A stretch of DNA of 64,000 nucleotides from Psammoneis japonica (taxonomy: Eukaryota): positions 1 to 64,000 of the forward strand of contig QPGO01000119.1 in NCBI GenBank assembly GCA_008632985.1. The letters are read 5' to 3'. The notes beneath the pieces were generated by a model. The model had not been told where the DNA came from, made no database searches, and saw nothing but the letters and a program-made list of their open reading frames with translations. Shown here in pieces: positions 1-64,000 of the stretch; positions within the stretch are counted from its first letter, which is position 1, and each line of letters starts with the position of its first letter. Both the position numbers and the translations under genes were made by a program.

Positions 1-200
1 AATCAAACCAACACAGGCCCCGTCGACGTAATCATTACAAGTAGCTTGCATCGTCGAATCCACCCGTGTTACGTGTTGCATGCTGTGTGCTTTAGAATCA
101 ACTATTAATATAACTTTCAACAAAGAATCTAGTCAGTGTCTTAATACAAATATATTTCAAAAATGATTGGTTTCTAAACTATCAAAACGAGAGACGCCGT

Positions 201-1225
201 TCACGGGAAAGACAACGCCATCTTTCCGATCGCTTTCCCGCTCGCTTGGATCTCCAACGCCTGCTTTAAGTTGTCCCTAGTCAACTCAAACTCTTTGGTT
301 AGAGCAGGCGTGACCTTTCCCTCCTCGACAAGCTTGGTCGCAATAGAAAGAATCTCGTGTTGGCGCTCAATCTCGTGGCCCGTCTTGGGGCGGGTAAACA
401 TGAACTCTGCAGAAAAAGATATAGACTTATAAAAGAGTTGCATCAAGTCAACAGACACTGCAGGCCAAATTGAGACAATTCCGCCAAATGGAAGGACGAT
501 GTCAGTGAATTCTGCAAACGTCTCCTCCGTCAAGTCACTGCAATGCATAATGTAGTCAACGCCATCAAACCCAAGCTTTTGCAATTGGGTTTGAATGCCT
601 CGCGGTGAGAGACAATGTAGTCAGCACCACGTTCCTTCGCATATGCCTTTGTCTCGGGACGGGATGCACTTGCAATCACCTTTAGGCCGAGAACTTGTTT
701 GGCAACGGCAATGGCAGCGGATCCAACTCCACCGGCTCCAGCAGTAATGAGAATAGTCTTGCCCTCGTTACCACTAAGAGGAATGCGGAGCTTGTCAACC
801 ATGGCTTCATAGGCAGTCAACCACGTAAGTGGAATCGTAGCGGCCTCATTCCAAGATGTATTTGATGGCTTCTTGGCAGCGATCCTTTCGTCAACCACGG
901 CATATTCGGCAAACGATCCGGGCTTGAACAAGTCCCCGGCAAACATCACCTCATCGCCCTCTTTGAAAAGAGTAACATCCTCTCCCACGCTTTCCACTAC
1001 TCCAGCAGCATCCCAGCCAACTACGAGCGGACCCTCGTGTTCGAATGAAGCTTCGTGATTGCCAAGGTTGGCAAGAGCTTTGTAGTCAATTGGATTCGTT
1101 GCGACGGCTTTGATCTTCACCAAAATATCATGACCAGTGGGGGCAGATGGCTTGGGGATCTCCACCTCCCTGAGATGATCAAGCTCGCCAAAAGGCTTGT
1201 ACTCAGTTACCGCAAAGGCTTTCAT
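201..1225 (-). CDS. Zinc-type alcohol dehydrogenase-like / NADPH:quinone oxidoreductase (MDR superfamily); one apparent frameshift near 587
   Basis: ORFs 530-1225 and 201-584 join into one MDR protein (NPIDYK, VGWDAAGVV, ITAGAGGVG nucleotide-binding loop, GKAIGK C-terminus). Adding one base to the G run at 587-589 restores the frame (FKPQLQKLG). Confidence 0.85.
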
Positions 1226-2177
1226 TTGTTTGTTTTCGAGAGTTGTTGTTTAATTTTTCAATTTTTTGTGAGCACTCCAACTTCCAGATTCACCCTCGCG
1301 TAGAATTCTACAGTACTTGTACCGTATGCGGAGCACTCGTAAGGCCTGTGTGCAGGAACCTTTTCGAACAAAATCGAACGCCTGTCATACGTACGTCACT
1401 GCCCCCCAAAAAGCGCGCGAGCGGCGTGTGGAGTTTTGCCAAAAGAAGTTGGTCCGAATCATCTTCTACTCCATCTTCTCTACTATGAACTAGAGAGAGA
1501 GGGAGCTAAGATAGTACTCTCTAGAGTAATCGCTTCTCTGTATTTAAAAGATTCAACCAGTTGTGATAGCTGCCGCAGATACCGTACCAGTAGATCTTTG
1601 TTCAACTGCGAGCTAACCCGAGGAAGGGTCGTTACATTCTTGCTGCTTCGAAGTTGCTCCCGTTGTGCCCACATGACTATTCGCTTGCTCAATGTTCAAT
1701 TTGTGCTCTCTAAAGTCAGCACTGCTAGTACTGTTGGAACACAGAATAAATTTTTGTCAGCGTGAGAAAGGCGATGAAATCCGCAAAATATGGAAACTCG
1801 AATAACCTAACGCCATGGACCACCAAACTCCACTCTTGCTGTTCTTCCTGACGAATTAGACTTCTTTGCCACTGTGCTGTTTGACGCAGCCACACTTGAT
1901 AAGAAATAAGATGCAAAGACAACGTGCCAACTTACGCCTAAACTGTGGACCGTTACTCGTTCTATAAAACCTCGTGACGCCATCTTCTTTTCATCTTGAA
2001 CAGGCTACGGGGCACCATTTCGAAGACACCGTAGAGCGTCGCATTGCCCACTTGTTCTAGCTTGGACAATTCTTCTCCCGGATGACAGGACCAATCCAGT
2101 AATTCGATCCAATCTACAAACATCCTGAGACACAGACCAAAATGACTTTGCTATAAGGACTCGCTTGGAGCCTTCTG

Positions 2178-4645
2178 CTACGTCAAGGATCGAGTAGTAC
2201 TTCTGGACTGGTGCTCCTCGATGGTATGTTGAGGAGAAGGAGCAGACGTGCCACCTGCTGAACTCGCTGCTATTGTTTCTGGAGAGGCCGTGAGCCTAGT
2301 TGCATTTCGATCGCAGTAGGTTACAAGATTGTTGGCCCATTGAAGCTCGGGTGGTCCATCCCATAGCTTGGACAGTTCGTGTCGTCCTACAACGATTGTG
2401 GTCCCAAGGCAGCACGGTACAATGTACAGCAACGCCGGTTGCCCACGTTCCATTAGACGCACAGCGACATAGGCCATCATCAATCCAATTGCGTATGCAA
2501 CCAAAAGTGGAAACAGATAGCCATGATACCACTTTGTCGGAGGCTTGGTGACAGACTCGCCCATGCCGGCCAATACGGACAAGCGTTTCGCTTGATCCAA
2601 TCGAGCAGAAAAGGCAATGAGCAATCCAGGCAAGATCAAATCCCCAAACCCAATAGGGTGAACCACCTCGATAGTCATCAATGCGCGGAATTGTAAATAC
2701 CAATGGCAAGATTGTTCCGCCTTGACAGTCGCCGTCGTCTGGATACTTTTCGCAAAAGTTTTCATCACTTTCACTGCCATTGGCAGCTCCGCCACTTGTC
2801 GCAACCGTCACCATGATACTCTCGCCATTGAACAGATACGGCGTGATGAATACAAAGAAAATGTCATAGATAAAGGCAGCCATGAGCAGAGCCGTGGCAA
2901 CCTTGATGGAAGACAGGCGAATCACACTCAAAAACATGATACAGGCACAGGATGCCATGAGATTCTGTGTTAGCCAAAAGAAGACATTGTTGGTGGATGG
3001 GTTATCCGCTGTGAATCCGACATAAAGCCAGACAGCCGCAAGGGAATACGCAGATACCAGAGCAAAGAACACCGCCCACGTAAAGCTCGTTTGGAACCGT
3101 TTTATGCACAGGAAGGGTCCGCGAAGAAACTTGATTGCATTGTACACGGGATAGAAGATGAGATGAGCGACGGCCCCGAACACCCAATCGCGTACAAGAC
3201 CGCAACGGCACTGTAAAACTCAAAGTAAAACAAGAGAAAGAGAATGGACGATGCCACCAATACAAATGCAACTGCATGCCATACCGTCAACTCCAAAACT
3301 TCGGACGATTGAAAGCTTGAATTGGTTGTAGGTGTTGTGGCTGGGCGAGAAGAAGAAGAAGAAGAAGACGGAGCAGATTTGTCGGCGTGGTCGCTTCTGG
3401 TGCATCAGATGGGGAAGCTTCACTCGAAACCATGAGATCCTGCTGTGGTGAAGGTTCTTGTATTGCTGCTCTTCATCACCCAGTGATTCGTGTTCATCGT
3501 CAAACGCCTCTGTAGCCTCACCCGTTGGTTTTACGTCTGACTTGAGCGAGGTAGATCCGGGGGCGATGACAAGAGAAACTCCTCCGACGGTGATTCTTCT
3601 GTCGTTGATGGTTCTTCTTCCACAAGAATAGCCCTTTCTTCTTGTTCTTCGTTCTTCTTGGCTACTCCCCTGCGTCCGCCACGGTTGCTTCCTCTTGGTG
3701 TGGAATAGACGGCAGTGCCGGCAAGGACGCGCTGCCGCGTTGCAAGACACTCAGGCGTACATTATCCATGTATCGCTCCAGCATTCGATACGCCTTGCGG
3801 TAATCACGAACGGAATAAAGGGCACTAATGGTCACGACGGCAATCGCCAAGAGCCATACAATACAGAAGATACGTTGAATTCCGAATAGGATCGTGTTTG
3901 AATCGTAACTTGCTCTTGTTCCCTTTCCGACAAGATGGCTCCTTGCCGCATGGTGCAAACATGGATACAAAATCAGAATATCCTTGAATTGGTTTTGATT
4001 CATGTCATCGTCTTTGCCCATGCTGATATGCAAATCCCATGCACAACACGCCGTGTATTCGTCGTTATTGTCCTTTTGCCCGTCACGAGACAACGCTGAG
4101 ACTCACACAATGTCTGGTTATCCAGTTGACAAAGATTGTTTGGATTCGTCAAGGTTAAGAATTCATCGTGTGTTTTGGTCGAATACGCGGTGGATCCAAT
4201 TGGAACTTGTTCTTGTTGGCGGCAATGGTTGCTTACCTCCATTGGCACACTCGTAATCAATTTTATTTTTGGGGTATTCCACATGCGTCTCGTTCCATTC
4301 ATACCGCGATTCCAGAGTATTGTAGACAATCATACCGACGGCACCATTCTCCATGGCGACAAGTGCCTTTTGTTGAAAGGAACAATTGCCTCGAGGAACC
4401 AAGACAATGTTGGATTGAAACACGTCGTGTGCTTGAGAATTGCTGCACAAGAGCGGATTTTCCTTGGGTGCCACCACGAGCGTTCCTGAAATTTTGGCCT
4501 TATCGTTTTGATTGAAATTGGCCATGCGACACAACAAGTGTAAATCGTTGACAAACAATTCGCCATTGAGAGTGACGCAGAATACAACATTATGCGAACA
4601 CAAGTAGAGGAACAAGAACGACAACAAGTGCAGACGTCGCTTCAT
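2178..4645 (-). CDS. Signal peptide peptidase-like (SPPL2-type, PA domain + peptidase A22B); broken by several indels and probably introns
   Basis: N-terminal hydrophobic leader, PA domain (IVLVPRGNCSFQQKALVAMENGAVGMIVYN), catalytic YDIFFVF, GFGDLILPG and QPALLYIVP motifs spread over adjacent ORFs. Confidence 0.85.
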
Positions 4646-4909
4646 AATCTGCATTCTGAAGGGCACGATTGAGTATGCTTCTCAAAATATTGGAGACCAG
4701 GTCTTTTCGGTCTATTTTTTTTGTTTTGTAAGAAGGCAAGAGATATGCACGATCTCTACTAGAGGCCTAATCGCAAGAGACGCGTTGCTTGGTCGTGTGT
4801 GTTGTTGATGGATCGTACATGGCTTCGGTGCATCGGGTCTTTCTCGAATTTCTTTGCGCGCGACGGTCTTTGTGACCTCCCGCAACCCACAACTTTTTTC
4901 ACACTGTCT

Positions 4910-7015
4910 ATCGCGCGCAACCGTTCGAGCGAAAAAAAAGTTGAACGGCCCACGCGGGCGAAGATTTTTTTTCAATTTTGCGTGTGTCGGAAGGCAAAAT
5001 CTGCCTCCATGATGGTCATTTGCCGTCTCTTTCGTTTTTTTAGATGGTTTGAAGCCGACAAACCAAGCAATGTCGTTGGCGCTTGATCTGAAGAACACCA
5101 CAGGTGCTTCAAATGAACAAATGCATCCACCAGAAGCTTTTTGATCCATTCAACACACGCTTGAAAAGGGCGAATCGACACGGCGCATTGCGCATCATGG
5201 TCGAACATTGCACCACTTGCCTTCGCCTCAATCGCATCTGTTCGCCACATGTGAGATGGACACGGCATGCAAAAACATGTTTGGTTGTTGCAGTGAACCA
5301 ACGACTTGCATCATTCCTGATTTTTGCACGAGCAGGTGCCAAGCCAAACACATCATTTTCAACAGCTCCATCCTGTGTTTACAGGCAAATGGCACGGCAA
5401 AGACCATGTCAACTGTGATTTACAATGCGCGCTTGATGAATGCATGGAATCCAAAATGCGGAAGCATTGTGCATCCCATTTGGACCGCATCACGTCGGTG
5501 TGGACATTGGATGGAACTTGAGTGCAACCACAACGACGTCGGACAAGTCGTTGAGTGGCGGCACGTCCAGAACAAAATGAATGAGGCAGCTGACGTTGGA
5601 GCCATGCCGGCAGTGGCTCAATGGTTGCTCGTTCTTGCATTGACAGAATGAACCCGAAGCTGCCGATGAACGTGCCGAGCAGGCGACAACGACATCTTGG
5701 AGGCATGGTTGTCGGAACATTTTCGAGTGTGCCTTCTGACGCTCCCACCTCGGGCACCTGAGATGAACCCGATTGAACTGCTGTGGAATTGTCCGGTGGA
5801 GTGTCTTTCATGTCAGTCCATTTGGATGACTGCCTTTTTGGGGAGAGCACCGGGTGGCCTGCCACGCAGCTGCTGTCATTGGCTGCCTGCCGCCACTGTG
5901 ACTGCCAAGTCTGGCCGCAGCAGAGTGAACTCTGACATTGTCATCTGTGACTGTCAACACATTGCATTCTTTTGCTGTTTTTAAAATGCACTCTAGCTAG
6001 AGTGCAGTTGCCAGTGGATGCGGGACATTAGGATGAAAAGCCTGCTTCGGATTCTCCCAGCTTGCTTCTCCCATTGTCGAATTGTGACAGTGTGCCATGT
6101 TGCCAGCACTGTCACGGCATGTGCTCCAGCCCGGAGGACTCTCTCTTCCTGCAATGGTGGCAGAGGTGGGGGGGGGGATGGAAATGGGGGTGGCCTGCTG
6201 TGGGTTCGTTCCCGATTTTCACCCGCAGTGCTGTTGCAACAGCACCGTCTGTCACTGGCATTGTCATGCACGGCTCTCCAGCCTGCTGCAGAGGAAGGAC
6301 TGGCTGTGCGGGAGGCGATGGCAGCTGAGACGGCATGGCATGAGACTGACTGCCTCCCATGACAGAACTCAAAAAATTGGGGATGCTGCTGCAGCCACTG
6401 GCGAGAGTTTGCTGTTGCGTGTCCTTGCCAAAAAAGGAGTGACAAAATGAGTGTTGAGTTTTTGCAAGAAACAATGCAAGACACACAATCGATCAACAAC
6501 TTGCAATGCGGGGCATGTCATTTGAATTCGAACCAGCAAGAAACCATGGGAACTGCTTTGTTTGTGATGAGAAAAAAATCCATTCAGCCGCAGTTCTCTT
6601 CGTCGTCGCATTCGTCAAGGCGGCTCGATGACCAATTTGCTCGGTGCATGACTTCTTGAAGAGATCCTTCATCACCACTGGCAATGGAGGAGTCTGCAGG
6701 GCTTTCGGGCAATCGCTGCACATTTGCAGCAGCTGGGATTGCACCACCACCGCGGCGATCCGCGGAATCTTCTCAGTCAGATTTTTGACTCGATTCGTCG
6801 TCTAACTCATCCTTTCTTGACATCACATTATTGCGCTTGACAAGCGAAACAGGGTCATGGCCATTAACCTAGTGGAACGAGACATGTCGCGGCGAAAGAC
6901 AGTAAATGACCGTCATGGAGGCAGATTTTGCCCTCAAATGCAAGATTGGAAAAAAAAATTTCTGCGCCCGCGTGGGCCCACTCAACTTTTTGTCGCTCGA
7001 ACGGTTGCGCGCGAT
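4910..7015. mobile_element. Decayed Tc1/IS630-like DNA transposon with ~120-bp imperfect terminal inverted repeats
   Basis: ATCGCGCGCAACCGTTCGAGCGA...GGCAAAATCTGCCTCCATGA at 4910-~5034 is the reverse complement of ~6893-7015. Internal remnant LPPRAPEMNPIELLWN (ORF 5697-5984) matches the IS630/Tc1 LPxYSPELNPIExxW motif. No clean TSD seen. Confidence 0.75.
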
Positions 7016-7652
7016 TGATGATACTTGGGTTTGTGTGCTTTGCTTGAGGGTTATGAAGGCGTCGGAAAGAACGAGTGGCTCTGTCGACAAGGGCAATTGC
7101 AAGTCGTAGTTTTGGTTCGGTGTTCGTAGGTTTCATAAATAAACTCTAGAATTCTACGACAAGATTTCCTACGATCGCAGCACGAATGGTCGTAGGCACT
7201 GGTATCGTTTGCACAGAGGCTAATCGTTGATGGGTTCTGAGAAGAACATTATTATAGCATTAAAGACTGAATAATATTTTTTGCTAATATTAAAATCTAC
7301 TCCTTCAATTTTGTATACTTATTAAATGGCCACTATGAAAAAGACATTCGATTATTTAGGGCGACATCATCGCAATGAGACATGACTCGGTGCAATTTTT
7401 GACGAAGAAATGACCATTTACTTAAGGGTCATTTTCCTGCTCTCGTTTGTATGGAAACCCGTATCTGCCATACCTACGTGGATTCCTACGGCGTGTCACA
7501 GTAGTATACCAAATTCTCCGACAGCTGCCTGCCCGAAGTCGCATTCATTCACAACGAAGACACCATCAACCCCATCACCACTCATCACGTTTCACAGTCC
7601 ATCAATCAACACACATGCCTCCAGTGAGATAAACACACATTTCACCACCAAC

Positions 7653-10550
7653 ATGAGTGAGACACTGAAAGCGAGCATGTCGGATATCTATGCGGAGTTT
7701 GATGACAGCGATAACCTCGAGGTATGTTTGTACGGCGCGTCAAGTGACCTTCACGGGATATGTGTTCTTTGTTTATTTTTGCCGTGTTTGATCCCTCCAC
7801 ACCGTGGCGGTCAAGATGATACTATCGTTGTTCTCGTCGTTTGAATGAATGTGCTTGTGGTTTTCATACACGACGTCGTCGTTGTGATTATTTTGCGTGA
7901 TTCGCCGCCGCCATGGGCCTGCTGCTTCGGGCGGTTGACAGGTTGCGCGAGTTTTTTGCCATACATTTTTGTGTACAATCCACGTGGGATTGCCGTCTGG
8001 GCTTTCCATCTGTTTCGATCGTACTGTGAATTCTACGAAGTTTCTGTACTGAATAAAAAAGAATGTCTCGAGGCTCTGGTAAAACGAGGCGAGGGCAATA
8101 GGGACATGTCATGTTGACATCATCGTTAAATAGGGGGGCCATCTGTTGGATGTCTCACGTGCAGCAGCATGCTGTTTCGTGTTTCTGCGTTGTGCTCCTT
8201 TGATGTGGGTTCGCATTAGATTTTTGACTTGACATCAACACTACTGATTGCCATGATGGACTTTATCAGCGATACGGATAGCCTTGTAGTGCGTTGCGCT
8301 TTGTGTCTTACGCGTTATTGTTGTAACTGATGCTGTATGCTGATCGTTGATTGATTGACTCTGTGTGTTTAGGGCAACGATGAGGATATCGGAGCACTCG
8401 GCTCGATTCTCTCATGGGACGATGACGACGACGAAGCCGTAGGGATCTCTGTTGCTGCTACATCATCTGCGCTGGAACAACGCGATGGCGACGCTACCTT
8501 ACCAACCTCTGTATCATACACTAAAAACGCGACGAATTACCTGCCTGATTTAGATTCTTCCACGAACAACACGCCGATGCAAGTCCCCTTCAGTACGACT
8601 CCAACTCCGGTTCAGCCAACAGCACCTGCACCACCCCCACCTATTGTTCAGCAGCCACAGCCTCAGCCTCCTACTCAGCAATCGCAGCGGGCACAGCAGC
8701 CACAACAGCCAATGGTTGCTGCTCCTCAAGCTCCGGTTCCACCGACAGGTCAGCCTCAGTTAATGTTTTACCAGATGCCTCCTTTTCAGACGGGAACTAC
8801 TTCAGAACAGCAGCAGGCAGTCACGTTGGCACCCGGCATGGCGCTTGCAGCTATCCCGAGACCGCCTCAGCAGCAACAGCAGCCTGAACAGACATTTAAT
8901 TTGGCAGATCCGAACGCTTTTATCCGGCAGATGCAGGCTGCTCAAATGATGCAGCAACAGCAACGTCCGCTAGCACCACAGCCTGCACCTCTCATGCCGA
9001 GTCTGCCTCAAGCACAACAGACGCAACAAATGTTGGCTAATGCTGCAATACCTCAAGAAAAGAAGACAAAACAGGTTGCTACAGCTCGTACTAATGTCGT
9101 TTCTTGCAGTGACACGGACGGGGATTCCACAGTTGTCAAGCCGACAGAGACGACGAGCAAACCGGACAAGAAGAAGGCTCGCAAGAGCGAAGGCGCCAAG
9201 GATGATCACGATACGTCCAACATGACGGCTGCCGAAAAGGCCAAGGCTAACCGAGACCGCAACCGAGAACACGCTAGAAACACCCGGTTGCGTAAAAAGG
9301 CCTATCTCGAGAAGCTCAAGATGACCGTGGACGAGCTGTGTCGGGAGCGCGACACGCTTGTATCGGAACGTGCGGGTGCTGCCAATCTCCTGGTGGAGAT
9401 GCACAACACACGGACCGAAGTGCTAATGTCCTTTTTTGCGTTGCGGTCGGCCTATGAAAAGAGAAGAGAGCTGTGGTCGAGTATACTGGATGAGAGTTGC
9501 TTTGCCTGCGTCATGCCTGTGACGCCGTATCGATCCTTTCCTGCAAGTGAAGTACAAGCCTCCAAGTGTCAACGTACCATTCTTGGCATTGACGGTATGA
9601 TGGCCGACACGGCCTCTCTCCATGTACTGCTCAACTCGCTTGTGGACCGCACAAGATACCCCAACGCCTCGGTTGCCTTTCGGTATACCCTCGTGACAGA
9701 AGACGCCGTTGTCGCGGGCAACCAAATGATGGCTCGTTGGGTCATGTCCACCCTCAATGCAACGCAGTGTGGTGCTCGCATGGAGGTTGCCAAGCAAGGA
9801 ATGCTTTGTTGTAAATTCAACAGCGCCCACAAGATTATTGGACTCGAACTCATGTTTGATGTCATGGCCTTTATGCTTCAACTCAAGCAAGCGGCCGGGA
9901 CGGACAGCTTTGCTGTCGTTCCCAACACGGTCCAGACGTGTCAACGGTCCTTTGACACACCCATGGTTATGACTCTTGCCGAGAGGCCGTATACCATTGT
10001 TCAAGTCAACAAGTTGTGGGAAACCATGACTGGCTTTCGTGCCGAAGACGTTGTGGGCAAGGCATCGTGTCAGATTCTGCAAGGACAAGAGACGGACCGT
10101 TCGTCTCTGGATGAGTTAATGTACGCGGTGCGGTTCAAACGTCCCGCGTCGTGCGTCTTGATGAATTACACTCGAGGTGGAAAGCGGTTTCGGAACTACC
10201 TCAACGTGTATCCGCTTAGCACGGATAGCAAGGTGACGCACTATGTGGCCTTGACAAGTCATGTCGAACAGGTGGATGGCTCTGCGAATCAAGCACAACA
10301 GCAGCAGGCAACGACGACTACTACTACTAGTCAACCGCAGCACGTGACAACAACGTCAAGGCAACAGCAGCAACCCATTATTGTGGCACCAAGCATGACT
10401 CCCAAGCCAATACAAGCTGCACCAACGATGTTTATGCCACAACTCATCCAATCGAACGTTCAACCCATGACTGCTGTGAATAGTAACAACAAGAGACCCC
10501 TGCAACAGCAAGATGGCGATGCGGCACAAAAATTGACAAGACGTGCATGA
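7653..10550 (+). CDS. bZIP-PAS (LOV-like) transcription factor with Q/P-rich N-terminus; predicted exons 7653-7721 and 8373-10550
   Basis: Basic-zipper NRDRNREHARNTRLRKKAYLEKLKMTVDEL and C-terminal PAS/LOV-like segment (IVQVNKLWETMTGF...VVGKASCQILQGQETD...NYTRGGKRFRN). GT at 7722 and AG at 8371-8372 join in frame with ORF 8577-10550. Confidence 0.85.
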
Positions 10551-11143
10551 GCGAGCGAAGAGCATGCACGGTGTCAACAACATGTACAAAGATTAAAGAG
10601 AACGTGGCTCGTTTTTGCATAGCCTATTTATCAGAAAGCCACGAAATGTAAATGAAAATTTGGGTCGGTTTAGAACAAAGACCGATAATACTATAAACAC
10701 ATGTGCATTTTGAATTCTTGTTCTACCCTTTTCGTTTTGTAGTGCTTGTTACCATTTCTAGAATAAAGGCACCGGTAGTAGAGCAGTTTAGAGACTACTG
10801 GTGAGTACAGTAGGACTATGAGTGACAACGTCGCTACGATACAGTCCGTTTCTCCGACATCTCTTTTGTGAGGCCATGTTTCTTGTCTTGAACACTCAGC
10901 GGCAATGCCATGTCTACGAGTACTCTCCAGCTCTAGCTCTCTAGAGAGTAGCGTATGAGGACACTTGTGCTGCACCAGCACGATGATTTGACATTAGCAA
11001 CCATATTATGTAGTGCGAGCTCTAGAGTAGAGGTCGTCCGCCGCCGCTGACGGGCGGTCCAGAACAACAACAACTACTACTACTACTTCTACTACTTTGT
11101 AATACGTAAAACATGCATACTTAAATCTAACCCCCATCATTCC

Positions 11144-14100
11144 TCATTTACTAGTGCTTGCTCTTTGTAGAGCTTCAAGCAGTCGTTTCTCCATGTCTCT
11201 CAGGTTCGCCGCGTTCTTCTCATCGCGTTCGACACGCATTGCCTCGTTGGTGGCATCTCTTTCGGCGAGGGTCGCCATGTGCCGTGCATCCCGTTCTTCA
11301 AGGGCGGCGAGATATTTCGTTTCTTGCTCGGCGGCTCTCTTTTTGATACTTTCAATCTCTGCCTGGTGTTTGGCTTCCCGGTCAGCAGCTTGTTTCTCCA
11401 TTGCTGCGCGTTCCGCTTGTCGGTCGGTTTCGAGTTCCAACAATCGCCGTTCCAAATCACTGCTGCTACTGGAAGATTCGTTTTGGTCCGTGTTGGCGCT
11501 ATCAAACATGGCAAGGGTGCCCTTGTTGGTGTATTCTGCGTAGTCTGCCCAGCCGTCATCGTCAAACTCATCTTGTATCCCTTGGTTCTTCTTCCATGGC
11601 TGCGCACCAAGGATAATAAGGGTCACAAACCTGACTGGCTTGTACACGCACCAGTTAAACAAACGCCGTCGGAGCACAAATCGATATATGCATGTCTCTG
11701 GCTGTCCTTCCCAGCCAAACCATAAATAAACCGCCAAGATAAAGAATAGATAGATAGTGACCATGAACGTGATGACATACGATACGGTGTCTGCGATATC
11801 GGAAGGCACCGTGAAGGCTTTCATGATCCCAAAGGATATTGCGTAAAACACAGAGCCGCCGAGAAATGACAAGTACAGCAGGACGCAACTTGTCGCTACA
11901 CGAACTAGAATGGAAAGCCACCTATTCGTGCATGACGCGTCTTTTCGTGGCATCAAGAGCTGTTCCAGCGCCACACTAAACAGAGCAAACGAAGTTGAGC
12001 CTCTACTACGGGGCTGTACGAACCAAGTAAAGGAATTGAACAAGCTCGTCCACGCACGACCTACCTCTTGGCAACCAGTGCGATTCTAGCTCTCGCAAAC
12101 TGTCGATCTGACCTCTCTCTTGATTCCTCATACGACGTTGTTACGATCGCGATCAACATGTTTAATAAAACGACGACACCGACAAAGGTCACGGCGACAT
12201 AGAGAAACGTCGTCAGCGCATCAATGTCAAAGTCGTCATATCCAAAATCGCCAACAAACATTCGGTAGATGGTGAGATAGCTCTGTGCACGATCGTCTTC
12301 ACAAAAGACACTTTCATTCAAGTCACAGGCAGACTCCCCATTTTCGTCTACCCTTCGAAAAGCCGTGTAGATTGTATAAAACATGTCGCCGAATGCCATA
12401 ATGACAACAAGCATCATCAAACAGAACCAGATCATCGCCACAAGAATCTGTACCACAAGAAGTTAAACGCAGAAATATTAGGCACGGTAGAGAAAGACAG
12501 CCTACAGAAGCATCCCAGCTTACCTCAAACAAGCTGTTGATGTACGCCGCCAACGTACTGTTCATGATTTGCAAAAAGCCCATTACTTTAAGCCACATGA
12601 TACCGATTACAAAAGCTTGAAAGGCAAAATAGGATGGCTGTGGGTTTCTATTTGAGCCAAAGCCTTCCAAAAACACCCAACTGGTTGTAACCATGACGGT
12701 AGACACTAGCTCGAGCAACGTCCACACATAGGTCACGCTCTTCCAAAACACCCGCCACGACACTTTGGCAAGCGCCAGTTCCAAGCCAGAGCGGAACCAG
12801 AAATAGACGATACACCCCAAAACAATGGAGCTGAGAAAGTCGTTTTCAAAGTTTTTGTTTCGGTGCGTTCGAAACATGACGTTTCGATAAAGTATCAAAA
12901 GGACCAAGTGAAAGAGAAAGTCACTGAAGAGCAAGGTCATCATGAAGGGTCGCTGCAGCCTCGGTTGAGTGCCATTTGTACAGTGGCCGTGATTCCTGCA
13001 CGTTCCATGTCGCGGTTCGACAAGGTAAAGAGCCGTAGAATCAATGTGTCTTCCTTGGCAATGGTCTGAAACAGGGCCATTCGTTCTTGATTAAACGCGT
13101 TCACAGTCTCCTTTGTGGGAGTAATGTGCTTGACTTGATAGTCGTTTCCGTTGGCACTCGTGGGAAGACGAAGATAGTCTGTGACTTTGAGATTCGATAT
13201 CATTTCCAAGTACTCCACGCCCAAGTGTTTGGTTTCCGAGTGCTTGAGAATATCCAGGAGCCAACAGCGAGCGCCTTTAGGAGTAGTGTTTGAAAACCAC
13301 GATCCAGGCGCCAGGTTTGATCCCATCATCATGTGTGATCCTGTCAACAGGTTTGTGTTACTCTGATCCACCTCATCGTCAGAAGCTGTGTCCTCGGTGA
13401 GCACCGAGAACTTGGACATTAAAGCTCTTGTTACAATCGGCAGCGAAAGGATCTCTCGTTTCAATACTTCATTCTCAAGAAGTAGAATGGTTGGAATGAA
13501 ATGTGGGATTCTCGCAACATGATCGACAACGTATTGACTCTTGAATATGGAGAACAATTCATTTCCTACTTCCTTTTCATAAATTTCCCTCAAGCATACG
13601 CCAAGTCCTCTAGAGAGCAAAAAGGGAGGCAAAAGATTCAGTACAGTTGCGCACGGAGAACAAGAACTATCTCAGCTGTGAAGCAGCGGTACGCGGTACT
13701 GCCTACCTGAGTGCATCAATCATTTGATGCATTGTATCAAAATGGCCCCTGTCTTTTGAGAGCTTACTCGTCTTTTTACCATGGTAAAGGCCCTTCATGT
13801 CTTGCAGAATGTTGGTAACGCCCGAACCTTTTTCTGCCACCTCGTTGTTTTCGGCGGCGACCGCCACCCACGTCGTTACAGTCTCCACATATTGTAAAGC
13901 ACGTTGTACCGTCGGATCACTGTCTAGCTTTTTTTGTTCTTGTTCATAAGAATACTCCTCTACCTCATCATCGTCATCCATGGCACTTGCAAAAAAAGGC
14001 GGTTCTTCCCCGCCGCCGGACGTGACCATGTTCTTGTGTTCCTCGGCGTCGTCTCGCTCTTTTCCTCCCTCATCTGCTGAAGGATCCGACATGGTTGACG

Positions 14101-14155
14101 TATCAATCTGTTGAATTGACTTGCTGTCGCTGCCCGCCCGAGAGAAACGGATCAT
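11144..14155 (-). CDS. TRP-like / ion-transport-domain membrane protein with C-terminal coiled coil, multi-exon
   Basis: Consecutive minus-strand ORFs with TM helices, a pore-like FGDMFY...YRMFVGDF segment and S6/TRP-like VVLLNMLIAIVTTSYE; GT-AG introns (e.g. near 12445-12522). Confidence 0.7.
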
Positions 14156-14649
14156 GACTAACGACTAAGACGATGATAGAGATGATTCACACAATAGAGA
14201 GAGCGTGTTGTTCGCCGCTTCAAGAACAGAAATCGCGTGTAAAAGCCCTAGGTTCCAAGAGGCAGGCGAGGTGCGCGGTCCGCCGTCGTCGTTCGTCGTG
14301 TGGCGCAAAAAACAAATTGATGACTTTGGGAGTCTGTCCGTGCTGGGTATCATTCATGGTGCGAGGTGGTGGTACAAGTACTGTTTTGGCTACCCGCGCT
14401 TTTCGGAGCAAGCTGGAAGCCCAATGCTCATGGACCTTCGTTTCTACTTTTGCAGTTGCTGACACTTTCACGTTTGATGCTTGTTTCATTTTGAATACCG
14501 ATGGATTCATCATTTGTTCTCGGCTTTGGTACTTGAGATGCTGAGGCCATTATTCTATAAATTAGAGTGGTACGAGTACCGATACATAGCCTTTTGTACA
14601 TCTGCCAATGACGGCGTCTAACTTGTACTATAGTTCTCATATTTTCTCA

Positions 14650-17574
14650 TCACTCGACTAGACTCTTTGGTACTCGTAGTCCCAATTCATCAAACACGGC
14701 ATGGAGTAATTTTTTTCTCGCTTCCGATTTGAGCTTTAATTGGTTTGTCGTGTAGGCCATGCTTAACCCCAACTCGGGAATTCCAACCACTATAGAACCA
14801 CCAAAGCCCGCATGACCAACTGAACGAACGACTGTTCCATCCTCCAACTCAACATTGTGCAATTGAAAGCCAAGACCAAAGGACGCTCCGGCATTGTCCA
14901 GCATGGCTGAGCCATTTCCAAGAGAAAATGCTGTTGTGCCATGTTGCGGAGTACGAGCTTCTTCCAAGCTCTGCCGAGAAAGAATTTTGTTTTCTTGCGA
15001 AACCAGGACATTCATTAGGGTCGCCAAGGCATGTGCAGACGCGTGACCATTGGCACTAGGAAGTTTGGACGATCGTACTTGTTTCATGTTGAATACCGAT
15101 GGATTCATCATTTGTTCTCGACCTTGGTACTTGGCCAACCGAGAAGCAGCTTTCTTCCTGGACGAAATTGTTTGCTTTGTTGTCTCTTCTTGTGCTGTAT
15201 TCGAGGCGGATCGCATATTGCGTGCAGTCAACACAGCAAGTCTCTCCATTTCAATCTCATCGGGAACCCCACCCATGTGCAGTTCATCCGATAATTCCAG
15301 CGGCTCGATCAAGTGCTTTTGCAAAAACTCTTCATAGGGTTCACCGGTAATCTCCTCTATCAGGCCACCAATGATCCAGGCAAACGACAAGTAGTGGTAA
15401 TGCGTCTCGGTACCCGGAACGTGATCTGGTACAGCGTCCTTGCTAGCGATAAAGTCCTTCATTTGCTTCCAGTCCGTCAGCACGTCAATCGAGACATTGT
15501 CGGGAGTTGCATTGGCCAATCCGGCCTGATGAGACAAGGCTTGTCGAATCGTAATGCGCTTTTTCTGGGGGTGAGACTCTCCAAAAGCTGGCCAGTACTT
15601 TGAAATGAAATCGTCAACAGATATGCCTCGTTGCTCCAACAGGACGAGGGCACCAGTCGCAAGCACAGCCTTGGAGACGGAAAATACATTGAATAGAGAC
15701 GAGGGAGTGACGGGTCTTGAATTTCCGGTTCCCAGTGTGCCGGCTGCCACATTGGCAATAATTTCGCCGTTGGAAATGACACAAAATTGCAAGCCTACAG
15801 CGTCACCACTCTCTAACAATTCCGATGCAACGTCTCGTATTCTCTTTTGAAGCTTGGTATTTAAGTATTCCACAGAAGGGTGAATCACGTCGGTAGCACG
15901 TTCGTGCTCTGGCACTGACTGACGGAGAGTCTCGCTGGCAGCGCTCGCCATGCACTCGAGATAAGGATACCGAACTTCAAGAGAGCTACACAGCCCTTTC
16001 AACATTGCTGTCACTCGGGTGAAAAAGATGAGTTCGGGAGGCCATGCGTCAACCGGATTCCTTAATTTCTGTCCCTTTTCAACTCCTTGGTCTATTCTCA
16101 AAGCTTCTTCTCTGAGTTTGCGCTCCTTGCTTCGTTCCTTGTTGGCAGCCGCCGCTTCTGATTGAGGAACGGGGTCCGAAAAGGACTTTTGCATCAAGGA
16201 CATGTCTTCAAAGGGATCATGTCGGTTCAATTTGAGGCCCATTTCTTCAAAGCTTTGCAAGAGGCCATCCACATCGGTTTCATATGCGGAATGAACAAGT
16301 TTGGAAAATGCAACCTTCATGTCGGGCGAAAACCGTTTTGTCAAACCAAAGTCCAGCAGCACCGGAACCGACATGTCTCCGTCCTTTTGATTTGTAGACA
16401 CCAAAATGTTTCCACTATGTGGATCTGCATTAAATGTCCCGAGCAAATGCATTTGAGCAGCCCATGATTGGCATACTCTTTCCAATAAGAGTCGTCGGTC
16501 CACATGGTACGTGTCGAGACTGTTCGTGTCGCGAATAGGATACCCTTGGCAATAGTCCATGACAAGCACCTTTTCCGTCACGAATCCATCCACAGTCTCT
16601 GGAACGATTGCTCGAATGCCTTCGTGTTGTAACACATCTTTGACGTCTCTCATGTTTATGGCTTCTTGCCGAAAGTCGAGTTCTTTTGTAACTTCCTTTG
16701 TATACTCCTCCACGACTGGGGTGTAATCAAGGTCGGGGTCAGACCTCGACAGCAAGTATAGAATTGTTCTAAGATTCTCCATGTCTTGAAGCATCAGTGA
16801 TGCCACCCCACGATGCTGTGCCTTGATTACAACTTGATGTCCATTGTTTAACGTGGCACGGTGCACTTGAGCCAAGGACGCTGTTGACAGTGGGGTAGGA
16901 TCAATGTCCTGTAGTATGTCGAGAGACTCGGGCGAGAGCTGCTCGTTTAGCGTTGCCATGACGTCTTGAAAAGGCTTGCTAGGCACTCCATCTTGTAGGC
17001 TCGAGAGAGTCGCCAAGTACTTACGCGGCATGACATCGGCACGAGTCGACAAGTACTGTCCGAGTTTGACCCAAAATCCTTGCAAGTGTTCAATCCCCTT
17101 TAGCAATTTCTTCGCGTTCCTTTCATGAGCATCATTCCACAGTTTAAGTATTTCTGGGTGATCATCATCCTCATCCGTGTCCATGGATAGTGCCAGTTTC
17201 TTTCGTAACCGCTTTTCCTTGTATTGAACAATCTTGTACGAAACAAACAATTGGCCGGCAAGCAGAAACACCCTTGTCCTACGACTCAGCTTTGACAGCA
17301 ACGACGGTTCATCTCGACGAGCCGTGGCGGAAACCTCTCTTGATGTCTGCATTTCTGGAATGAGGGTGATAGAATCCGCAGTAGGGCGGTTCATCGTGGC
17401 GCCAGTATTACAGCTGCTTGTTGTACTTGCTGTCTCCATCACAACAGAGCTGCAACGTTCGTTCTCGTGCGGATTTCTTGTAGTTTTTGCGTTTGTGTTT
17501 GTAGACAGTGACATGACTGCAGCGGCAACGGAAAACAAGATGAGAACTGCAGTGGTCAATCCCCGTGCAGCCAT
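14650..17574 (-). CDS. ABC1/UbiB atypical kinase fused to a serine beta-lactamase-like domain
   Basis: ABC1 motifs VKLGQYLSTRAD, ASLAQVHRA, ELDF..EA, NADPHSGN, LLDFGL, then beta-lactamase-fold motifs FSVSK (SxxK), LSHQAGL, YHY and GHAGFGG. Likely start ATG at 17574 before a hydrophobic leader. Confidence 0.9.
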   Translation of the reverse strand: MAARGLTTAVLILFSVAAAVMSLSTNTNAKTTRNPHENERCSSVVMETASTTSSCNTGATMNRPTADSITLIPEMQTSREVSATARRDEPSLLSKLSRRTRVFLLAGQLFVSYKIVQYKEKRLRKKLALSMDTDEDDDHPEILKLWNDAHERNAKKLLKGIEHLQGFWVKLGQYLSTRADVMPRKYLATLSSLQDGVPSKPFQDVMATLNEQLSPESLDILQDIDPTPLSTASLAQVHRATLNNGHQVVIKAQHRGVASLMLQDMENLRTILYLLSRSDPDLDYTPVVEEYTKEVTKELDFRQEAINMRDVKDVLQHEGIRAIVPETVDGFVTEKVLVMDYCQGYPIRDTNSLDTYHVDRRLLLERVCQSWAAQMHLLGTFNADPHSGNILVSTNQKDGDMSVPVLLDFGLTKRFSPDMKVAFSKLVHSAYETDVDGLLQSFEEMGLKLNRHDPFEDMSLMQKSFSDPVPQSEAAAANKERSKERKLREEALRIDQGVEKGQKLRNPVDAWPPELIFFTRVTAMLKGLCSSLEVRYPYLECMASAASETLRQSVPEHERATDVIHPSVEYLNTKLQKRIRDVASELLESGDAVGLQFCVISNGEIIANVAAGTLGTGNSRPVTPSSLFNVFSVSKAVLATGALVLLEQRGISVDDFISKYWPAFGESHPQKKRITIRQALSHQAGLANATPDNVSIDVLTDWKQMKDFIASKDAVPDHVPGTETHYHYLSFAWIIGGLIEEITGEPYEEFLQKHLIEPLELSDELHMGGVPDEIEMERLAVLTARNMRSASNTAQEETTKQTISSRKKAASRLAKYQGREQMMNPSVFNMKQVRSSKLPSANGHASAHALATLMNVLVSQENKILSRQSLEEARTPQHGTTAFSLGNGSAMLDNAGASFGLGFQLHNVELEDGTVVRSVGHAGFGGSIVVGIPELGLSMAYTTNQLKLKSEARKKLLHAVFDELGLRVPKSLVE

Positions 17575-17847
17575 GGTGGAAGGACTGGCGCATCGTTGCA
17601 AAATGCCTTCATCCCATGCATCATCTCTTGATCCGTCCCATGCACTTCCTTCCTCACACTGTTCGAAAGCGACAACCACGTGGTGGGAAAGAAAAACGCC
17701 ACCCACCCATGATGATGACGTCACGAAATGTCTTTGCCCGCCCGCCGACCGCGCCGACCGGCACCGCAGCGTCTCGGCCGCCGGCCCGCGAACTGCAAAG
17801 GGATGATCTATCTTGCAGAGAAGTGCGTTCCTTGCCATGGACAACTA

Positions 17848-18549
17848 ACTCTCCGACCACCAGAACCTCAAGTTGCTCATGCTGGTTCACATGAAGTCCA
17901 TTCTTGTGCACTGCAACTCCCCAAAGGACCAAAACTTCAGCTCAGCAAAGAGCCCCAGAGCTTCTGCAAAGAACTGCTGAAAAATGCTTGTTCTCTGCCC
18001 TTGTTCTCCAAAGCTGGAGTGCGGCAAAGGGCCCTCTTTCTTCTTGCACTTTTTTGCCCCCCTGGAACAAGCCAGAGTTGGGAGCAATGATTGCAGTGCC
18101 AGAAATGTTGCATCTCAAGAAGAAAATGATGCTGGCTGCCCCGCTGAGACCCTCGGCTGTTGAAAAAATGTGTGTGCACATGCAGCCCAGAGCAGCTGAG
18201 ATCTTTGAAAACACACAAGCATCAAACATTGCTCAGCAGGCACATGATGTTCAAGCATTGCAGTTGAGCCCATGACCGCCAGCCACACCAAAATTTCCAG
18301 CGCCGGCAGCCAGCTTTTTTGATCGCCTCTGGACAGCTTCCACTCCCAAAGCATCTTGTGCAGCAGAAATGTTCGCACAGGTGAGAGAATCAGTCAGAGT
18401 CAACTGAGGATGCAAGAAGATGCCATTCACCTTTCCACCACTGGGAATCACCACCTTGGAAGGCAATGTCTCGAAACAGCTGCTCACTCCATCGCGCGCC
18501 CAGCCACGCCGAGCGAACACTTTCTGTGCGAAACATTCCGTTGAATTCG
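17848..18549. other. ~700-bp TpA-free intergenic block (probable decayed repeat)
   Basis: No TA dinucleotide found by eye between 17848 and 18549; rich in TG/CA; no recognisable product. Confidence 0.65.
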
Positions 18550-18740
18550 TAAATCCCGGTATGAAAATTTTTAAATATTGTATTCTGAAATATTTGAAGG
18601 GCGAAGAATGAAGATCGCAAGATCGATCGTGTGAATGAAGAAGAAGCCACTCGTTTATGAATATCATCAATGGTATTGGTGTTGCCGTCATCATCGCATC
18701 TCACAACTCAAACATAAGAAGCAACAGTTCAGGGCCAACC

Positions 18741-21700
18741 ATGGCCGACGACGAAGAACCCAAGAAACAGGCGGGCACGTCGTTGCTTGTGGGTGACATG
18801 CCTCAAGTAGACGACATCGTCAAGAATGAGGCTGAGGAGAATGCTCAAGAGCTTGCGGAAGAAGATGCAGCAGCAACTGCTTTAGTCGCCAGTAAGACTG
18901 AAGATGCAATCATGGAGATGAGCGAGGAAATCAGTGCTGAAGAGGCCATTGCCATGGAGGAAGCCAACGTGAGCAAGAGCGAGGCTACGGGTCGTCCTGT
19001 CGTCCACCGTCCTAGAGACAAGAATGACTTTTCTGAGTTGGTGCTAAGTTTTGATAACATCGTTGTTCACGTGCCCGAGAAGAAGAAAAAGCAATGCTGC
19101 AAGTGCATTGACAACCCTATTAGGACCTTTTCTCAAGAGTACATGGGCGTGGGTGTGGCGGAAGCTGACGCTTTTTATTCTTTAGACTTGGCGTCTGGAT
19201 ATCTCCGTACGGGTGAAATGTGCTTGGTGCTGGGTTCTAGCGATGTGGCTAAATCAACCTTGCTACGCTTTTTGTGTGGCCGTTTAAACGTTTCAGACGA
19301 AGTTTCGGGTTCGCTCTTGCTGAATGGAATGCCTCTGGGTCGATCTAATCAGGGTTGGCGGAGAATGACTCCCTACGTTGCGGCGAGTGATAGTTCTCAT
19401 GCACCCGTCTTGACGGTACGAGAGACCTTTACCTTTGCGGCACAATGTACGTCAGATGGAAAGCAGAACCCTCAAGCCATTCAAGATGAAGTAGACAGAC
19501 TTATGCAAGTTTTGGGATTGGACCACGTTGCCGATACGGTGGTGGGCGACGAAAACTTGCGCGGTGTCAGTGGCGGACAGAAACGCCGAGTTACGGTGGG
19601 CGAAATGTTGACTGATCCCGGGAGCCGCTTCTTTTGTCTAGAAAACATCACCGACGGACTGGCTTCTACGGATTCCATGAAGATTATTGATGCATTGGCC
19701 AAGGCGTGTCGCAAGTACGAGCTTGGTGGCTTTGTGTCACTCTTGCAGCCTTCTGATGAGATTGTTTCTCTCTTTGACAAGCTTATGGTCCTCACCGCCA
19801 ACGGAGAAATGTCTTACTTTGGTCCCATTGATGTCGATACTCTTCGTACCATCTTCTTGGGACCTGATGTTTCTGCCGATGTTGATCATGGTTCCATCTG
19901 CGACCTCGTCTTGAGTCAACCAGACGACTCGGCTGTAGTCAAGAGATTCCGAGACTCGGAAACCTATAAGGATCTTGTCAATGACCTGACCATGATTCGG
20001 AGCCAAGCCCCACCCGCCCGTGACCGCAACGTTGACTTGCTTCTACCAGACAAAAAGTACTCTACGAGTCGCTCGTACCAGTTCCGTATCCTTGCTCGTC
20101 GTAAGCTCAAGCTCATTGCACGCAATGCCATTACATGGACTCGCGTCATTATTGCCATTGTTTTCGGAATAATCATTGGTTCCCTCTTTTCCGTGCTCAA
20201 GAATGACCTTGCGGGATCCTTGGCAAGGACGGGGTATTTGTTTCTCAACAGTTTCTTGGTTCTCATGTTGAGTTCCGCGATTACCATTCCGGATGCCTTT
20301 CGTCAGCGTGTCACGCTCTTCAAACACCGATCCGCCGAGTTCTTCTCTGGTCGGGTGGCTTATCTTGTTCAGATCTTTTTGGACATGCCTTTGTCTATCC
20401 TTGAAGCGTTCCTTTTGGCGTCCATATCCTACTACTGGGTTGGTACGTGCTGTCTTTTTGGGATCTGTTTTTACTTGATTTGATGACTTTTCCTTATGTT
20501 GCTTTCCTTTTTTTTTTTGCTTGCCGCAGAAATGAATCCAGGAGCAGACAACTTCTTTTACTTTGTCGGTGCACTAATTGGTCTCGAATGCGTTGGGCAA
20601 TCATACGCCCGACTGCTCAGTGCACTGATTCGAAAACAGGTGTCTGCCTCTGCGGTCTCCTCCATTAGTATCTTGATCTGCGCCACTGTTGGCGGTTTCA
20701 TGCCAAACTACGAAAGCATACCGTGGGTGCTGCGCTGGTTATCATGGTTGACGCCGGTTTCGTACGCGTTTGAAGGTCTCATGATTAACGAGTTTGCTGG
20801 AAGGCAAATTCAAGGAATCAGCCTGGTTGCAGAAAACGGAGAGGCGACCGACGGAAGTTTCACGGGAGAGGCGTGGCTCAACATGTACAACTTACCCCGT
20901 GCCGCGTGGGGGAGCCTCACGTCCATCAAGATCTTTGATTTGTTCATGCTGTTTGTGTTTGCGGTCGTTTACGACTTCTTTGGCTTCTACTACGTGGAGC
21001 ACACCAGAGGGTGGAGCTCCAATGAATCTCGTAGGCCTCAGTCAAGGGTTCGCTCTGATTATCTCAAAGCTGGCGCAAGTGGAACCAAGGGGTCGTCTCA
21101 TACGTCGTCTTTTGGAGATGTCCCTGATGGTGAGGCACAAGACCCTCAAAAACATAGTTTCCCTGAAACCCTCGCTGTTAGGAACCTGGTCTACACGGTC
21201 CCTCTTAAACGGAAAAAGAAGTGGACCGTCCATTCCATAGTTTCACCGTGCCTCGTCCGTTTGTCTGGGAAGGAAATGGAAAAGGTCAAGGAGGACGAGC
21301 CATCCGAGCTTACGTTGTTGAACGACGTCGATGCCTGCTTTCGTCGCGGCAGAATGACAGCTCTAATGGGTCCATCGGGGTGTGGTATGTTTTCGGCGTT
21401 TACCTATTTCAGGCTTTCCACCACTTTTTGTTCGCATATCTCACTCATGTAAACTGTCTCCCGATCCTTTAGGAAAAACCACGCTTATGGATGTGATTGC
21501 TGGCTACAAAACGGGAGGAAAGATCTCCGGTGACATTTTGATTGACGGGCAACCAAAGAACGACGCAGTATGGAAGAAACTAGCGGGATATGCTGAGCAG
21601 GTCCGTAGTTGTAGCTGCTTGGTGCTGATTAATTTTCCTCTGCGTCACTGCTTGTTCACTTCTCACGGACGATTCATTCTTCTTGCGCTCGCAATTTAGT

Positions 21701-24050
21701 TGGACATTCTCAATCCGTATCTCTCCGTCATGGAAACGCTCCGTTTTACGGCTATCTGTCGTTTGTCGCTGGCAGGTGATATCGACGGTGTTGTCGACGA
21801 AGTGATCCGCCTGATGGGACTCGAATCATGGACCGATATGATTATTGGGCGGGAACGGGAGGGCGAAGGTTTGCCGAAGCATGCTCGTAAGCGTTTGACT
21901 ATTGCAGTTCAGCTGGTTGGACAGCCACGTATCCTCTTCTTGGATGAGCCGACGACTGGGTTGGGGACAACGGACGCATCGCGAGTCATTAAGGCAATCC
22001 GTCGTTCCACTGATCACTTCGGACTCATTACCCTTGCAACCATTCATCAACCGTCCATGCGTACATGGGGCTCTTTTGATGACGTTCTTCTGCTTACAAA
22101 GGGCGGGAGAGTTGCTTACATGGGAGAAATGGGGCCTCATTCTCAGTCGGTTCTATCGCACTTTGCTTCTGTTTCAAAGAAGGAGCCCCCGACGTCATGC
22201 AACCCAGCAGATTTTGTTTTGGAGTGCCTCACTTCTGTCTCGATTGATACTTCAGTCGCTGCGTTCGAGACGTCGCCTGAGAAGGAAGATATGACAAAGC
22301 AGATTGAAGGCGCCATCGGGATGGATAAGACGAATATGGAGCTCCCCGACACGGGGCGTGCTATTAGCCCATTCATGGAGGTGTTCATGCTTTTCAAACG
22401 ACACATCATCACCCAATGGCGAAACCCAAGTAAGCATGAAGGACTTTTTAGGAACAAGTATGAAGGATCGCTTTGCCCTTTTCTTATGCTCAGGTTGTGC
22501 CTTTTGTTCAATCTTACAGGTTATTCATTCATGCGCCTAATTTGTTGCGTTGGGTCGTCAATCTATATGGGGTGAGAGCTGTGCTTGCGCGTATGGATGC
22601 ACGAAATGTTGTTTCCCGGTGCCTTACTTCTTTTCATGATTTCTCTTTGCCGCCAGGATCCTCTTCTTTGGCAATAAGACGGATAGCATTTCGGGAGCGG
22701 TGTCTTCCATTGGCGCTGTTTTCTTTTTTGTGTTCATCCTTGTCATTCCAATGCAGGCGGGAGTAATTCCTCTTGTGGAAGACCGAGCTGTCCTCTACAG
22801 AGAAACTGTGTCCGGCATATACTCTAGATTCTCGTATGGGCTTGGCATGTTATTGGCGGATATTCCTTTCCACATGCTGAATGCAGGCCTCATGTTCGTG
22901 TCGTTCTACTATCTCGTTGACTTTGGTCGCGATGGGAATCGAGAAGGTTACTTCGTATTGATGACTTTTATTGCAAATTTTGTCATAATGAGTCTTGGAC
23001 AGTTATATGCATTGGCGACCCCTAACGAAGAAAGCGCAAACGGAGTAGCTGGATTAACCATCATTCTATCAGTCATTCTCATGGGTTTCTTGATCACTGT
23101 CGATTCGATGCCTAACGGATGGGTCTGGGGTGAGTCATGCCACGGCTAGCCTTCCATTTCTTCCACTTCTCGATTTTGTATCTAACTGGTTGCCCGTGAC
23201 ATGAAATGCAGCGTATTGGACCAACTTGTTAAGATATATGCTCCAAGGTCTTGTGACGAATGAGCTTGCTGGCACCACGTACAAAGTTGATTTGAGCCCG
23301 CTACTACCGAATGTGACAGGACTTTCTGGAGCTAGTGCCCCATCGCAACTCGTGGTGTACGGACCCGGCATTGAACCAGCCTCTGACGCAACGGCGCAGC
23401 AAGCGTCGTCATTTCTTGGCTTGGTCTCGCAAACTGGAGGTGGCGTGAATACCCAAAGTTCCCTTGAAGACTTGGGAATTCTTATGGACTGCTTGATTAC
23501 GAACGAGTGTTTGTTGGATCCTGTTCTTCCTAATTTGTTCACGTGTGTTATGTTCAATCCTATCCCCGGCCGCGATCCGGTGTGCAAAGATGAGTTTGAA
23601 AAAGGTACGGAAGGTCTGAACCTGACCGAAATTGTCACGTGCTTTGACGAGCCGGACAATAGCACAGACACAATCGAGTCGAATGGAAGGCCGACGAGCT
23701 TTACGCTTGATACATTCAACGCTCTCGCGGACGACGACCAGCTTGACTTGATTTTATGCTTGCTTCGAGCTGTCTTGCCCCCCGACCTGGTCGCCGCCAT
23801 TGAATCACTCATCAAGTTTCTTGAGGACAACTTCGACATCATTATCGAAATCATAGACATCATTCAGAACGGCCTTCAGCTTCCAGGGGAGCTGATTCTT
23901 TACTTTTTCGGCTGGGCAGAATTTCAGGATGGTGAACTCGTCGCTCCTTGGAAATGGTGGTACTGCATGAGTAGTGTCGCCATATTTTGGGCAGGAATCG
24001 AGTCTCTCAAGATCCTCGCGGTAACCTTTGTTGTCTGGATTACTCGTTGA
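18741..24050 (+). CDS. Full-size ABCG/PDR-type transporter (NBD-TMD-NBD-TMD), multi-exon
   Basis: NBD1 with [24 protein letters not shown]1; NBD2 with [20 protein letters not shown] and [14 protein letters not shown]2 with RAVLYRE. Several short GT-AG introns. Confidence 0.92.
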
Positions 24051-24239
24051 TCCTTAATCAAAGGGATCTGTCGCTGCTGGTGGATGTTGAATGTGGCTTG
24101 TGAAATTTGTAAATGGCGAAAGCGATGTTAGTTGTTTGTGTGCGGCGCGCGGTTGGTCTTTTGCGTCGAACGGGATTGATTGTTCGTTGGCTCGCTGTGC
24201 TGCATAAGCTGAGAAATGTTAAGTACTTAAATGAATGAT

Positions 24240-27200
24240 CATCCCGTTTCTTCGATTGGCACGGCGAGACGTGTCATCGGTCCTACTCTCAATTCTTCAC
24301 CTGAGCGGGAGCCTTTGCGGTGATCACTGTCCTCACTTAGTGTCAGGTGGGCGCCCAACCGACCACAGGGCCGTGCCGACAGTGCCCAGCAGCATTGTGG
24401 GCACTGTGGAGTCAACACTGTGCAGCTTGAATGAGGACACCACACGGGAGCACCCAGAGCCAGTGTCGGGTGAGTGACAGGGTCCAGACCACCTGGCTCT
24501 GCGCAGCATTGCATCATGCAGCGTAACCTGTGCACCTTGCACCCCTGTGTTCAAGGGAAATAACTCTGTCCAGCAAGCATGATCAGCTGTTGTCAAACAA
24601 CTTGCCTTCTGCTCACCGGCAATGCCCTCTCTCAACTCATCCATTGTTGCACGTGTCTTTCTAGACAGAGATGTGCTCAGAAGCCAAAAAATGAATGGAA
24701 AAGGGTTCTGCTTCGGAAAGAGTTCATTTGCATGACACGACTCATCTCTGCGGCAACAAGTTGGTTTTTGTTAGAATGTTGCTGATCATGTGGCAAGTGC
24801 AAATTTGGGTTTTGGGTTTGCCCATTGTGAGTGACTGGTTTTCGTCACCCCCCAGTGAAAAAACTCAGCTGAAGTAATGTTTTGACTCATGTGAGGCAAA
24901 CACCTCAACACATGATTTTTGGCACCCTGTGCAAAAACCACTGTGGCTCTCTCCTCTCTTGTCATCTCATTTCCGATGACTTCCAGCTCTGAACAGGACC
25001 TTCTTGCACTGCTTGACTGCAGTGTGAGAGGTTTTTGGTCATGAGCTGCATGATGTCATGCAAGTGCACTCCTGCATGTGCTCTCTTCCGCAAATTTGTT
25101 TCATGCTCCTGTTTTGTGAATCCAGTGGCTTTTTGTTCTGCCCATTTGCAAAAACAAAAATCAGCTGGGTGCTTGTGTTCTTTGATGTCCGCAGAGAACA
25201 CACCACAGCAAACTGGAAATGATGCACTGCCAAGATGAAAAAGGAGACATGACCACAAAATTGCCTCTTTTCTGTTGGCAACAATGTGCATGTTCATTGG
25301 TTCACCACCACCAAATTTTGCTGCAGAGCTCACACAGTGTGCCAAAGTCTGATGGAGTCTCGCCCAGAGCTGGAACACCTCCTCCACTTCTCAACTTGTT
25401 CAGTGCTCAAAACCTCACTCCATCCTTTTGTTTGCCAGCAGCTTCCCGGCCATTCTCAAGCAGAGTGGTGCATCAGTTTGTGGCTGAAACAGAGTGTGGG
25501 GAGCTGGCTCCTAGACCAGCAGCCAAAAAAGAGAACAAGTGAAACAAAAAAGGCTGGGGTCACCCCAGTGCTGTGTGGGGCCAGTGCTCCATGGTGCACA
25601 GTTTGTTTTGTTGTGCTTTGCAGATGGCATGCCCAAGATGATGCCCATGCAAAGGCAGTGCCAACAGACATTGTGTGCTGGTTGTGGCACCATGCAACAC
25701 TCAAATTTCAAAATGTGCAAGCTCATGATGAACTTTGTCAATGACGTCACAAGTGCTCATGCATGCTTTGCTCATCAGACTTTGAGAATGATGAGTCAGG
25801 GATGGTTGTTGAACCACTTGTTTGAGCAAGCCACCACTTGGCAAGCAAAGTTGTTGAACCCACTTGACTCGAATCTGGCGTGATAAAAAAAAACAGCCAG
25901 AGAGTTTGCACCCCTGCCAGAAAGAGAGAAATGCCCAAGATGAGAGCACTGTTGGTCTCCCACTTTGTAAAACTAAAATCCAATGTCTTGTGAGGTGTGA
26001 CTGGCTTGCATTGTTTGTGGCGCAGGGGATGCTGTGAGTGCTGGAGGGATGAATTTCAACAATGCATGACTCTGTGGCCAACACAACCCTCTGCTTGTCC
26101 CCAAAAGTTGTCAGGAACTTCACATTGGTGTGATGCAAGTCTGCTGGAAATGCATTTTGGCAAAAAATGTTGGCTTCCCAGTTGGGCTCGTGAAAGCATG
26201 GCATTGGGCCTCATCGCAGCAGCACTCGGTCAGAGGGAGCTTCAGCACATGGGTCCTGGATGACCCTTCTCAATTGAAATGGAAGGCTCCATGTGAAACT
26301 GGTTGACAGCATCCATTGTTTTCAGTGCCTTGACCTCCCACGTGGATGCGTCGACTGCAGCAACGGGACCCGCAGCCTCTGACAATCATTTGGGCAAGTT
26401 TTCTCTCAGCTTCTTCAGACTGTCTGTGCCAAACTTCTTTGAAGGTCTCAAGGAAGGCGACAAGCTTTTCCCTCCCATCTTGAATGACAAAAGAGGTCCA
26501 ATCAGGCAGTGCAACAAGTTGACAGGGTCAAAGAGTGGCGTTTTTGTCATGACATTGCTCTGTCGGGCGAAAGAAAGACATTTTTGCTTTGGCCGCAGAT
26601 TTTGCTTGTTCCATCTTTGTGGCACATCATTGCATTCATTCATGAATGAAGTGGGTGCCTGCGTGGAAATCCTTTCTGGCACAGCTTTGCCGATCATTCC
26701 CGAAGTGAAGAATCAAGAATTGACCGAACAATCATCTTGGGAATGGGGCCCCAGCAATGCCATGCTCTCTGCATTAGAGAGAGAGAGAAAGAGCACTGAG
26801 CAAAGTTGTCAAAAGTTGCAATGAACTGCAAAGAGCATGATCCAAGCAATCTTCGCAACATTGCTCGCTCATGACAATGAGTTGTTGCATTTGCGCAAGC
26901 AAACAGAGACACTCTCGTCGTCAAGCATGTTCTTTGTTGTGTGAGAGCACACCACCACCCTGTTCAACACAATGGCCATGGGCTTGCAATGAAAAAGCTC
27001 GTTTTTGCATTGCTGACATCATGCCTTTTTCTTTTTGTTTTCGGAAATAACATGAGTGGTGCCCAAGCCTGTGACAACACCGACCGGTCGGCTGTTCATC
27101 TTGGGGAGCAAAGGAAAACAATGGTTGACGAGCAAAAACAAGTCATGACCCAAGACGTTGTTGCTTAACCCGTTCGCCACGAAAACAACAGGCGCTTGAA

Positions 27201-30200
27201 AAACAAGCGTCTTGATCAGTTGATGAACCAAGAAAGTGTTTTTTCGCACACGATCACTGAAGTTGCTGTGCAACAGCGTGGAGTCTCCTGCGAGACACCG
27301 ATGGAGGATGGAAATCTGTGCTGCGAAGGTGGCACCGGAAGGCATGTCTCGGAGCTTTGGATGCATGATCCTGTGAGAAATAAAAAGAAATTGATGAAGG
27401 ACATCGTCAAAGGCTGTGCTGGTTTGTCTCCACGGCATTTGACACCAATGGACGGAATCTTGCATTTCACTGCTGATGATCACAAGAATGGAAGGGAGCT
27501 TTGGGTCCATGATCCCATGGGTGAAACAACAAAAATGGCAAAGGACATCTTTCCAGCCCATTGTGGTTCAAATCCACTGCATTTGACACCAATGCACGGA
27601 ATGTTGTGTTTCGTTGCAGATGATGGAGGGAATGGAAGGGAGCTTTGGGTCCATTGTTCCTGTGGGCAAAACAACGAAAATGGCAAAGGTTCCAGGCAGT
27701 CATGATTTGCATTTTCGGGATTTGACACCAATGGACAGAATGTTGTGTTTCAGTGATGATGACAAGCTTTGGGTCCATGACCCCATCAGTGACACGACGA
27801 AGGTGGTCAGTGATGTCAACGCAGGCCGTCATCATTGGGACCCACTGGATTTGACGCCTGTGAACGGAATGTCACATTTCTTTGCCAATGATGGAGAGAA
27901 TGGAGTGAGGCTTTGGGTCCATGATCCTGTCAGCAAAACGACTCAAATGGCAAAGGACATCAATCGTGGAAAGAAAAAATCATTGAGTCCATTGCTTTCT
28001 TCTTTGACACCATTGGATGGCATGTTGTGCTTCGCTGTGGACAACAAGCTTTGGATGCATGATCCTTTGAGCCAAACAATGGAAATGGCAGAGGGCATCA
28101 AGCGTGGAAAGAATCGTGATGCTGACCCATCTTTGTTGACAGCAGTTGATGAAAAGTTGCATTTCAAGGCCAAATGCGGAAAACAGGGGAAGACCTTTGC
28201 GCTTTGGATGCATGATCCAAAGAGCAAAACAACTGAAATTGTGAAATTGGGCGACGAGACATTTCGCGAGCCGAGGTGTTTGGTGCCCATGGATGGAAAT
28301 CTGCTCTTCTTCAACAAAGACACCGACAACAACCTTGCTGGGTGGTGGTTGCTGGAGTTGGAGGAGGCCCAGGTCCTCGCACTTTTGCTTGTGAACCAAT
28401 GATGTGGTGTTCTCGTTGGTTTTGTCCCTCTTTTTCTTTCGACTCTCCACAAGTGGAACGGCAAAGTGACACCACCAGGTGTGAAGGAACAGGCGACATG
28501 CTCTGCACCATGTTTGTGCTGCTGTGTCAAGGACCCGGCAGGTCCGAAATGCAATTGAGTCCATCAATGATCGGCTCTTGAACACCACAAAAATTGTGAC
28601 ATGGTCCTGCGGAAATGACAAGCACACGTGCCTCGTGGCGCTCTTTCAGAAGACATGATTGATGTGTTCTTGGAACAGGAGAATGTTTTCCAAGGGACTT
28701 TCTTGATGGATCACCAAATGAAAAGCTGGAAATGGCCAGGTCACTTGAGGAGAACAGTGACAACAAAAAGAGTGTGAGGAGGTCCAGTGTGCAAATTCAA
28801 CAAGCAACAGCCTCTCTGCACAATGCTTGTGCTGCAGTGTCAAAGACCTGGCAGGTCCAAAATGCAACTGCACTGATTGATGATCAGCTCTTGCACACAA
28901 ATGCTGGTTCTGCAGAAGTGGCAAGCATGTGAGCCTCATGTGACACAAGAAGCTCATCACTCTGTTTCTTTTCTTGACTTCATTTTAGGATTTCTGAAGC
29001 CAGCTTCTTCCTCTTCTCCATTTGCCCAATTGTCATCTTAGAAGCTGTCAACTCTTGTGAGTTGACAGATTTCCTTGCATGGAGCAGGTTCAAGTTTGCA
29101 GTCTTGCAGGTCTCCAACATGATCTGCACCATTCTGTGCCACATTGCAGAAATGCAGCATGCACCATGCATGTTTGACATGCGCCAATGCACAACTGCAG
29201 GTGTGTGTCTGTTTGAGCAATTTGGGGCAACATTTTCACTTGCAAACAGCATGTGCAACCCATGCTCTTGGGCTCTTTCTTAAAAAAAAAACAAACAAAC
29301 ATCAGAAGGAAATGCCTTTCGCCAACCCCTCCACCATGCCAAAATGACAGAACTGGATCAGTCTTCAAAGAAGAAAAAGCAGATGTTCAGACCCAAGTGT
29401 TTGTTCAGTGTTGGCTGACCAATGTGACTGCTGCTGTGGGAGCACTCTGTCATTGCCAAGCACACCTGCTGGAACTTTCTCCTGCACTCTCCCTTTGTCC
29501 TGATGCCATTGTGTTGCACCACAAAAAGTCATGAGCTGCTTTTGTTGTCAAATTGAAGAAGCCTGACAAAATTGGGAAGGAAAGAGAAAGCATGTTTGTG
29601 GCTAAAAGAGATGGAGGAGAGCAGCTTCACAGCTGTTGCATGGGAACATGTCATTTCAGAAATGGTGCCCCATTTGGCATTCTGCCCACCTGTGAACATG
29701 GTGTCATTGCATGCTGGCCTGACACACTGAGGTCAAATGAAGCCATGGAAGAACAAAGCAATCTCCTGTCTTTGGCACCAATCCTGGAACAAGGGAGCAC
29801 AGAAGATGCAGCAGACAAATCCCAGAGTCTGCCACCTGTGGAGACAGAGCATGTTGTCCCTTTGCAAGCAACGCCCCCCTCTTGTGAGATGCAGAATTCT
29901 TTTTTTCATCAAGTGAAGAGTCTGAGGATGACTTCCAGAAAAGAAAAATCTTGCATTCAGTGAAGCAAAAGGTTGCACAGAGAGATCATCAGCAGAATGT
30001 CTTGTGCTCTTGCTTTGTCATCTCACCAGCATTGCATGGAAGAGTTTTTTGAATGTGTCATGATCAACTGTGCTTCCTTTCCTGCTCTGAACAATTCGCA
30101 TGTTGTCTGCCTCCGGAGGGATCTGGGGCAAGGGGCAAAAGGCCCAGGCCTTCTTGGCTTTCAATGCCTCATGCAGCACTTCTTGTGTTGTCAAATTCTG

Positions 30201-32320
30201 TCACTGCAAGTGCACAGACTTGCCAAATGACATTGACAAAGCTGCCATCAGGTGTTGTGGGAAAGAGTTTTCACCAAGCACAAAAAGAAGGAGCATGGCC
30301 CATGGTGAGCTGTGTGTTCTCAGCACAGCAATGTTGTTTGCATCATGGAGCTCAGCTGCACCTTTGGTCTTGTCATGCCTTGCTTTGACCCAGTCCAATG
30401 CAACAAAGGAGTTGGCTTTCTGCCCAAGATTTGGTTGCCTCTGGCTGATTTTGAGAAAAAGTGTTGCACACATGAAACTGATGATGTTTGTTGGCACCAC
30501 GTGGGCATTCATGGTGAAGAGATTGCTTTTGTTGATGTGGGCGGGATCTCTGGAAGAACCTGAAGATGTGGAAGACAACACTGTGGAAGATCCATTTGAT
30601 GCTTGCATGAAAGAGAGTGCACATGATCACTAAAATTTTTACAACAACCCAGGAAAAAATCATTGTTTGCAATTGAGTGCAGCAGCATGGTGCCAGAGCA
30701 GTCAGATGCATGTTGTGTGGCAGAGCTGCAGCTGCAGCACAGTGTCACTCCATTTCAAGACTGCACTCAAAGAGGTTGCATCACAACTGTTGATTTGAAA
30801 AACTGGTGGTGGATTGTCCACAACACTGGTGCACAGGACATCATGTGCCTCGCTCAGTCTTTCTCACAGCCAGATGCCCCCCCCTCCCCCGGGGCATGGA
30901 CTGTGCCCGGTGCATTGTCAAATGCCTGCTCCAACTGGAAGATCCCCTGAAGGAGTGGAATTTTGTCCACTGTGTGTGGCTCAGGTCCAGGCTCCACCTG
31001 ATCTTTTACAGCACATTGTCACAGCTGTGCCGTGTGTGTCTCATGCTGCTGTTGCAGAGACTCATTGGAGCAGCCATGGGCAGGTGCTGTGCAGCTCAAC
31101 AGGAGATGACCAAGCAGGGGGAGAGAGAGATGAAGAAAGTGCACATGCCCCAAGAAACATGCCAAAAATGAACAACAAAGTGCAGTGCGACATTGAGTCT
31201 TGATGTCCTGTTTTGTCCTTTTCAGCCCACACTGGGTGCTGCATTTCAACAAGTGCTCTGAGCTTTCATGTGGATGCGCGGGAGTTGCTGTGATCTCAAC
31301 AGCATCCCATGGTGATGCAGCAGCAAGCATCTTCCTGTGTCATTCATTTGGAGACAACAGCCCACTTTGTCTTGCATTTTTTGTTGTCTCCCCTGCAGCA
31401 CTGGCATTTGCACATCTTGAGTGGAGTGCAAAGCTTCTCCAGTGCTGTTGGGTCATGTGATTGCAAGTGACAAACATCACCCAGCAAGCAAGTTGAGGCA
31501 ACAATGACTTGTTGGCAGCTCAAGAATTTCTCCTTTTGAGTCAGTGTCAAAACTGCTTTCACTTGCACAGAGCCAAGTGCTCTGAATGTTCTTGTGAACA
31601 ACCCCATCTTGGGAGGCAGCTGGAACAATTTGGAGCAACATCTTGGACCCAGCTCCTGTCAACAAATTGACTGCAGTGACTTGCAAGAGTTCACTCAAGC
31701 TGAGGCTACAGTTTTGAAGTGCAAGTTTTTGCAGCTGGCTGCAAGTTGCTTTTTTGCAGCCAGCAAGATGAAATTCCTTGAGTTGCTGCAAAACTGTCTC
31801 TGTCCAATTTTGGGGGACAACTGCTTGGCAAGGGAGGAGGGAAAGCAATCATGTGGAGCAAATGCCCAGCTCTTTTTTTTTTTCAAGTCTCTGGAGCTGG
31901 CTGCCCCAGCACACATTTTCACAGAGGACCCGCAATCAAAACAGGTGCAGCTTTCCATGCGCTCAAATTGACAAGCTGGCACAACAAGCCAATTTTGTGC
32001 AAAAGCTCAACCAAAGCAGGTCATCATTGCAAACATGTTTTTTGGCATTGGTGCAATTGTGGCGCCCCCTTGCTTCTTGCCCACAAGAAGAGAGACTCGA
32101 TTGTGGCCTGACAACCTCTGCTTTTTTTGACAACCCCACAGCTTGTGCCGCTGCAGTGAGAATCTGGATGGAACGATCGTCATCATCCATTTTTGTTGTT
32201 TGGGGAAGTGAAGAGTGTAGAAGCACCCATGGAGCCAGTGCATTTCCCGTGGGGTGTCACTTGCGGAGTTGCAAACGTGCGCCAGTGTAGTGTGTTCCCT
32301 TTTCTTGCCGTTTGCGAGCA
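24240..32320. other. ~8-kb TpA- and CpG-depleted block of decayed sequence
   Basis: Roughly 25 TA dinucleotides by eye in ~8 kb, versus dozens per kb in flanking genes. Dense Cys/His-rich spurious ORFs in all frames. Internal ~90-bp duplication (~28500-28590 vs ~28812-28900). Confidence 0.75.
27290..28402 (+). pseudogene. Decayed ELWxxDGT-like beta-propeller repeat protein
   Basis: About seven ~45-aa repeats of the form LTPMDG(I/M)L(H/C)FxADDxxNGRELWVHDPxxxTTKMAKDI across ORFs 27196-27705 and 27614-28402; frameshifted; the expected Tyr of LYF appears as His or Cys. Confidence 0.75.
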
Positions 32321-32554
32321 TTTCATGCATGCCGGCGCCGGCACCGGTGTGCCGGTAGCAGGCGGATGGAAAGGCGAAGCAGTCGCGCAGCCACTCTCCA
32401 TCGTGAGTCTATTATGTGCGTCGACCGTTCTTCGCGCGCGCTCGCACGCACCCGAAGGTCTCGACAACGGTCGACGCACAGACTCACGATGGAGATCTGG
32501 GTGGATCGGAGGGAACTTATCATGATCACAACAACATGCTCCTCCCTTGTCGCA

Positions 32555-34039
32555 ATGGCGGACCGCAATACAGCCGCAACAAATAATGGTCCGCCAAGAC
32601 CCGTGCGCTTACCCTTGTTTGCTGTGATTGTTGGAGTGGTTGTGATTTGCATAAGTTTTTTACAGATCAAGAGTAGCTTGACCTTGGGCGCTACCTCGAA
32701 GTACGTTGAGCACGAGAACACACTTCAAGTTCCGACCAACAGTGGGAGACAGGACGAAGCAAAGGATTTAAAAAATCAAGCGCAAAATAGTCCTACAATT
32801 CAAAGAGCACCTGAGCATGTCAGTCAGGCACAAAAAACTCATACAGCACTCCCATCATCGATTCAGTCAAATCAGTCAATTCCAGAAGCGCTTCTGCCCC
32901 CCACGTTTACAGAATGCTGCGGCACTCACAAGTCTCAATGGCGATCCGTTTGCCTTACGGAAAGAGCCTGTACTGACCCTCTATACCCCTTTTTAACGCC
33001 TCGAGACGCGGAATACTATTCAAAATGGGAATTAAACTACACAGATCGAGTCAAGCGCAAAGCCGTTTGCCAAGCGGCTCGCGAGATGAAACCTCCACCC
33101 ACACGCTGGTGTACTTTTGAAAAACAACCCACCGATATCGAGTACCCAACGGGATGTAGCCGCATGACCATGGCGGATGGTTCTGGTCCATATGATCGGC
33201 TCTTATTATTTCCTCAGGGAAAGCTCATGTTTTGTGGCATTCCCAAGGCTGGTGTTACACAGTGGCTTCAGTTTTTGCGATTCACCTACGGAGCCAAGGA
33301 CTATCAAACCATACCCTACGACAAGGAAGACGTTGGATTTGGCTATTTTGACAATATGCGCCCCCACGTTCGGCAAGAAATATGGAAGGATCCTTCGTGG
33401 ACCAAGGCGATTTTCATTCGAAACCCGGCCGAACGTTTGTTGTCGGCCTATCTCGATAAGATTGACGGCAGTCGGAAATATATTTTGCGCAACAATGTTA
33501 CATTTGAAGAATTTGTCGTCTTGATTGCTTCAAAGAACTTTACCAAGATGGGATCCATTAGCAAATCGAGCGACGGCATGAGCACGGGTTTATCGTGGAG
33601 GACTGACCCGCACTGGAGACCACAGGCGTGGGCGTGCGGTTTGTCAGATTCACTAGACACCTTTCATTATGTGGCAACCATGGATCGAGCCGACTTTCAG
33701 AAAGTGAATTTGTGGGAATCGTTTGGGAAGCATTATCGAGTGTCAGACACACCAAAAGGAGAAAGAACAGCTCGATGGCCTCCCGAGCCGCTCTTGCCGG
33801 GACAAAAAGCACCGGGATTTCAACAACAAGTTGGTAAAGTCGTTGATACGACAGGCAGGCACAACAAGGGCTCAAATAATAAACTCAACAAGTACTACAC
33901 GCCTGAGCTCATGCAAAAGGTAAGAGAGCTTTACTGGATGGATTTTAAACTGTGGGATGCGCTCCAAGAAGCAGACCAGGAAGGCGTTGTTCACGGACAA
34001 GATATCGTTGGAAAGTTGAATCCCAAGTGTAAAAGATGA
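32555..34039 (+). CDS. Golgi-type carbohydrate sulfotransferase (Sulfotransfer_2 family)
   Basis: Type II TM anchor, 5'-PSB motif FCGIPKAGVTQW, 3'-PB motif FIRNPAERLLSAYLDK, and DPHWRPQ. Confidence 0.85.
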   Translation: MADRNTAATNNGPPRPVRLPLFAVIVGVVVICISFLQIKSSLTLGATSKYVEHENTLQVPTNSGRQDEAKDLKNQAQNSPTIQRAPEHVSQAQKTHTALPSSIQSNQSIPEALLPPTFTECCGTHKSQWRSVCLTERACTDPLYPFLTPRDAEYYSKWELNYTDRVKRKAVCQAAREMKPPPTRWCTFEKQPTDIEYPTGCSRMTMADGSGPYDRLLLFPQGKLMFCGIPKAGVTQWLQFLRFTYGAKDYQTIPYDKEDVGFGYFDNMRPHVRQEIWKDPSWTKAIFIRNPAERLLSAYLDKIDGSRKYILRNNVTFEEFVVLIASKNFTKMGSISKSSDGMSTGLSWRTDPHWRPQAWACGLSDSLDTFHYVATMDRADFQKVNLWESFGKHYRVSDTPKGERTARWPPEPLLPGQKAPGFQQQVGKVVDTTGRHNKGSNNKLNKYYTPELMQKVRELYWMDFKLWDALQEADQEGVVHGQDIVGKLNPKCKR

Positions 34040-34840
34040 TGAGTTTCTGTGGAGAAATTGTGGTCGTCCATTGGATCAAGTGAGCGACGTTACCAGCACA
34101 CGTTTATCACCAAGCAGTAGGAATATCAACGAGTATCGTCGTGTCAGTTCTCGACTGATTTGTCTTGCACCCGCTTGCTCTATCTCTAGCTTGAGCTGCC
34201 AGTTTTGCAAGGACGCTTCTCTACAATGTATTGGTATCTTTTCGATGTGTTCCTTGTCTCCTCTTTAGCGTTCAATTTCTTCCTCGAAGAGAGGTTGGTC
34301 CTGGCCTGTTGCCGAAGCAATCAGCAAGTTCGCTGGACAGATTCTGGAAGAGTGCAATTTGGAACAAAAACGTTTTGGCTGGCAATGCTCAATAGTTGAT
34401 CTTTGGTTGTCGCCTCTCAGCGTCGCCCTCCTCCTTGCTTTTGCTTGCTTGTTGCTCTCTTACTACCCTTCCATGCATTGCATACCTCTACTCTAGAGGT
34501 CTACCGGTACTACAAAAGCTAAGAGCGAGAGCACTCCCTCAGTAGAACCTAATCGTAGAATAGACACTTCCAAGACTTTTCACATTTCCACAAGTATTAA
34601 GATGAGTTTTGAGAGTATATATTTATTCAAATCTTTATGATTTAATTGCAAAATTTCTCACGGAGGGGTTCGAAACTGTTCCGAAAAAGTACGATCATCA
34701 CACCGACGCAACATCAAACAAGAAAATCACTTCTTGCGTCAACACACCGCCGTTGGTTGCATTGACGGCTCACCATTTATTAGAGCTTTGAAGGCCAACG
34801 TTGAAAATAGAAAGCAAAACTGAGCCATAATAAAATTGGA

Positions 34841-37544
34841 ATGAATGGTGAGAGCGACAAACAGGTTGCGCTCTGCGCCAGCTGCGATCGATGCCGCGCC
34901 CGGAAAACAAAGTGCGACGGTGAACGCCCTTGCGGTAACTGCGCCAACAAATATCTAAGGAACAACAAACTTACGAGGTAAGCATTTTCAATCGAAAAGT
35001 GGAGGGTGATATTCGTAATATATATGGAAAGAAGGTCAAGGCGAGAGAGAAAAGGGGGGCGAACTTCGCAGCGGTTGTCATGGCGGCAGCTGTTCCCCAG
35101 AGTCGAGGTGGCAGCTGGAACGTTATGCTATTTAAGGACATCTCAGATATCGGACATTTTTGTGTTAATTGTCGATTATGTTACTATTGCCTTGGTCGTG
35201 GTATTTTTGTCATGGCGGTCGCGGTGTTTTATTCCCGCCCCCTCATATCTATTTCGTTTTGTTTGCTCGTTAGCTTGGAAGGAGTTGATCTAGAAAAGTT
35301 TGACTGTGTCTACTCTCCTGCGAAACGTCGAGGACCAACTCCGGGAGCCAGTCGGACAGGGACAACACGGAAAGCAAACAAGGCTTCTTCCAATGGCAAC
35401 TCTTCGGCCGTGCCTGTCGCTGTGGGCTCGGCTTCCGGTGTTTACACCAAAGAAGGTATGGATGATTTGGCCTTGAGGCTCATCGCCCGTCAGCAGCAAC
35501 AGCAACACCAGGCCGCACACGCCTCTGCAATGATGGGCACTGCAACGCAGGCGCACGGAGGGCAGTGGGGTGGTGGCCTCGTGGATCATACAAGTAGTGC
35601 AGCAATGGCTGCGAGCTTGGGAGGAGGGAGTGCTGGCACGGGTGGTGCTTCTGCTGGCATGGAAAGTGAAGAAATGCTCCAGCAGCAACTCAATCTTTTG
35701 GAGCAGCTTCAGGTTCAGCAGCGAGAAATGACGGCTGCCGGGAAGCGCAGCAGCGGAACGGCGGCAGAAGCTCCTGTCGACGGTGAAGCGCGCGCTTCTC
35801 AGAAGCAGAGATCCGCTGACAAGGACGCCCAGCCCAGCAATCCAAGGACAGTAACCGACAATATGCATCTTTTGGAAAAGTATTCTCGCCAGGGGAGGAA
35901 ACTACGTGCGTACTATCAGCTCAGTGTCGACGAGCTCTATTGTCTTCCTCCCATTCCCACCGATGAAGAGTACTGCGCGACTCTTAACATTTCTGGAATG
36001 AATCCTCGTGACATGCCAAAGTCTCACCGGTCCGCTCTAACGGCTGGGCGTTTTGCCGAATTGGCACTTGGTGCTCTCGTCAACAACGATGTTGCGCTGG
36101 CGATGGAATTGAGCAATGCAACGGTGTTGCTTCTGAAGGAGTCCATGGCCGAATCGGTGGAGTTGGCCTGTGTCTTTGAGGTTGCCAGAGCGTACTTCTT
36201 GCTTGGTTGTTTCCGTGTCTTTCGTGGGGATTTGGAGCGCTACTTCAAGTACCGCCGTGTGTGCATGAATCATCTTTCCAGGCTGGATGTGGCGGTAAGT
36301 TTAAATGGTGGCTCTGGCCAGTTTGTTACGCCTCGTCGGTCTTCTCAAATTCACCCTTTGTACTGTTACCGCGGTTCCAGAGTAATGAGAATGCCGAGGC
36401 GCTTCTTGCAGCAATGTCTTATCTTGATTCTTGGGCATACATGATTCATAATGCGGACGAGAACAAGCTTCCTTCCATCGACGATGCTCTCCCTCCGGTC
36501 ACGTCTTCTGGGGAAAGTCAATTGAACGAAAAAGAAAAGTCATACAACGTGTCTCTTGACACACATGGTATTGCTTCTGACCCAAAGAATCAAATGTGGA
36601 TCCAAGGCGCCCCACCGGTGTTCCTCAACAACAATGCTCCAACGAACGCACGTGCTCTGGATGCTCTATCCTGCGCAATTCGAACATGCTGTGACGAGGC
36701 CAACAATCGTTTCTGCGCAATGGAGAACAATGCAGAAAGTGCCGAATCGAAATTGCTCGAACCCATCACACCTACATGTAGCGCCGTTTTGGCTCACGAG
36801 GACGAACTGTGTAGCCGAAACATGGTGCTTTCTTCATTCACCCTACTGCAGCAGCACGAAGCCACATGTTGTAATAAAGTGAAGCACCAGGGACATCATC
36901 TCGTGATATCTGCAATGGACGCCTTCCTTGAAAACAGCAACGATGATAGCTCGGGCGGGTTCACGGACTCGCAGATTCAGAGTTTGCTAACCGTGTGCAA
37001 TACCGTGGTCGAGAACCCGCTTCTGCTTCATCACGGCGGCCCAACCTACCACATGGTGACCAACGCCGCGATTCTCCTTTGTCACTTACTCAATGGCATG
37101 TACGCCATGAAGTCTACCGAGTCCGTCGGGGAATCTCGAAACGAAGATATGGAGGCAACATTGTTCGAGGAAGTCCTCGATACGTTGATATCGGTGCGAA
37201 AGCTCCTCAACATTCACAGGCGCAAGCTGCCCGTCCTTCTGAGATGCCATGGTATTCCGCGACCCAGCATGCATCCTCCAACCGACGGCGCACCTTTTAT
37301 CGATTTAGGAGAAACGCTCATGTGTGGTTGTCGTGGTTGCCAAGGTTTTGTCCTCATGGCCTGTTCGCCCTGCGTGGCCGCCGAGAGAGCAAAAGCTGCA
37401 AGTAAAAACAGACAAATGGAGTTGTCGCTAGAAGAGTCAGAAGAAAAGGGGGAGTTGGATAAGGAGCTGTTCGATTTGGAGACTGAGTTTGATCTTGATG
37501 ACGATGAATTGCTCAATATGTTGTCGCGGATTGTGTCGACGTGA
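34841..37544 (+). CDS. Zn(II)2Cys6 binuclear-cluster transcription factor; exons 34841-34977, 35274-36294, 36381-37544
   Basis: Exon 1 (not in ORF track) encodes SCDRCRARKTKCDGERPCGNC. Splicing gives the sixth Cys in DCVYSPAKRRGP. GT-AG junctions join ORFs 34999-36444 and 36207-37544 in frame. Confidence 0.85.
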
Positions 37545-37950
37545 ATTGTTTGTGGGGATGTCGACGATAGCTTACCATAATCAATTGTTACAAAGCGCTC
37601 TCGGATAGTTGTTCATTTTGCACCAGGAATCGGGGCGGGGGTTAAAAAGTAATGAATTGTTAACTGCCTTGTCATACCGGAATTCTATTGCGGCAGAGCA
37701 GTCTCTAGATTATCAGGGTAGTAGGTGTTTTGTTCACAATAACACGAAGAGTGACAGCGAAACTTGCTCTTTGTCGCTCGTCGTGCGTTTGGGGCTAATG
37801 CTTGCGAGTCATCACGGACAACCATGAGGCAAAGCTTCCATGCATTCTCAGATATAAACGAACGCAGGATACAGATACTGTAATGGACGTTGGCTGAGTA
37901 TATACAACTGCATGCATTATAGCAATACTAATGGTCATTTTGTGCCAGTC

Positions 37951-39933
37951 CTACTTGGAGCAAAGCGGAAGTGCATCTTTCTTCAGTTTCTTTGTCATGG
38001 CCCGGACCCCTCTTCGCGCTCTCGACACTGCTTTCTTGAATTCCTTGTCAGTTCGTTTCTCCTTGGCCCACGTTAACCATGTGGTTTCCATTTCATCAAG
38101 AAAACTCTCTTGTAGGACTCCCTGGCCTCTCATGCGCTTGATGAAATCTCGAAGGAGATTGATGGAGCAGGTACTTGCGACCCTGCCAATCGAGGTAAAG
38201 CGAGGATCCGTCATTTGTAGTTCTACAAGATACTTTGTTGCTTCCATGAGGCGAAAGAGAGAATGGACTGCTTGTCCACGGTTCGACATGATGCGCCTTG
38301 AGAATAAAATTTTGTCGTATGCGACTTTGTTTTTTCCATCTATTGTCGTAGTATCCGGATAATACTTCCTCAGCAAATTGTCAAGGCACGACGTGTAGGC
38401 ACAGTTAACCTTGTTTAACTTGGGCGGAAACGGATTCGTCTTTGCGCTGCTATCAAACTCGAAAATTCTAGAAACATATTGGTCATCACCAGAACGCATT
38501 ATCGCGAACTTTCCACGGTATGCTTTGATTCCTCCTTCGTGATTCTTGTCCGAGTCAAAATGAACCAAGTCCGCACCCTCCTGTATCCATTTAGAACGCA
38601 CGAGCTTGAACTTTTGAGCCACATCTTTGTTTTGGCTGACCTTACTGGCGAGCAGAAGATGAATACCATCGTCAGACAAGGTGACTTCTGTACCCGAACA
38701 GTATACTGAGTCGCCACATTCGTCGAGGATCCTAAGCGAACTTGTCTCTCGCCACGAAGATGCTTTCCAATCATAGATACGAATGTACTTCGGATCACTG
38801 CGGGCAGTGGGAGGGCCAATAGCCAATCGATTTCCGTCAGCTGACATGGACAAAAGCGTTCCATTGATCTTACTTCCTCTGCGAGTCCAAGAGGACGATT
38901 TCCTCTGGCGATAAACTTCAACCATTGAATTCGCCCAGTAGTCGGGAAACGGAGTATCCAGCCTCGTACTGACAACAACAGTTTCGCCGTTGCCGGACAT
39001 GCTTACTCCTTCTTGATGACCTTGGAGAAATCCAAGAGAATGACCAATGGATCCGATTTGCTTCCACAAACTTCCACTATTGTCATATATTTTCACATCT
39101 CTACTGTTAGCTATCATGATGCGACGCCCGTTGTCGGATAAAGACACGTCGATTCCCAATTTTTCATTCATACGTGTACCATTGAAGGTCGCAAGGACAT
39201 TCCACCATTGTCCGTTCCATTCGTGGATGTTGACGTACCCAAAGTTCGAACACGCGTCAAAGCAGTTGTAGTCATCATCTCCGTCATCGTCATCAAATCG
39301 CGGGTAACGATCATCGTCCTCGCACCTGCTGCATTCACTGCTTGCAAACGCATAGCCCGCGGCGAGACGCGATCCATCCGCAGAGACAGATTTACTGCTC
39401 CCGTCGAATCTACCATGGAAACCAAATCGAGACCCCAATTCTTCCCAGAACGGCGATATGCCAGAGGTTTCATCAAGGTAAAAGACTTGTTCAACGGCTT
39501 CATATAACCTCTGGCGCGAAACAAAAAAACGCTTTCCGTCTTTTGATAGTTCGCTTCGAGACCACTCAAAATCGAACTTTAAATCATCCCCCAGCTGTTT
39601 CCACTCTGGAGGGACGCCGAGATTCCTACCACGCTGATGTGATTCTTCGAGACGTTGATCAGACGTTTTTAGCTGGCGCATCACGTTGTTGGGTCCAGCA
39701 TGATGAGCTCCTGCATATCCGATTGCAGCATCGAGCTCACCATTTACGGCCTTCCACGGTTCATTCGTAAGAGCATCGTTACTCACATTTCCGTGACTCA
39801 AACGATTAGAAGCGATAGTAATGCCAATCATCACCAGCTGCGCGATGAGCATTGACCCAAGAACAAAAGATGCCACCAACGCTACGGGCGGTTGCAAGAG
39901 TTCTTGGCGACGCTTCTTTCCGATTCCGTACAT
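37951..39933 (-). CDS. Membrane-anchored beta-propeller-like repeat protein of unknown function
   Basis: 660-aa ORF with N-terminal TM helix and repeated VS(L/M)SxDGxRLAxG and WxQxG motifs. Confidence 0.65.
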   Translation of the reverse strand: MYGIGKKRRQELLQPPVALVASFVLGSMLIAQLVMIGITIASNRLSHGNVSNDALTNEPWKAVNGELDAAIGYAGAHHAGPNNVMRQLKTSDQRLEESHQRGRNLGVPPEWKQLGDDLKFDFEWSRSELSKDGKRFFVSRQRLYEAVEQVFYLDETSGISPFWEELGSRFGFHGRFDGSSKSVSADGSRLAAGYAFASSECSRCEDDDRYPRFDDDDGDDDYNCFDACSNFGYVNIHEWNGQWWNVLATFNGTRMNEKLGIDVSLSDNGRRIMIANSRDVKIYDNSGSLWKQIGSIGHSLGFLQGHQEGVSMSGNGETVVVSTRLDTPFPDYWANSMVEVYRQRKSSSWTRRGSKINGTLLSMSADGNRLAIGPPTARSDPKYIRIYDWKASSWRETSSLRILDECGDSVYCSGTEVTLSDDGIHLLLASKVSQNKDVAQKFKLVRSKWIQEGADLVHFDSDKNHEGGIKAYRGKFAIMRSGDDQYVSRIFEFDSSAKTNPFPPKLNKVNCAYTSCLDNLLRKYYPDTTTIDGKNKVAYDKILFSRRIMSNRGQAVHSLFRLMEATKYLVELQMTDPRFTSIGRVASTCSINLLRDFIKRMRGQGVLQESFLDEMETTWLTWAKEKRTDKEFKKAVSRARRGVRAMTKKLKKDALPLCSK

Positions 39934-40249
39934 TACGACACGTTTCTTGGTGCTATCAGCGCCGCTTTTTGGTCAACAATGCTAGAGAAGTGTTGCGGAC
40001 AGCAGGCGTAGAAGGTTATTGACATCAAACATCAAGTCATCAGTCATCAAGTCACCCCACATGATGATCTCGAACGAGAAGGGTTCTCATTTTTTTGAAA
40101 CAATTAAGCGGACGTTGAACAGACAGACAAGTACCGGTCGACGCGACGCGACGAGCAGGTAGTCAATGTTACAGTCATCTATCTCTACATAACATAGTCT
40201 CTACTCTACTAGAGTAGAGCTCTAGCTAGAGTAGCTACTCTCTACTCTA

Positions 40250-40800
40250 TGGAATGAGCTCCAACGGTTTCACGTACTTGAGCGTCGCGTGAGGTCAGAT
40301 GAAGGTAACACTAACAAACGCAGAAGTGATTGGGCGACCAGCATTGGTTCTTTTGTGTGGAAAGAATGGTGGGCTTTATGGGATGACCACAATAAGGCTC
40401 TTCACGGACACGACAAAGAAACGTGGAAGTCTGCACAGCGCAGACTTGCTGAGGCTGAACTCAGGTTGATATACGAACGACAGAATGAACATTTGGCAAA
40501 GGATCGGCATTATTTATTCGACACGGTTGAAGAGCATCTAAACCAGTCGACTCATCAGATTCGTAACTGGTTGGCTACGAACAAATCACTTTTTAAAACA
40601 AGCATGAGAGAGGCAAAACGACTTGCCGTGCGCGGTACTCGGACTATTCTCAGCTACTTTGGATGGGCGTCACAATCTCGTGACGCCGCGGTCGGCTAAT
40701 CCACAACTACTTCTGCCGCACTTCGGTGTACTGGGAGTGTGGGCCGGCTTGGAGCTAGTGGCGAGTGGAGTTCGAGCAGCACTTAAAATATAGAATTTTG
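40250..40800 (+). mobile_element. 3'-terminal fragment of a probable non-LTR retrotransposon
   Basis: ORF 40289-40699 (FVWKEWWALWDDHNKALHG...LRLIY...IRNWL...TILSYF) resembles the WxxWxxRNxxxHG C-terminus of non-LTR ORF2 proteins. No start or upstream domains; flanked by CTAG/TAGAG low-complexity tracts. Confidence 0.5.
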
Positions 40801-41430
40801 TCTTTCTTTACTCTAGAGTAGAGTAGCTAGAGGACCCTATCCCGGTGTCCGACATCTGCTACTAGAGAGTAGAGTCTAACCTTACAAGCTCCAAAGCTGC
40901 ATCATCCGCAATGCCGACAATGGTGAGCTCACTGCAGCATGCTCTGCATACGACCACTTCTCGGCCATGCCATTCGTTACACTGCGACTCTTTGTTGACA
41001 AAATAATGCCATTTCACAGACTTGCGTTTTCATTCATCGGTGGCAAGTTTTGTTTTCAATGACAGGTGCACATGCATGTCTGTGGTACCTTGGTATCATA
41101 GTAGGAGATGCTGGCGGAAGAAAAAGCAACACTACTCTAGTACAAGTAGTAACCAAGTTAGTTTTTGTCCGATGCTTTCCATAGCCCACACATACTCGTT
41201 GCAAAGTACCGGTACAATAAAGATGATGGAGCGACCATGGATAACAACAACTTGGCAAAATCTGTTGTACCTGGGAAATAAGGTAGGAAATGCGGATGGA
41301 AGAATCTTCTGGCAGTCCCAAAATGAAGACTCACTCGCATTTACCTCGCCTTTATTCAATTGAGGCTAAAATCACACGTGGCGTCTACGGATCGCAATAT
41401 GTCGCATTGTAGAAGCACGACGCGAAGGAT

Positions 41431-44096
41431 CTAGCAGTACTCAGCATGATCCAAGACCTCATCCAGTTTTTTCAGTGATTGGTGCACACGTTCCCAGCCT
41501 GCCTGTTCTATGCATAACCCAGAAAGGATTCGTTCGTTAAGGTGTGACATTTCCTGAGTGTGACTCATGACTCGCATAGCCAACCGGTCCGGAGGTGCTT
41601 GATTCTCACGAATAAACAGAACAGACCTGGAATGGTACAAGCGCTCCTTTGGGGGAGGTTTTTCTTCCATGGTGGATTCTTCAAAGGTTACCGATGGCCG
41701 TCTTTCGGGAGTCCCCGACGGCGGATCATCATCTTCCTCGCCAACAGAGAGAGCATCGTGCGCGGCGACATCCACCTTGGTTTCTTTTCCTTCATTAGCC
41801 TTCTCGTAGTGGTGCTGGAAGTGTGTAGAAGCATCGCTGGCTCTCGCGACAGAATCCGAAATACCTGAGACCAAAACGGAAGTAGTACCGGGGCCGCGTT
41901 GGTCCTTTGATCTGGCAGACTCGCGATGATCTCGTATCATCTTGCTCACCACGACCTGTTCACCATTCCAAATCAGCTTCAGTTTGGGATACGTCAATCG
42001 GGTGCTGATGCTCGTGGAAATAAAAGTCACAATGACCACTTTGGAAATGTACGGAATGTCAGGACTCGCCGATGGATCTTTCGAAATAACCACGACAGCG
42101 GATCCAAGGCCCGCAACAAACAGAGATGATATCAATGCAAAAGATACGGAAGCGGCTTCATTGAACATACCCGGCAAATTTCGAGACTTCTGCGCTTCAA
42201 TTAGAGCTGCAAACAATGTAATTAGAGGTACGCACGTGGTTGCCAGGAAGTAAATCTGCTCTCGGTCCGTTCCGCATTCGTAGCGTCCATCTGATTCCTG
42301 CGCATTCATGTCAACCTGGAGTTGAGGTGAAAATACGGCTAATCCCACAATCTCAAGAACAACCATAGGAAGCGTCACCAGAATGATAATGAGCCACAGT
42401 CGGCATGTAGTGAATTGTAGTCGAATGCTCTTTTGACGGTTCAAAGAGTGCTTCTCTTTCCACCTCTGCAGTGCGCGAACAAATCTTGGAGGATCTGCTG
42501 CACTTGCCGGTACTTCCTGAGGCTCTGCTTCTGTCGATAACTCGCTATTGATACCACCCATACTGCTTGAAACGCCACTTTCTCCAGCCACACTCGTGTT
42601 GCGGTTCATGAGAGCTCTCTTCCAATTCTTAAAATTCTGCTTTCTTTCACGAGAATTAGTCTTGCCAGAGTTCCAATTCATCAGTGGTGCCATTATTGCG
42701 AGTATGCGTCGTAAACGCCCAAGAACAATGGCCAACATGAGCTGAATGGGAATGGTGGTCATTGGATTCTGCAAGTAGCAGTGAGCATTGGACTTTGGGT
42801 TGTACAAGACGCTACACAGCGTTGCGAAGAATCCCGCAAACTGCAGCAAGAGTAAAAACTCGCACTGCGCCAGTTTCATGACGGAGTGCTTGCGATGACG
42901 CCATGTAGAACTCATAAAGAAGACCAACGCCAAGCCGGCTACGGCAATGATAACGTACGAAACAACCTCCATTGCCAGGCTAACTGATTGAATAGTAGGC
43001 TTTTCATAGTACGTGACAGAACGCTGGCTCAAGAGGTTGGCCACATCGAACTTGTAAGCCGCCTGCTCGTTACTGGTTGTGTTACTCAGAAAGAATTCAA
43101 AGGCTGCGAGAGGAAGATAGTTTCCTGGGACCGAGACTTGGACATCCACATCCAGATGAAACTCAAACTCCGTCTCATTCGTGATGTTCACGGGAATGAG
43201 GAAGAACTCTGAGGCAAGGTGATACAGTTGCTGTCGCTCCTCGTGCTGTTGACAATGTTGTTTCGCGGCAAAAAAGGATTAGAAAAAAAATAGTTCAATC
43301 AACAACGTCGGCCAGCTATCCACTCTCTGTGATGTACAACAATACTCACGTAATGCAAACCGTCATGATATTGAGAAAGCCCATGTTCCTGATTGTACTC
43401 TTCCCCATGATTTACGATCGTTCGCAAATACAATTTTCTTCTTTTTCTTCCATCATGACGATCTGGATGAGCACTGTGTTCTTTCATGCGGCGTTCATGT
43501 CCCCCGTCGTGATCGTCTCCATCCACATGAATATGCGATTCCAGTTCGTCGTGCCGGCCCAGAATAAACGGAGAGCACAGATTCCCATTGACAGGACAAA
43601 ACTCAATCCGAAACCCAACATCGTGCAGTCCGTCTGACGAATAGAAAAAGGAATCCTCTGGTAGCCCGTAGACTTGTCTGAGAACTTCCAAATTAACCCG
43701 GGCTACTACGTGATAGGTGTAGTACCGACCTGTCCTTAAACGATAGCTTCCACGGAATTGTTCCGGTAAGATGTCGAGAAACACAGCAGTACCGTCCCAG
43801 CAGGAACTCTGCAAGGATGTGGGGCCTGCTACAAAATTTGGCTCGAGGTCCGAGTGCCAATTGACTCCATCAAAATCACGAACGTGGTCGTCATCGTCAA
43901 CGGTGTTGTTTGTGCGATTTTGAAACAAAGGTGCCGACCAGCATATGGGATCTGTCCCGTTGACATTGTCGTATCCTGTTTCAGTGTAGACTTCTCCTGG
44001 GACTTGAGACCGGATCTCAGGCACCCACAACAGAAGCAGTAAGAGAAGCAACCGCAGCAGAAAAAGCGAAGGAACTATTTCCGGTATTGGCCTCAT
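41431..44096 (-). CDS. Class C-like (7tm_3) G-protein-coupled receptor with signal peptide
   Basis: Signal peptide in ORF 43299-44096; seven hydrophobic segments in ORF 41431-43191 with RKHSVMKLAQCEFL, LPGMFNEA and YPKL motifs typical of GABA-B-like 7tm_3 receptors. Confidence 0.75.
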
Positions 44097-44361
44097 TGGT
44101 TCTTAAAATACCCAAGCCCGCTTTCTTGTTATTGCATATGTACAGTATCTCTAGAGACCTAGAGAGAACAAAGACAAACTTTGAACGCTACTTGCAGATA
44201 TTTTCAACGCAGCAAGCAGCCATCAGCCATCAGCAGCATCGCACCTTCGCATCGTCGATCGTCGATCGCTCTACCTGTACCAATCGCCCAAATCTGCGGA
44301 GGCCGTACGACGTACAGTCATTTTTTGTCAAAGTCATTTTGGACATTTTCCACTTCTTGCA

Positions 44362-44796
44362 TGTGCAGTGTGCCTCGCCACTGGACAACACGGCGAGACC
44401 GTGCATAAGCCTCTTGTACGTGGCAACGTAGTGTTGTTAACACGTACCTGGGAAGCACGACCACAGGAGGGCGTGGCTCTAGGTCTTAGGCAATTCCAGA
44501 AGGATGCTAAGAGAGCATCCGTGTGAAGCACACTGGCCCGTCGTCTGGCCCACCATGGCAGCATGATTCCACACGATGACATCACTCGTGCGCAGCGTGT
44601 GATGGCTTGACTCGCACGATCCACAATGCGAGCGCACGATCGATTTGATGCGATCCCAATGCGAACGAACAGGGATTTGGCAAGATTCCCCATTCACACG
44701 ATCCCATTTTCTCTGCTCCAAGCTGGCTCATGATTTTCACAACGACAAAGTTGCAACACATCTTCTTTTCAGCGCCTGGCACATGCACAGGGCACA
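44362..44796 (+). repeat. 5' LTR
   Basis: Ungapped alignment with 49152-49586; starts TGTG, ends CACA. Confidence 0.93.
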
Positions 44797-44855
44797 GTGA
44801 TGTCACTCTCGCATGTTGTGCGAGGTGACGAAATCTGTAGAAACGAAACTGCGAA

Positions 44856-46040
44856 ATGTTGGCAGGACCGACAAATCTTAAAACGACCATGAAGAAGCGG
44901 ACCGAGCCGCCGATTCCGTTCGCACGGCCGGAGAAGAAAGAGCTGCAGCAGGGCGAGTGCCAGACATTCAAGCTGCGCAACAACCCCACTGATCCGGATG
45001 GTCCAACGCACGAGATGGGCATTCCGCACCTTTCCATGGCTGCATGCGAGATGCTCCCAATCTTTCTGCGCAACGTGGGTCGCGTGCACGAAGGACAAAA
45101 CATCACGACCGGGCCAGCGAAATTTGCCCTCATGCGTGACCCACTGCAGGGTGATGCTCTGACGTCATTTGACAATGCCGTTGACAAGCAGGCATCCCAA
45201 ACCAATGCTGCGTGCGCAGCATGCGTCGCCAAGCTAAAGGAAAGCATCTTCCCACATGGGGCGGCACTGTTGCAGAAGCGTCATCTGAGGCGCTTCATGC
45301 GCAAGCCCGCAGAGGTTTCCACTCGTGACTGCGTCGCGAGGGCTGTTGAAATCAACGGCCACATCTCTCAGTTTCCACCCGTGATGGAGGACAAAGAAGC
45401 ACTGGCACTGTCACCTGATGACGAACTGTGCGACATGTTCGAGTGCGGTGTGCCGAGCGCATGGCAGAAGTTCATGACGCTACAGAATTTTGACCCGTTG
45501 GCGCATGCCATCGCCGAATTCACACAGTTCTGTGAGTGCACCGAGCAGGTCGAGCTTGCCGAAGGTAACCGCGACCAACGTGCTGGGGTCCCACGCAAGC
45601 GGGGACGTAGAACGGACAATTCTGAGTCGTTGATCACGACCCAACCGAACACCCACGTGAAACGTGTCAAGACTGGATGTTCCAACAACGGAGGCAGCAA
45701 GCCCAACACAAAACCTCGGAATGAGGAAGATGTTGACACTCTCATCGGATCGAAGGTCGAGGAGTTCTTTGCCAACGCTCAGAAAAAGCGTAAGGCACGC
45801 AAGGAGGAGCTCAATCACTTCCGCGACCTCAACTTAAGTGATTCCGAAGACTCGGACACTTGCCGACACGATGCAGGTAGTTTTAATACATTAGATGAAT
45901 GTATAAATGAACAACTGAATTACCATCGTACACGTGTTGTAGGCCAATCCCGCAAACGAGTTAAAAAGACTCATCTTACTCCAATCTTGTTTATAGCTAT
46001 GAATGCTAAACATGGCAAGGGGCAAGACTCAAACCATTAA
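44856..46040 (+). pseudogene. gag: gag-like ORF of the Gypsy element
   Basis: ORF directly after the 5' LTR with QKRHLRRFMRKP and retrotransposon gag-like composition; Tyr absent until ~45920. Confidence 0.7.
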
Positions 46041-49000
46041 GGCACTATTAGATAGTGGCGCCAGCAGCACTCTACTCGACAGTCGATACTGTAAACGTCT
46101 GCGAAGCCATTCAACGGCTGAGACAAACTGGACTACGGTAGCAGGCTCGTTCAGTACGTCTAACGACTGTACCGTTAAATTTTGGTTACCAGAATTATAC
46201 GAAACTCTTAGAACTTAAATATACCGTCCACGTACACAACGGAAAGTTGGGCAAGTACGATATGATTATTGGACGTGACATTCTGGAGACACAAGGCATT
46301 GATATTGTCTTCTCTAAACAGATGATAGAGTGGCCATTAGTCAATGGAGAAGTACCAATGAGGCACGTAGATGCTACGGTAGAAACCTCCTTCTATCTTC
46401 AAGATCCAGAAGCTTTAGCTTCGGAAACCGACCGGATTTCGCGTATTTTAGACGCTAAGTACGCGCCGGCCTGCCTCAAGGACATAACGCGAGGGGCAAT
46501 AAATTTTCTATAGTTCAACAAAACGACCTTTTGGCACTATTGAAACGCCATGAGTCCTTATTTGATGGGACATTAGGAGAATGGAAGGGAGAACCCTACC
46601 ATATCCAACTCAAGGAGGGTGTAGAACCATACCACGCTCGTCCGTATAAAGTACCTCGTGCGTACGAAGCTACGCTACGTAAAGAAGTAGAACGCCTAGT
46701 ACGTATCGGTGTTCTCAAACGCGTTAACCGATCCCAATGGGCAGCTCCATCATTTATCATACCGAAGAAAGATTTAACGGTACGCTTTATTAATGATTTC
46801 AGAGAGCTGAATAAACGGATCAAGCGATTGCCTTATCCGATTCCTCATGTCCAAGATATGCTGCTCAAGCTCGAAGGCTTTATGTGGGCTACATCGCTGG
46901 ATTTAAACATCGGCCATTGTCACATCCGATTGGACACTGATGGCAAGAAGCTCTGCACGCTCATCTTCCCGTGGGGCAAGTATGAGATGCAGGCATTGCC
47001 CATGGGATTGTGCAACTCGCCAGACATTTTCCAAGAACGCATGTCAGGCTCATTTGAAGATCTGTCGTTCGTTCGAACGTGCTCAGATGACCTTCTCGTT
47101 GTGACGAAAGGCACCCACGAAGATCACCTCAACAAACTTGAAGAAGTTTTGTTGAGGGTCCAGAAGGCAGGACTAAAAGTCAACGCAACTAAATCTCACT
47201 TCTGTCAAACCCAATTAGAACACTTGGGTTGTCTGGTTGACAGAGACGGGGTGCGACCAATGCCCAACAAAGTCGATGCCATTGAGCGAATCGCGATCCC
47301 AACCAACAAACGCGACCTGCGCTCATTTGTTGGCATGGTGAACTGCCACCGCGACACGTGGATTGGACATTCTGAAGTCTTGGCTCCGCCAACACGACTC
47401 ACAAGCGAGGCTGTCAAGTGGGAGTGGACATCCGTTGAAGACGAGGCATTCGAAGCCGTTGAACGGGTGACATCGGATGATATTTTGTTGTCACATCCTG
47501 ATTTTAACAAACCCTTTGAGATGCGCGCCGATGCCTCTAAATGTCAATTGGGAGCAGTTGCATCCCAAGACAATAAAACCTGTCACCTTTTGCAGCAGAA
47601 AGCTTGACAGTGCGCAATTAAATCATGCAACAACGGAGAGAGAATCACTCGCCATTGTGGAGACATTGAAAGAATTTCGAACGACTCTCCTTGGTCATCG
47701 CACAACTGCATGCACTGATCATAAAAATCTTGCGCACAAAGTGTTCAATGCCGAGCGCGTTGTGCGCTGGCGGTTGACATGCGAAGAATGCGGTCCCGAA
47801 TTACGCTGTGTCAAGGGTGCCCACAACCTGGTCGCTGACGCTCTCAGTCGCCTTCGACTGGCACCCAGCTTGCCTTCCGAGGCCAATCCGGATGCAACAG
47901 ACACTCCATTGAGTCGTCCTTTGCATGAAGCTTTTAATGCAGATGCGCAAGATGAGATGTCTCTGCCCATTGGCTTCAAGCGCATTCAAAAAGCACAACA
48001 AAAGGACAAGCGCCTGCTCTCACGAGCCAAGGACTCGTCCGACTGCTCCATTCGCGCATGTCGTGGGGGAGGGTCATCACGACAGTTAATCTGTCATAAG
48101 GACAAAATCGCAGTGCCACAGTCATTGCAGGTTCCGCCATCTGAATGGTGCCACGAGACACTGTGTCATCCATGTGAGACACGCACGGAAATGTCCATTG
48201 CCCAGCACTTCTGTTGGCCCAGTGTGAGGTCTACGGTGCATTCTACGTGTGTTGAGTGCGATCGATGCCAGAAGACAAAACGCCGAATGCAGCATTGTGG
48301 GAAGCCACCAGAAAAGGTCGCAGAGACAATTCCATGGGAGACTCCATGCATGGATGTGACAGGGCCACATAAAATTCAAAGACGCGGAAAGGACACTTTG
48401 CAATTGTGGGCAGTCACAATGATTGACCCAGCAACCGGGTGGTTCGAGATTAAAGAAGTGTCTGCGAAACGCGCAGACGTCGCAGCAAACGTCGTGGAAC
48501 AAACGTGGCTATGCAGACATCCGTGGCCAACCCAGGTGGTTTGTGACCGTGGGACAGAATTTATGGCAGAATTCAGCCAGATGATTAAAAATGACTGTGG
48601 GATTTTGAAGAAACCCACAAGCAAACGGAATCCACAGGCGAGTGCCACAGTGGAGCGTGTGCACCAGACACTTGGTGACATGGTGCGTTCCTTTTCAGCA
48701 CAGGATGTGGAGCTGGACGAAGATGACCCATGGAGTGGCATCCTCTCCGCAGCAGCCTTTGCCACCAGAGCTGCGGCACATGCGACCACGCGTGCAAGTC
48801 CCATGCAATTGGTCTTCGGACACGATGCGGTTTTGTCTGTTGCTCATCGTGCCAAGTGGAAGCACATGGAAACCAGAAAGCAGAAGCTTGTCCACTTAAA
48901 CAACAAGCGTGAAAATCAGAAACGCAAGGAGTGTCAACATGCCGCAGGGCAATTGGCACTCATCAAACAGGAACAATCCTCTAAATGCGGTTCTGACAGT

Positions 49001-49115
49001 TGTGCAGGACCCGCCAGAGTTGTCCGTGTGCATGACAACGGCACGTTGCGCATCCAGAATGGAGTGCTGACAGATGCGTGCAATCTACGGCAGATTGTGC
49101 CCCATCACCAGCAAG
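46003..49115 (+). pseudogene. pol: pol (protease, RT, RNase H, integrase), frameshifted and hypermutated
   Basis: LLDSGAS protease; SQWAAPSFIIPKK, DFRELNK, LPMGL and CSDD (YxDD position) in RT; ADAS and TDHKNL in RNase H; HxxxxH...CxxC, DRGTEF and ERVH in integrase. Confidence 0.9.
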
Positions 49116-49151
49116 ACATCCTGTCACTTGACGGCCCTGATCATGGGGGAG

Positions 49152-49586
49152 TGTGCAGCATGCCTTGCCACTGGACAACATGGCGAGACTGTGCATGAGC
49201 CTCTTGTGCGTGGCAACGCAGCATTGTCAACACGCACCTGGGAAGCACGACCACAGGAGGGCGTGGCTCCAGGTCTCAGGCAATTCCAGAAGGATGCTGA
49301 GAGAGCATCCGTGTGAAGCACACTGGCCCATCGTCTGGCCCACGATGGCAGCGTGATTCCACACGATGACATCACTCGTGCGCAGCGTGTGATGGCTTGA
49401 TTCGCATGATCCATGATGCGAACGCACGATCGATTTGATGCGATCCCAATGTGAACGAATGGGGATTTGGCAAGATTCCCTGTTCACATGATCCCATTTT
49501 CTCTGGTCTAAACTAGCTCACAATTTTCACAACGACAAAGTCGCAACACATCTTCTTTTCAATGCCTGGCACATGCATGGGGCACA
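49152..49586 (+). repeat. 3' LTR
   Basis: Follows the PPT at 49145-49151; aligns to 44362-44796. Confidence 0.93.
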
Positions 49587-49739
49587 TGTGTCACCTTGAT
49601 CAAATTCATTTTTCCATCTCACAAAATCGATCTTTGAGATCACCTCTGCAGCTGCAGCCATGACTTCTCCATGGAGAACACACACATCAACAACTGTTGC
49701 ATTGAAATCTTGGGCAACCACTCTCTTTCCTGTGGAGAC

Positions 49740-52040
49740 TCTGGCAAAGCCCTGGTGCATCTTCTTGTTCCAGTTCCCCCATCATGGCCCAAACGCTTCT
49801 TCGAGCTCTTGACACAGCTTTCTTGAATTCATTGTCAGCTCTTTTCTCTTTGACCCATTCCAGCTGTGTGGTTTCAATTTCATCAAGAAAAATCTCGTCA
49901 AGGGATGATTTGCCAATCAGGTGCTTGATGAGATCTCGCAGGAGGCAGATTGATGGGGTGGAGCAGGTGGTGTGTTTGCAACCCTGCCAACTGCGGCAAA
50001 GCTGGCACTGGTCTTTTGCAGCTCTGCAAAATGCTTTGTTGCTTCCATGAGGTGAAAGAGAGAATGGACTGCTCATCCATGGTTTGACATGATGTGCCCA
50101 GAGAACAAAAAATCTTGTCGCGCGCAACTTTGTTTTCTGCATCCAGTGTCAGAGCATCTGCAAAATGCTTCATCAGCAAGTTGCCAAGGCATGACATGTG
50201 TGCACAATTGACCTTGTGCAACTTGGACAGAAACAGGTTTGTCTCAGTGCTGCTGTCAAACTCAAAAATTCTAAAAACATGGGGACCATCACCAGAGGAG
50301 TGCGTGCTTGCAAATTTTTCATCATGGCAGGCTTTGATTTCTCCAGTTCAGTTCATCAAGTTGGCACCCTCCTGCACCCAATTAGAACCCACAAGCTTGA
50401 GCTTCTGAGCAACACATTTCAGTTTGCCAACCCTGCTTGCAAGCAAAAGATGAGTGCCGTCGTCAGACATGGTGACTTGCACATCACAGTGACCCCAGTC
50501 TTTTCATTTGTCGAGAATCCAAAGTGAGCTTGTCTCTTGCCACGATGATGCTTTCCAATCATAGATGCAAATGTGCTTCAGATCACTGCAGGTGGTGGGA
50601 GGGCCAACAGCCAACCAATTTCCATGAACTGACATGGCCAACAGTGTGCTCCGTTGATCTTGCAGCCTCTGCAAGTCCAAGACAACTGCTTCCTCTCTGC
50701 ATGGCGACAAACTTCAACCTTGAAATTCTCCCAGCATTGAGATGACAGAGCATGCAGTCTTTTGCTGAGAGCAACAGCTTTGCTGTTTCCAGACATGCTT
50801 CTTCTGTTTGCACACCTGCTTGCACAGAACATGAGAGAACAACCAACAGATCTGGTTGGCTCCAACAAACTTCCAATGTTGTCACACATTTTTGCATGCT
50901 TGTTGGCATCTGTCAGTGTGATCCGATGGCCATTGTGTGACAAGGACACTTGGCTTCCCATTTCTTTCCCTGCATGAGGACCAACAAAGTCCCAGCGACA
51001 TTTCGCTTTTGTTCACTCTGCTCTGACTCCACTCATGAATTTTGTCCAGCCCAAACAAGTCAAGACATTGGTGGGCACACACGCAGTCATTGTGCTGAAA
51101 CTTGCAAAACCCATCTTTGCAAATGGCATCGTCATCATCATCATCATCATCATCAAAATCACAGTCATTGTTGTCTCACATGCTGCAGTCACTGTTGGTC
51201 TTTGGATGGCCCATGGCAAGATGCAATGCCCATCTGGTGCTGCCCACACGGGTTCATGCCTCTCATTGCAAGCATCGCACATGCCACCAAATTGCCCCCC
51301 CATTCCTTTCCAGAGTGGCTTTTTGCCAGATCTCTCATGGAGTTCAAAAGTGCATTTGCTGGTCTTGCATTCGTTGAGGCCACTGTCAGCATGGCAGGCA
51401 GTCCTGACGGAACCAAAAATGCTTCCCGTCTTTTGAGACATGGCTCAACTGCAAGACTTTTTCATGTGCGCACTCTAAAGTTTCCCCAAGCTGTTTCCAC
51501 TCGCAGGGGATGCCCAGATTGCCACCATGACGCAGGTGCTCTTGGGCACAATGACCAGATGTTTTCAGCCTCTGCATGTTGTTTCGTCTCATGTCATCAC
51601 AGGCTGCTCCTGGATGCCTGATGGAAGCTTTAAATCCACCAGCCATCGCCGACCTTTGATTGTTCATTCTTCGTCCGAGCTCCTTTGGAACCATTGCCCG
51701 TCTTTGAATGAGACCAAGAGACAGTGATGGCAACCATTCCCAACTGTGCTGGTGACATCGAACCCAGGACAATGGAAGCCAAAGCTGCTGGTCATGCTGC
51801 TTGTCGTGGACGCTTGTTTCCGACTCCGGGCATGCTCCACTTCGATTTGCTTTCTTGGTGCCGTCAGGCATTTGCTGAAGTGAAACAGTGGCACAGGATT
51901 CACCAATGAGAGAGGAGTGTTATGATGACAGGTCTGGTTGACAACAAGAGCCAAGAGAAGCTCCGTTTCCTTGTGTTTGATCTCTGATCTCGAAAATGAT
52001 GAACACGGGAGGGTTCTCATTTTTTGAAACATTTAGCGCG
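49740..52040 (-). pseudogene. Hypermutated paralog of the 37951-39933 gene, including its upstream flank
   Basis: Collinear similarity, e.g. 50012-50098 vs 38211-38297, and GGGTTCTCATTTTTTGAAAC at ~52011 vs ~40081. Reading frame broken; about 6 TA in 2.3 kb. Confidence 0.88.
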
Positions 52041-52245
52041 GGATAAAGAGTATTGGGATCTGAATACAATTGATACAAAAAAGAGTAATGACGTCATTCG
52101 CATCCACGCGGAAAAAATGGATGAATGAAACTTGCCACCGACTGACCCGACTGATGACTCACCGCCATTGCTCATCATCGTGTTGTGCGTTGTCTCGTTG
52201 CTCGTTGGAAACCGCAACTCATTACACTAACAACAGTAAAGAACC

Positions 52246-53009
52246 ATGTTTCGTTTCGGAGCTATTGGAGTATGCGCCATTATCATGGCTCTTTCTTGCG
52301 CTGACGCCTACATGGTGGGAACGTCCGTGTCGGCCTTTGGAGGTCGCGTTCTCTTGACGCCTCCTCCTGCTGTCTCCAAGAAAAATTTGCTTGAAATGAA
52401 AAAGGGAAAACCAAACATGCCTCCTCAAATGCGGGGTAACTACAAACGTCAGAAGGAAATGGCACAAATGCGTGAACAAATGATTGCGGCTGGCAAACCT
52501 GGCGCAGATGGATTGCCGATCTTCAATCTGTTCGTAAGAACGCCGGTGGGAAATGTAAGTTGAAGTGGGTGTACGATCCTTCAGCGTGTTGCTCGTGTAT
52601 TAGAGTGAGGCACAGAGTCGGAATCGCGTTGTTCCTTTTGATCAGCTCACATTTTTCTTTGCTCACTTTAATTTTTTTCCTTTTACAGGTGTGGTACCCA
52701 TGCGGCAGTTTCAAGGGCGATGACAAGAGTGCTGCATTGGCAAAGAACTATGCAGACGATGGCATGCTGAGTGGTATTTCGAAAAAGCAACTCGACAGTG
52801 GAGTGGAAGGATCCTTGTACCGAGACTTGGCCCAACTAAAGGAAAGTATTTTCCGCTCGTATCCGCAGCTTCGAAAGCAAAAGGACAAGCTCGAGTTTGG
52901 ATACAAGCTCGGATTCGAGGGCTTGTCAGAAGAACAAGAAAAGATGCAAATCATTGAACCCAAGGAGCAGAAGGGCCTTTTCGATGGAGTCAAGAGCATG
53001 TTCAGCTAA
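52246..53009 (+). CDS. HHL1-like plastid-targeted protein; exons 52246-52554 and 52689-53009
   Basis: Bipartite-like leader (SCADA-Y); FNLFVRT...WYPCGSFKG...LYRD...YPQLRK...EFGYKL resembles the HHL1 family; in-frame GT-AG intron. Confidence 0.7.
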
Positions 53010-53176
53010 GCAACGATTTGAAATGGTGCGTCGGATGACTTGATATATGATATTTTATAACTGTTTAACCTTAGTTATCGCTACTTCTGAACCGCGTTTC
53101 CTTTAACTTGTCTGGTCGAGTAGTCAAAACAAACGTGTCATATTGTTTGCAACTTCTCAATCAAAACACTATCTAC

Positions 53177-55059
53177 TCAAACGCCTTCGACAAGCAGATC
53201 TGGCATATCCTCCAAGACGGACGTTTCCATGTCTAGTTCAGACTCAAAGTCCGACACGTCACCAAGAGAAAAGGATCCGGCGCTTTCTTGCTTTCCAACG
53301 CGACCACCCGTTGGATGCACTTCATGAAAGGGCGGGAAGGGATCGTAGTTGTCCGCCATGTCTGGAAACACCGACGACGACCAGGTTTCACCATACTGCA
53401 CGGCCTGACCATGCTTGGAGATGCTCGGATAGCTTTCCGTCGTATCCATGTCGAAATTCACATCTACAAAGTCACAGGGTGATGTTGTTGTATCCATCAT
53501 GACATTGTCATCCATGACAACGTCATCACGCATGTCGTCGTCGGCGGCGGCGACAACGTTTCCTCCTGCGGCCCACGCATGAGCAAAGTCAAGCAACGGG
53601 TCTTCACCCATCTCTTCTGGAACGCAATAGGCATTGTCGGGATTATGAAACGTTTCACTGACTTGTTGGATCTTGCGGTCCCAATCCAAATCCACCACAT
53701 TGTCATCCTGTCGTGTGTCCGATCCGTAATGATGCGCTTGTGGCGTAGGTGGTCCGAAAGGAAGCGACGGCTGTTGCGGCTGTCCACAATCAGTATACAA
53801 ATGGTACCCCGCAACAGGAGGAGGTGGCGGCGGAGGAGAGCCCATGACTTGACCATGATGCATCGTTGAAGGATCCGGTCTGTTGTAGTGGCCAGGGGTC
53901 GGCGCCGGAGAGTAAACGTGATGATTGGGTGGCGATGCTCCAATAGCATCCGCGTAGGGTCCTGGAGAGTACGCTCCATTTGGTACAACAACTCCTCCTG
54001 GATTGGGCGTCACGACATGACCACCAAACACAAGCTGCTGCTGCTGTTGTTGCTTTTCTTTTTGTTCCCGATCATTGGCCATGAACTTGTAATCCAAAAA
54101 GTGATGGGGTTTCTTCTTCTTTTCAACCGATGCCTTGAGACTACGCTTGCGCATATTGGTGGTCCAATTCACAACCTGTCCGTGGTTGAGACCCGTCTGC
54201 TTGCACAACTCATCAATTTGTGTCGAGGTTGGAAAGGGATGTTGCTGTGTATCGGTTGTTTTTGAAACGAAACGAGTGTGTGTGTGTGAGCGACAATTTG
54301 GATAAAGGACGAGTTTCAAACACAGACGAGGCGTTCAATACAATACACACGTACCACATGATCCAGCATCCAATTCATCAAGATATCCGTCTGCCACTTG
54401 GAATACTTGTTGCAGATTGCATCACCCGACGTGGACGAACGAGGCTTGGGAGGAGGTGGACTCGCCACGACTGCAGCAACCGAAACAATTCCATTATTCG
54501 CTTCTTGTTGTTGTTGATAGGCAGCATGCTCTTTGGCTTGTGCAATATACTTGGTACAACGTTCCATTTCTTGTTGCAAAATATGAAAATTCTCATTCAA
54601 GAGTGAATCGGTCATGTGGTACGTTCCTCGTTGAATGACGGGTGGATTCTTGTAGTTGCGTTGCAAGTGTTGTTGTTGCATACGCGATACGGCATTGATG
54701 ACTTGTTGCGGATCCATTTCACTCGCGGTGCGCTTGGGTTCGTCATTGTTGTTATTGTTATGTAAATTCGATGCGGCCTCTCGGATTTGCTTGACACGTA
54801 CCGCCAAAGCCAAGAGACTTGGAAAGTCTTCATGACATAGCATGCGATCGACATCATCCAAAAGAACCGGAGCTTGTTCTTGCTTTTTCAAATCGATGTT
54901 GTTTCCTCGAGACAATGCCGTACCTTGCAATGGCGGACCGCTAGTAGCGGATCTCATGGGCGATGCTACGGTTTCCTCCTTTAACGACGGAGTACCAGGA
55001 GAAGTAGTGGCCGCCATGGGTGGAGGCGTTGTCGGCTTTTGCTTGTTCAAGTCCGCCAT
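53177..55059 (-). CDS. TALE-class (KN-type) homeodomain transcription factor; intron 54245-54354
   Basis: Spliced homeodomain KWQTDILMNWMLDHV/QHPFPTSTQIDELCKQTGLNHGQVVNWTTNMRKR. Confidence 0.85.
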
Positions 55060-55339
55060 GGTTGCGAGCAAAAAGTGGTAATCGATGTGTGTGTTTCAAA
55101 AAAGTGGCGAGCGACAAGACGTGTGCGTAGACTTCTACGTAATTTGGGTAGTCCTGTAGATTTGCTACTTGAATCTACACGCGTAGGCTGTGGTATTACT
55201 TCACGAAACAACCACGAAAAGATATCAAATCATAAATTTAGCTATGTACATGTAGATCGTTATAAAAGAAACGCCTTTTTAACGTTCAACGCTTCAAAGT
55301 TCCCTCCAGCCCCCTCTCACAAAAAATCTTCACACCGCC

Positions 55340-56654
55340 ATGGCACCATCGGTCAAGGGCAATCGCAAGGGCACGACCCGAAGTTATCAGGTGCAACGCC
55401 TCTTGTTTGTTGGTAGTGTCTCGGCCTTGTTTTTACTCGTGATAGTCATTACCACGAGCCTTTCGTTTGATAAAAGTGGCACGACGAGGGCACACGCTGC
55501 ACAAGTTGTCAAGGAAGTGTCTGCCACTGGTGACGTTGTGGAGGTATGTTGTATGTATTTGCTGTAGTCAACTTGTGTGTGCTTTTCACAAGGATGCGGT
55601 GGAATAGGAGCTTTGTGTCTAAGTCACAACTTTCTGATTACAGCAAAAAAGTTCTGTGTGTGGTTTCTCACATTACGATTTCCTCTCCAACTCTTTCGTT
55701 CACAGAACATTCCAGAACATGATCACAACAATGCCATTTCACTCGACAAGTCTCCCGTATTGAAATACGGTACAGCCTGGAAAAAGGAACGCACTTCGGA
55801 GTATGTGTACAATGCCATCATGGCAGGTTTTCGCCACATTGATACAGCTTGTCAACCACGACATTACCAGGAACAACTCGTGGGAGAGGGTTGGACGCGT
55901 GCTGCCTCTGAATTACAATTGGATCGCTCTCAAATCTGGTTGCAAACCAAATATACCAGTGTCAATGGACAAGATCCCAATGATATCCCCTACGATCCAA
56001 AGTTACCCTTGGACGAACAAGTAAAAGCTTCTCTTGCAGTGAGTTTGAAGAATTTACAAACGTCTCGTCTTGACAGTTGGATCATGCACGGTCCGGAAGA
56101 TTCGTGGGACAAGAATTTGTTGGTGTGGCAAACCATGGAATCCTTTGTCGAAAGGGAATTGTAGGACAAATTGGTATTTCCAATTTTTATGACGTGGATG
56201 CCATTGCCTATTTGTACATGCAAGCAAAAATCAAACCGAGCGTGGTACAGAATCGATTCTATCCCGATACAGGTTTTGATGTGGCAATTCGACAATTTTG
56301 TGTACAACATAATATCGAATATCAATCCTTTTGGACCTTGGGTGCCAATCGTCATGCCTTGGATACCAACGAATGGAGACAATTGGCACAAACCAAAAAG
56401 GGATTGACACCGGAAACGTTAATGTATGCCTTTGTATGAGCATTGGCATTACGCCTCTGGATGGGACGAAAAGTCTTGAACATTTACAAGAAGATGTACA
56501 ACTTGTGCGTCGTATGCAGAGTGGAGAAGAAATACTGACCCAAGATGAAATTGACATGTTATCGGGACTCTTGGGAATTGATGAAAGTCAAGATCAAGAA
56601 GAAGAAGAATCATCATCCTCTGAGGAGTATTCGGATGAACAAGAAGAAATTTGA
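55340..56654 (+). CDS. Aldo-keto reductase family protein with N-terminal TM anchor; one intron and apparent indels
   Basis: YGTAWKKE, GFRHIDTA, IWLQTK, SLKNL..LD...H, GQIGISN and VVQNRF motifs over ORFs 55577-56164, 56077-56439 and 56331-56654. Confidence 0.8.
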
Positions 56655-56753
56655 ATTGATCAAGAGTATTGAGTGCTGTAGTAGTATGCTTTGCTGAGAT
56701 GATTCACGTTTCATATATAGCTTCCCATTCTTTTTTAACAATTACATAGTTTT

Positions 56754-57420
56754 CTATGCCACCAAATCGGTATCAAAATCCCACGTTAATTCGTTTTCCG
56801 TTTGTTGTTTTGTTTCCTCTTGGATTCGTTCATATTCTTCCAAGTCGACTTGTCTTATATTATTTTGTGAAGAAACTTGTCCCAACAACACCATGGAATC
56901 ACCACGTACCACATACAAACCCAATGGAATGTCGCAACACACGACACTTCCGTCGCTACAACGACACGTTTTGCGTTCACACACGTCCTCCATGACCATG
57001 TTGCTAAATTGATCAAACGAACGGAGTGTCTATATATTAAAAAAAAGAGGCAAATTTAATTTGTGAGTGAGAAAAATCAACCTGCAGATCACAAAAATAT
57101 ACCATATACTCACTCCCACCAAATGACGTCCATCTCGCAAGACAACCATTAACGTTTGATCCAATTGTTCTACAAGACTGGCACTCCCCGGTAAATAGGC
57201 TGGAACGTGTCCATAGGGAACACCCGACGGAGGCATGGCAGGAGGTTGTGTGTGATGATGTAGTATTTCCACCGCCACGTCCTCCTGGTTGATAGAGACC
57301 ACGACCACCACATTGCCTCTACCACCAGAATTAGTATTTTGTGTTGGAGCCTCTACCAGCAGTAGTAGTGCTGCCTCTGCCACCACCGCTATTACTTGTT
57401 GTTGGTGGTGCCGTCGCCAT
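56754..57420 (-). CDS. LSM1: Sm-like protein LSm1, one intron
   Basis: YLPGSASLVEQLD...VVLRDGRHLVG / LRSFDQFSNMVME...GLYVVRGDSMVLLG. Start position uncertain because of an indel. Confidence 0.85.
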
Positions 57421-57671
57421 GGTCTCGTTGCTGTCGTCCGCAGAAAAAAAAAGTGCCAAATCCATCGACGTGCGATGAGGCGGACAGACGAACAAACTCC
57501 AATTTGCTCAAACTTAGGCTTATGTGCTAATTGCAAACATCGAAGCCGTTCTGCGGCCTTCCTCTCTCGTGTGTGGCTCGCGGTATCTTTTTCACACACC
57601 ACCGCATACCGCATTGCATCAACAACAACAACAAGCATTTCATTACAACAACAACAACAACAACATTAATC

Positions 57672-58459
57672 ATGGCATCTTCGGGTTCCGGTTATGACTT
57701 GTCCTCTTCTACTTTTCTCCGGATGGCCGTATTTTTCAAGTCGAATACGCCGCCAAGGCTGTCGAAAATGCCGGAACCGCCATTGGCATCAAGTGCAGTG
57801 ATGGTGTCGTGTTGGGTGTGTCGAAACCCCTCTTGCACAAGCTGTTGGTGCCACACACGTCGGGCAAACGCATTCATTCCGTCGCACCCCATGCGGTATT
57901 GCCATGACGGGATTTGTTCCCGATGGACGTCAAGTCGTGGGACGTGCACGTGACGAAGCACGTCAATATTTGGAACTACGGTGAACCCATGGCGCCGCAT
58001 GTGTTGGGACAACGCATGAGCATGTATGTGCATTACTTTACCTCCATGGTAGTTTACGACCCTTTGGTGCTGTACGTTGTTGGCGGGTTTGATAAGGAAT
58101 TTCGGAATACACCTTGAGCATGGTGGAACCGAGTGGTGTCGTTTATGATTACTTGCGTGCGCTGCCGGGAAGGGACGTCAACCGGCACGGACCGAATTGG
58201 AAAAATTAAACATTCACAAGGAACCACCGTCTTGTGAACAAGCTGTCAAGCAATTGGCACGCATCCTGTACATGCTCTACGATGAAACCAAGGATAAGCC
58301 ATTTGAATTGGAACTCAGTTGGATTTGTCAAGCATCGCAAAACAAACACGTCGGTGTGCCACAAGATTCGTCAAGGAAGCTGTCGCGTGGGCCAAGGCCG
58401 AAGTGGAAAAGGAAGAATCGGACGAAGAAGAAGAAGAAGAGGAAGCCATGGAGGAGTAA
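57672..58459 (+). CDS. PSMA3: 20S proteasome subunit alpha type-3 (alpha7); several 1-nt indels
   Basis: [15 protein letters not shown](SPDGR)[44 protein letters not shown] and an acidic tail. Confidence 0.9.
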
Positions 58460-59052
58460 AAAGGAAAGGAGTTTCGTTCTAGATTGTGATTTGGGAAAGA
58501 ACGTACGGTATGTAGGAATTGTGTAGTTGTAGCTTTCTAAGCAAGGAGTAGGGATAGTTGTATCAAACGAGCTTGTGTATGTGTTGTAGAATAATTCTAC
58601 CGGTAGCTACACCTAGCATATCATACATGGTATGCTTTGTCAATGAGTCTTTTAACAATCAAACCAAGGATACAAGATTATAGAGTGGAAGAGTAACTGT
58701 TTTCAAGAACTAGAGTGTGAAATACCAATGCGCGTGCTTCTCTGGCAGAGCCACAAGCAACCTACTATTTTCTGCAGCCTCTCTATGGAAACTCTCTATC
58801 TATTTTTTCTATCTATTTTTTGAAGACAGGCTTGGTCCTTTCCGACGCAACCGAGTTCAAACTGAATCCTGTCCTGAAGCCTTTCATAAGTTTCGTCACA
58901 AAGCTTACAGTCTACCCGAGTGCAAAGTAGGCCATAAAAGCATCCATAAACGACGCACAAGAATAAAAAGTCCTCAATATAAACCATATGCTACTAACAA
59001 AAATGCCAAATACTAAACCCGAAACACCGCCTCCCAGAAATACATAGAGTAC

Positions 59053-59551
59053 TTAATTATTGGAATGCTCCATTTCCGACACATCCTCGGGATGTCCCAC
59101 ATTAATCGTTCCACTCGATGGCGGAATCATGTTATTCTCAGCTTCTGCTTCGGCTTCGAGAACCGCCATTTCTTCTCGTTTGCATTCAATCTTGGCCGAA
59201 ATGACAGCGATATCCTTTCGTGCCGTATCAAAGGCCGTTCGAATCTTACGTTCCTTTTCTTCAATGGGTGTGGATGTATCCACTTCGAGTTGTTCCATTA
59301 ATTCATACACTTCCACACCAAAGGCTTGTTTTCGAGCCTTGATTTCACGTTCCAAAAAGTGCACGTCCGTCTGTGATGAAAACAGAAAAGAATGTGTGTC
59401 AGTACAAATTCTACGTAATTTCTACGCATTCTACAGAAATAAATATATTCAACACTCACACGCAACATGGTTTTAGCACCCGAATCGACTAGACTCTTCC
59501 AGCCCGTTTCATTTTGTCCATCCAGCTCATTTCACCGCCAGAATAAGACAT
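59053..59551 (-). CDS. Small coiled-coil hypothetical protein, one intron
   Basis: ORF 59053-59364 with coherent helical composition; upstream exon MSYSGGEMSWMDKMKRAG...GAKTMLR; CAG acceptor near 59371. Confidence 0.55.
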
Positions 59552-59924
59552 GTTGGAAGTATCACCTGTGCACGAAATGGTTGCAAGTGTTGGTGTCGTT
59601 TGGAGAAAACGACACAAAAAAGGACAAAGTGTTTGTGTTGTTGCGTTGTTTGCCGTTTGACTTTTGTTCGAGAACACGAAAAAATATAACGGTCGTGGAG
59701 TCGTGATGCGCGCTCGCGTTGAATCGCGCGACTCGATTTCACAAGACATTGTGACGTCATGGGCCAACGGAAAATCCAACCAAAACCAAAGATGGACAGT
59801 ATTTATCGCAGATCAAAATCGTCCGATAATGACCAAGACATCGACACATGTCTCGGTCATTTCATTATACGAATACATCACGACCACACCATTGTTTCAC
59901 ATGGTTGGGTCGCATTTATTTTGG

Positions 59925-61664
59925 CGCCAAAGTCTTTTTTGCATGTGTGGCTGCGCGTGGTCGCCAGCAGATGAAGTGGCTGCTGGAATCTGTGTCATGT
60001 CTTTGCTGTGGACTGATGCATTTTCTCATCATGTTTTGGCAGTGTGGCAGCTCCTGCTTTTCAGCAGGGGGTGCTGGAACAACAGCAAGTTGCCAGCATG
60101 ATCTCTGGTGTGGTTGACTCTTCTTTCTTTTGTGCCTTTGCCCAGGGGGCAGGAGCCAAATTTTCAAACTCTGGATGTCATTGTTTTTGCAGATGTTTTT
60201 AGCCAATGCAGCAAAACAGCTGTGTGGTGACAAACAGCTCAACTGGAAAAGTTTGCCGCTGCATTTTTGTGGAAAGGAGCAGCAGTGCACAGCTTCTTGT
60301 GGCAAGTGTCCAAAGCCAAGGTGTGGGAGGCAAGAGCAGCCACAGCAAAAGACTGCCACTGCACATGTCTTCAAGTGCCAGCTGACAGACTTGTTGAAGG
60401 GTGCAATGCTGGGGGTGCATGTTGCTGGGGCCCAACAAGCAACTCAACAAAAAATTCGAACCAAGAGCAGCGCTTTTTGGACACGCCAGAGCTGCGGAAG
60501 CAGCAGCTTGGCAAAATTTTGGCAGGGGGGCGCTGCTGCACAAGCTTTTCAGTGCTCAAAGCAGTGCTCCTGCTGTCCCATGCTTGGCAGGCAGTGCAGC
60601 GCAATTGATCTTGGGAAGCTTGCTCTGTGGAAGCTTTTGAAGCTCTTGAGCCCCACGAAGCTCTTGAGCCAAGAAGCTGCAAATCTCGTTTCCCACAATG
60701 TGGCTTTGACTGGCTGCAACGTGGGCCAGCATGGGTGGCCAAGCCCCATTTTGATTGCTTCAAGAAGGTGCCTGCAGCCCATGAAGCCACAAGAGCTGGG
60801 TGTTGCCAAATGTGCTGCACGCGGCACTGGCATTGCTTGTTCTTGCAAAGCAGCGCCAAATCACCCAGCAGCACTTGCTTTTTCATTTCTTTTGATGCCA
60901 ACACACAAGCACAGGTGCACACTCCTGCTGTGCAGTGCATCAACACAGCAGCAGGTCAAATTGTCACACGCATGGGCAAAAAGCTGGAGGCGCCGCAAGT
61001 GGCACAACAAAGGTCAGCTTGCGCAATGGCAGCACATGATGCTTCCAGCAGATCGGAGTTGGTGGCATGCTGCACAAGAAATGCCATTGCATGGTTGTTG
61101 TGCAGTGTTGCACAGCAGATCTTGGAAACCTTTTTAGCTGTTTTCAAAGCTTTTGAGTTGGGCAGCACGGCTGAGCCAAGTTGCAAATTTTGCTGCCTGT
61201 GCAGCAGCTTTTGGTTGGTGGCAGCAGTCAGTTGGCTCTTGGCTCTGGCAAGGCCAGGTTTTTTGTTGCTCAGTTGTTTCAAGAAGGTGCACAGCTCACA
61301 AGGCTGCATGTGGCATTTTTGTTTTTTGTTGCAGAGCAAAACCTCAAATCACACAGGAGCTTGGTGCTTTTTCATTGCTTTTGACGAGGACATCAAAAAA
61401 CACACCAGCAGGTGGTGCACCCACTGTGCAGTCAGGGGCACAGCAAGGGGGGGGGGGGGGGGGGCGGAGTGGCTCAGCCTCCCCAGTCTTCATGAAAACC
61501 CACCAGCCCACGAGCCACACGAGCTCTACAAAACCTTTCACAAGGACATTGCAGCGGTCTCTCTCTCTCTTTTGCCACACTGCTGGCTGTGCTGACATGC
61601 ACGCAGCGTGTGTCACACGTGCACCTGTTTCATTGTTTTTGATGAGTGGCACTGTCAATGCATG
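59925..61664. other. ~1.7-kb TpA- and CpG-depleted block (probable decayed repeat)
   Basis: About 3 TA by eye (60200, 61135, 61527); internal similarity ~60840-60900 vs ~61328-61390; no recognisable product. Confidence 0.65.
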
Positions 61665-62010
61665 TTAGATTAAAAAAGAGCTGTTGAAAGGGTTTGGCAA
61701 CGCTGGCGCCTTTTCTCTCGGTTAACACACATCTTGGTTGAAATAAATTGGTTGAAGTAACTTTTTCTCTCAAGCAGTGGTCTTCGCTGGATCTTGGCCT
61801 GTACGGTTGTTTAAGGGAGACATTCACGACTGGGCATTTATGCCGTCCAAGGATGTCGTACTAAGTTCGATACGTGAAATAGATAGCTGGAGACATATGA
61901 CCGAATGGGGCATATTTATTCAATATCCGCCCAACAGATTGGTTTCATAATTTTTCGCTCGCTTCCCATTGTTGCAACAAAAACACAACACCTGTATTAT
62001 CAAGGCAACC

Positions 62011-62835
62011 ATGAAGCTTTCGACTGGCACAATCCTTCTTGCTGCCTTTGCAGGTCTAGTTTCCTGCGCCAATGGTAAGAATTTGTTGCTGTGATATCTA
62101 TCTATGCAAATCATGAGTGTGCATCAAGTCTGACCCCTTGTTTTTGCAATGACTCCTATCATTAGCCCACCGCGATGGCACGGCAGGACTGGAAAAGAGC
62201 GAGCAGCAAACGAAACTTCGAAAGGTCCTTAAATATCAGGAAGCAGAGACGCGAAAGAAACTGGACAGTCTTCAGAAAGGAAGAAGTGAAGCAAGCGCAG
62301 AGAAATCTGAAGAGGAAAAGTTGTTGACCTTGATCGAAGAGCAGGAACGTGTAAAGGAACACGAAATCAAAAAGAAAGGACAGACCCCAGAAGAAATAGC
62401 TGCTGAGGGCAAACTACTGAAGGTGCTCAAATATCAGGAAAACCAGACAAGGGAGAAACTGAGCCAGCTCCATGAAAAAGAAGCCGAGGAATCGGACGAG
62501 GAGAAGTTAATGACAATGATTAAAGAACAAGAGAAGAAAAGGAAGAGAGCGAAGCGGAGCCGAGCGAAGCAGAGCCGAGCGGAGCGGAGCCGAGCGAAGC
62601 GGAACCAAGCGAAGCGGAACCGAGTGAAGCGGAAGCGAGCGAAGCGGAAGGGACTGAAGTAGAAGAGAGTGAAGAAAAAGAGCCAAAGGGAAGGCCAATG
62701 CTCCGCAACCATCCTCACGGTCCCAAGGAGCTACAAGTCAAGCGTCACGTGTTTTGCAGGTTTTGCGCAGAACGTGTCTGCCCCGATCTAAGCCAGGAAG
62801 AAGATTGCGTGGAATGCAGGGAAAAATGCGATTGA
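62011..62835 (+). CDS. Small secreted acidic protein with EPSEA tandem repeats and Cys-rich C-terminus; one intron and apparent indels
   Basis: Signal peptide MKLSTGTILLAAFAGLVSCA; GT at 62074 to AG near 62164; duplicated KVLKYQE module; terminal CRFCAERVCPDLSQEEDCVECREKCD. Confidence 0.55.
62546..62650 (+). repeat. 15-bp tandem repeat (GAGCGAAGCGGAGCC-like), about 7 copies
   Basis: Direct reading of the sequence. Confidence 0.85.
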
Positions 62836-63109
62836 TTCTACAAGTGCGGGGCAATATTAGATCTGAGTAGATGCTTTTCCGCTAGTGTGTATGTGAGTAG
62901 TAGTATGCATTGAGTTCCTTCCTTGAGAGACCACGCTACATAGTGACGCTATTCTACTAGCGTCTTAGGGACCACCGTAAGGTCCTATGCTTTCCCACAT
63001 GTACCCGCATGTAAAAGGCGAGACCTAAATAAATTTCAGAGATGAACACCAGCTGTGCTTCATTCGCAGAAGCACCTTTTACCTTCCACAAGAGCTTTTG
63101 CGGGAGAAG

Positions 63110-63532
63110 TGACCGTGCAAAACTGTTTTTTCTAAATGTTGGGATGTAGAAGTGGTGAAGCCGTGTATGTTGTTTTAGTCGTGGATTCCTTTTTTGGGCT
63201 TAATCTGTGACAGGCACAAATTAATGTCAGGGGTATTTTTTCTCCCAACTCCTCACAGATTAAGTCGGTCCTGTCACAGATTAACTTTTTTTATGGAATC
63301 TTACTTAATCACACCGCTGCCTTTAATCATCCCAAACTGGAGTTTGCTAAAAGTCTCACTCCCTGGCCCCTAACATAAACCCTAAACCCTAACCCTGACC
63401 GTGCAAAACTGTTTTTTCTAAATGTTGGGATGTAGAAGTGGTGAAGCCGTGTATGTTGTTTTAGTCGTGGATTCCTTTTTTGGGCTTAATCTGTGACAGG
63501 CACAAATTAATCTGTCAGGGGTATTTTTTCTC
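63110..63532. repeat. Near-identical 135/137-bp direct repeat with internal inverted repeats and a telomere-like tract (small non-autonomous element-like)
   Basis: 63110-63244 equals 63396-63532 apart from a 2-nt indel. CCTCACAGATTAAGTCGGTCCTGTCACAGATTAA (63251-63284) is inverted relative to TTAATCTGTGACAGG...TTAATCTGTCAGG. CCCTAAACCCTAACCCT lies at 63380-63396. Confidence 0.75.
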
Positions 63533-64000
63533 GAATTTATCACAATCATTGTTGTTACGTGAACTTTGTTCGTGCTGATGATGCCACACTCTTCGTGTTC
63601 GAGGCTCAAGTTTAGATCAAGACAACTATCTACCAGTAAACTTAAATTTGTGCCCCTGTTTTAGATCGACGCTAATGCCGGTATGCTGTCAAACAATGCG
63701 TCCTGTACGTGGTAGGTAAACTAGAGCAAACCCATTGATGAAATACCAGAACAACAAATCGCATTGTTGATGCAAACTTCAAGTTATCGTATTGAATTCA
63801 TTATAATAATCATGGAGGATCATTGTAATTGTACATGTTGAATCTTCGGAAAGTATGGTATGATTGTAGATTCAAAGCTACAGTATGCAGAATTTCGCAT
63901 AGAAGCCTAGAATGCATCGAAATTGAAATGACTTAGGAAGCGGCAGCGGCAGCCGCGGCAGGAAGACAACCCCCTTCCTTCACCATGACTTCAAACTCCT

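Follow-up and report, generated by a model that had tools for sequence, protein, structure and literature searches.

TpA hypermutation of inserted and duplicated DNA in the diatom Psammoneis japonica

Introduction

Why should a diatom genome contain long tracts from which the dinucleotide TA has almost vanished, next to segments in which it is present at a normal level? The question is raised by a 64-kb stretch of Psammoneis japonica DNA (positions 1 to 64,000 of contig QPGO01000119.1, assembly GCA_008632985.1), here called the window. An earlier note on this DNA described five TA-poor blocks with an excess of TG and CA, and proposed a DNA-level mutator that makes A:T to G:C changes specifically at 5'-TA in repeats and gene copies. 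The blocks are borne out, their limits being right to within a few hundred bases, and the polarised tests described below support such a mutator.

TA deserts in the window

Across the 64 kb, the observed/expected ratio (o/e) is 0.44 for TA and 1.33 for both TG and CA. A two-state HMM on P(A|T) delimits six deserts, to which no strand applies:

4820-6801: TA desert, mostly inside a repeat with terminal inverted repeats at 4907-5028 and 6897-7018
17509-18547: TA desert, filling the spacer between an ABC1-kinase gene and an ABC-transporter gene
24565-32216: TA desert, the largest, with 19 TA in 7,652 bp and a CG o/e of 0.27
44518-45475: TA desert, a segment of the gypsy element described below
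48592-52033: TA desert
59919-61665: TA desert with 3 TA in 1,747 bp, a CG o/e of 0.27 and a TG/CA o/e of 1.88

The TA o/e is 0.03–0.07 in the six deserts versus 0.53–0.64 in the segments between them. Pooled, the deserts hold 46 TA in 16,820 bp, where the normal segments, with 3.96 TA per 100 bp, would lead one to expect about 665, and the longest run without a single TA extends over 1,605 bp (27381-28986; ln P = -63). The TG/CA o/e in the deserts is 1.55–1.88. CG loss joins TA loss in only some of them, the CG o/e ranging from 0.27 to 1.0: four of the six show strong conversion of CG to TG/CA (0.27–0.63), the gypsy segment none (1.0).

The hypermutation is restricted to inserted or duplicated DNA, its boundaries being sharp to about 100–250 bp. 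Desert edges lie within about 30–250 bp of the ends of LTRs, inverted repeats or a duplication, such targets being recognised in three of the six deserts. The first desert begins about 90 bp to the left of the left inverted-repeat arm, and the right arm lies outside it. The DNA transposon of the earlier note is a candidate one, recognised by the terminal inverted repeat of the 4907-7018 repeat (127 nt, 82% match) and a weak match to DDE_3 at 5670-5981 (E 0.0012; 19.2 bits, below the cut-off of 28.6). A search of 78 desert ORFs for protein families gave a single weak match; no family was recognised among the 41 ORFs of the largest desert, which has tandem repeats of about 144 bp at 27350-28250. 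The block originally drawn from 44.5 to 52.0 kb is indeed TA-poor, but it is not uniform, since it contains a TA-rich patch (about 45830-46880), which the earlier note does not mention, and a partly depleted stretch (46900-48586).

A Ty3/gypsy element with mutated and unmutated parts

Much of that block is occupied by an element at 44362-49594, a Ty3/gypsy LTR retrotransposon by its LTR pair and its protease-RT-RNase H-integrase order:

44362-44806, plus strand: 5' LTR, 445 bp, starting with TG and matching 49152-49594
44841-46040, plus strand: Gag-like open frame of 399 aa, mostly TA desert, GC about 55%
45830-46880, plus strand: unmutated TA-rich patch of 1.05 kb, spanning protease and the N-terminal RT region
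45939-49105, plus strand: frameshifted Pol (protease-RT-RNase H-integrase), from Pfam and from tblastn with 20 Pol homologues
49152-49594, plus strand: 3' LTR, 443 bp, preceded by a purine-rich tract and converted almost completely, with 0.45 TA per 100 bp

The Gag-like frame has no Pfam match. Pol matches RVT_1, RT_RNaseH, RT_RNaseH_2 and Integrase_H2C2 (rve falls below the cut-off), and its region is collinear with homologues of 1,050–1,100 aa. The unmutated patch has 8.2 TA per 100 bp, a TA o/e of about 1 and a GC content of 43.9%, and 79 of its 87 conserved columns have the residue of the outgroup consensus. The stretch at 46900-48586 has about 1–2 TA per 100 bp, and GC reaches 51–55% in the mutated parts. 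From 46880 onward (3') Pol is hypermutated. The YxDD motif of RT reads CSDD, and the RNase H-integrase frame has no Tyr in 575 residues and 10.3% Cys + His; in all 120 homologues among the matches listed, Tyr makes up 2.9–4.4%. Columns in which 70% or more of 40 outgroup Pol proteins have Tyr number 23 in the desert part and 3 in the unmutated patch; Tyr is kept in 1 of the former (11 have become Cys and 9 His) and in all 3 of the latter. Among conserved Arg columns of the same Pol, 27 of 32 are kept.

The two LTRs are identical at 90.6% of nucleotides and at 99.5% when only purine or pyrimidine is scored. They differ at 42 of 443 positions, by 39 transitions and 3 transversions, and 34 of these differences fall on the axis between TA/CG and TG/CA. 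The outer 150 bp or so of the 5' LTR retain 8 TA that read TG or CA in the 3' LTR, the desert starting at about 44518. At 7 sites one LTR has TG and the other CA, which points to independent conversion of the two copies, and 20 further sites are converted in one LTR only. No target-site duplication was found at the element ends (TTGCA versus CCTTG); the LTRs may therefore stem from different insertions, which weakens arguments about timing. Taken as a rough proxy with a very wide error, the Tyr columns (1 of 23 kept) and the LTR transversions (3 in 443) suggest that TpA mutates at about 10^3 times the per-site transversion rate.

TA loss is separable from CpG decay and faster than it. In the segment at 44518-45475 the TA o/e is 0.06 while the CG o/e is 1.0, and the conserved Arg columns of the element are mostly kept (27 of 32, as above); CG decay thus has the look of a second process that runs more slowly. 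Among 70 related gypsy loci recovered from metagenomes the TA o/e is 0.56–1.18, with 0.25 as the lowest 1-kb window, so the depletion is not inherent in this TE lineage; none has a desert, in a search that favoured intact copies because one of its two patterns contained Tyr. Three of these relatives (L052, L015 and L049) have a CG o/e of 0.04–0.2 with normal TA. The unmutated 1.05-kb patch in mid-element does not fit a simple domain-wide process.

A host gene and its duplicate

In which direction did the changes run? The window contains both a host gene and a mutated copy of it:

37951-39972, minus strand: parent gene, a 673-aa ORF with a normal TA o/e of 0.53–0.65
49744-52035, minus strand: hypermutated duplicate of this gene, TA o/e about 0.05, CG o/e 0.2–0.4

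The parent gene has distant relatives only (22–30% identity), which carry PF14312. Its duplicate is single-copy (depth about 72 in read run X1), and the homology ends at the right edge of the desert; the parent, 11.8 kb away, is untouched. From parent to duplicate, 3 of 46 TA are kept, while 18 have become TG and 17 CA; in the reverse direction there is no A>G among 6 strand-wise TA positions. TA is the ancestral state, and both strands have been attacked independently, TG and CA being equally frequent (18:18) and randomly ordered over 1.2 kb (21 runs versus 18.9 expected). Per strand, A>G occurs at 0.40 after a 5' T versus 0.11–0.13 after A, C or G. CG has been lost as well: 8 of 67 are kept, 22 have become TG and 20 CA, and C>T stands at 0.34 at CG versus 0.09–0.14 before other bases.

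All three internal comparisons from which the rule was originally drawn (LTR pair, Pol motifs, gene versus pseudogene) hold when computed. The rule itself, TA to TG or CA with CG to TG/CA alongside, is seen in the LTR pair, in the gene and its duplicate, and against the 40 outgroup Pols.

Flanking context of the mutated A

The wider context of the mutated A is 5'-TAY > 5'-TAR, which is new in the present analysis. The numbers are small, with 54 TA sites from three alignments in which both LTR directions were used; A>G per strand falls from TAC (23 of 38, 0.61) through TAT (12 of 29, 0.41) and TAA (8 of 23, 0.35) to TAG (5 of 26, 0.19). YTAR makes up 40 of 72 surviving TAs but 317 of 1,835 background TAs (P = 1e-12), RTAY 2 of 72 but 580 of 1,835. 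The flanks also bear on the outcome: RTAR goes to CA rather than TG by 7:2, and YTAY to TG rather than CA by 7:1 (P = 0.015).

A preference for T on the 5' side and a pyrimidine on the 3' side agrees with the signature of TadA/ADAT-type enzymes. These and the editors derived from them favour pyrimidines on both sides of the target A (U or T on the 5' side); the order here is TAC > TAT > TAA > TAG. For the derived editors, the available part of PMC12528748 gives YAC for ABE3.1 and YAY>YAR for ABE8e-YA. Natural TadA/ADAT enzymes act on tRNA, DNA activity being engineered or, according to the portion of bioRxiv 10.64898/2026.01.13.699255 at hand, reported only for a few ADAT2s.

What process removes TA?

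We consider it probable, at roughly 70%, that a host process in the diatom mutates TpA in DNA in place, through adenine deamination by a recruited enzyme of the TadA/ADAT2 type. Its targets would be transposable elements, other repeats and a duplicated gene copy. A single kind of transition, A:T to G:C on either strand, would turn TA into TG or CA, and conversion would go on until hardly any TA remains. A TadA/ADAT2-type deaminase would convert adenine to hypoxanthine in the DNA, presumably once it has been brought to DNA that is silenced or foreign; a mechanism of this kind has been proposed for the chlorarachniophyte Bigelowiella natans. The targets would be permanently inactivated, with Tyr replaced by Cys or His, Ile by Val, Thr or Met, and GC raised by about 8–10 points. 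The change of CG to TG/CA would be ordinary 5-methylcytosine decay in the older deserts.

Adenine deamination is our best guess at a candidate chemistry. TA is palindromic, so the sequence alone fits either deamination of A or, on the opposite strand, a modification of T with T to C. The same in-place targeting might thus operate through a TET/JBP-type dioxygenase that oxidises T in 5'-RTA to 5hmU or 5fU, which mispairs with G. Since TA to CA on one strand is TA to TG on the other, all counts fit equally well, the motif becoming 5'-RTA, and a dinoflagellate TET/JBP homologue makes repeat-enriched 5hmU that is linked to TE silencing, likewise a T modification in a SAR lineage (PMC11572971, as far as its available text goes). 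That 5hmU is an epigenetic mark, however, not shown to be mutagenic, and the same text gives no TpA context. The +1 pyrimidine preference on the A strand matches TadA-derived editors (PMC12528748, available part), and we regard thymine chemistry as unlikely.

Could the deserts reflect sequencing or assembly rather than mutation? Modified TA and CG in heterochromatin might be miscalled by a long-read base-caller, and the shift of both TA and CG to TG/CA is what strand-specific miscalling of modified A and C would be expected to produce. In the high-copy element, moreover, there are several places where no contig of read run X1 carries the window's base. (X1 has no platform on record and may be the assembly's own sample; its contigs were built from exact 31-mers, at a depth of 61–72, the longest being 315 kb, which speaks for accurate reads.) However, X1 contigs show 0 differences from the window over 49532-51117 and 1 over 51172-52040. 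Strand-majority long-read errors should give runs, whereas TG and CA alternate at random over 1.2 kb, and the deserts show ordinary divergence too, the gene and its duplicate differing by 112 transversions and 62 gap columns. The agreement with X1, together with the random 18:18 order, argues against a base-calling artefact, which we consider very improbable; the TA depletion is real DNA sequence. Other genomic copies in X1 differ by transitions at 293 of 306 variant places, and 23 of 30 transition rows, among those listed, fall on the TA/CG to TG/CA axis.

ADAR-like A-to-I editing of retroelement transcripts, fixed by reverse transcription, or editing of cDNA during retrotransposition might be invoked, given that the desert characterised best belongs to an LTR retrotransposon and that a 5' U is preferred by ADARs (cited in the available part of bioRxiv 10.64898/2026.01.13.699255). 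Yet the strands are equal (18:18) and in random order, the LTRs differ in outcome at 7 sites with 20 more converted in one LTR only, and conversion is near 100% at TA with background levels elsewhere. Conversion also extends to the repeat with terminal inverted repeats and to the host-gene duplicate, which is single-copy. RNA-level editing is extremely improbable, as the earlier note had also argued. That foreign DNA was TA-poor on arrival, or that TA is selected against, is scarcely credible: although TA is generally under-represented (o/e 0.53–0.64 in normal segments), the unmutated patch of the same element has an o/e of about 1 and its 70 relatives 0.56–1.18, the host-gene duplicate has lost 43 of 46 TA, and selection is not plausible because the affected sequences are broken pseudogenes.

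Two cytosine-based processes were rejected. APOBEC/AID-type deamination gives clusters of C>T that are coordinated by strand and lie in TC or CC; here C>T is concentrated at CG and there is no strand clustering. CpG decay driven by 5mC fails as the whole signature, TA being lost where CG is intact (44518-45475).

Comparison with known systems

The earlier note knew of no described pathway for such changes, and on this point it has been overtaken: hypermutation confined to TpA has been measured in mutation-accumulation lines of B. natans (Mettrop et al., bioRxiv 10.64898/2026.01.13.699255; all statements on this species rest on the part of the preprint available). Two viral insertions acquired 231 de novo mutations, of which 230 were A>G or T>C, these all being at TpA according to the paper, at about 6e-7 per site per generation, or some 1000 times the genomic baseline. 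TpA-depleted clusters enriched in CpA and TpG carry RT and DDE domains, and the authors propose an adenine deaminase of the ADAT2/TadA type.

Both have A>G or T>C changes that are restricted to TpA and yield TpG or CpA according to strand, and both concern sharply bounded foreign DNA, single-copy DNA included. There are also differences. The hosts are a diatom (a stramenopile) here and a chlorarachniophyte (a rhizarian) there. The diatom deserts are saturated (TA o/e 0.03–0.07), whereas the NCLDV region of B. natans stands at 0.45, and the targets are an LTR retrotransposon, an inverted-repeat-bounded repeat and a duplicated host gene. B. natans showed no C to T component, whereas here CG is lost in most deserts, the older ones showing CpG decay. 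The TAY>TAR context has no counterpart in the accessible part of the preprint, where no trinucleotide or flanking context is mentioned. Finally, the B. natans mutations were observed de novo, whereas those of the diatom are read back from the sequence.

Fungal RIP is similar in that it, too, destroys repeats through heritable hypermutation of the DNA by transitions, with a dinucleotide signature left behind. It changes C:G to T:A mainly at CpA, makes TpA, lowers GC, mutates both copies of a duplication and requires a RID/DNMT4-type protein. RIP is rejected for the deserts, where TpA is destroyed, GC rises from 43.9% to 51–55%, and only the duplicate is mutated (TA o/e about 0.05), the parent gene being normal (0.53–0.65). 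Diatoms do possess DNMT4 relatives (PMC9998398, available part), but nothing ties these to A:T to G:C changes. The same source reports that diatom TEs are CG-methylated through DNMT5a; decay of 5mC explains the CG to TG/CA part of the pattern but cannot remove TA.

Significance

The pattern itself was described in 2026 in B. natans, to which the diatom adds a further, unrelated host; a literature search found no report of TpA hypermutation in a diatom. To our knowledge, the mutational genome defences recognised before the B. natans preprint all involved cytosine deamination or 5mC (RIP, APOBEC). A defence based on A:T to G:C changes would be of a different chemistry, and if it is due to a natural DNA adenine deaminase, it would be of interest for base editing. 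A saturated end-state in a diatom implies that the system is not a chlorarachniophyte peculiarity and may be widespread in SAR algae, with action beyond viral insertions, on ordinary transposons and a duplicated host gene. A wider proposal, which we offer only tentatively and hold to be somewhat doubtful, is that TpA-directed adenine deamination by a TadA/ADAT2-derived enzyme might be an old, heritable genome defence shared across SAR (rhizarians and diatoms), a "reverse RIP" wiping out stray copies of genes along with transposons and viral insertions, reaching saturation in diatoms and having TAY>TAR as the fingerprint of its enzyme. Any genome can be screened for the TAY>TAR fingerprint, and candidate enzymes can be compared with it.

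The deserts also affect how genomes are annotated. They lack TAA and TAG stops and thus contain long false ORFs, and they defeat homology-based TE annotation (one weak match from 78 desert ORFs). Ages based on LTR divergence are inflated: the two LTRs differ at 9.5% of positions (39 transitions and 3 transversions in 443), as against 0.7% for transversions.

The TA deserts

Over the whole window TA is depleted (observed/expected ratio, o/e, 0.44), and TG and CA are both in excess (1.33 and 1.33). When the sequence is segmented with a two-state hidden Markov model (HMM) on P(A|T), six TA-poor segments, or deserts, are delimited in the window:

4820-6801, desert 1
17509-18547, desert 2
24565-32216, desert 3
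44518-45475, desert 4a
48592-52033, desert 4b
59919-61665, desert 5

TA o/e is 0.03–0.07 in the deserts versus 0.53–0.64 in the intervening segments. Together the six (16,820 bp) contain 46 TA versus 665 predicted from the normal segments, which have 1,742 TA in 44,033 bp; the longest run without any TA measures 1,605 bp (ln P ~ −63). Desert TG/CA o/e is 1.55–1.88, and CG o/e ranges from 0.27 to 1.0. Both the o/e ratios and the HMM thus confirm the TA-poor, TG/CA-rich blocks with normal neighbours that had been described in an earlier note. Its block at 44.5–52.0 kb holds as a desert at 44518-45475 and 48592-52033 but is not uniform, being TA-rich at 45830-46880 (hereafter the patch) and only partially depleted at 46900-48586, within a gypsy element.

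What do the deserts contain? Among 78 stop-to-stop open frames from four deserts, Pfam recognised no protein family in deserts 2, 3 and 5, and gave a weak DDE_3 match in desert 1 (5670-5981, E 0.0012, below cut-off). Matches to ArsD and DUF4336, also below the Pfam cut-off, were taken as chance. Self-comparison after purine/pyrimidine recoding found no further parent sequence for deserts 2, 3 and 5 within the window. Since deserts lack TAA and TAG, they have long overlapping open frames in several frames, which are unlikely to be genes and would lead gene callers astray. In desert 5, overlapping frames of 328–339 aa with no family match occur in several frames (e.g., 60118-61134 and 60609-61592, + strand). 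In the middle of desert 3, inside the 1,605-bp run, lies a tandem array (27350-28250, period ~144 bp) whose copies are 68–78% alike.

Direction of the change

The region 44362-49594 is a Ty3/gypsy LTR retrotransposon, followed directly by a diverged copy of a host gene from elsewhere in the window:

37951-39972, parent gene, a 673-aa open reading frame
44362-44806 and 49152-49594, LTRs of the gypsy element
45939-49105, Pol of the gypsy element, frameshifted (tblastn, 20 full-length Pol homologues)
49744-~52035, duplicate of the parent gene, directly after the 3' LTR

Pol has Pfam matches to RVT_1, RT_RNaseH, RT_RNaseH_2 and Integrase_H2C2, with rve below cut-off; the 20 Pol homologues found no second gypsy element in the window. 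The earlier note had read a rule of TA to TG or CA from three internal comparisons (gene and duplicate, Pol motifs, LTR pair), and each of these was borne out.

The duplicate is 72% identical to the parent gene, or 87% after purine/pyrimidine recoding, and the homology ends at the right edge of desert 4b. Only 3 of 46 parent TA are kept, 18 having become TG and 17 CA; of 67 parent CG, 8 are kept, with 22 TG and 20 CA, and the remaining dinucleotides are 45–79% kept. Per strand, A>G from gene to duplicate occurs at 0.40 after 5'-T versus 0.11–0.13 after A, C or G, and C>T at 0.34 before G versus 0.09–0.14 before other bases. From duplicate to gene, A>G is seen at 0 of the 6 strand-wise TA positions that the duplicate offers. 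The only relatives of the parent gene are 14 distant proteins carrying PF14312; at 22–30% identity they are too distant to serve as outgroup, so that the asymmetry itself is the only thing that polarises this pair.

An outgroup is available for Pol. When 40 of 120 listed homologues (722 matches in all) were aligned with the two Pol frames of the window, columns conserved in at least 70% of the aligned homologues equalled the consensus at 346 of 473 places in the desert part and 79 of 87 in the patch. Of 23 conserved Tyr columns in the desert part, 1 still has Tyr, 11 have Cys and 9 have His, as TAY→TGY and TAY→CAY would give; all 3 such columns in the patch retain Tyr. Conserved Ile was kept in 12 of 35 columns (substitutes Val, 8; Thr, 6; Met, 3) and Arg in 27 of 32. 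The reverse transcriptase motif reads CSDD, and among the 575 residues of the RH-IN frame there is no Tyr and Cys+His make up 10.3% (Tyr is 2.9–4.4% in all 120 listed homologues).

The two LTRs differ by 39 transitions and 3 transversions over 443 aligned positions, and are 99.5% identical after purine/pyrimidine recoding. Ten sites pair TA in one copy with TG or CA in the other, and another ten pair CG with TG or CA. Seven are TG in one LTR and CA in the other, the outcome expected if an ancestral TA or CG had been converted independently in each copy. A further 8 differing positions fit none of these classes. Beside the neighbouring gene, the outermost ~150 bp of the 5' LTR still carry 8 TA that are lost from the 3' LTR. 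Taken with the other polarised comparisons, this supports the core of the earlier interpretation, a TpA-directed A:T→G:C mutator acting on repeats and gene copies.

Target and chemistry

The surviving desert TA (n=72, including those of the partly converted stretch) are biased in context, with 40 YTAR and 2 RTAY, versus 317 YTAR and 580 RTAY among 1,835 TA outside deserts (Fisher P=1e-12). In three alignments, ancestral RTAR became CA rather than TG by 7:2 and YTAY became TG rather than CA by 7:1 (P=0.015), and per-strand A>G was 23/38 at TAC, 12/29 at TAT, 8/23 at TAA and 5/26 at TAG. These counts give the target as 5'-T-A-Y if A is mutated or, equivalently, 5'-R-T-A if T is. The wider context, TAY>TAR, is new here.

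The natural substrate of TadA is U33-A34-C35 of tRNA-Arg. Among TadA-derived editors, the reported preference is YAC for ABE3.1 and YAY>YAR for ABE8e-YA (PMC12528748). Thymine oxidation by TET/JBP enzymes is a live alternative to a putative adenine deamination: TA is palindromic, which keeps an attack on T viable, and such oxidation is reported to mark repeats in dinoflagellates (PMC11572971).

The unmutated patch

The patch (45830-46880, ~1.05 kb) has 8.2 TA per 100 bp, twice the density of normal DNA, with a GC content of 43.9% and TA o/e ~1. Its edges are sharp to ~100 bp, the left one lying near the gag/pol junction. The gypsy part of the window is matched by 5,597 contigs from one sequencing run, X1, with a summed depth of 9,300–35,600 versus ~52–86 in the unique part, which makes this a high-copy family. 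As the origin of the patch, ectopic gene conversion with an intact copy as donor seems most likely; the alternative is an assembly chimera in such a high-copy repeat.

No target-site duplication of the element was found (TTGCA upstream at 44357-44361, CCTTG downstream at 49594-49598), and recombination between two insertions may have produced the element. It is flanked by normal DNA at left and desert at right.

CpG decay, composition and rate

CpG decay accounts for the CG part of the pattern only. In the gypsy segment 44518-45475, TA o/e is 0.06 while CG o/e is 1.0, and in the duplicate, which is older, and in deserts 3 and 5 both are lost; TA loss thus came earlier and was faster. Moreover, 70 related gypsy elements from metagenomes have TA o/e of 0.56–1.18 (lowest 1-kb window, 0.25), and some have CG o/e down to 0.04 with normal TA. 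TA poverty is therefore neither a property of the transposon lineage nor a result of CpG decay alone. None of these 70 loci contains a TA desert, although the search favours intact copies and so does not speak against the process in other species. Three of the loci (L052, L015 and L049) have CG o/e of 0.04–0.13 with TA 0.62–0.73, showing that in other hosts CpG has decayed while TpA was retained. Normal genic DNA of the window (TA o/e 0.53–0.64) lies below both the patch (~1.0) and the 70 related elements (0.56–1.18). Slow leakage of the process across the genome could explain this, as could the usual TA deficit.

A rough estimate suggests that the rate per TA is perhaps 10^3 times that of transversions per site, from 1 of 23 Tyr columns surviving versus 3 LTR transversions in 443 positions; it is based on three events and assumes that both LTRs came from one insertion. 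In mutation-accumulation lines of Bigelowiella natans, hypermutation is given as ~6e-7 per site per generation, in some lines only, versus 3.5e-10 (bioRxiv 10.64898/2026.01.13.699255).

Artefact and editing

Could the signal be a sequencing artefact? The X1 contigs (141 Mb in total, longest 315 kb; platform not on record) were built from exact 31-mers. One at depth 72 matches 49532-51117 with 0 differences, and another at depth 61 matches 51172-52040 with 1 difference. Exact 31-mer contigs at such depth require accurate reads, and in accurate reads a modified base is called as its parent base. X1 may nonetheless derive from the same sample as the assembly; two further runs, X2 and X3, had almost no coverage of the window. 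Among the X1 contigs, 293 of 306 variant places in the gypsy element are transitions.

Context of 30 transitions among 40 of 310 gypsy variant rows
Window TG or CA, other copies TA: 11 of 30
Window TA, other copies TG or CA: 4 of 30
Window TG or CA, other copies CG: 5 of 30
Window CG, other copies TG or CA: 3 of 30
Other contexts: 7 of 30

At 44719, 44809, 45052-45053, 45457, 46911, 47898, 49447 and 49506 all aligned X1 contigs differ from the window base; either this gypsy copy is inexactly represented in X1 or rare-copy variants did not make it into the contigs.

In the gene–duplicate alignment, TA→TG and TA→CA are balanced (18:18) and randomly ordered (21 runs versus 18.9 expected), CG→TG and CG→CA stand at 23:21, and no strand-coordinated clusters were found; both strands were hit independently. 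This is at odds with single-strand RNA editing, with a processive single-stranded-DNA deaminase and with a strand-majority base miscall; ADAR-type and APOBEC-type editing failed the strand and context tests.

Targeting and precedent

The desert edges lie ~30–250 bp from the ends of inserted or duplicated DNA, with no spread into adjacent genes. The duplicate is single-copy (depth ~72 in X1) and the parent gene is untouched, so copy number by itself does not trigger the process, which, unlike RIP, is asymmetrical. Fungal RIP also mutates in the opposite direction. We infer targeting by silencing marks or small RNAs.

The earlier note knew of no described pathway, a statement now superseded by a 2026 preprint on TpA-only hypermutation in B. 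natans (bioRxiv 10.64898/2026.01.13.699255), which describes the same kind of process as is seen in the window. There, an integrated giant-virus region and a virophage region account for 231 of 302 nuclear mutations; 230 of these were A>G or T>C, stated to be all on TpA. The genome is reported to hold 124 clusters depleted in TpA and enriched in CpA+TpG, RT and DDE domains are enriched among its TpA-poor genes, and an ADAT2-type deaminase is the authors' proposed agent; the text mentions neither diatoms, CpG nor trinucleotide context. No report of the TpA→TpG/CpA signature was found in the diatom literature, and a wider full-text search gave the B. natans preprint only; a 2025 preprint on diatom transposable elements does not mention dinucleotides, TpA, hypermutation or deamination in its main text. 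The window thus holds the first diatom case found of a kind of process only recently described: saturated, on transposons and a gene duplicate, and with a TAY>TAR fingerprint.

Neighbouring sequence

Two genes of normal TA content flank the block at 44.5–52.0 kb:

41431-43278, − strand, 7tm_3 (class C GPCR-like) protein
53177-54334, − strand, Homeobox_KN protein

The diatom origin of the window shows in an ABC1-kinase/beta-lactamase gene, whose best named matches are from Amphora (62% identity), Corethron, Asterionellopsis and Pseudo-nitzschia. The open reading frame at 8373-10550 (+ strand) matches bZIP_1 and PAS_9, both just below the Pfam cut-offs, in an aureochrome-like layout, which is typical of photosynthetic stramenopiles. 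In non-desert DNA, a 135-bp direct repeat (63110-63244 and 63396-63532) has 98.5% identity between copies 286 bp apart.

Follow-up and report, generated by a model that had tools for sequence, protein, structure and literature searches.

The two long terminal repeats (LTRs) of a Ty3/gypsy retrotransposon in the window (the whole stretch of 64,000 nucleotides analysed here) differ in a pattern that we attribute, with a probability of roughly 0.8, to regional hypermutation of TpA to TpG/CpA in the chromosomal element together with a separable decay of CpG. The direction of the TpA changes, their strand symmetry, tract structure, timing after integration and context bias are shown by the data. 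According to the proposed explanation, a Ty3/gypsy element from a very high-copy family would have inserted into a diatom chromosome, where a regional and context-specific process then converted TpA to TpG or CpA by A:T→G:C transitions affecting both strands. Its favoured context would be 5'-R-T-A-Y-3', and Y-T-A-R would mostly be spared. It would have acted in sharp-edged tracts, the first beginning about 150 bp into the 5' LTR and followed by a spared 1.2-kb island, the second extending from the middle of the reverse transcriptase (RT) frame to beyond the 3' LTR, where it spans an adjacent pseudogene. The LTRs would have lost different TA sites because they are situated in different parts of this mosaic, and a TA mutated in both LTRs on opposite strands would today read TG in one and CA in the other. 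A second process, decay of CpG to TpG/CpA as expected from cytosine methylation, would have supplied the differences of the CG type; most of these fall in the 3' LTR, which adjoins a CpG-poor flank. The element consists of the following features.

44358..44361, no strand: putative target-site duplication, left copy, TGCA (read from the sequence)
44362..44796, + strand: 5' LTR, 435 bp, ends TGTGC...GCACA (LTR alignment)
44841..46040, + strand: gag-like open frame (1 Tyr in 399 residues)
46459..47607, + strand: reverse transcriptase open frame (Pfam RVT_1, RT_RNaseH_2)
47471..49198, + strand: RNase H/integrase open frame (Pfam RT_RNaseH, Integrase_H2C2, rve)
49145..49151, + strand: GGGGGAG purine run, polypurine-tract-like, adjoining the 3' LTR (read from the sequence)
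49152..49586, + strand: 3' LTR, 435 bp (LTR alignment)
49587..49590, no strand: putative target-site duplication, right copy, TGTG (read from the sequence)

A Pfam search with the gag-like frame gave no match. The purine run is presumably the plus-strand primer site.

Differences between the two LTRs

The ungapped alignment of 44362-44796 with 49152-49586 contains 40 mismatches over 435 bp, 38 of them transitions. Grouped by dinucleotide, they form 33 sites: 10 with TA versus TG/CA, 10 with CG versus TG/CA, 7 with TG versus CA (each a double mismatch) and 6 others. An earlier note on this DNA had given the same tally, which the alignment reproduces exactly, and had stated that the LTRs share no TA; the 5' LTR indeed retains 8 and the 3' LTR 2, with none in common. 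The corresponding CG counts are 28 and 23, of which 20 are common to both. For the 7 TG-versus-CA sites the ancestor could be either TA or CG. Mismatches occupy 35 of the 245 positions within TA, CG, TG or CA dinucleotides versus 5 of the 190 positions elsewhere.

Context enrichment, which the earlier note had proposed to test, was assessed with 20,000 random-transition simulations (40 random mismatches, 38 transitions), none of which is as extreme as the real pair. CA and TG are so common that chance alone puts about 20 of about 39 sites into the TA and CG classes, and a simple tally of contexts therefore looks more striking than it is. The simulated pairs have on average 19.2 sites in the class 'other' (minimum 8, never the 6 or fewer of the real pair) and 0.68 TG-versus-CA doubles (maximum 5, never 7 as in the real pair).

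Tracts of TA loss and CG decay

The loss of TA occurs in sharp tracts with a TA obs/exp of 0.0-0.3 and a CA/TG obs/exp of 1.6-2.0; in host DNA the TA value is about 0.55. Besides the two tracts in the element, four more are found elsewhere in the window. The tracts, the spared island and two paralogous sequences, labelled c1 and c2, are located as follows.

5041..6803, no strand: TA-poor tract, interior of a DNA transposon (inverted repeats of about 120 bp at 4907-5028 and 6897-7018)
17502..18550, no strand: short TA-poor tract, flanked by two divergent host genes (gaps of 307 and 704 bp have no TA)
24875..32218, no strand: the largest of the TA-poor tracts (7.3 kb), with strong CG depletion as well (composition)
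37951..39972, - strand: c1, intact paralogue and comparator, 673-aa open frame of normal composition (same window)
44510..45790, no strand: first TA-poor tract in the element, rest of the 5' LTR and most of the gag-like ORF (composition)
45791..46981, no strand: little-mutated island within the element, about 1.2 kb (TA obs/exp 0.7-1.2)
46982..51921, no strand: second TA-poor tract, long, covering the element's 3' half, its 3' LTR and 2.3 kb of flank (composition)
49720..51900, - strand: c2, hypermutated, frame-broken, single-copy paralogue of c1 (BLAST versus c1)
59917..61527, no strand: TA-poor and CG-poor tract (composition and Pfam search)

All 8 TA remaining in the 5' LTR lie within 44407-44509 and none beyond, and the 2 left in the 3' LTR (49509 and 49514) are both YTAR. 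In 250-bp windows the first tract has a TA obs/exp of 0.07-0.18 at a CG obs/exp of 0.96-1.08. The second has a TA obs/exp of 0.0-0.31, and its CG obs/exp is about 1 at 47-48.5 kb and falls to 0.14-0.34 past the end of the LTR. The island between them might have arisen when an unmutated copy later served as donor in gene conversion. The largest tract (TA obs/exp 0.01-0.06, CG obs/exp 0.06-0.63) has open frames without a credible Pfam match, and the tract at 17502..18550 gave no match in the Pfam search; in the DNA transposon tract, a DDE_3 match at 5670-5981 is weak (E 0.0012) and does not reach the Pfam cutoff. Coding repeats are found inside the largest tract, at 27351-27961.

The TA that survive are of a particular kind. 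In 18 kb of tracts 62 remain, 36 of them YTAR and 1 RTAY, versus 318 YTAR and 580 RTAY among the 1833 TA outside the tracts (chi-square p 1e-15); no ATAC, GTAT or GTAC survives within the tracts. From c1 to c2, TA is retained in 3 of 8 YTAR contexts versus 1 of 43 others. A strand prediction from half-sites (RTAR to CA 7:3, YTAY to TG 8:4) lies in the predicted direction and is not significant (p 0.2).

TA and CG are lost together in four of the six tracts compared. CG is nevertheless intact (about 1.0) at 44500-45750, where the TA obs/exp is about 0.1, and among related elements in metagenomes there are four with a CG obs/exp of at most 0.15 and a TA obs/exp of at least 0.62. The reading of the earlier note holds with the qualification that the two losses are spatially separable and probably represent two processes, with CG decay probably reflecting cytosine methylation.

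With respect to the chemistry, DNA adenine deamination by a tRNA-adenosine-deaminase-like enzyme is our tentative suggestion, held at somewhat below even odds, and a thymine-directed chemistry would be equally compatible with the sequence. In the latter, a TET/JBP-like oxidation or modification of T in TpA would cause T→C mispairing, parallel to the C→T change of 5-methylcytosine in CpG, and one machinery acting on 5-methylpyrimidines before purines could account for TA and CG alike. As TpA is self-complementary, any TA→TG equally corresponds to a T→C change in the opposite strand, the favoured context RTAY is likewise palindromic, and the sequence itself cannot tell adenine from thymine chemistry; the joint losses in four of six tracts also fit. 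Yet TA loss is undiminished at 44500-48500, a stretch with CG intact, and CG-only decay occurs in related elements elsewhere, both at odds with a single machinery. The sole experimental precedent, the chlorarachniophyte Bigelowiella natans, is moreover explained by adenine deamination, a proposal unproven there as far as that source describes it. We consider the thymine version unlikely but credible.

Family copies and the common origin of the LTRs

Summed over contigs, the depth is 10,000-20,000 in the interior of the element, 49,000-61,000 in the LTR and 60-140 in the flank; judged by these ratios, the family seems to comprise hundreds of copies. Recombination or gene conversion, giving an element with LTRs from different family members and differences that reflect divergence between copies, would thus have had ample partners. 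The copies also differ mainly by the transitions in question (398 of 419 variable places), and a conversion patch could also explain the spared island. Three observations make such an origin improbable. The flanking TGCA and TGTG fit a single target-site duplication if the ancestor was TGTA or TGCG, a compatibility that only 1.4% of random 4-mer pairs drawn from the window have under the same mutation model. Both LTRs carry the variants at 49382, 49388 and 49447, which occur in at most 1% of the family depth. The TA state of each LTR continues that of the adjacent DNA, unmutated host flank on the left and TA-free pol and flank on the right. The premise of a single insertion is thus upheld, and even in a recombinant the mutations would have arisen in chromosomal copies.

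Further information is provided by the 40 of 423 variable places of the family that are listed. Nine of them, in 45596-45873, have TA in 13-81% of the family depth and CA or TG here. Six are located in the LTR, three at mismatch sites between the two copies; the family agrees with the 5' LTR at two CG sites (49330 and 49452, CG in the family and the 5' LTR, CA/TG in the 3' LTR) and at one transversion site. The claim that each LTR changed independently is supported.

Direction of change

The direction is read from tyrosine codons. In the RNase H/integrase frame none of 14 conserved Tyr columns is retained (now 7 Cys, 6 His and 1 Asn), accompanied by six I→T, three L→P and three V→A changes. 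The frame has no Tyr in 575 aa versus a median of 4.1% in 120 homologues, with 5.2% versus 1.4% Cys and 5.0% versus 2.8% His. The change of TA/CG to TG/CA accounts for 39 of 83 departures from conserved residues, versus 0-13% in five unmutated relatives (0/20, 1/26, 1/23, 2/15 and 1/16). Past 46981 the RT frame retains none of 8 conserved Tyr columns, and the Y of its YxDD box reads C; within the island 3 of 6 are retained, with identity at 88 of 108 conserved columns. Among the substitutions of the pol frames there was no change from His or Cys to Tyr.

The flanking pseudogene gives the same picture. With 72% identity between c2 and c1 over 1245 bp (BLAST), c2 retains 4 of 74 TA (26 now CA, 23 TG) and 17 of 129 CG (44 now TG, 29 CA), versus 41-65% of the remaining dinucleotides. 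The 21 Tyr codons of c1 correspond to 8 His, 6 Cys, 1 Tyr and 6 other codons in c2. As conserved Tyr codons were lost to TGY/CAY or otherwise and none were gained, TA is ancestral and the direction is TA→TG/CA; for the LTRs the same direction is supported by carrying it over from the adjoining coding sequence and flank.

This direction is the opposite of repeat-induced point mutation (RIP), a process that in ascomycete fungi changes C to T mainly at CpA, creates TpA and mutates both copies of a repeat. A RIP-like origin would start from CA/TG in the ancestral LTR, with CpA changes producing the TA of the 5' LTR and CpG changes removing CG from the 3' LTR. The 38 transitions of the LTR pair are formally C↔T or G↔A, the pair alone gives no polarity, and the TA obs/exp of the island (1.0-1.2 at 45791-46981) exceeds that of host DNA. 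Unmutated relatives, however, have values of 0.57-1.06, so that the island reflects the native composition of the family. Such an origin would also require mutation of CpA alone in one LTR and mainly of CpG in the other (8 and 2 versus 2 and 8), the composition of the tracts is the reverse of a RIP footprint, and the paralogue c1 is untouched where RIP would mutate both copies. Together with the destroyed Tyr codons this leaves a RIP-like origin very improbable.

A metagenome locus, L075 (one of 78 related loci), is an independent instance of the footprint. Its TA obs/exp is 0.02, none of 6 conserved Tyr is retained (4 C, 2 H, with an outcome unlike that in the window at 4 of the 6 sites), and 8 of 13 conserved Arg are changed to Cys, His or Gln.

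Strand symmetry and timing

Tyr→Cys (A→G on the + strand, 10 cases) and Tyr→His (T→C, 9 cases) are about equal in number and interleaved codon by codon; both strands were therefore mutated, in agreement with the earlier note. Its claim of a chromosomal origin after integration is likewise borne out, since the TA-free tract extends 2.3 kb past the 3' LTR into the single-copy pseudogene c2. In animals, RNA and cDNA deaminases are well known to hypermutate retroelements. Editing before integration, by ADAR-like A-to-I conversion of RNA or deamination of cDNA, would mean that the LTRs were never identical, and a 5' U/T preference would suit adenosine deaminases, as ADARs favour a 5' U (cited in the B. 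natans preprint, bioRxiv 10.64898/2026.01.13.699255). We give it hardly any weight: apart from the strand symmetry, the mutated flank did not at any time belong to the element, the same footprint marks the inside of a DNA transposon, which has no RNA intermediate, and the putative target-site duplication is altered too.

Modified bases are a possible cause of context-specific consensus errors, and a sequencing or assembly artefact such as systematic miscalls at these bases is the least probable reading, given the L075 footprint in an unrelated contig, the coherence of protein-level effects (Tyr→Cys/His, frame breaks in c2) across kilobases, and Logan contigs of run X1 that match the window at 49532-51117 (0 differences) and 51172-52200 (1 difference) at a depth of 61-72. 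Runs X1-X3 derive from a single sample, perhaps the one that was assembled; their agreement therefore excludes an assembly artefact, not a peculiarity of the strain.

Comparison with known systems

The closest known case is the TpA hypermutation described for B. natans by Mettrop et al. (bioRxiv 10.64898/2026.01.13.699255), where integrated giant-virus and virophage DNA undergoes A→G/T→C changes only at TpA, at about 6e-7 per site per generation. As far as the text of the preprint describes it, both systems have changes confined to TpA that give TpG or CpA depending on the strand, act regionally on foreign or mobile DNA, and leave a lasting footprint in clusters of 1-kb windows, where TpA is low and CpA+TpG high; in B. 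natans such windows are enriched in reverse transcriptase, DDE domains and unannotated ORFs. The host here is a diatom (stramenopile) rather than a rhizarian, and the process has hit an LTR retrotransposon, a DNA transposon and a single-copy pseudogene rather than integrated viral DNA. The footprint is near saturation (TA obs/exp 0.0-0.1 versus 0.45 in the B. natans NCLDV region), with a bias of RTAY over YTAR and a co-located, separable CpG decay; the main text of the preprint does not contain the words 'CpG', 'trinucleotide', 'flanking' or 'LTR'. For the diatom Phaeodactylum tricornutum, the mutation-accumulation study PMC6604790 reports a GC→AT bias of the ordinary kind and no hotspot like this one, so that not every diatom shows evidence of the process.

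With RIP, which targets C→T mutation to repeats (PMC7296669), the process shares dinucleotide-specific transitions in chromosomal DNA after insertion that destroy mobile elements in tracts, can spread into adjoining single-copy DNA and inflate LTR divergence; its chemistry and direction are opposite, as TpA is destroyed and G+C rises. The 10 CG sites of the LTRs, the CG-poor flank and the change of Arg CGN to His, Cys, Gln or Trp in c2 and L075 resemble the CpG decay of methylated transposons, and diatom transposons do carry cytosine methylation (PMC6604790). The TA loss, in contrast, is stronger, differently distributed and unexplained by 5-methylcytosine deamination. Animal APOBEC3 and ADAR enzymes likewise produce deaminase-type clusters of transitions with a dinucleotide preference and inactivate retroelements, but they act strand-specifically on cDNA or RNA before integration.

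Implications

Between the LTRs the K2P distance amounts to 0.101 when all sites are counted, and to 0.027 for the positions outside YR dinucleotides. The age of the element is thus overestimated about 3.8-fold from LTR divergence, an error that the earlier note had anticipated. By analogy, the process would be of the same kind as that in B. natans, and we infer a silencing or defence activity against repeated or foreign DNA. In the literature represented by that preprint, a TA-targeted mutation process has so far been reported for one other alga.

Structure of the element and divergence of its LTRs

The retrotransposon under study and parts of its surroundings have undergone a chromosomal, tract-wise and strand-symmetric hypermutation of TpA to TpG or CpA with a preference for RTAY (R, purine; Y, pyrimidine), to which a spatially separable decay of CpG is added. 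The element and the two paralogous reading frames used for comparison are located as follows.

Element and paralogues (window coordinates)
44362-49586: Ty3/gypsy LTR retrotransposon, recognised by an LTR pair (5' LTR 44362-44796, 3' LTR 49152-49586) and RT, RNase H and integrase domains
49145-49151: purine run GGGGGAG, directly before the 3' LTR
37951-39972 (-): c1, intact 673-aa frame of normal composition
49720-51900 (-): c2, frame-broken paralogue of c1, in the 2.3 kb that follow the 3' LTR

The two LTRs comprise 435 bp each and have the ends TGTGC...GCACA. Between them, Pfam domains follow in the order RVT_1, RT_RNaseH_2/RT_RNaseH, Integrase_H2C2 and rve, with a gag-like frame ahead, which is the RT, RNase H, integrase order of Ty3/gypsy elements (Metaviridae). 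The TG...CA ends, the purine run (putative polypurine tract) and a short putative target-site duplication (TSD; TGCA left, TGTG right, compatible and not identical) conform to the same family. No primer-binding site was identified in the element, no further copies exist within the 64-kb window, and an exact 20-base stretch of the LTR has 0 matches among the metagenome contigs.

The ungapped alignment of the LTRs contains 40 mismatches, 38 of which are transitions. Sorted by dinucleotide, these form 33 sites (10 TA versus TG/CA, 10 CG versus TG/CA, 7 TG versus CA, and 6 others), reproducing exactly the breakdown in the earlier note. Its statement that the LTRs share no TA is likewise borne out: the 5' LTR has 8 and the 3' LTR has 2, none at a common position, while 20 CG are common to both. 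By itself, the context count is less striking than it appears, since CA and TG are so common that about half of random transitions enter the TA or CG classes. In 20,000 simulated runs of random mismatches in this LTR pair, the 'other' sites had a mean of 19.2 and a minimum of 8, never 6 or fewer, and the TG-versus-CA doubles had a mean of 0.68 and a maximum of 5, never 7; the proposed context enrichment thus goes beyond chance. The mismatch density is 35 of 245 positions inside TA, CG, TG or CA dinucleotides versus 5 of 190 elsewhere; as regards mutation rate, this contrast is indirect.

The intact state is found in the 5' LTR at 8 of 10 TA differences and likewise at 8 of 10 CG differences, because this LTR spans the edge of a TA-poor tract (all 8 of its TAs lie within 44407-44509) whereas the 3' LTR is situated deep inside one. 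We estimate 10 single-hit TAs, 5-7 discordant double hits and a similar number of concordant, invisible ones; the ancestral LTR would have held roughly 20-24 TAs in 435 bp (observed/expected ratio, obs/exp, ~0.8-0.9), in agreement with the spared island inside the element and with unmutated relatives (0.57-1.06). With all sites included, the LTRs have a K2P distance of 0.101, which drops to 0.027 when only the 190 positions not part of a YR dinucleotide are counted. Dating by LTR divergence therefore overestimates the age 3.8-fold, in the direction that the earlier note had anticipated.

Direction of change in coding sequence

In a pairwise LTR comparison, a change from TA to TG/CA is indistinguishable from the reverse, and the direction was therefore taken from coding sequence, which can polarise changes as tyrosine is encoded by TAY only. 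The RNaseH-integrase frame (47471-49198) was aligned with homologues from metagenomes (40 sequences, 46-56% identical), and columns in which at least 70% of the homologues have Tyr were considered conserved. None of the 14 such columns is kept: seven have become Cys (TGY), six His (CAY) and one Asn. The next most frequent changes are I to T (6), L to P (3) and V to A (3), which match what ATA, CTA and GTA codons would yield; of 25 conserved Arg columns, 23 still have Arg. Tyr is missing from all 575 residues of the frame, compared to a median content of 4.1% among 120 homologues, with Cys at 5.2% versus 1.4% and His at 5.0% versus 2.8%. The RT frame retains 3 of its 6 conserved Tyr before position 46981 and 0 of 8 after it, six of the latter being TGY or CAY; the Y of the YxDD box is replaced by C.

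Among the departures from conserved residues in the window copy, 39 of 83 can be produced by TA or CG changing to TG or CA, compared to 0/20, 1/26, 1/23, 2/15 and 1/16 in five unmutated relatives scored on their own DNA. No change from His or Cys to Tyr occurs among the substitutions relative to the homologues. Since Tyr is lost and not gained, TA is the ancestral state and the process runs opposite to fungal RIP. The changes are A to G or T to C at TpA, giving TpG or CpA (13 of 14 and 6 of 8 Tyr columns, and the c1/c2 pair), and both strands are affected, as had been proposed: Cys and His outcomes are about equally frequent and interleaved.

TA-poor tracts in the window

The loss of TA is regional. 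Six tracts with sharp edges make up 18 kb of the 64 kb and consist of two recognisable transposons, one pseudogene adjoining a transposon, and three regions without Pfam identification.

TA composition along the window (obs/exp)
Outside tracts: host DNA, TA ~0.55
5041-6803: tract, interior of a DNA transposon, TA-free
17502-18550: tract of ~1 kb, TA-free
24875-32218: tract of 7.3 kb, TA 0.01-0.06, CG down to 0.06
44510-45790: tract, TA 0.07-0.18
45791-46981: spared island in mid-element, TA 0.7-1.2 (also given as ~1.0-1.2)
46982-51921: tract, TA 0.0-0.31
From 52000: right of the long tract, TA normal
59917-61527: tract, TA-poor

The DNA transposon (4907-7018) has terminal inverted repeats of ~120 bp that are 82% alike and that keep TA and many CG; its interior has a weak DDE_3 match (5670-5981) below the Pfam cutoff. 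As a second pair presumed identical at insertion, these repeats differ at too few places to be scored. A Pfam search of 91 open frames in the other tracts gave none above the curated cutoff and three sub-threshold matches (ArsD, DDE_3, DUF4336). The tract 24875-32218 contains long open frames on both strands, a consequence of the loss of TAA and TAG, as well as diverged coding repeats at 27351-27961, with no family match. The spared island possibly stems from gene conversion with an intact copy; its interpretation as an intron of a guiding transcript was discarded, convincing splice signals being absent at its edges.

The tract 17502-18550 separates divergent genes for an ABC1-kinase (14650-17844, -) and an ABC transporter (18639-, +). 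The best named relatives of the former all come from diatoms (Amphora, 62%; Asterionellopsis, 54%; Pseudo-nitzschia, 50%), in line with the diatom host. Homologues cover only 83-87% of its frame, and the long open frame at this end may be an artefact of lost stops, provided that the missing coverage is at the N-terminus, which we assume. The ABC-transporter domains extend over three successive frames (+; 18639-20483, 20487-21452 and 21700-22575), which may be one gene split by a stop or by short introns. A frame of 725 aa (8373-10550, +) has bZIP and PAS matches, both below Pfam cutoffs, an aureochrome-like combination typical of photosynthetic stramenopiles and taken here as no more than a pointer to the host. 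A direct repeat of 137 bp, 98.5% identical, is found at 63110-63244 and 63396-63532 (starts 286 bp apart).

Comparison of the paralogues and sequence context

The intact frame c1 and its hypermutated paralogue c2 provide a second coding comparison. Only 4 of 74 aligned TAs of c1 are kept in c2 (26 became CA, 23 TG) and 17 of 129 CGs (44 TG, 29 CA); the remaining dinucleotides are each kept at 41-65%. The 21 Tyr codons of c1 correspond to His (8), Cys (6), Tyr (1) and other residues (6), its 34 CGN Arg codons to His (12), Cys (5), Gln (3), Trp (2), Arg (6) and others (6). As a single-copy pseudogene is mutated and its intact paralogue spared, something other than mere copy number must set off the process.

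The TAs that survive reveal a context preference. Within the 18 kb of tracts, 62 TAs remain, 36 of them in YTAR and 1 in RTAY, compared to 318 YTAR and 580 RTAY among the 1833 TAs outside (chi-square, p ~1e-15); ATAC, GTAT and GTAC have no survivors in tracts where ~15 are expected. In the c1/c2 pair, TA has survived in 3 of 8 YTAR sites versus 1 of 43 in other contexts (p 0.01). For the half-sites, RTAR goes to CA rather than TG by 7:3 and YTAY to TG rather than CA by 8:4; this tendency is not significant and is in the direction expected of a strand-wise 5'-T-A-Y target. The three TG-versus-CA sites in the otherwise spared left fringe (TSD, LTR positions 8-9 and 71-72) would all have been G-TA-T if derived from TA. 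We also considered the two surviving TAs of the 3' LTR as the mark of an untranscribed U5 and discarded this reading: LTR positions 370 and 427, further on, are TG-versus-CA sites, and the two survivors both have the disfavoured YTAR context.

CpG decay, probably a separate process

The CpG losses are most simply a separate process. CG obs/exp is ~1.0 across 44500-48500, where TA is already lost, and then falls along the element's final kilobase, reaching 0.14-0.34 just past the LTR end; the decay probably spread from the flank, or is older there. The CpG to TpG/CpA change is raised in some tracts (CG obs/exp 0.06-0.6) and not in others (~1.0 at 44500-48500). A CpG deficit with conversion to TpG/CpA, the pattern expected of 5-methylcytosine-driven decay, is seen in the c1/c2 pair (17/129 kept), at 10 LTR sites and relative to the CG of the family.

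Metagenome contigs supplied 78 related loci, of which four (L041, L047, L074 and L028) have lost CpG only (CG obs/exp 0.0-0.15, TA obs/exp 0.62-0.90). Given these relatives and the distinct locations of the two losses, the CG-type differences may be read, from composition, as the usual loss of CpG in DNA that is methylated and the TA-type differences as the outcome of a distinct process. We note a strand asymmetry in the CpG decay between c1 (37940-39990) and c2 (49720-51900): CG in RCGY became TG 19 times and CA twice, with other contexts balanced.

One of the 78 loci, L075, bears the TA signature. It encodes a gypsy-type integrase of another element at 48% amino-acid identity and has TA obs/exp 0.02, CG 0.24 and CA/TG 2.17. 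The 270 residues encoded by its first 1000 positions (L075:1-1000) include 16 Cys, 12 His and no Tyr; none of six conserved Tyr is kept (4 Cys, 2 His), with an outcome unlike that of the window copy at four of the six, and 8 of 13 conserved Arg have changed to Cys, His or Gln. The remaining 77 loci have TA obs/exp of 0.57-1.06.

Timing relative to integration

The claim that the changes arose in chromosomal DNA after integration is upheld by the extension of the TA-loss tract past the 3' end of the element into single-copy flank and by a compatible TSD. Contigs from sequencing run X1 agree with the window across this junction at a depth of 61-72 (0 differences in 49532-51117, 1 in 51172-52200); runs X1-X3 are one sample, possibly the assembly's own source. 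Both TSD 4-mers, TGCA and TGTG, can be derived from TGTA or from TGCG, and random window pairs are compatible in 1.4% of draws.

The element family is very abundant: reads on the 3' half reach a summed depth of 10,000-20,000 in the interior and 49,000-61,000 in the LTR, values that are not a copy number. Six variable places in the LTR are among the 40 of 423 listed. At three of them, both LTRs have a variant that accounts for at most 1% of family depth; such common variants, rare in the family, identify the two LTRs as sisters. Together with the 1.4% chance of a compatible TSD, they argue for one insertion rather than two recombined elements. At the other three, the 5' LTR has the family state and the 3' LTR is derived (two CG to CA/TG, one transversion), and family depth shows CG at 49330 and 49452. 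Within 45596-45873, nine of the listed places have CA or TG in the window copy and TA in 13-81% of family depth; copies were thus mutated independently. Overall, the observation in the earlier note is confirmed and its interpretation supported.

Comparison with known systems

Fungal RIP changes C to T at CpA (or CpN), which creates an excess of TpA and a deficit of CpA/TpG, and it mutates all duplicated copies. In contrast, the tracts have TA obs/exp of 0.0-0.3 and CA/TG of 1.6-2.0, Tyr codons are lost and not gained, and c1 is intact whereas c2 is saturated. As c1 and c2 are only ~70% alike, the pair is perhaps below any repeat-recognition threshold.

The closest counterpart is found in Bigelowiella natans. 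According to a preprint (bioRxiv 10.64898/2026.01.13.699255), two integrated viral regions mutate ~1000-fold above the rest of the genome, solely by A to G or T to C at TpA, in some lineages only and with G:C to A:T not raised; TpA-poor, CpA- and TpG-rich windows are clustered and enriched for RT and DDE domains, and a DNA adenine deaminase resembling ADAT2 is put forward as the enzyme. The terms 'CpG', 'trinucleotide', 'flanking', 'LTR' and 'diatom' have no occurrence in its main text (bioRxiv 10.64898/2026.01.13.699255). For diatoms, full-text searches gave no report of a TpA-hypermutation signature; mutation accumulation in Phaeodactylum is reported to show the ordinary GC to AT bias (PMC6604790). 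The present locus probably belongs with the TpA hypermutation of foreign DNA reported once before, in this 2026 preprint on a chlorarachniophyte. New are the diatom host and the retrotransposon target, together with what the locus reveals about when the changes arose, their sequence context and their independence from CpG decay.

Mechanism and significance

Because a retrotransposon of very high copy number is hit along with a DNA transposon and adjoining DNA, we infer a defence or silencing-linked activity. Adenine deamination and a thymine-directed modification predict equal sequence changes, since TpA and the preferred context are both palindromic. A tentative joint reading, to which we assign a probability of about 0.3, is that diatoms share with Bigelowiella a DNA-level, TpA-directed A:T to G:C system, an ancient SAR-wide defence opposite in direction to RIP. 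Under this reading, the palindromic R-T-A-Y preference would point to a TadA/ADAT-like adenine deaminase on chromosomal DNA, Tyr codons and TAA/TAG stops would have been erased from hundreds of retrotransposon copies, and borders would be set by chromatin or transcription units, as tracts start ~150 bp into the 5' LTR, sit inside transposon terminal repeats and end at the pseudogene start.

The locus provides a near-saturated footprint in a stramenopile, dated after insertion by the LTR pair, the TSD and the flanking single-copy pseudogene. The preference for RTAY over YTAR and the separation from CpG decay are testable, narrow the enzyme search and suggest a wide occurrence of the process within the SAR supergroup. 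In such genomes, ages from LTR divergence are inflated (here ~3.8-fold), and hypermutated copies, having lost TAA and TAG, contain long open frames that may be mis-annotated as genes. Elsewhere, in genomes as in metagenomes, such tracts can be recognised simply by 'proteins' that are free of Tyr and rich in Cys and His.

Follow-up and report, generated by a model that had tools for sequence, protein, structure and literature searches.

Gypsy element and duplicated host-type gene

The stretch of DNA analysed here, called the window throughout, comprises 64 kb from a diatom, as homology of its host genes bears out, and contains a Ty3/Gypsy LTR retrotransposon (44362-49586) that is inserted beside a duplicated host-type gene, the copies of which we call ORF A and pseudogene B (Table 1). 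The LTRs are direct repeats of 435 bp each with TG...CA ends and are identical in 395 of 435 alignment columns. Pfam finds RVT_1, RT_RNaseH_2, RT_RNaseH, Integrase_H2C2, and rve in this order, i.e., RT - RNase H - integrase. The flanks of the element read TGCA on the left and TGTG on the right and would match if the ancestral 4-mer had been TGTA or TGCG, which is conjecture.

Table 1. Coordinates of the Gypsy element's parts, the paralog pair, and the TA-poor tracts in the window
Feature	Position	Strand	Description
T1	5042..6802		TA-poor tract, rho TA 0.06; within inverted repeats 4907-5028 / 6897-7018; weak DDE_3 hint
T2	17503..18549		TA-poor tract, 2 TA in 1047 bp; flanked by a divergent pair of host genes
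T3	24284..32217		TA-poor tract, 23 TA in 7934 bp; rho TA 0.04, rho CG 0.28, TG+CA 1.75
ORF A	37954..39972	-	673 aa; intact, TA-normal paralog of pseudogene B; unmutated reference
5' LTR	44362..44796	+	435 bp; 8 TA kept in the first ~147 bp, remainder TA-free
T4	44509..45790		TA-poor tract, 6 TA in 1282 bp; rho TA 0.09; CpG normal (rho 1.03)
gag-like ORF	44841..46040	+	399 aa; without Pfam match; mostly within T4
Unmutated island	45791..46904		90 TA in 1114 bp (80.8 per kb); protease-like region and start of RT
RT / RNase H ORF	46459..47607	+	RVT_1 match crosses the tract boundary; CSDD site
T5	46905..51920		TA-poor tract, 31 TA in 5016 bp; rho TA 0.10, TG+CA rho 1.66
Tyr-free ORF	47477..49198	+	573 aa; RNase H plus zinc finger and core of the integrase
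3' LTR	49152..49586	+	Lacks 8 TA and 8 CG kept by the 5' LTR; keeps 2 TA that the 5' LTR lost
Pseudogene B	49744..51851	-	Full-length, frame-shifted, hypermutated paralog of ORF A
T6	59918..61526		TA-poor tract, 2 TA in 1609 bp; rho CG 0.25, TG+CA 1.83

TA-poor tracts in the window

TA is under-represented throughout the window (rho ~0.55-0.6 outside the tracts; background density 0.0395 per bp), but six sharp-edged tracts totalling 18.65 kb of the 64 kb are depleted much further, with 3.75 TA/kb vs 40.5 TA/kb outside and TA-free runs of up to 1605 bp. A preliminary description of this DNA had placed the effect in Pol, where it is indeed found; the hypermutation exceeds both Pol and the element itself, as T5 spans from the middle of the RT through the 3' LTR and over all of pseudogene B, which is not a transposon. 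The sequences hit are the Gypsy element, a possible DDE transposon relic, the host-type pseudogene, and T2, T3, and T6, which are without Pfam identity: Among 126 tract ORFs of at least 75 aa, searched at E values up to 0.05, Pfam gave nothing usable except the DDE_3 hint in T1 (E 0.0012, below the cut-off). Older tracts have lost CpG as well, to TG/CA, whereas the young Gypsy tract has kept 54.7 CG/kb with ~87% of its TA gone.

An island of 1.1 kb inside the element and the first 147 bp of the 5' LTR are untouched, for which a simple domain model does not account; both may be later gene-conversion patches. On its right side, the island ends within ~10 bp, with TA retained at 46904 and Tyr codons altered at 46915 and 46918.

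Loss of conserved tyrosines in Pol

The ORF with the RNase H and integrase domains (Pfam: RT_RNaseH, Integrase_H2C2, and rve, with RVT_1 in the preceding ORF) consists of 573 open codons plus a stop and encodes 30 Cys and 28 His, and the earlier report that it lacks any Tyr while the frame stays open was confirmed (0 Tyr in 573 aa). By comparison, its relatives (n = 120) have a median Tyr content of 4.1% (minimum 2.44%), with 1.4% Cys and 2.8% His. The preliminary description had derived a direction of mutation, TA to TG or CA, from ten altered motifs, all of which we found where it had placed them. Its 14 proposed Tyr positions held up with one exception: In 13 of them, Tyr is the commonest residue (61-100% among 177-240 aligned relatives), and the remaining one, the HFCWP column, is occupied by W (33%), T (32%), and Y (20%) in relatives. 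The RT catalytic site reads CSDD (47080-47091); all relatives (100%) have Y in the first column, followed by I (87%) or L (13%). The proposed ancestral motif YLDD is thus a minority state among relatives, but it is the state that yields TCA via one TA to CA step.

Conserved columns were compared with 240 relatives of 43-59% identity that have the same domains as the window's Pol. No intact copy from the same species was found in the protein collection, the best identity being 56% among proteins of near length and 59% among longer ones. Downstream of 46905, 28 conserved Tyr columns read Cys (TGY) in 14 cases, His (CAY) in 10, Tyr in 1, and other residues in 3, so that 24 of 28 are single-step changes to Cys or His as the proposed direction demands; for the 21 Tyr columns with at least 80% conservation, the counts are 10 His, 9 Cys, 1 Tyr, and 1 Met. 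More generally, 75 of 347 columns with at least 80% conservation differ from relatives in the tract vs 5 of 103 in the TA-rich sequence that precedes it, and 42 of these 75 are explained by single steps, 22 from TA to TG and 20 from TA to CA. Sites identified in this way are non-synonymous changes only, with the present neighbouring bases taken as proxy for the ancestral ones. None of the relatives is poor in Tyr, and His occurs as a minority residue in a few columns; at position 47711, where the window has Cys, it is found in 25% of relatives. Apart from such minority His, the sequences compared gave neither of the results that would have spoken against the proposed direction, namely intact relatives with the same Cys and His residues or Tyr losses that single TA steps leave unexplained (only 3 of the 28 Tyr columns having other residues).

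LTR and paralog comparisons

The LTRs of one element are identical upon insertion, so the differences between them postdate it. Their alignment of 435 columns has no indels and comprises 33 events: 7 doubles in which one LTR reads TG where the other reads CA, 10 TA losses (8 of them in the 3' LTR), 10 CG losses, 4 other transitions, and 2 transversions. The LTRs consequently differ at 17 TA-type sites, and the 5' LTR retains TA at sites that read TG or CA in the 3' LTR.

The second comparison within the window is that of pseudogene B with ORF A, which encodes a repeat-rich host-type protein without a match in Pfam or PDB, the only homologues found being of repeat type. Of 46 TA in ORF A, 3 are kept in pseudogene B, 18 read TG, and 17 read CA (43 of 46 lost), with the double outcome CG at only 1 site; not a single site has TA in B and TG or CA in A, which makes the asymmetry 35:0. 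TA density falls from 36.7 TA/kb in ORF A to 2.1 TA/kb in pseudogene B. CpG has been eroded in the same copy: 8 of 67 CG in ORF A are kept, while 22 have become TG and 20 CA (42 of 67 to TG/CA). The summed contig depth of pseudogene B is 54-125 compared to 61.7 in unique flanks, and a host-type sequence at near single-copy depth means that targeting of selfish DNA is an incomplete rule. That ORF A was spared speaks against a RIP-like mechanism in which homology triggers the targeting.

The TA to TG/CA direction is thus upheld by protein columns and, independently, by two DNA comparisons within the window, and this evidence as a whole bears out the predicted missense changes (Tyr to Cys/His, Ile to Val/Thr, and Leu to Pro/Ser) with frames left open. 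Inactivation by missense, as had been suggested, is true insofar as catalytic motifs are destroyed, but it is not the sole lesion: This Gypsy copy is also broken by frame changes, of which there are three or more (near 46200, 46500, and 47575). Besides these frameshifts, the earlier account missed the CpG loss in older tracts, the spread over the 3' LTR into pseudogene B, the recurrence in five other tracts, and the action at the DNA level, after insertion and on both strands.

Read-derived contigs from one study (run X1) gave a further view of these sequences, although such contigs provide neither copy number nor rare variants, and X1 may be the assembly's own sample, so that it is not independent support. 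Only runs of this study were listed as containing the stretch, and none of them was an RNA run. They match the window with 0 differences at 49532-51117 and 1 difference at 51172-52500. Compared with this copy of the element, other copies in X1 show transitions at 407 places and transversions at 24, and TA is found in several of them at a minimum of four places where this copy has CA or TG (45686, 45707, 45732, and 45737, among 40 of 435 differences listed). In metagenomes, 1 of 79 Gypsy loci carries the same signature, with 1 TA in 1000 bp and Cys or His at 7 of 8 Tyr columns.

Strand and sequence context of the changes

TG and CA outcomes occur at ratios of 32:25 and 18:17 (the latter in the A/B pair), and they are intermixed without strand-coordinated clusters in a runs test (21 runs vs 18.5 expected). 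Since both outcomes are equally frequent and intermixed, both strands must have been hit. The changed A is preferentially the one before C: Where TAC is present on one strand only, this was the case at 33 of 41 sites (p = 1e-4), with agreement between subsets (16:2 and 17:6). Correspondingly, residual TAs in the tracts are in TAC/GTA context in 18 of 70 cases vs 966 of 1837 outside (p = 8e-6). No other positional preference was found at -4 to -2, +2, or +3 around the changed A (44 sites), and a +2 G was likewise absent. This 3' C preference is a new observation and is without power to separate adenine from thymine chemistry.

Proposed process and alternative explanations

We interpret these data as post-insertional, both-strand, TpA-specific hypermutation of DNA in tracts, a reading to which we assign a probability of roughly 0.9. 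The Gypsy element inserted first and then, within sharply bounded tracts, TpA was changed to TpG or CpA at the DNA level by an A:T to G:C transition at either A:T pair of the palindromic TA step, with the A in 5'-TAC-3' (5'-GTA-3' on the other strand) being favoured and with near saturation (~90% of TAs lost). A site is no longer a target after one pair has changed, and the near absence of CG among the 46 sites of the A/B pair supports such one-hit targets. As the process cannot create TAA or TAG stops and removes existing ones, frames stay open even though Cys or His takes the place of Tyr and catalytic motifs are lost. The tracts may represent silenced, cytosine-methylated chromatin, given that older ones also lost CpG to TG/CA; this link to cytosine methylation is only correlative because CpG is close to normal in T4 and in the Gypsy part of T5, and it rests on the older tracts.

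A closely similar process was recently described for the chlorarachniophyte Bigelowiella natans, where TpA-only A/T>G/C hypermutation was seen in mutation-accumulation lines and integrated viral DNA, with some of the lines, but not all, having a de novo rate ~1000-fold over background (Mettrop et al., bioRxiv 10.64898/2026.01.13.699255, April 2026). In that species, A:T>G:C changes are regional and confined to TpA, giving TpG or CpA by strand; the long-term footprint is clustered TpA depletion with a gain of CpA and TpG; and a single-copy region is hit, so that repeats are not required. All of this resembles the window, in which transitions are likewise confined to TpA with both outcomes (35 of 46 sites, 0 in reverse) and lie in discrete genomic regions, the six tracts. 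TpA-poor coding sequences of B. natans are enriched for reverse transcriptase and DDE domains, and the authors propose an ADAT2-like adenine deaminase, the enzyme not being proven. The two cases differ in the host (a diatom, i.e., a stramenopile, vs a rhizarian), in the main target (an LTR retrotransposon and a host-type pseudogene vs giant-virus and virophage inserts), in the degree of depletion (rho TA 0.02-0.10, near saturation, vs 0.45 in the B. natans NCLDV region), and in the type of evidence (a historical footprint vs a measured rate). CpG loss accompanies TpA loss here, whereas the term "CpG" has 0 matches in the available preprint text, which also contains no mention of a 3' C preference. 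By this analogy, the process in the window is probably a genome-defence-like hypermutation of the kind reported for B. natans.

Given the rest of this reading, deamination of adenine to hypoxanthine in 5'-TA(C) context is our preferred guess at the chemistry, at slightly short of an even chance. The same tracts could also arise by thymine chemistry, in which T in 5'-(G)TA is oxidised or modified by a TET/JBP-like enzyme to a base of the 5-hydroxymethyl- or 5-formyl-uracil type that mispairs with G and gives T>C. TA being palindromic, TA>TG is TA>CA on the opposite strand, so the attacked base is indistinguishable and the 3' C preference can just as well be read from the side of the changed T, as one for a 5' G; moreover, dinoflagellate DNA contains hydroxymethyluracil preferentially at TpA. 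Against this, the sole paper on the signature proposes an adenine deaminase, though likewise without proof, and we regard thymine chemistry as unlikely. A different question is whether the patchwork within the element is a later mosaic, i.e., whether 45791-46904 and the first part of the 5' LTR regained their TAs from an unmutated copy through gene conversion or recombination. The abrupt right edge of the island fits such an event, as do its TA content, which is that of an unmutated element, and its few deviating conserved columns (5 of 103); many donor copies are also probable, with a summed contig depth at 80% likeness of 200-590x the flanks from 5737 pieces, although depth is not copy number. 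The left edge, however, looks gradual, with kept TAs at 45791 and 45835 among changed sites at 45812 and 45873 (where some copies have TA), the island has frame changes and stops of its own so that the donor was not intact or decayed later, and two separate conversion patches would be required. A mosaic origin is on balance doubtful.

The remaining explanations would do without a tract process on DNA. ADAR favours a 5' U, and retroelement RNA is a classic substrate, so that A-to-I RNA editing fixed by reverse transcription before insertion would fit TA>TG; but it predicts sense-strand A>G only, whereas TA>CA is as common as TA>TG (20:22, 25:32, and 17:18), the two LTRs differ at these sites, and the tract enters a pseudogene that was never reverse-transcribed with the element. 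We consider this explanation extremely improbable. Hardly better are the odds of a sequencing or polishing artefact by which a long-read base-caller mis-called modified bases in silenced DNA (A as G and C as T), even if two modifications in the same chromatin would explain both depleted dinucleotides and no platform is recorded for either the assembly or run X1: X1 contigs (k-mer depth ~61-72, pieces of up to 315 kb) match with 0-1 differences, which noisy long reads would not, the signature recurs on an unrelated metagenome contig, the measurements in B. natans were based on Illumina reads, and 50:50 TG/CA outcomes that differ between LTRs resemble fixed mutations rather than a systematic mis-call. 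Finally, the window-wide scarcity of TA could suggest that no special process is needed beyond ordinary neutral decay, or beyond a selection against TA and CG like that in RNA viruses and cytoplasmic mRNAs. Depletion in the tracts is tenfold further and has sharp edges, however, the changes destroy catalytic residues and were thus not selected, their direction is totally asymmetric (35:0), and all but 6 of the 33 LTR events fall on TA or CG sites, all of which makes such an origin most improbable.

Relation to known hypermutation systems

The known form of targeted hypermutation in selfish DNA is C-to-T editing, by RIP in fungi and APOBEC in animals. RIP, in Neurospora and other fungi, changes C>T at CpA and so generates TpA and stop codons; it depends on a duplication, both copies of which are mutated. 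Like the process described here, it causes dinucleotide-specific transitions at the DNA level after insertion, in tracts in which transposons are inactivated and from which it can spill over into adjacent sequence, but its chemistry and direction are opposite, as TpA is destroyed in the window and frames are left open. We rejected fungal RIP as a candidate because TpA is lost and not gained and because only pseudogene B is mutated while ORF A is not. ADAR and APOBEC of animals work before integration, on a single strand of RNA or cDNA, and give one transition type; they resemble our case in that clustered deaminase-type transitions inactivate selfish elements and differ from it in that the window shows both strands of integrated DNA hit and LTRs that diverge. 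RNA hyper-editing of the ADAR type via retrotransposition was rejected in view of a TG:CA ratio of ~1:1 and the 17 TA-type sites that distinguish the LTRs. CpG decay of methylated transposons by deamination of 5-methylcytosine is similar in that changes of the CG>TG/CA type are seen in the same tracts, but it leaves TpA untouched and is much slower here than the TpA process.

Within the literature searched, a programmed A:T-to-G:C process at TpA is the subject of one report, the 2026 preprint on a rhizarian alga, and searches for the signature in diatoms, with subscription journals outside their scope, found nothing. A diatom in which the signature is saturating, post-insertional, and present on both strands suggests either an old process shared across SAR or repeated evolution, and it offers a second system for the enzyme hunt, with the TAC preference as a criterion by which any candidate enzyme must be judged. 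Work on base editing would also have an interest in a natural DNA adenine editor. For genome annotation, the tracts keep long frames open in all six phases, and the resulting Tyr-free, Cys/His-rich "proteins" will be called genes and mislead the annotation of diatom genomes and metagenomes.

As a more speculative extension that we consider unlikely but arguable, diatoms and chlorarachniophytes may share a dedicated genome defence that is the chemical mirror of fungal RIP. A TadA/ADAT-derived DNA adenine deaminase with an anticodon-loop-like 5'-T-A-C preference would be sent to silenced chromatin and erase every TpA, so that transposons, integrated viruses, and silenced duplicates would succumb to missense changes with their frames still open. 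If true, this would be the first natural, programmed A-to-G DNA editor in eukaryotes, and it would probably be widespread in SAR algae and shape their genomic TpA deficit.

Hypermutation of TpA in sharply bounded tracts

The DNA has undergone post-insertional, TpA-specific A:T>G:C hypermutation on both strands, confined to six sharply bounded TA-poor tracts (T1 to T6 in window order) that together comprise 18.65 kb of the window and contain 3.75 TA/kb vs 40.5 TA/kb outside. At a background density of 0.0395 TA per bp, their longest TA-free runs extend up to 1605 bp. At 46905 the switch spans no more than ~10 bp: the TA at 46904 is kept while the Tyr codons at 46915 and 46918 are changed. T5 runs from the middle of the reverse transcriptase (RT) region of a Ty3/Gypsy LTR retrotransposon, where the finding sits, through its 3' LTR and all of B, a full-length but frame-shifted copy of the intact gene ORF A, and stops ~70-180 bp from the 5' end of B.

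Coordinates of tracts, element parts and repeats
Feature	Position	Remarks
T1	5042-6802	TA-poor tract
Inverted repeat around T1	4907-5028 / 6897-7018	~125 bp, 82% identical
T2	17503-18549	TA-poor tract, 1 kb, 2 TA
T3	24284-32217	TA-poor tract, 8 kb, 23 TA, 126 CG (rho 0.28)
Repeats within T3	around 27351-27960	imperfect, spaced 144 bp
T4	44509-45790	TA-poor tract
T5	46905-51920	TA-poor tract
T6	59918-61526	TA-poor and CG-poor tract
5' LTR	44362-44796	435 bp, ends TG...CA
3' LTR	49152-49586	435 bp, ends TG...CA
gag-like ORF	44841-46040	between the LTRs
Protease-like stretch		between the LTRs, visible by alignment to relatives only
RT/RNase H ORF	46459-47607	RVT_1, E 3.6e-19
RNase H/integrase ORF	47471-49198	RT_RNaseH, Integrase_H2C2, rve; Tyr-free count over 47477-49198
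ORF A	37954-39972 (-)	673 aa
B, pseudogene copy of ORF A	51851 to 49744 (-)	within T5
Direct repeat	63110-63244 / 63396-63532	137 bp, 98.5% identity, 286 bp apart, TA-normal DNA

The reading frame changes at least three times along the Gypsy copy (near 46200, 46500 and 47575). Its left and right 4-base flanks read TGCA (44358-44361) and TGTG (49587-49590), which, as a conjecture, would trace to a single target-site duplication TGTA or TGCG via both types of mutation (at TA and at CG).

Loss of tyrosine from the Gypsy Pol

The stretch 47477-49198 codes for 30 Cys and 28 His but not a single Tyr in its 573 codons. In 120 Pol relatives the median shares are 4.1% for Tyr (never under 2.44%), 1.4% for Cys and 2.8% for His; no Tyr-poor protein was found among these first 120 relatives checked. 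When 240 relatives were aligned onto the window DNA, at least 60% agreed on Tyr in 28 columns downstream of 46905; the window has Cys at 14 of these, His at 10, and Tyr, Met, Phe and Ala at 1 each. The preliminary description had proposed that TA to TG/CA changes inactivated this Pol by missense mutation, and both its observation and its inference are correct, albeit for a phenomenon that is bigger than it recognized. All 10 motifs that it listed are in place, and at 13 of its 14 proposed Tyr positions Tyr is indeed the commonest residue of the relatives; the exception is the HFCWP column (W 33%, T 32%, Y 20%). At the catalytic CSDD, the relatives show Y in 100% of cases at the first column, followed by I (87%) or L (13%).

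Direction and timing of the changes

Among columns conserved at 80% or more, 75 of the 347 that lie in the tract differ from the relatives, vs 5 of 103 in the TA-rich stretch of the element (45900-46904). The 75 comprise 22 TA>TG, 20 TA>CA, 4 CG>CA, 7 other A:T>G:C, 13 transversions and 9 multi-step changes. The LTR pair differs by 33 events over 435 columns without any indel: 10 TA losses (8 in the 3' LTR, 2 in the 5' LTR), 10 CG losses (8 and 2), 4 other transitions, 2 transversions, and 7 sites where TG in one LTR faces CA in its partner, showing that the two were hit independently. Since LTRs are identical at integration, these changes post-date insertion.

Self-comparison of the window matched the TA-normal stretch 37960-39164 within ORF A to 49744-50966 in B at 72% identity. 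Among the 46 TA of A, B has kept 3 and changed 18 to TG, 17 to CA and 1 to CG; the 67 CG of A were kept at 8 sites and became TG at 22 and CA at 20, while other dinucleotides were kept at 45-79%. No site in this alignment has TA in B opposite TG or CA in A. TA became TG as often as CA (22:20, 32:25 and 18:17), with the two outcomes intermixed (21 runs vs 18.5 expected), and this balance without strand runs rules out both editing of a single RNA strand and transcription-coupled asymmetry.

Preference for a 3' C and loss of CpG

Every TA step offers two candidate adenines, one per strand, and a site was taken as informative if C follows one but not the other. The adenine preceding C was the changed one in 33 of 41 such sites (p 1e-4), with agreement between DNA pairs (16:2), which are few at 45 sites but free of the bias of the protein set, and protein-inferred sites (17:6), which cover non-synonymous changes only and use present-day neighbours. 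In DNA pairs G at +1 was disfavoured (3:12), and no positional bias was seen elsewhere from -4 to +3 around the changed A (44 sites). This preference agrees with the scarcity of TAC/GTA contexts among TAs surviving in tracts (18 of 70, compared with 966 of 1837 outside; p 8e-6). The bacterial tRNA adenosine deaminase TadA acts in a U-A-C context of the anticodon loop.

CpG is retained in the young Gypsy tracts (rho 1.03; 54.7 CG/kb) but mostly gone from B, T3 and T6 (18 CG/kb; rho 0.25-0.28), so TA loss is the faster process. The loss of CpG fits ordinary decay of methylated cytosines in the same, presumably silenced, DNA.

Untouched and affected sequences across the window

Within the Gypsy element, 45791-46904 (80.8 TA/kb) and the first 147 bp of the 5' LTR are untouched. 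The former island could be a later conversion patch or a real gap in targeting, and we slightly favor a gap given that the island's left edge appears gradual.

T1 contains an ORF (5670-5981, +) with a DDE_3 match below threshold (E 0.0012) and may, with the inverted repeats around it as its termini, represent a DNA transposon that has been hypermutated. T2 separates the divergent host genes for an ABC1 kinase and an ABCG transporter, overlaps an unconserved N-terminal extension of ORF 14653-17844, and could represent a short relic inserted into a promoter region that they share. Pfam searches with ORFs of at least 75 aa from T3 gave no credible match. In T6, two frames (339 and 328 aa) stay open and overlap on the same strand; long spurious ORFs appear after TA loss because TGA is the sole remaining stop.

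Host genes elsewhere in the window (ABC1 kinase/beta-lactamase fusion, ABCG transporter, signal peptide peptidase, family-3 GPCR, sulfotransferase and HHL1-like protein) occupy TA-normal DNA. Among matches with a species name, the top relatives of the ABC1 kinase come from the diatoms Amphora coffeaeformis (63%), Asterionellopsis (55%), Corethron (55%) and Pseudo-nitzschia (50%), and the top match without a name stands at 79%; this marks the host as a diatom. The ORF A protein combines a hydrophobic N-terminal segment, an acidic run and repeated S-x-D/N-G-x-x-L/I units; it had no match in Pfam or PDB, and its 2938 relatives (E <=0.001) all align to the repeat region 240-470. It thus looks like an uncharacterised family of repeat proteins with a dead paralog, B, 10 kb away.

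Other copies and a second organism

Contigs from reads of a public run, which may be the assembly's own sample and has no recorded platform, match 49532-51117 exactly and 51172-52500 with 1 difference (k-mer depth 61-72). Across the Gypsy element, 5737 contig pieces align at 80% likeness or more, and their summed depth of 200-590x that of the flanks (not a copy number) suggests a large family. Other copies differ from the window copy at 407 transition and 24 transversion places, and at no fewer than 4 of 33 places examined, taken from 40 listed out of 435 differences, other copies carry TA where the window copy has CA or TG: 45686 (58%), 45707 (57%), 45732 (81%) and 45737 (68%).

Among 79 metagenome loci coding for relatives of this Pol, one shares the signature: L076, 1000 bp with a single TA (rho TA 0.02, CG 0.24, TG+CA 2.15), encodes a Gypsy integrase fragment with Cys or His in 7 of 8 consensus-Tyr columns, as well as CG-type Arg>Cys/His changes. 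Both parts of the signature, at TA and at CG, are present on this unrelated contig from a different environmental organism. In the remaining 78 loci, the median rho TA is 0.8 and TA-free runs always stay below 250 bp.

Mechanism and known systems

We favor a mechanism in which adenines at 5'-TA(C) would be deaminated in silenced chromatin, with thymine-side chemistry as the main open rival. The process resembles RIP in mirror image, yet it lacks the features that define RIP: its changes run the other way, and of the two paralogs B was hit and ORF A spared. Nor is it RNA editing.

A full-text literature search found the signature in a single paper (Mettrop et al.) and a diatom-directed one did not find it, with most subscription journals outside the scope of both. 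According to the available parts of that preprint, the same kind of process acts in the rhizarian alga Bigelowiella natans: in mutation-accumulation lines, two integrated viral regions take 231 of 302 nuclear mutations, nearly all of them A>G or T>C and the GC-biased ones all at TpA, at ~1000x the background rate and in some lines only (bioRxiv 10.64898/2026.01.13.699255). TpA-poor, CpA+TpG-rich windows form 124 clusters in its genome, reverse transcriptase and DDE domains are enriched in TpA-poor CDS, and the authors suggest an ADAT2-like DNA adenine deaminase as the candidate enzyme; the words "diatom", "stramenopile" and "CpG" do not occur in those parts of the text (bioRxiv 10.64898/2026.01.13.699255). 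Here, the host is a diatom, and its process is near saturation, is accompanied by CpG decay and shows a preference for TAC that is a new detail.

Follow-up and report, generated by a model that had tools for sequence, protein, structure and literature searches.

RIP requires duplicated sequence and mutates both copies; it consists of C>T changes at CpA (at TCG in some basidiomycetes), creates TpA and lowers GC. Retroelements are edited by deaminases, APOBEC acting on cDNA and ADAR on RNA, and polymerase eta produces A>G changes at WA in antibody genes. RIP has been described in Neurospora and other fungi (PMC3318451, PMC2621366). In the diatom Phaeodactylum CG methylation is found on transposons lying in regions that carry the H3K27me3 and H3K9me2/3 marks (PMC9998398).

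DNA hypermutation confined to TpA was first measured in 2026, in a single alga, Bigelowiella natans (Mettrop et al. 2026, 10.64898/2026.01.13.699255). In mutation-accumulation lines of this species the mutation rate was raised approximately 1000-fold regionally, and of the 231 mutations detected in two hypermutable regions 230 were of the A>G or T>C type, all of these lying on TpA. The targets were of foreign origin (virus, virophage, transposon) and included reverse-transcriptase and transposase genes, and the phenomenon was read as defence against viral DNA. As the large target was silent and occurred in a single copy, the mutations were not repeat-induced. The same preprint gives a 5' U as the typical preference of ADAR (10.64898/2026.01.13.699255). 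A search of the literature outside subscription journals found the signature described in this preprint only, and returned no report of TpA-to-TpG/CpA conversion in diatoms.

Here the same footprint was detected in the nuclear DNA of a pennate diatom, Psammoneis japonica. This is a different major lineage: diatoms are stramenopiles, whereas B. natans is a chlorarachniophyte (rhizarian) and belongs to another branch of the supergroup. The stretch of DNA analysed (64 kb, in the following called the window) contains two paralogs approximately 10 kb apart, one erased and the other untouched, which serve as a built-in control (Table 1). The converted domain is bordered by a 7TM receptor gene on the left and an HHL1-like gene on the right.

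Table 1. Features of the converted domain and of the intact paralog in the 64-kb window
Feature	Position	Strand	Basis
Pseudogene of the 660-aa gene, full-length, frame-shifted	49744..52050	-	DNA alignment, tblastn, composition
Intact 660-aa paralog with FG-GAP-like repeat region	37951..39933	-	ORF, weak FG-GAP_2 (PF14312) relatives, composition
20-bp upstream motif common to both paralogs	52011..52030 (other copy 40081-40100)	+	DNA alignment
Ty3/Gypsy-type LTR retrotransposon, RT - RNase H - integrase	44362..49594	+	Pfam, LTR pair, termini
5' LTR; first 146 bp with 8 TA, remainder TA-free	44362..44806	+	
3' LTR, 90.6% like the 5' LTR	49152..49594	+	
TA-poor tract inside the element, TA 0.11, CG kept at 1.03	44508..45791	.	
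Unconverted island inside the element: 89 TA (1.00), CG 1.14, TG 0.90, CA 0.98	45800..46980	.	
Continuous TA-poor tract: 3' half of the element, 150-bp spacer, pseudogene	46981..51921	.	composition

Local DNA alignment of 37960-40122 with 49744-52050 (2370 columns, 1521 identical, 270 gap columns) gave 72.4% identity over the ungapped columns. When the intact protein was compared with the pseudogene by tblastn, residues 1-658 were matched in six segments spread over all three minus frames. The 579 mismatched bases comprised 310 transitions and 269 transversions. These transversions, together with the many indels, exclude a recent duplication: the paralogs are an old pair, and earlier divergence contributes to the differences between them, as the sequence-only reading had cautioned. 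In the contigs of one sequencing run (X1, possibly the source sample of the assembly) the pseudogene was represented by single contigs at a depth of 61-72, the same as the flanking genes, and was single copy at a likeness of at least 88%. The X1 contigs did not differ from the window over 49532-51117 and differed at one place over 51172-54000.

Modified bases can yield systematic miscalls, and the pattern might in principle be an artefact of assembly or base calling at modified bases in heterochromatin. We find this hardly credible. The X1 contigs agree with the window (although the assembly may itself derive from this run), besides its conversions the copy has indels, frameshifts and the transversions mentioned above, and partial forms of the signature are present in metagenomic relatives of the neighbouring Gypsy element that come from other samples.

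The sequence-only reading had pointed to an 87-bp segment (38211-38297 in the intact gene, 50012-50098 in the copy) in which all TA and CG of the intact gene were converted, and had claimed that the trend continued over approximately 2.3 kb. Both statements were borne out. The segment aligned without gaps (75/87 identical), its conversions were exactly those listed (TA 3 vs 0, CG 4 vs 0), and over the full alignment only 4 of the 74 aligned TA and 20 of the 128 aligned CG of the intact gene were kept in the copy. The TA sites had become TG in 24 and CA in 21 cases, the CG sites TG in 38 and CA in 31. Loss of TA (70/74) and of CG (108/128) exceeded the 43% loss of the other dinucleotides (1049/1837 kept, 57%) with a Fisher p of ~1e-20 for each. 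The changes were strongly directional: TA in the intact gene corresponded to TG or CA in the copy 45 times and the reverse was found once (binomial p 1.3e-12), and for CG-type changes the numbers were 69 and 10 (p 5.5e-12). Approximately 127 transitions among the 579 mismatches belonged to these two kinds, 50 being TA-type and 77 CG-type. Total counts in the intact stretch and the copy were 78 vs 8 for TA, 140 vs 46 for CG, 129 vs 240 for TG and 167 vs 254 for CA. The odds ratios over 49595-51921 were 0.03 for TA, 0.31 for CG, 1.71 for TG and 1.81 for CA; the intact gene had values of 0.54 for TA and 1.17 for CG, and elsewhere in the ordinary DNA of the window TA stood at 0.56-0.58. The two strands were hit alike, as indicated by the similar numbers of TA>TG and TA>CA events and by the TG and CA contents of the tract (242 vs 266).

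The TA part of this signature matches the TpA hypermutation of B. natans, its closest precedent, in which a TpA that is hit likewise becomes TpG or CpA depending on the strand; by analogy, the two might share a mechanism. Independence of copy number is a second likeness, as judged from the X1 contigs (a single run). The depletion is far deeper here (odds ratio 0.03 vs 0.45 in the NCLDV region of B. natans) and is coupled with CpG decay, whereas in the preprint text a search for the terms 'CpG', 'trinucleotide' and 'context' gave no match. RIP is similar in that dense transitions are limited to certain segments, transposons are inactivated and gene copies can be ruined. The sequence-only reading had framed the conversion in terms of RIP. 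This frame had to be rejected because the polarity is opposite: RIP turns CpA/TpG into TpA, whereas in this case TpA is lost. In addition, GC has not changed, the sequence that was hit is single copy, and the intact duplicate, with ordinary TA and CG, has been spared.

The loss of CG from the pseudogene, judged by its direction, is presumably ordinary methyl-CpG decay; in the model diatom such tracts coincide with DNA that is rich in transposons and methylated (PMC9998398). Such decay accounts for the CG half of the signature only. An untargeted, genome-wide neutral bias, or GC-biased gene conversion, could become visible wherever selection is absent; the pseudogene is free of selection, and TA is under-represented throughout the window (0.4-0.8). 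Outside TA and CG contexts, however, W>S and S>W changes were nearly symmetric (92 vs 72), the W>S excess being restricted to TA (50:1), and on these counts GC-biased gene conversion was set aside. The region 52100-59900, which is devoid of large ORFs, still has a TA value of 0.56, the island in the transposon is fully TA-rich, the silent sites of genes are not TA-free, and the edges of the tracts are sharp to approximately 100 bp. An untargeted bias is therefore highly improbable. Deaminases and polymerase eta also produce clustered, context-specific transitions, but they act before integration, on one strand, or on AA too, whereas here both strands were changed in place. A polymerase-eta-like WA rule was set aside, since AA>AG was not raised (13 vs 9 AG>AA).

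At the codon boundaries of the intact gene TA was observed 30 times vs 54.4 expected (0.55; the range in seven other ORFs was 0.44-0.74), and CG 53 times vs 52.9 expected. Equal silent-site loss of TA in both copies was looked for, and no such depletion was found at the codon boundaries of the intact gene. Its silent-site TA and CG are those of other genes, indicating that it was not targeted; conversion is confined to the copy, as the sequence-only reading had stated. These data bear on a RIP-like recognition of homology, by which a young duplication would have been sensed and one copy mutated while the other stayed clean through selection. On the right the tract ends approximately 100 bp short of the limit of the paralog homology (the common upstream motif is found just beyond the converted tract, and the homology stops about 20 bp further), and most of the tracts with recognizable content are repeats, both of which would suit such a mechanism. 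Nevertheless we consider it very unlikely, not only because of the silent sites, but also because the LTRs described below are equally repeated yet were treated according to position, the pseudogene is now single copy at the likeness given above, a single-copy sequence was the target in B. natans, and RIP has the opposite polarity.

The neighbouring element encodes RVT_1, RT_RNaseH, Integrase_H2C2 and rve domains and has a polypurine tract ahead of the 3' LTR. It belongs to a multi-copy family (5282 contig pieces with a summed depth of 12000-27000 vs ~60 for the flanks). No clean or convincing target-site duplication was found at its termini. Each of the 8 TA present in the 5' LTR is replaced by CA or TG in the 3' LTR, where TG or CA also stands in place of 8 of the 28 CG that the 5' LTR contains; the 5' LTR has lost 2 of 23 CG. 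The 42 columns in which the LTRs differ consist of 10 TA<->TG/CA sites, 7 TG<->CA double sites (14 columns), 10 CG-type sites and 8 others. The double sites imply a TA ancestor that was altered independently in each LTR, and the LTRs have thus been changed in place. The LTRs might derive from two copies joined by recombination, in which case this argument would be weakened. The fate of one and the same LTR sequence differs with its place: it is converted in the 3' LTR but has been left unconverted in the 146 bp adjoining the 7TM gene.

The LTRs are also informative about RNA editing. ADAR-like editing of double-stranded transcripts, fixed by reverse transcription, would make the pseudogene an edited retrocopy; the 5' U preference of ADAR and the patches in the transposon, which look like hyper-edited stretches, fit this mechanism. 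However, the LTRs differ from each other, and these differences must have arisen after integration. Moreover, the two strands were altered about equally within one copy, which is not strict one-strand A>G editing, and the homology of the pseudogene with its paralog extends into upstream non-coding sequence. An edited retrocopy is scarcely conceivable, and was set aside on strand symmetry.

The assumption that TA is the ancestral state, on which the sequence-only reading depended, was supported for the transposon. Eight of 11 metagenomic relatives of the element are TA-rich (TA 0.68-0.98), which indicates that TA is ancestral there, and the composition of the island was taken as ancestral for the family. 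In run X1, copies other than this one carry TA in place of its CA or TG at 9 polymorphic sites (45596-45873), making up 12-82% of the depth; at 44719 the other copies have TA at full depth. For the 660-aa gene the support was not obtained. A word-based search gave 6 matches at 24-31% identity, and an exhaustive library search gave 2941 matches, none of which (best 36% identity) was near enough to polarize the nucleotide changes. A simple domain model does not account for the presence of the 1.2-kb island midway along the element.

In the window six tracts have almost no TA left, with CG losses ranging from none to 90%. By the type of definition used for B. natans clusters (at least three 1-kb windows with a TpA odds ratio of at most 0.43 and CpA+TpG of at least 1.52), clusters were found at 49001-52000 (TA 0.04-0.05, TG/CA 1.72-1.84) and at 25001-32000 (TA 0.01-0.06, TG/CA 1.60-1.87). 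CG density falls stepwise at 49594/49595: the two final kilobases of the element have 59 and 49 CG per kb, the two kilobases that follow it 14 and 16. This step is important for the suggestion of the sequence-only reading that silencing had spread from the 3' LTR, i.e. that silent chromatin formed at the Gypsy insertion and extended to the right, with the mutator following it and the gene copy being collateral damage. The TA-poor tract does run unbroken from the interior of the element through the 3' LTR and the spacer to the pseudogene, the element is a member of a very abundant family, and the 3' LTR has lost more CG than the 5' LTR. But the drop in CG is a step rather than a gradient, and the 3-4 times lower CG outside would mean that the supposed source is less decayed than the sink. 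In addition, the element itself contains the unconverted island and the unconverted start of the 5' LTR, the transversion divergence of the paralogs (269 in ~2100 aligned bases) far exceeds that of the LTRs (2 in 445), and similar tracts occur at 24524-32218 and 59917-61527, where 33 open frames (at least 110 aa) yielded no credible Pfam family (DUF4336 at E 7e-4, below the cut-off). We consider spreading from the element unlikely. As the CG step suggests, the pseudogene tract seems to be older than the Gypsy insertion, or independent of it; the step could also reflect differing methylation levels instead of age.

Targeting thus looks positional and not pairing-based, because the pseudogene is single copy, the intact gene has not lost silent-site TA, and the LTRs differ by position. 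The doubt about pairing expressed in the sequence-only reading was therefore well founded, the 72% identity of the paralogs pointing in the same direction. The paralog control argues for position or chromatin as the guide over foreign origin or repetition. While the Gypsy element agrees with the foreign origin of the B. natans targets, the gene of which the pseudogene is a paralog looks cellular, and 'foreign DNA only' does not fit the erasure of a single-copy pseudogene of a host family. That a non-transposon gene copy can be affected had been anticipated.

The following course of events is probable. An old local duplicate of the FG-GAP-like gene would have become a pseudogene in a short domain between two genes. 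Two context-specific transition processes would then have gone near to completion on both strands of the domain: conversion of TpA to TpG/CpA, with the signature of the regional hypermutation in B. natans, and conversion of CpG to TpG/CpA through the decay that methylated CpG commonly undergoes. Conversion of TpA was seemingly the faster, since all six tracts are nearly TA-free whatever their CG loss. The multi-copy Gypsy element would have arrived beside the pseudogene later and had its TpA converted in place, with few CpG lost. Targets would be decided by position, most likely by silent methylated chromatin with sharp edges, and sequence repetition or pairing would not be what selects them. 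For the enzyme a DNA adenine deaminase is a candidate, in line with the proposal made for B. natans; alternatively, the palindromic TpA may undergo a mutagenic modification.

The preferred target appears to be the A in 5'-T-A-Y-3'. Among the TA surviving in the tracts the context YTAR was found in 38 of 66, vs 319 of 1841 elsewhere (p 8.5e-13), and RTAY in 1 of 66 vs 581 of 1841. Survival of Y-TA-R can be understood as this context is a poor target on both strands. In a hand tally with flanks taken from the intact gene, position +1 was a pyrimidine in 19 of the 24 TA>TG events and position -1 a purine in 14 of the 21 TA>CA events; together 33 of 45 fitted the context vs 57% expected (p 0.03). 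The rule is based on these 66 survivors and 45 events, and constitutes a constraint for which every candidate enzyme has to account.

As a tentative generalization, possible rather than probable, the silent chromatin of diatoms, like that of chlorarachniophytes, may host a mutagenic process that acts on palindromic TpA (preferably T-A-Y), is faster than the parallel decay of methyl-CpG, and is guided by chromatin position at about nucleosome resolution, not by foreignness or repetition. If this is true, any silenced DNA, host pseudogenes included, would be subject to an old, SAR-wide, permanent erasure, leaving TA-free sequence that has only TGA as stop codon and inflating open reading frames. 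Because TGA is the only stop in TA-free tracts, each of the six frames shows long spurious ORFs there, and gene callers should allow for such tracts. If the process is general in diatoms its mechanism is testable, because tractable model species exist there.

Pfam comparison of 47 open frames from the four other tracts gave two sub-threshold, chance-level matches only (ArsD and DUF4336). In a second run (X2) some contigs skip intron-like stretches, and parts of the window are without cover. The tract at 17502-18550 occupies the entire spacer between two divergent, apparently functional genes, a location that fits poorly with the tracts being promoter-free silent DNA.

The 87-bp stretch in which the 660-aa gene and its copy align without gaps is identical at 75 of 87 positions and contains three TA and four CG in the intact gene and none of either in the copy: all seven are converted to TG or CA, exactly as the sequence-only reading had described. 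A local alignment of 37960-40122 with 49744-52050 (2370 columns, 1521 identical, 270 gap columns, 72.4% identity) showed that the trend does continue over ~2.3 kb. Out of 74 aligned TA of the intact gene, 4 were kept in the copy, 24 appeared as TG and 21 as CA; for the 128 aligned CG the corresponding numbers were 20, 38 and 31. Among other dinucleotides 1049 of 1837 were unchanged (Fisher p ~1e-20 for TA, likewise for CG). The asymmetry was pronounced: TA to TG/CA changes were 45 from the intact gene to the copy and 1 in the reverse direction, CG-type changes 69 and 10, respectively. In a tblastn search the intact protein matched the copy in six segments spanning residues 1-658, with each of the three minus frames represented. 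This makes the copy a full-length pseudogene disrupted by five or more frameshifts, and the claim that DNA other than transposons was also hit holds for this host-type gene.

The paralog pair is old, its members being separated by 269 transversions beside 310 transitions. TA and CG conversions make up ~127 transitions (50 TA-type, 77 CG-type) among the 579 mismatched bases. Both paralogs carry a 20-bp upstream motif (40081-40100 and 52011-52030, 3 mismatches), which has no other occurrence in the window and may be a shared promoter element. In sequencing run X1, possibly the source of the assembly, the intact gene was represented by one contig (depth 58) and the pseudogene by two single contigs (depths 72 and 61), all at the level of the flanking genes. 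TA retention in the intact gene was tested across codon boundaries, since T>C changes there are mostly silent. Such TA numbered 30 against 54.4 expected (0.55), a ratio matched by those of seven further ORFs in the window (0.44-0.74), and CG across codon boundaries numbered 53 against 52.9 expected. The intact gene was therefore not a target of the process; that it keeps its TA and CG and only the copy is converted is confirmed at silent sites.

TA odds ratios in 1-kb windows were 0.4-0.8 over most of the window and 0.01-0.10 in six tracts, inside which TG and CA were raised to 1.5-1.9. The tract borders are sharp (~100 bp), and the longest TA-free gap is 1605 bp, compared with 34 bp between neighbouring TA on average.

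Features of the paralogs, the LTR element and the TA-poor tracts (TA, CG and CA values are dinucleotide odds ratios)
Feature	Position	Strand	Description
Intact partner	37951-39933	minus	660-aa ORF
Ty3/Gypsy-type element	44362-49594		Polypurine tract; order RT, RNase H, integrase
LTRs of the Gypsy element	44362-44806 and 49152-49594		90.6% identical
Tract	5041-6803		Interior of 2.1-kb element 4907-7018; TA-free, CG mostly kept (0.71)
Tract	17502-18550		TA-free; whole spacer between divergent ABC1-kinase and ABC-transporter genes
Tract	24524-32218		7.7 kb, TA 0.03-0.06; CG loss very uneven, 0.11 to 0.53
Tract	44508-45791		Inside Gypsy element
Tract	46981-51921		3' part of Gypsy element through to pseudogene
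Tract	59917-61527		TA 0.03, CG 0.25, CA 2.17; overlapping 320- and 261-aa open frames

TA loss was near-complete in every tract, whereas CG loss ranged from none (1.03) to ~90% (0.11), and we read this as two processes, a fast one acting on TA and a slower one on CG. TG and CA are the commonest sources of new TA, via C>T. In the tract containing the pseudogene they account for 508 of 2326 dinucleotides, over a fifth, and TA is nevertheless near zero, suggesting that the process may still be active. Within the pseudogene the X1 contigs depart from the window at one position, 51700, where the change is a CpG transition.

In TA-free DNA TGA is the sole stop, so that long open frames arise in six frames, a trap for gene callers; the interval 46500-53000 alone holds 30 ORFs of at least 80 aa. 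The spacer tract occupies a divergent promoter region and reaches ~100 bp from the ATG of the ABC-transporter gene. Because it is without TAA and TAG stops, the 1062-aa ABC1 ORF is probably N-terminally extended; its relatives span only 83-87% of it. The long open frames of the 7.7-kb tract gave no Pfam family beyond one sub-threshold DUF4336 listing, and the two frames of the last tract gave no family match. The 7.7-kb tract also contains a decayed ~144-bp tandem repeat around 27351-28113. No protein family was recognised in the 2.1-kb element, whose ends carry 122-bp inverted repeats that are 82% alike.

A general mutational bias does not explain the TA loss. Paralog transitions outside TA and CG contexts were near-symmetric (W>S 92 vs S>W 72), as were AA>AG and AG>AA (13 vs 9) and AT>GT or AT>AC and their reversals (37 vs 31) in the same alignment, and TA is still 0.56 in 52100-59900, a region without long ORFs. 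Both strands were affected about equally (TA>TG 24 vs TA>CA 21 in the alignment; TG 242 vs CA 266 in the tract). This argues against one-strand RNA editing followed by retrocopying, and the upstream sequence common to the paralogs, including the 20-bp motif, also speaks against a retrocopy. TA surviving in the tracts was found in the context YTAR in 38 of 66 cases, compared with 319 of 1841 outside the tracts (odds ratio 6.5, p 8.5e-13), and in RTAY in 1 of 66, compared with 581 of 1841. By hand tallies of the listed events in the paralog alignment, a pyrimidine followed the A in 19 of 24 TA>TG events and a purine preceded the T in 14 of 21 TA>CA events (combined 33/45 vs 57% expected, p 0.03). 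One rule would explain survivors and events alike: the preferred substrate appears to be the A of 5'-T-A-Y-3' on either strand, and a TA whose A precedes a purine on each strand is spared. Beyond this rule, 64% of the surviving TA have A at +2. Polymerase eta follows a WA mutation rule; a rule of that kind is less likely because AA is unaffected.

The Gypsy element, the left neighbour of the pseudogene, has no clean target-site duplication that we could find at its ends. When 5282 contig pieces of run X1 were placed on the stretch, the summed depth, which is not a copy number, was 12000-27000 over the element against ~60 in the flanks, showing that the element is a member of a multi-copy family. 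Its LTRs differ in 42 columns. Ten are TA<->TG/CA sites, eight with TA in the 5' LTR (all in its first 146 bp) and two in the 3' LTR; ten are CG-type sites, with CG kept in the 5' LTR at eight; at seven sites (14 columns) one LTR reads TG where its partner reads CA; and 8 are other differences, 2 of them gap columns. The TG/CA double sites need an ancestral TA altered separately in each LTR, which points to conversion in place, after integration, provided that both LTRs belong to one insertion.

Three further observations indicate that for the element family the TA-rich state is ancestral and the TA-free state derived. A 1.2-kb island (45800-46980) flanked by two converted parts of the element has 89 TA (odds ratio 1.00; 8-12 per 100 bp) and ordinary TG and CA. 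Eight of 11 metagenomic relatives (45-63% protein identity) have TA of 0.68-0.98; the other three, from other samples (L011 (1-1422), L009 and L010), show a partial signature with TA of 0.16, 0.42 and 0.46 and TG of 1.33-1.65, the value of 1.65 belonging to the relative with TA of 0.16. Finally, 158 of 169 listed differences between this copy and other X1 copies were transitions. Among the 40 listed in detail at least 34 fell in the element; the other copies had TA where the window has CA/TG at at least 10 of these element places (12-100% of depth), and CG where it has TG/CA at at least five more. In some other copies, joints of rearrangement end at 46976-46990, the right edge of the island. 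RIP, to which the sequence-only reading compared the locus, produces TpA; here TpA is removed, the opposite direction, and RIP was rejected.

Pairing or repetition is an unlikely guide of conversion. The pseudogene is single-copy in run X1 and shares 72% identity with an unconverted paralog, and one LTR sequence met two fates: the 146 bp beside the 7TM gene keep TA and their 3' LTR equivalents are converted. These data support positional targeting, as the earlier interpretation had it. Its further proposal, spreading from the 3' LTR into the pseudogene, is at odds with the CG content. Over the final 2 kb of the element CG per kb is 59 and 49, and over the 2 kb beyond it 14 and 16, with the step at the LTR end. 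A source would be expected to show at least as much decay as the DNA into which it spread. Transversions are also far more numerous between the paralogs (269 in ~2100 bases) than between the LTRs (2 in 445). From the step and this divergence we infer that the pseudogene tract was probably present before the element arrived; alternatively, tract and element may have separate histories. The pre-insertion tract would have occupied the whole space from the 7TM gene to the HHL1-like gene, ~210-325 bp before whose ATG the present tract ends. Of the original interpretation, positional targeting and the hit on a non-transposon copy thus stand and spread from the LTR does not; the process is not RIP. 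In Phaeodactylum CG methylation is described on transposons within H3K27me3- and H3K9me2/3-marked regions (PMC9998398); by analogy, the tracts are most plausibly methylated silent chromatin.

The locus is a diatom case of TpA hypermutation, a kind first described in 2026. The only description of a TpA to TpG/CpA signature found in the searched literature is a preprint on Bigelowiella natans (Mettrop et al. 2026, bioRxiv 10.64898/2026.01.13.699255). According to its available text, 231 of 302 nuclear mutations in mutation-accumulation lines lay in two regions, one an integrated giant-virus region and one a virophage region; A>G and T>C changes accounted for 230 of these 231, every one on TpA, and the genome has 124 clusters of TpA-poor, CpA+TpG-rich windows, the TpA-poor genes being enriched in reverse transcriptase and DDE endonuclease domains. 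Its authors proposed that an ADAT2-like enzyme deaminates adenine in DNA and so defends the genome against foreign DNA; the available text has no mention of CpG, trinucleotide, context or stramenopile. The diatom locus bears the same TpA footprint, but the depletion is much deeper, extends over a transposon plus a unique host-type pseudogene, and is coupled with CpG decay and a flanking-base rule. On our best reading, a chromatin-restricted activity on double-stranded DNA may convert the A in T-A-Y to a base read as G, possibly by deamination to inosine, with methyl-CpG deamination occurring in the same domains. Alternatively, the palindromic TpA could undergo a mutagenic modification, for which thymine hydroxylation, known from dinoflagellate DNA, is a candidate.

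The window contains mostly long unbroken ORFs (~48% GC), among them HHL1-like, bZIP-PAS, an ABC1 kinase/beta-lactamase fusion, ABC transporter pieces, a sulfotransferase and a 7TM receptor. The closest named relatives of the ABC1 protein are all from diatoms (Amphora coffeaeformis 62%, Corethron 55%, Asterionellopsis 54%, Pseudo-nitzschia 50%; best other matches at 76-78%), and the window was therefore treated as presumably nuclear DNA of a pennate diatom. Contigs of a second run, X2 (record type 'DNA?'), skip 43246-43349 (CT..AC ends) and 52555-52688, as spliced transcripts would, uniting two 7TM ORFs and two HHL1-like ORFs into one gene each; one X2 contig extends to 44264, ~100 bp short of the 5' LTR. 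A 300-bp contig at 40336-40635 has a depth of 154 (flanks ~60) and two differences from the window, each TA in the window and CA in the contig; it looks like a low-copy repeat with the same kind of change.
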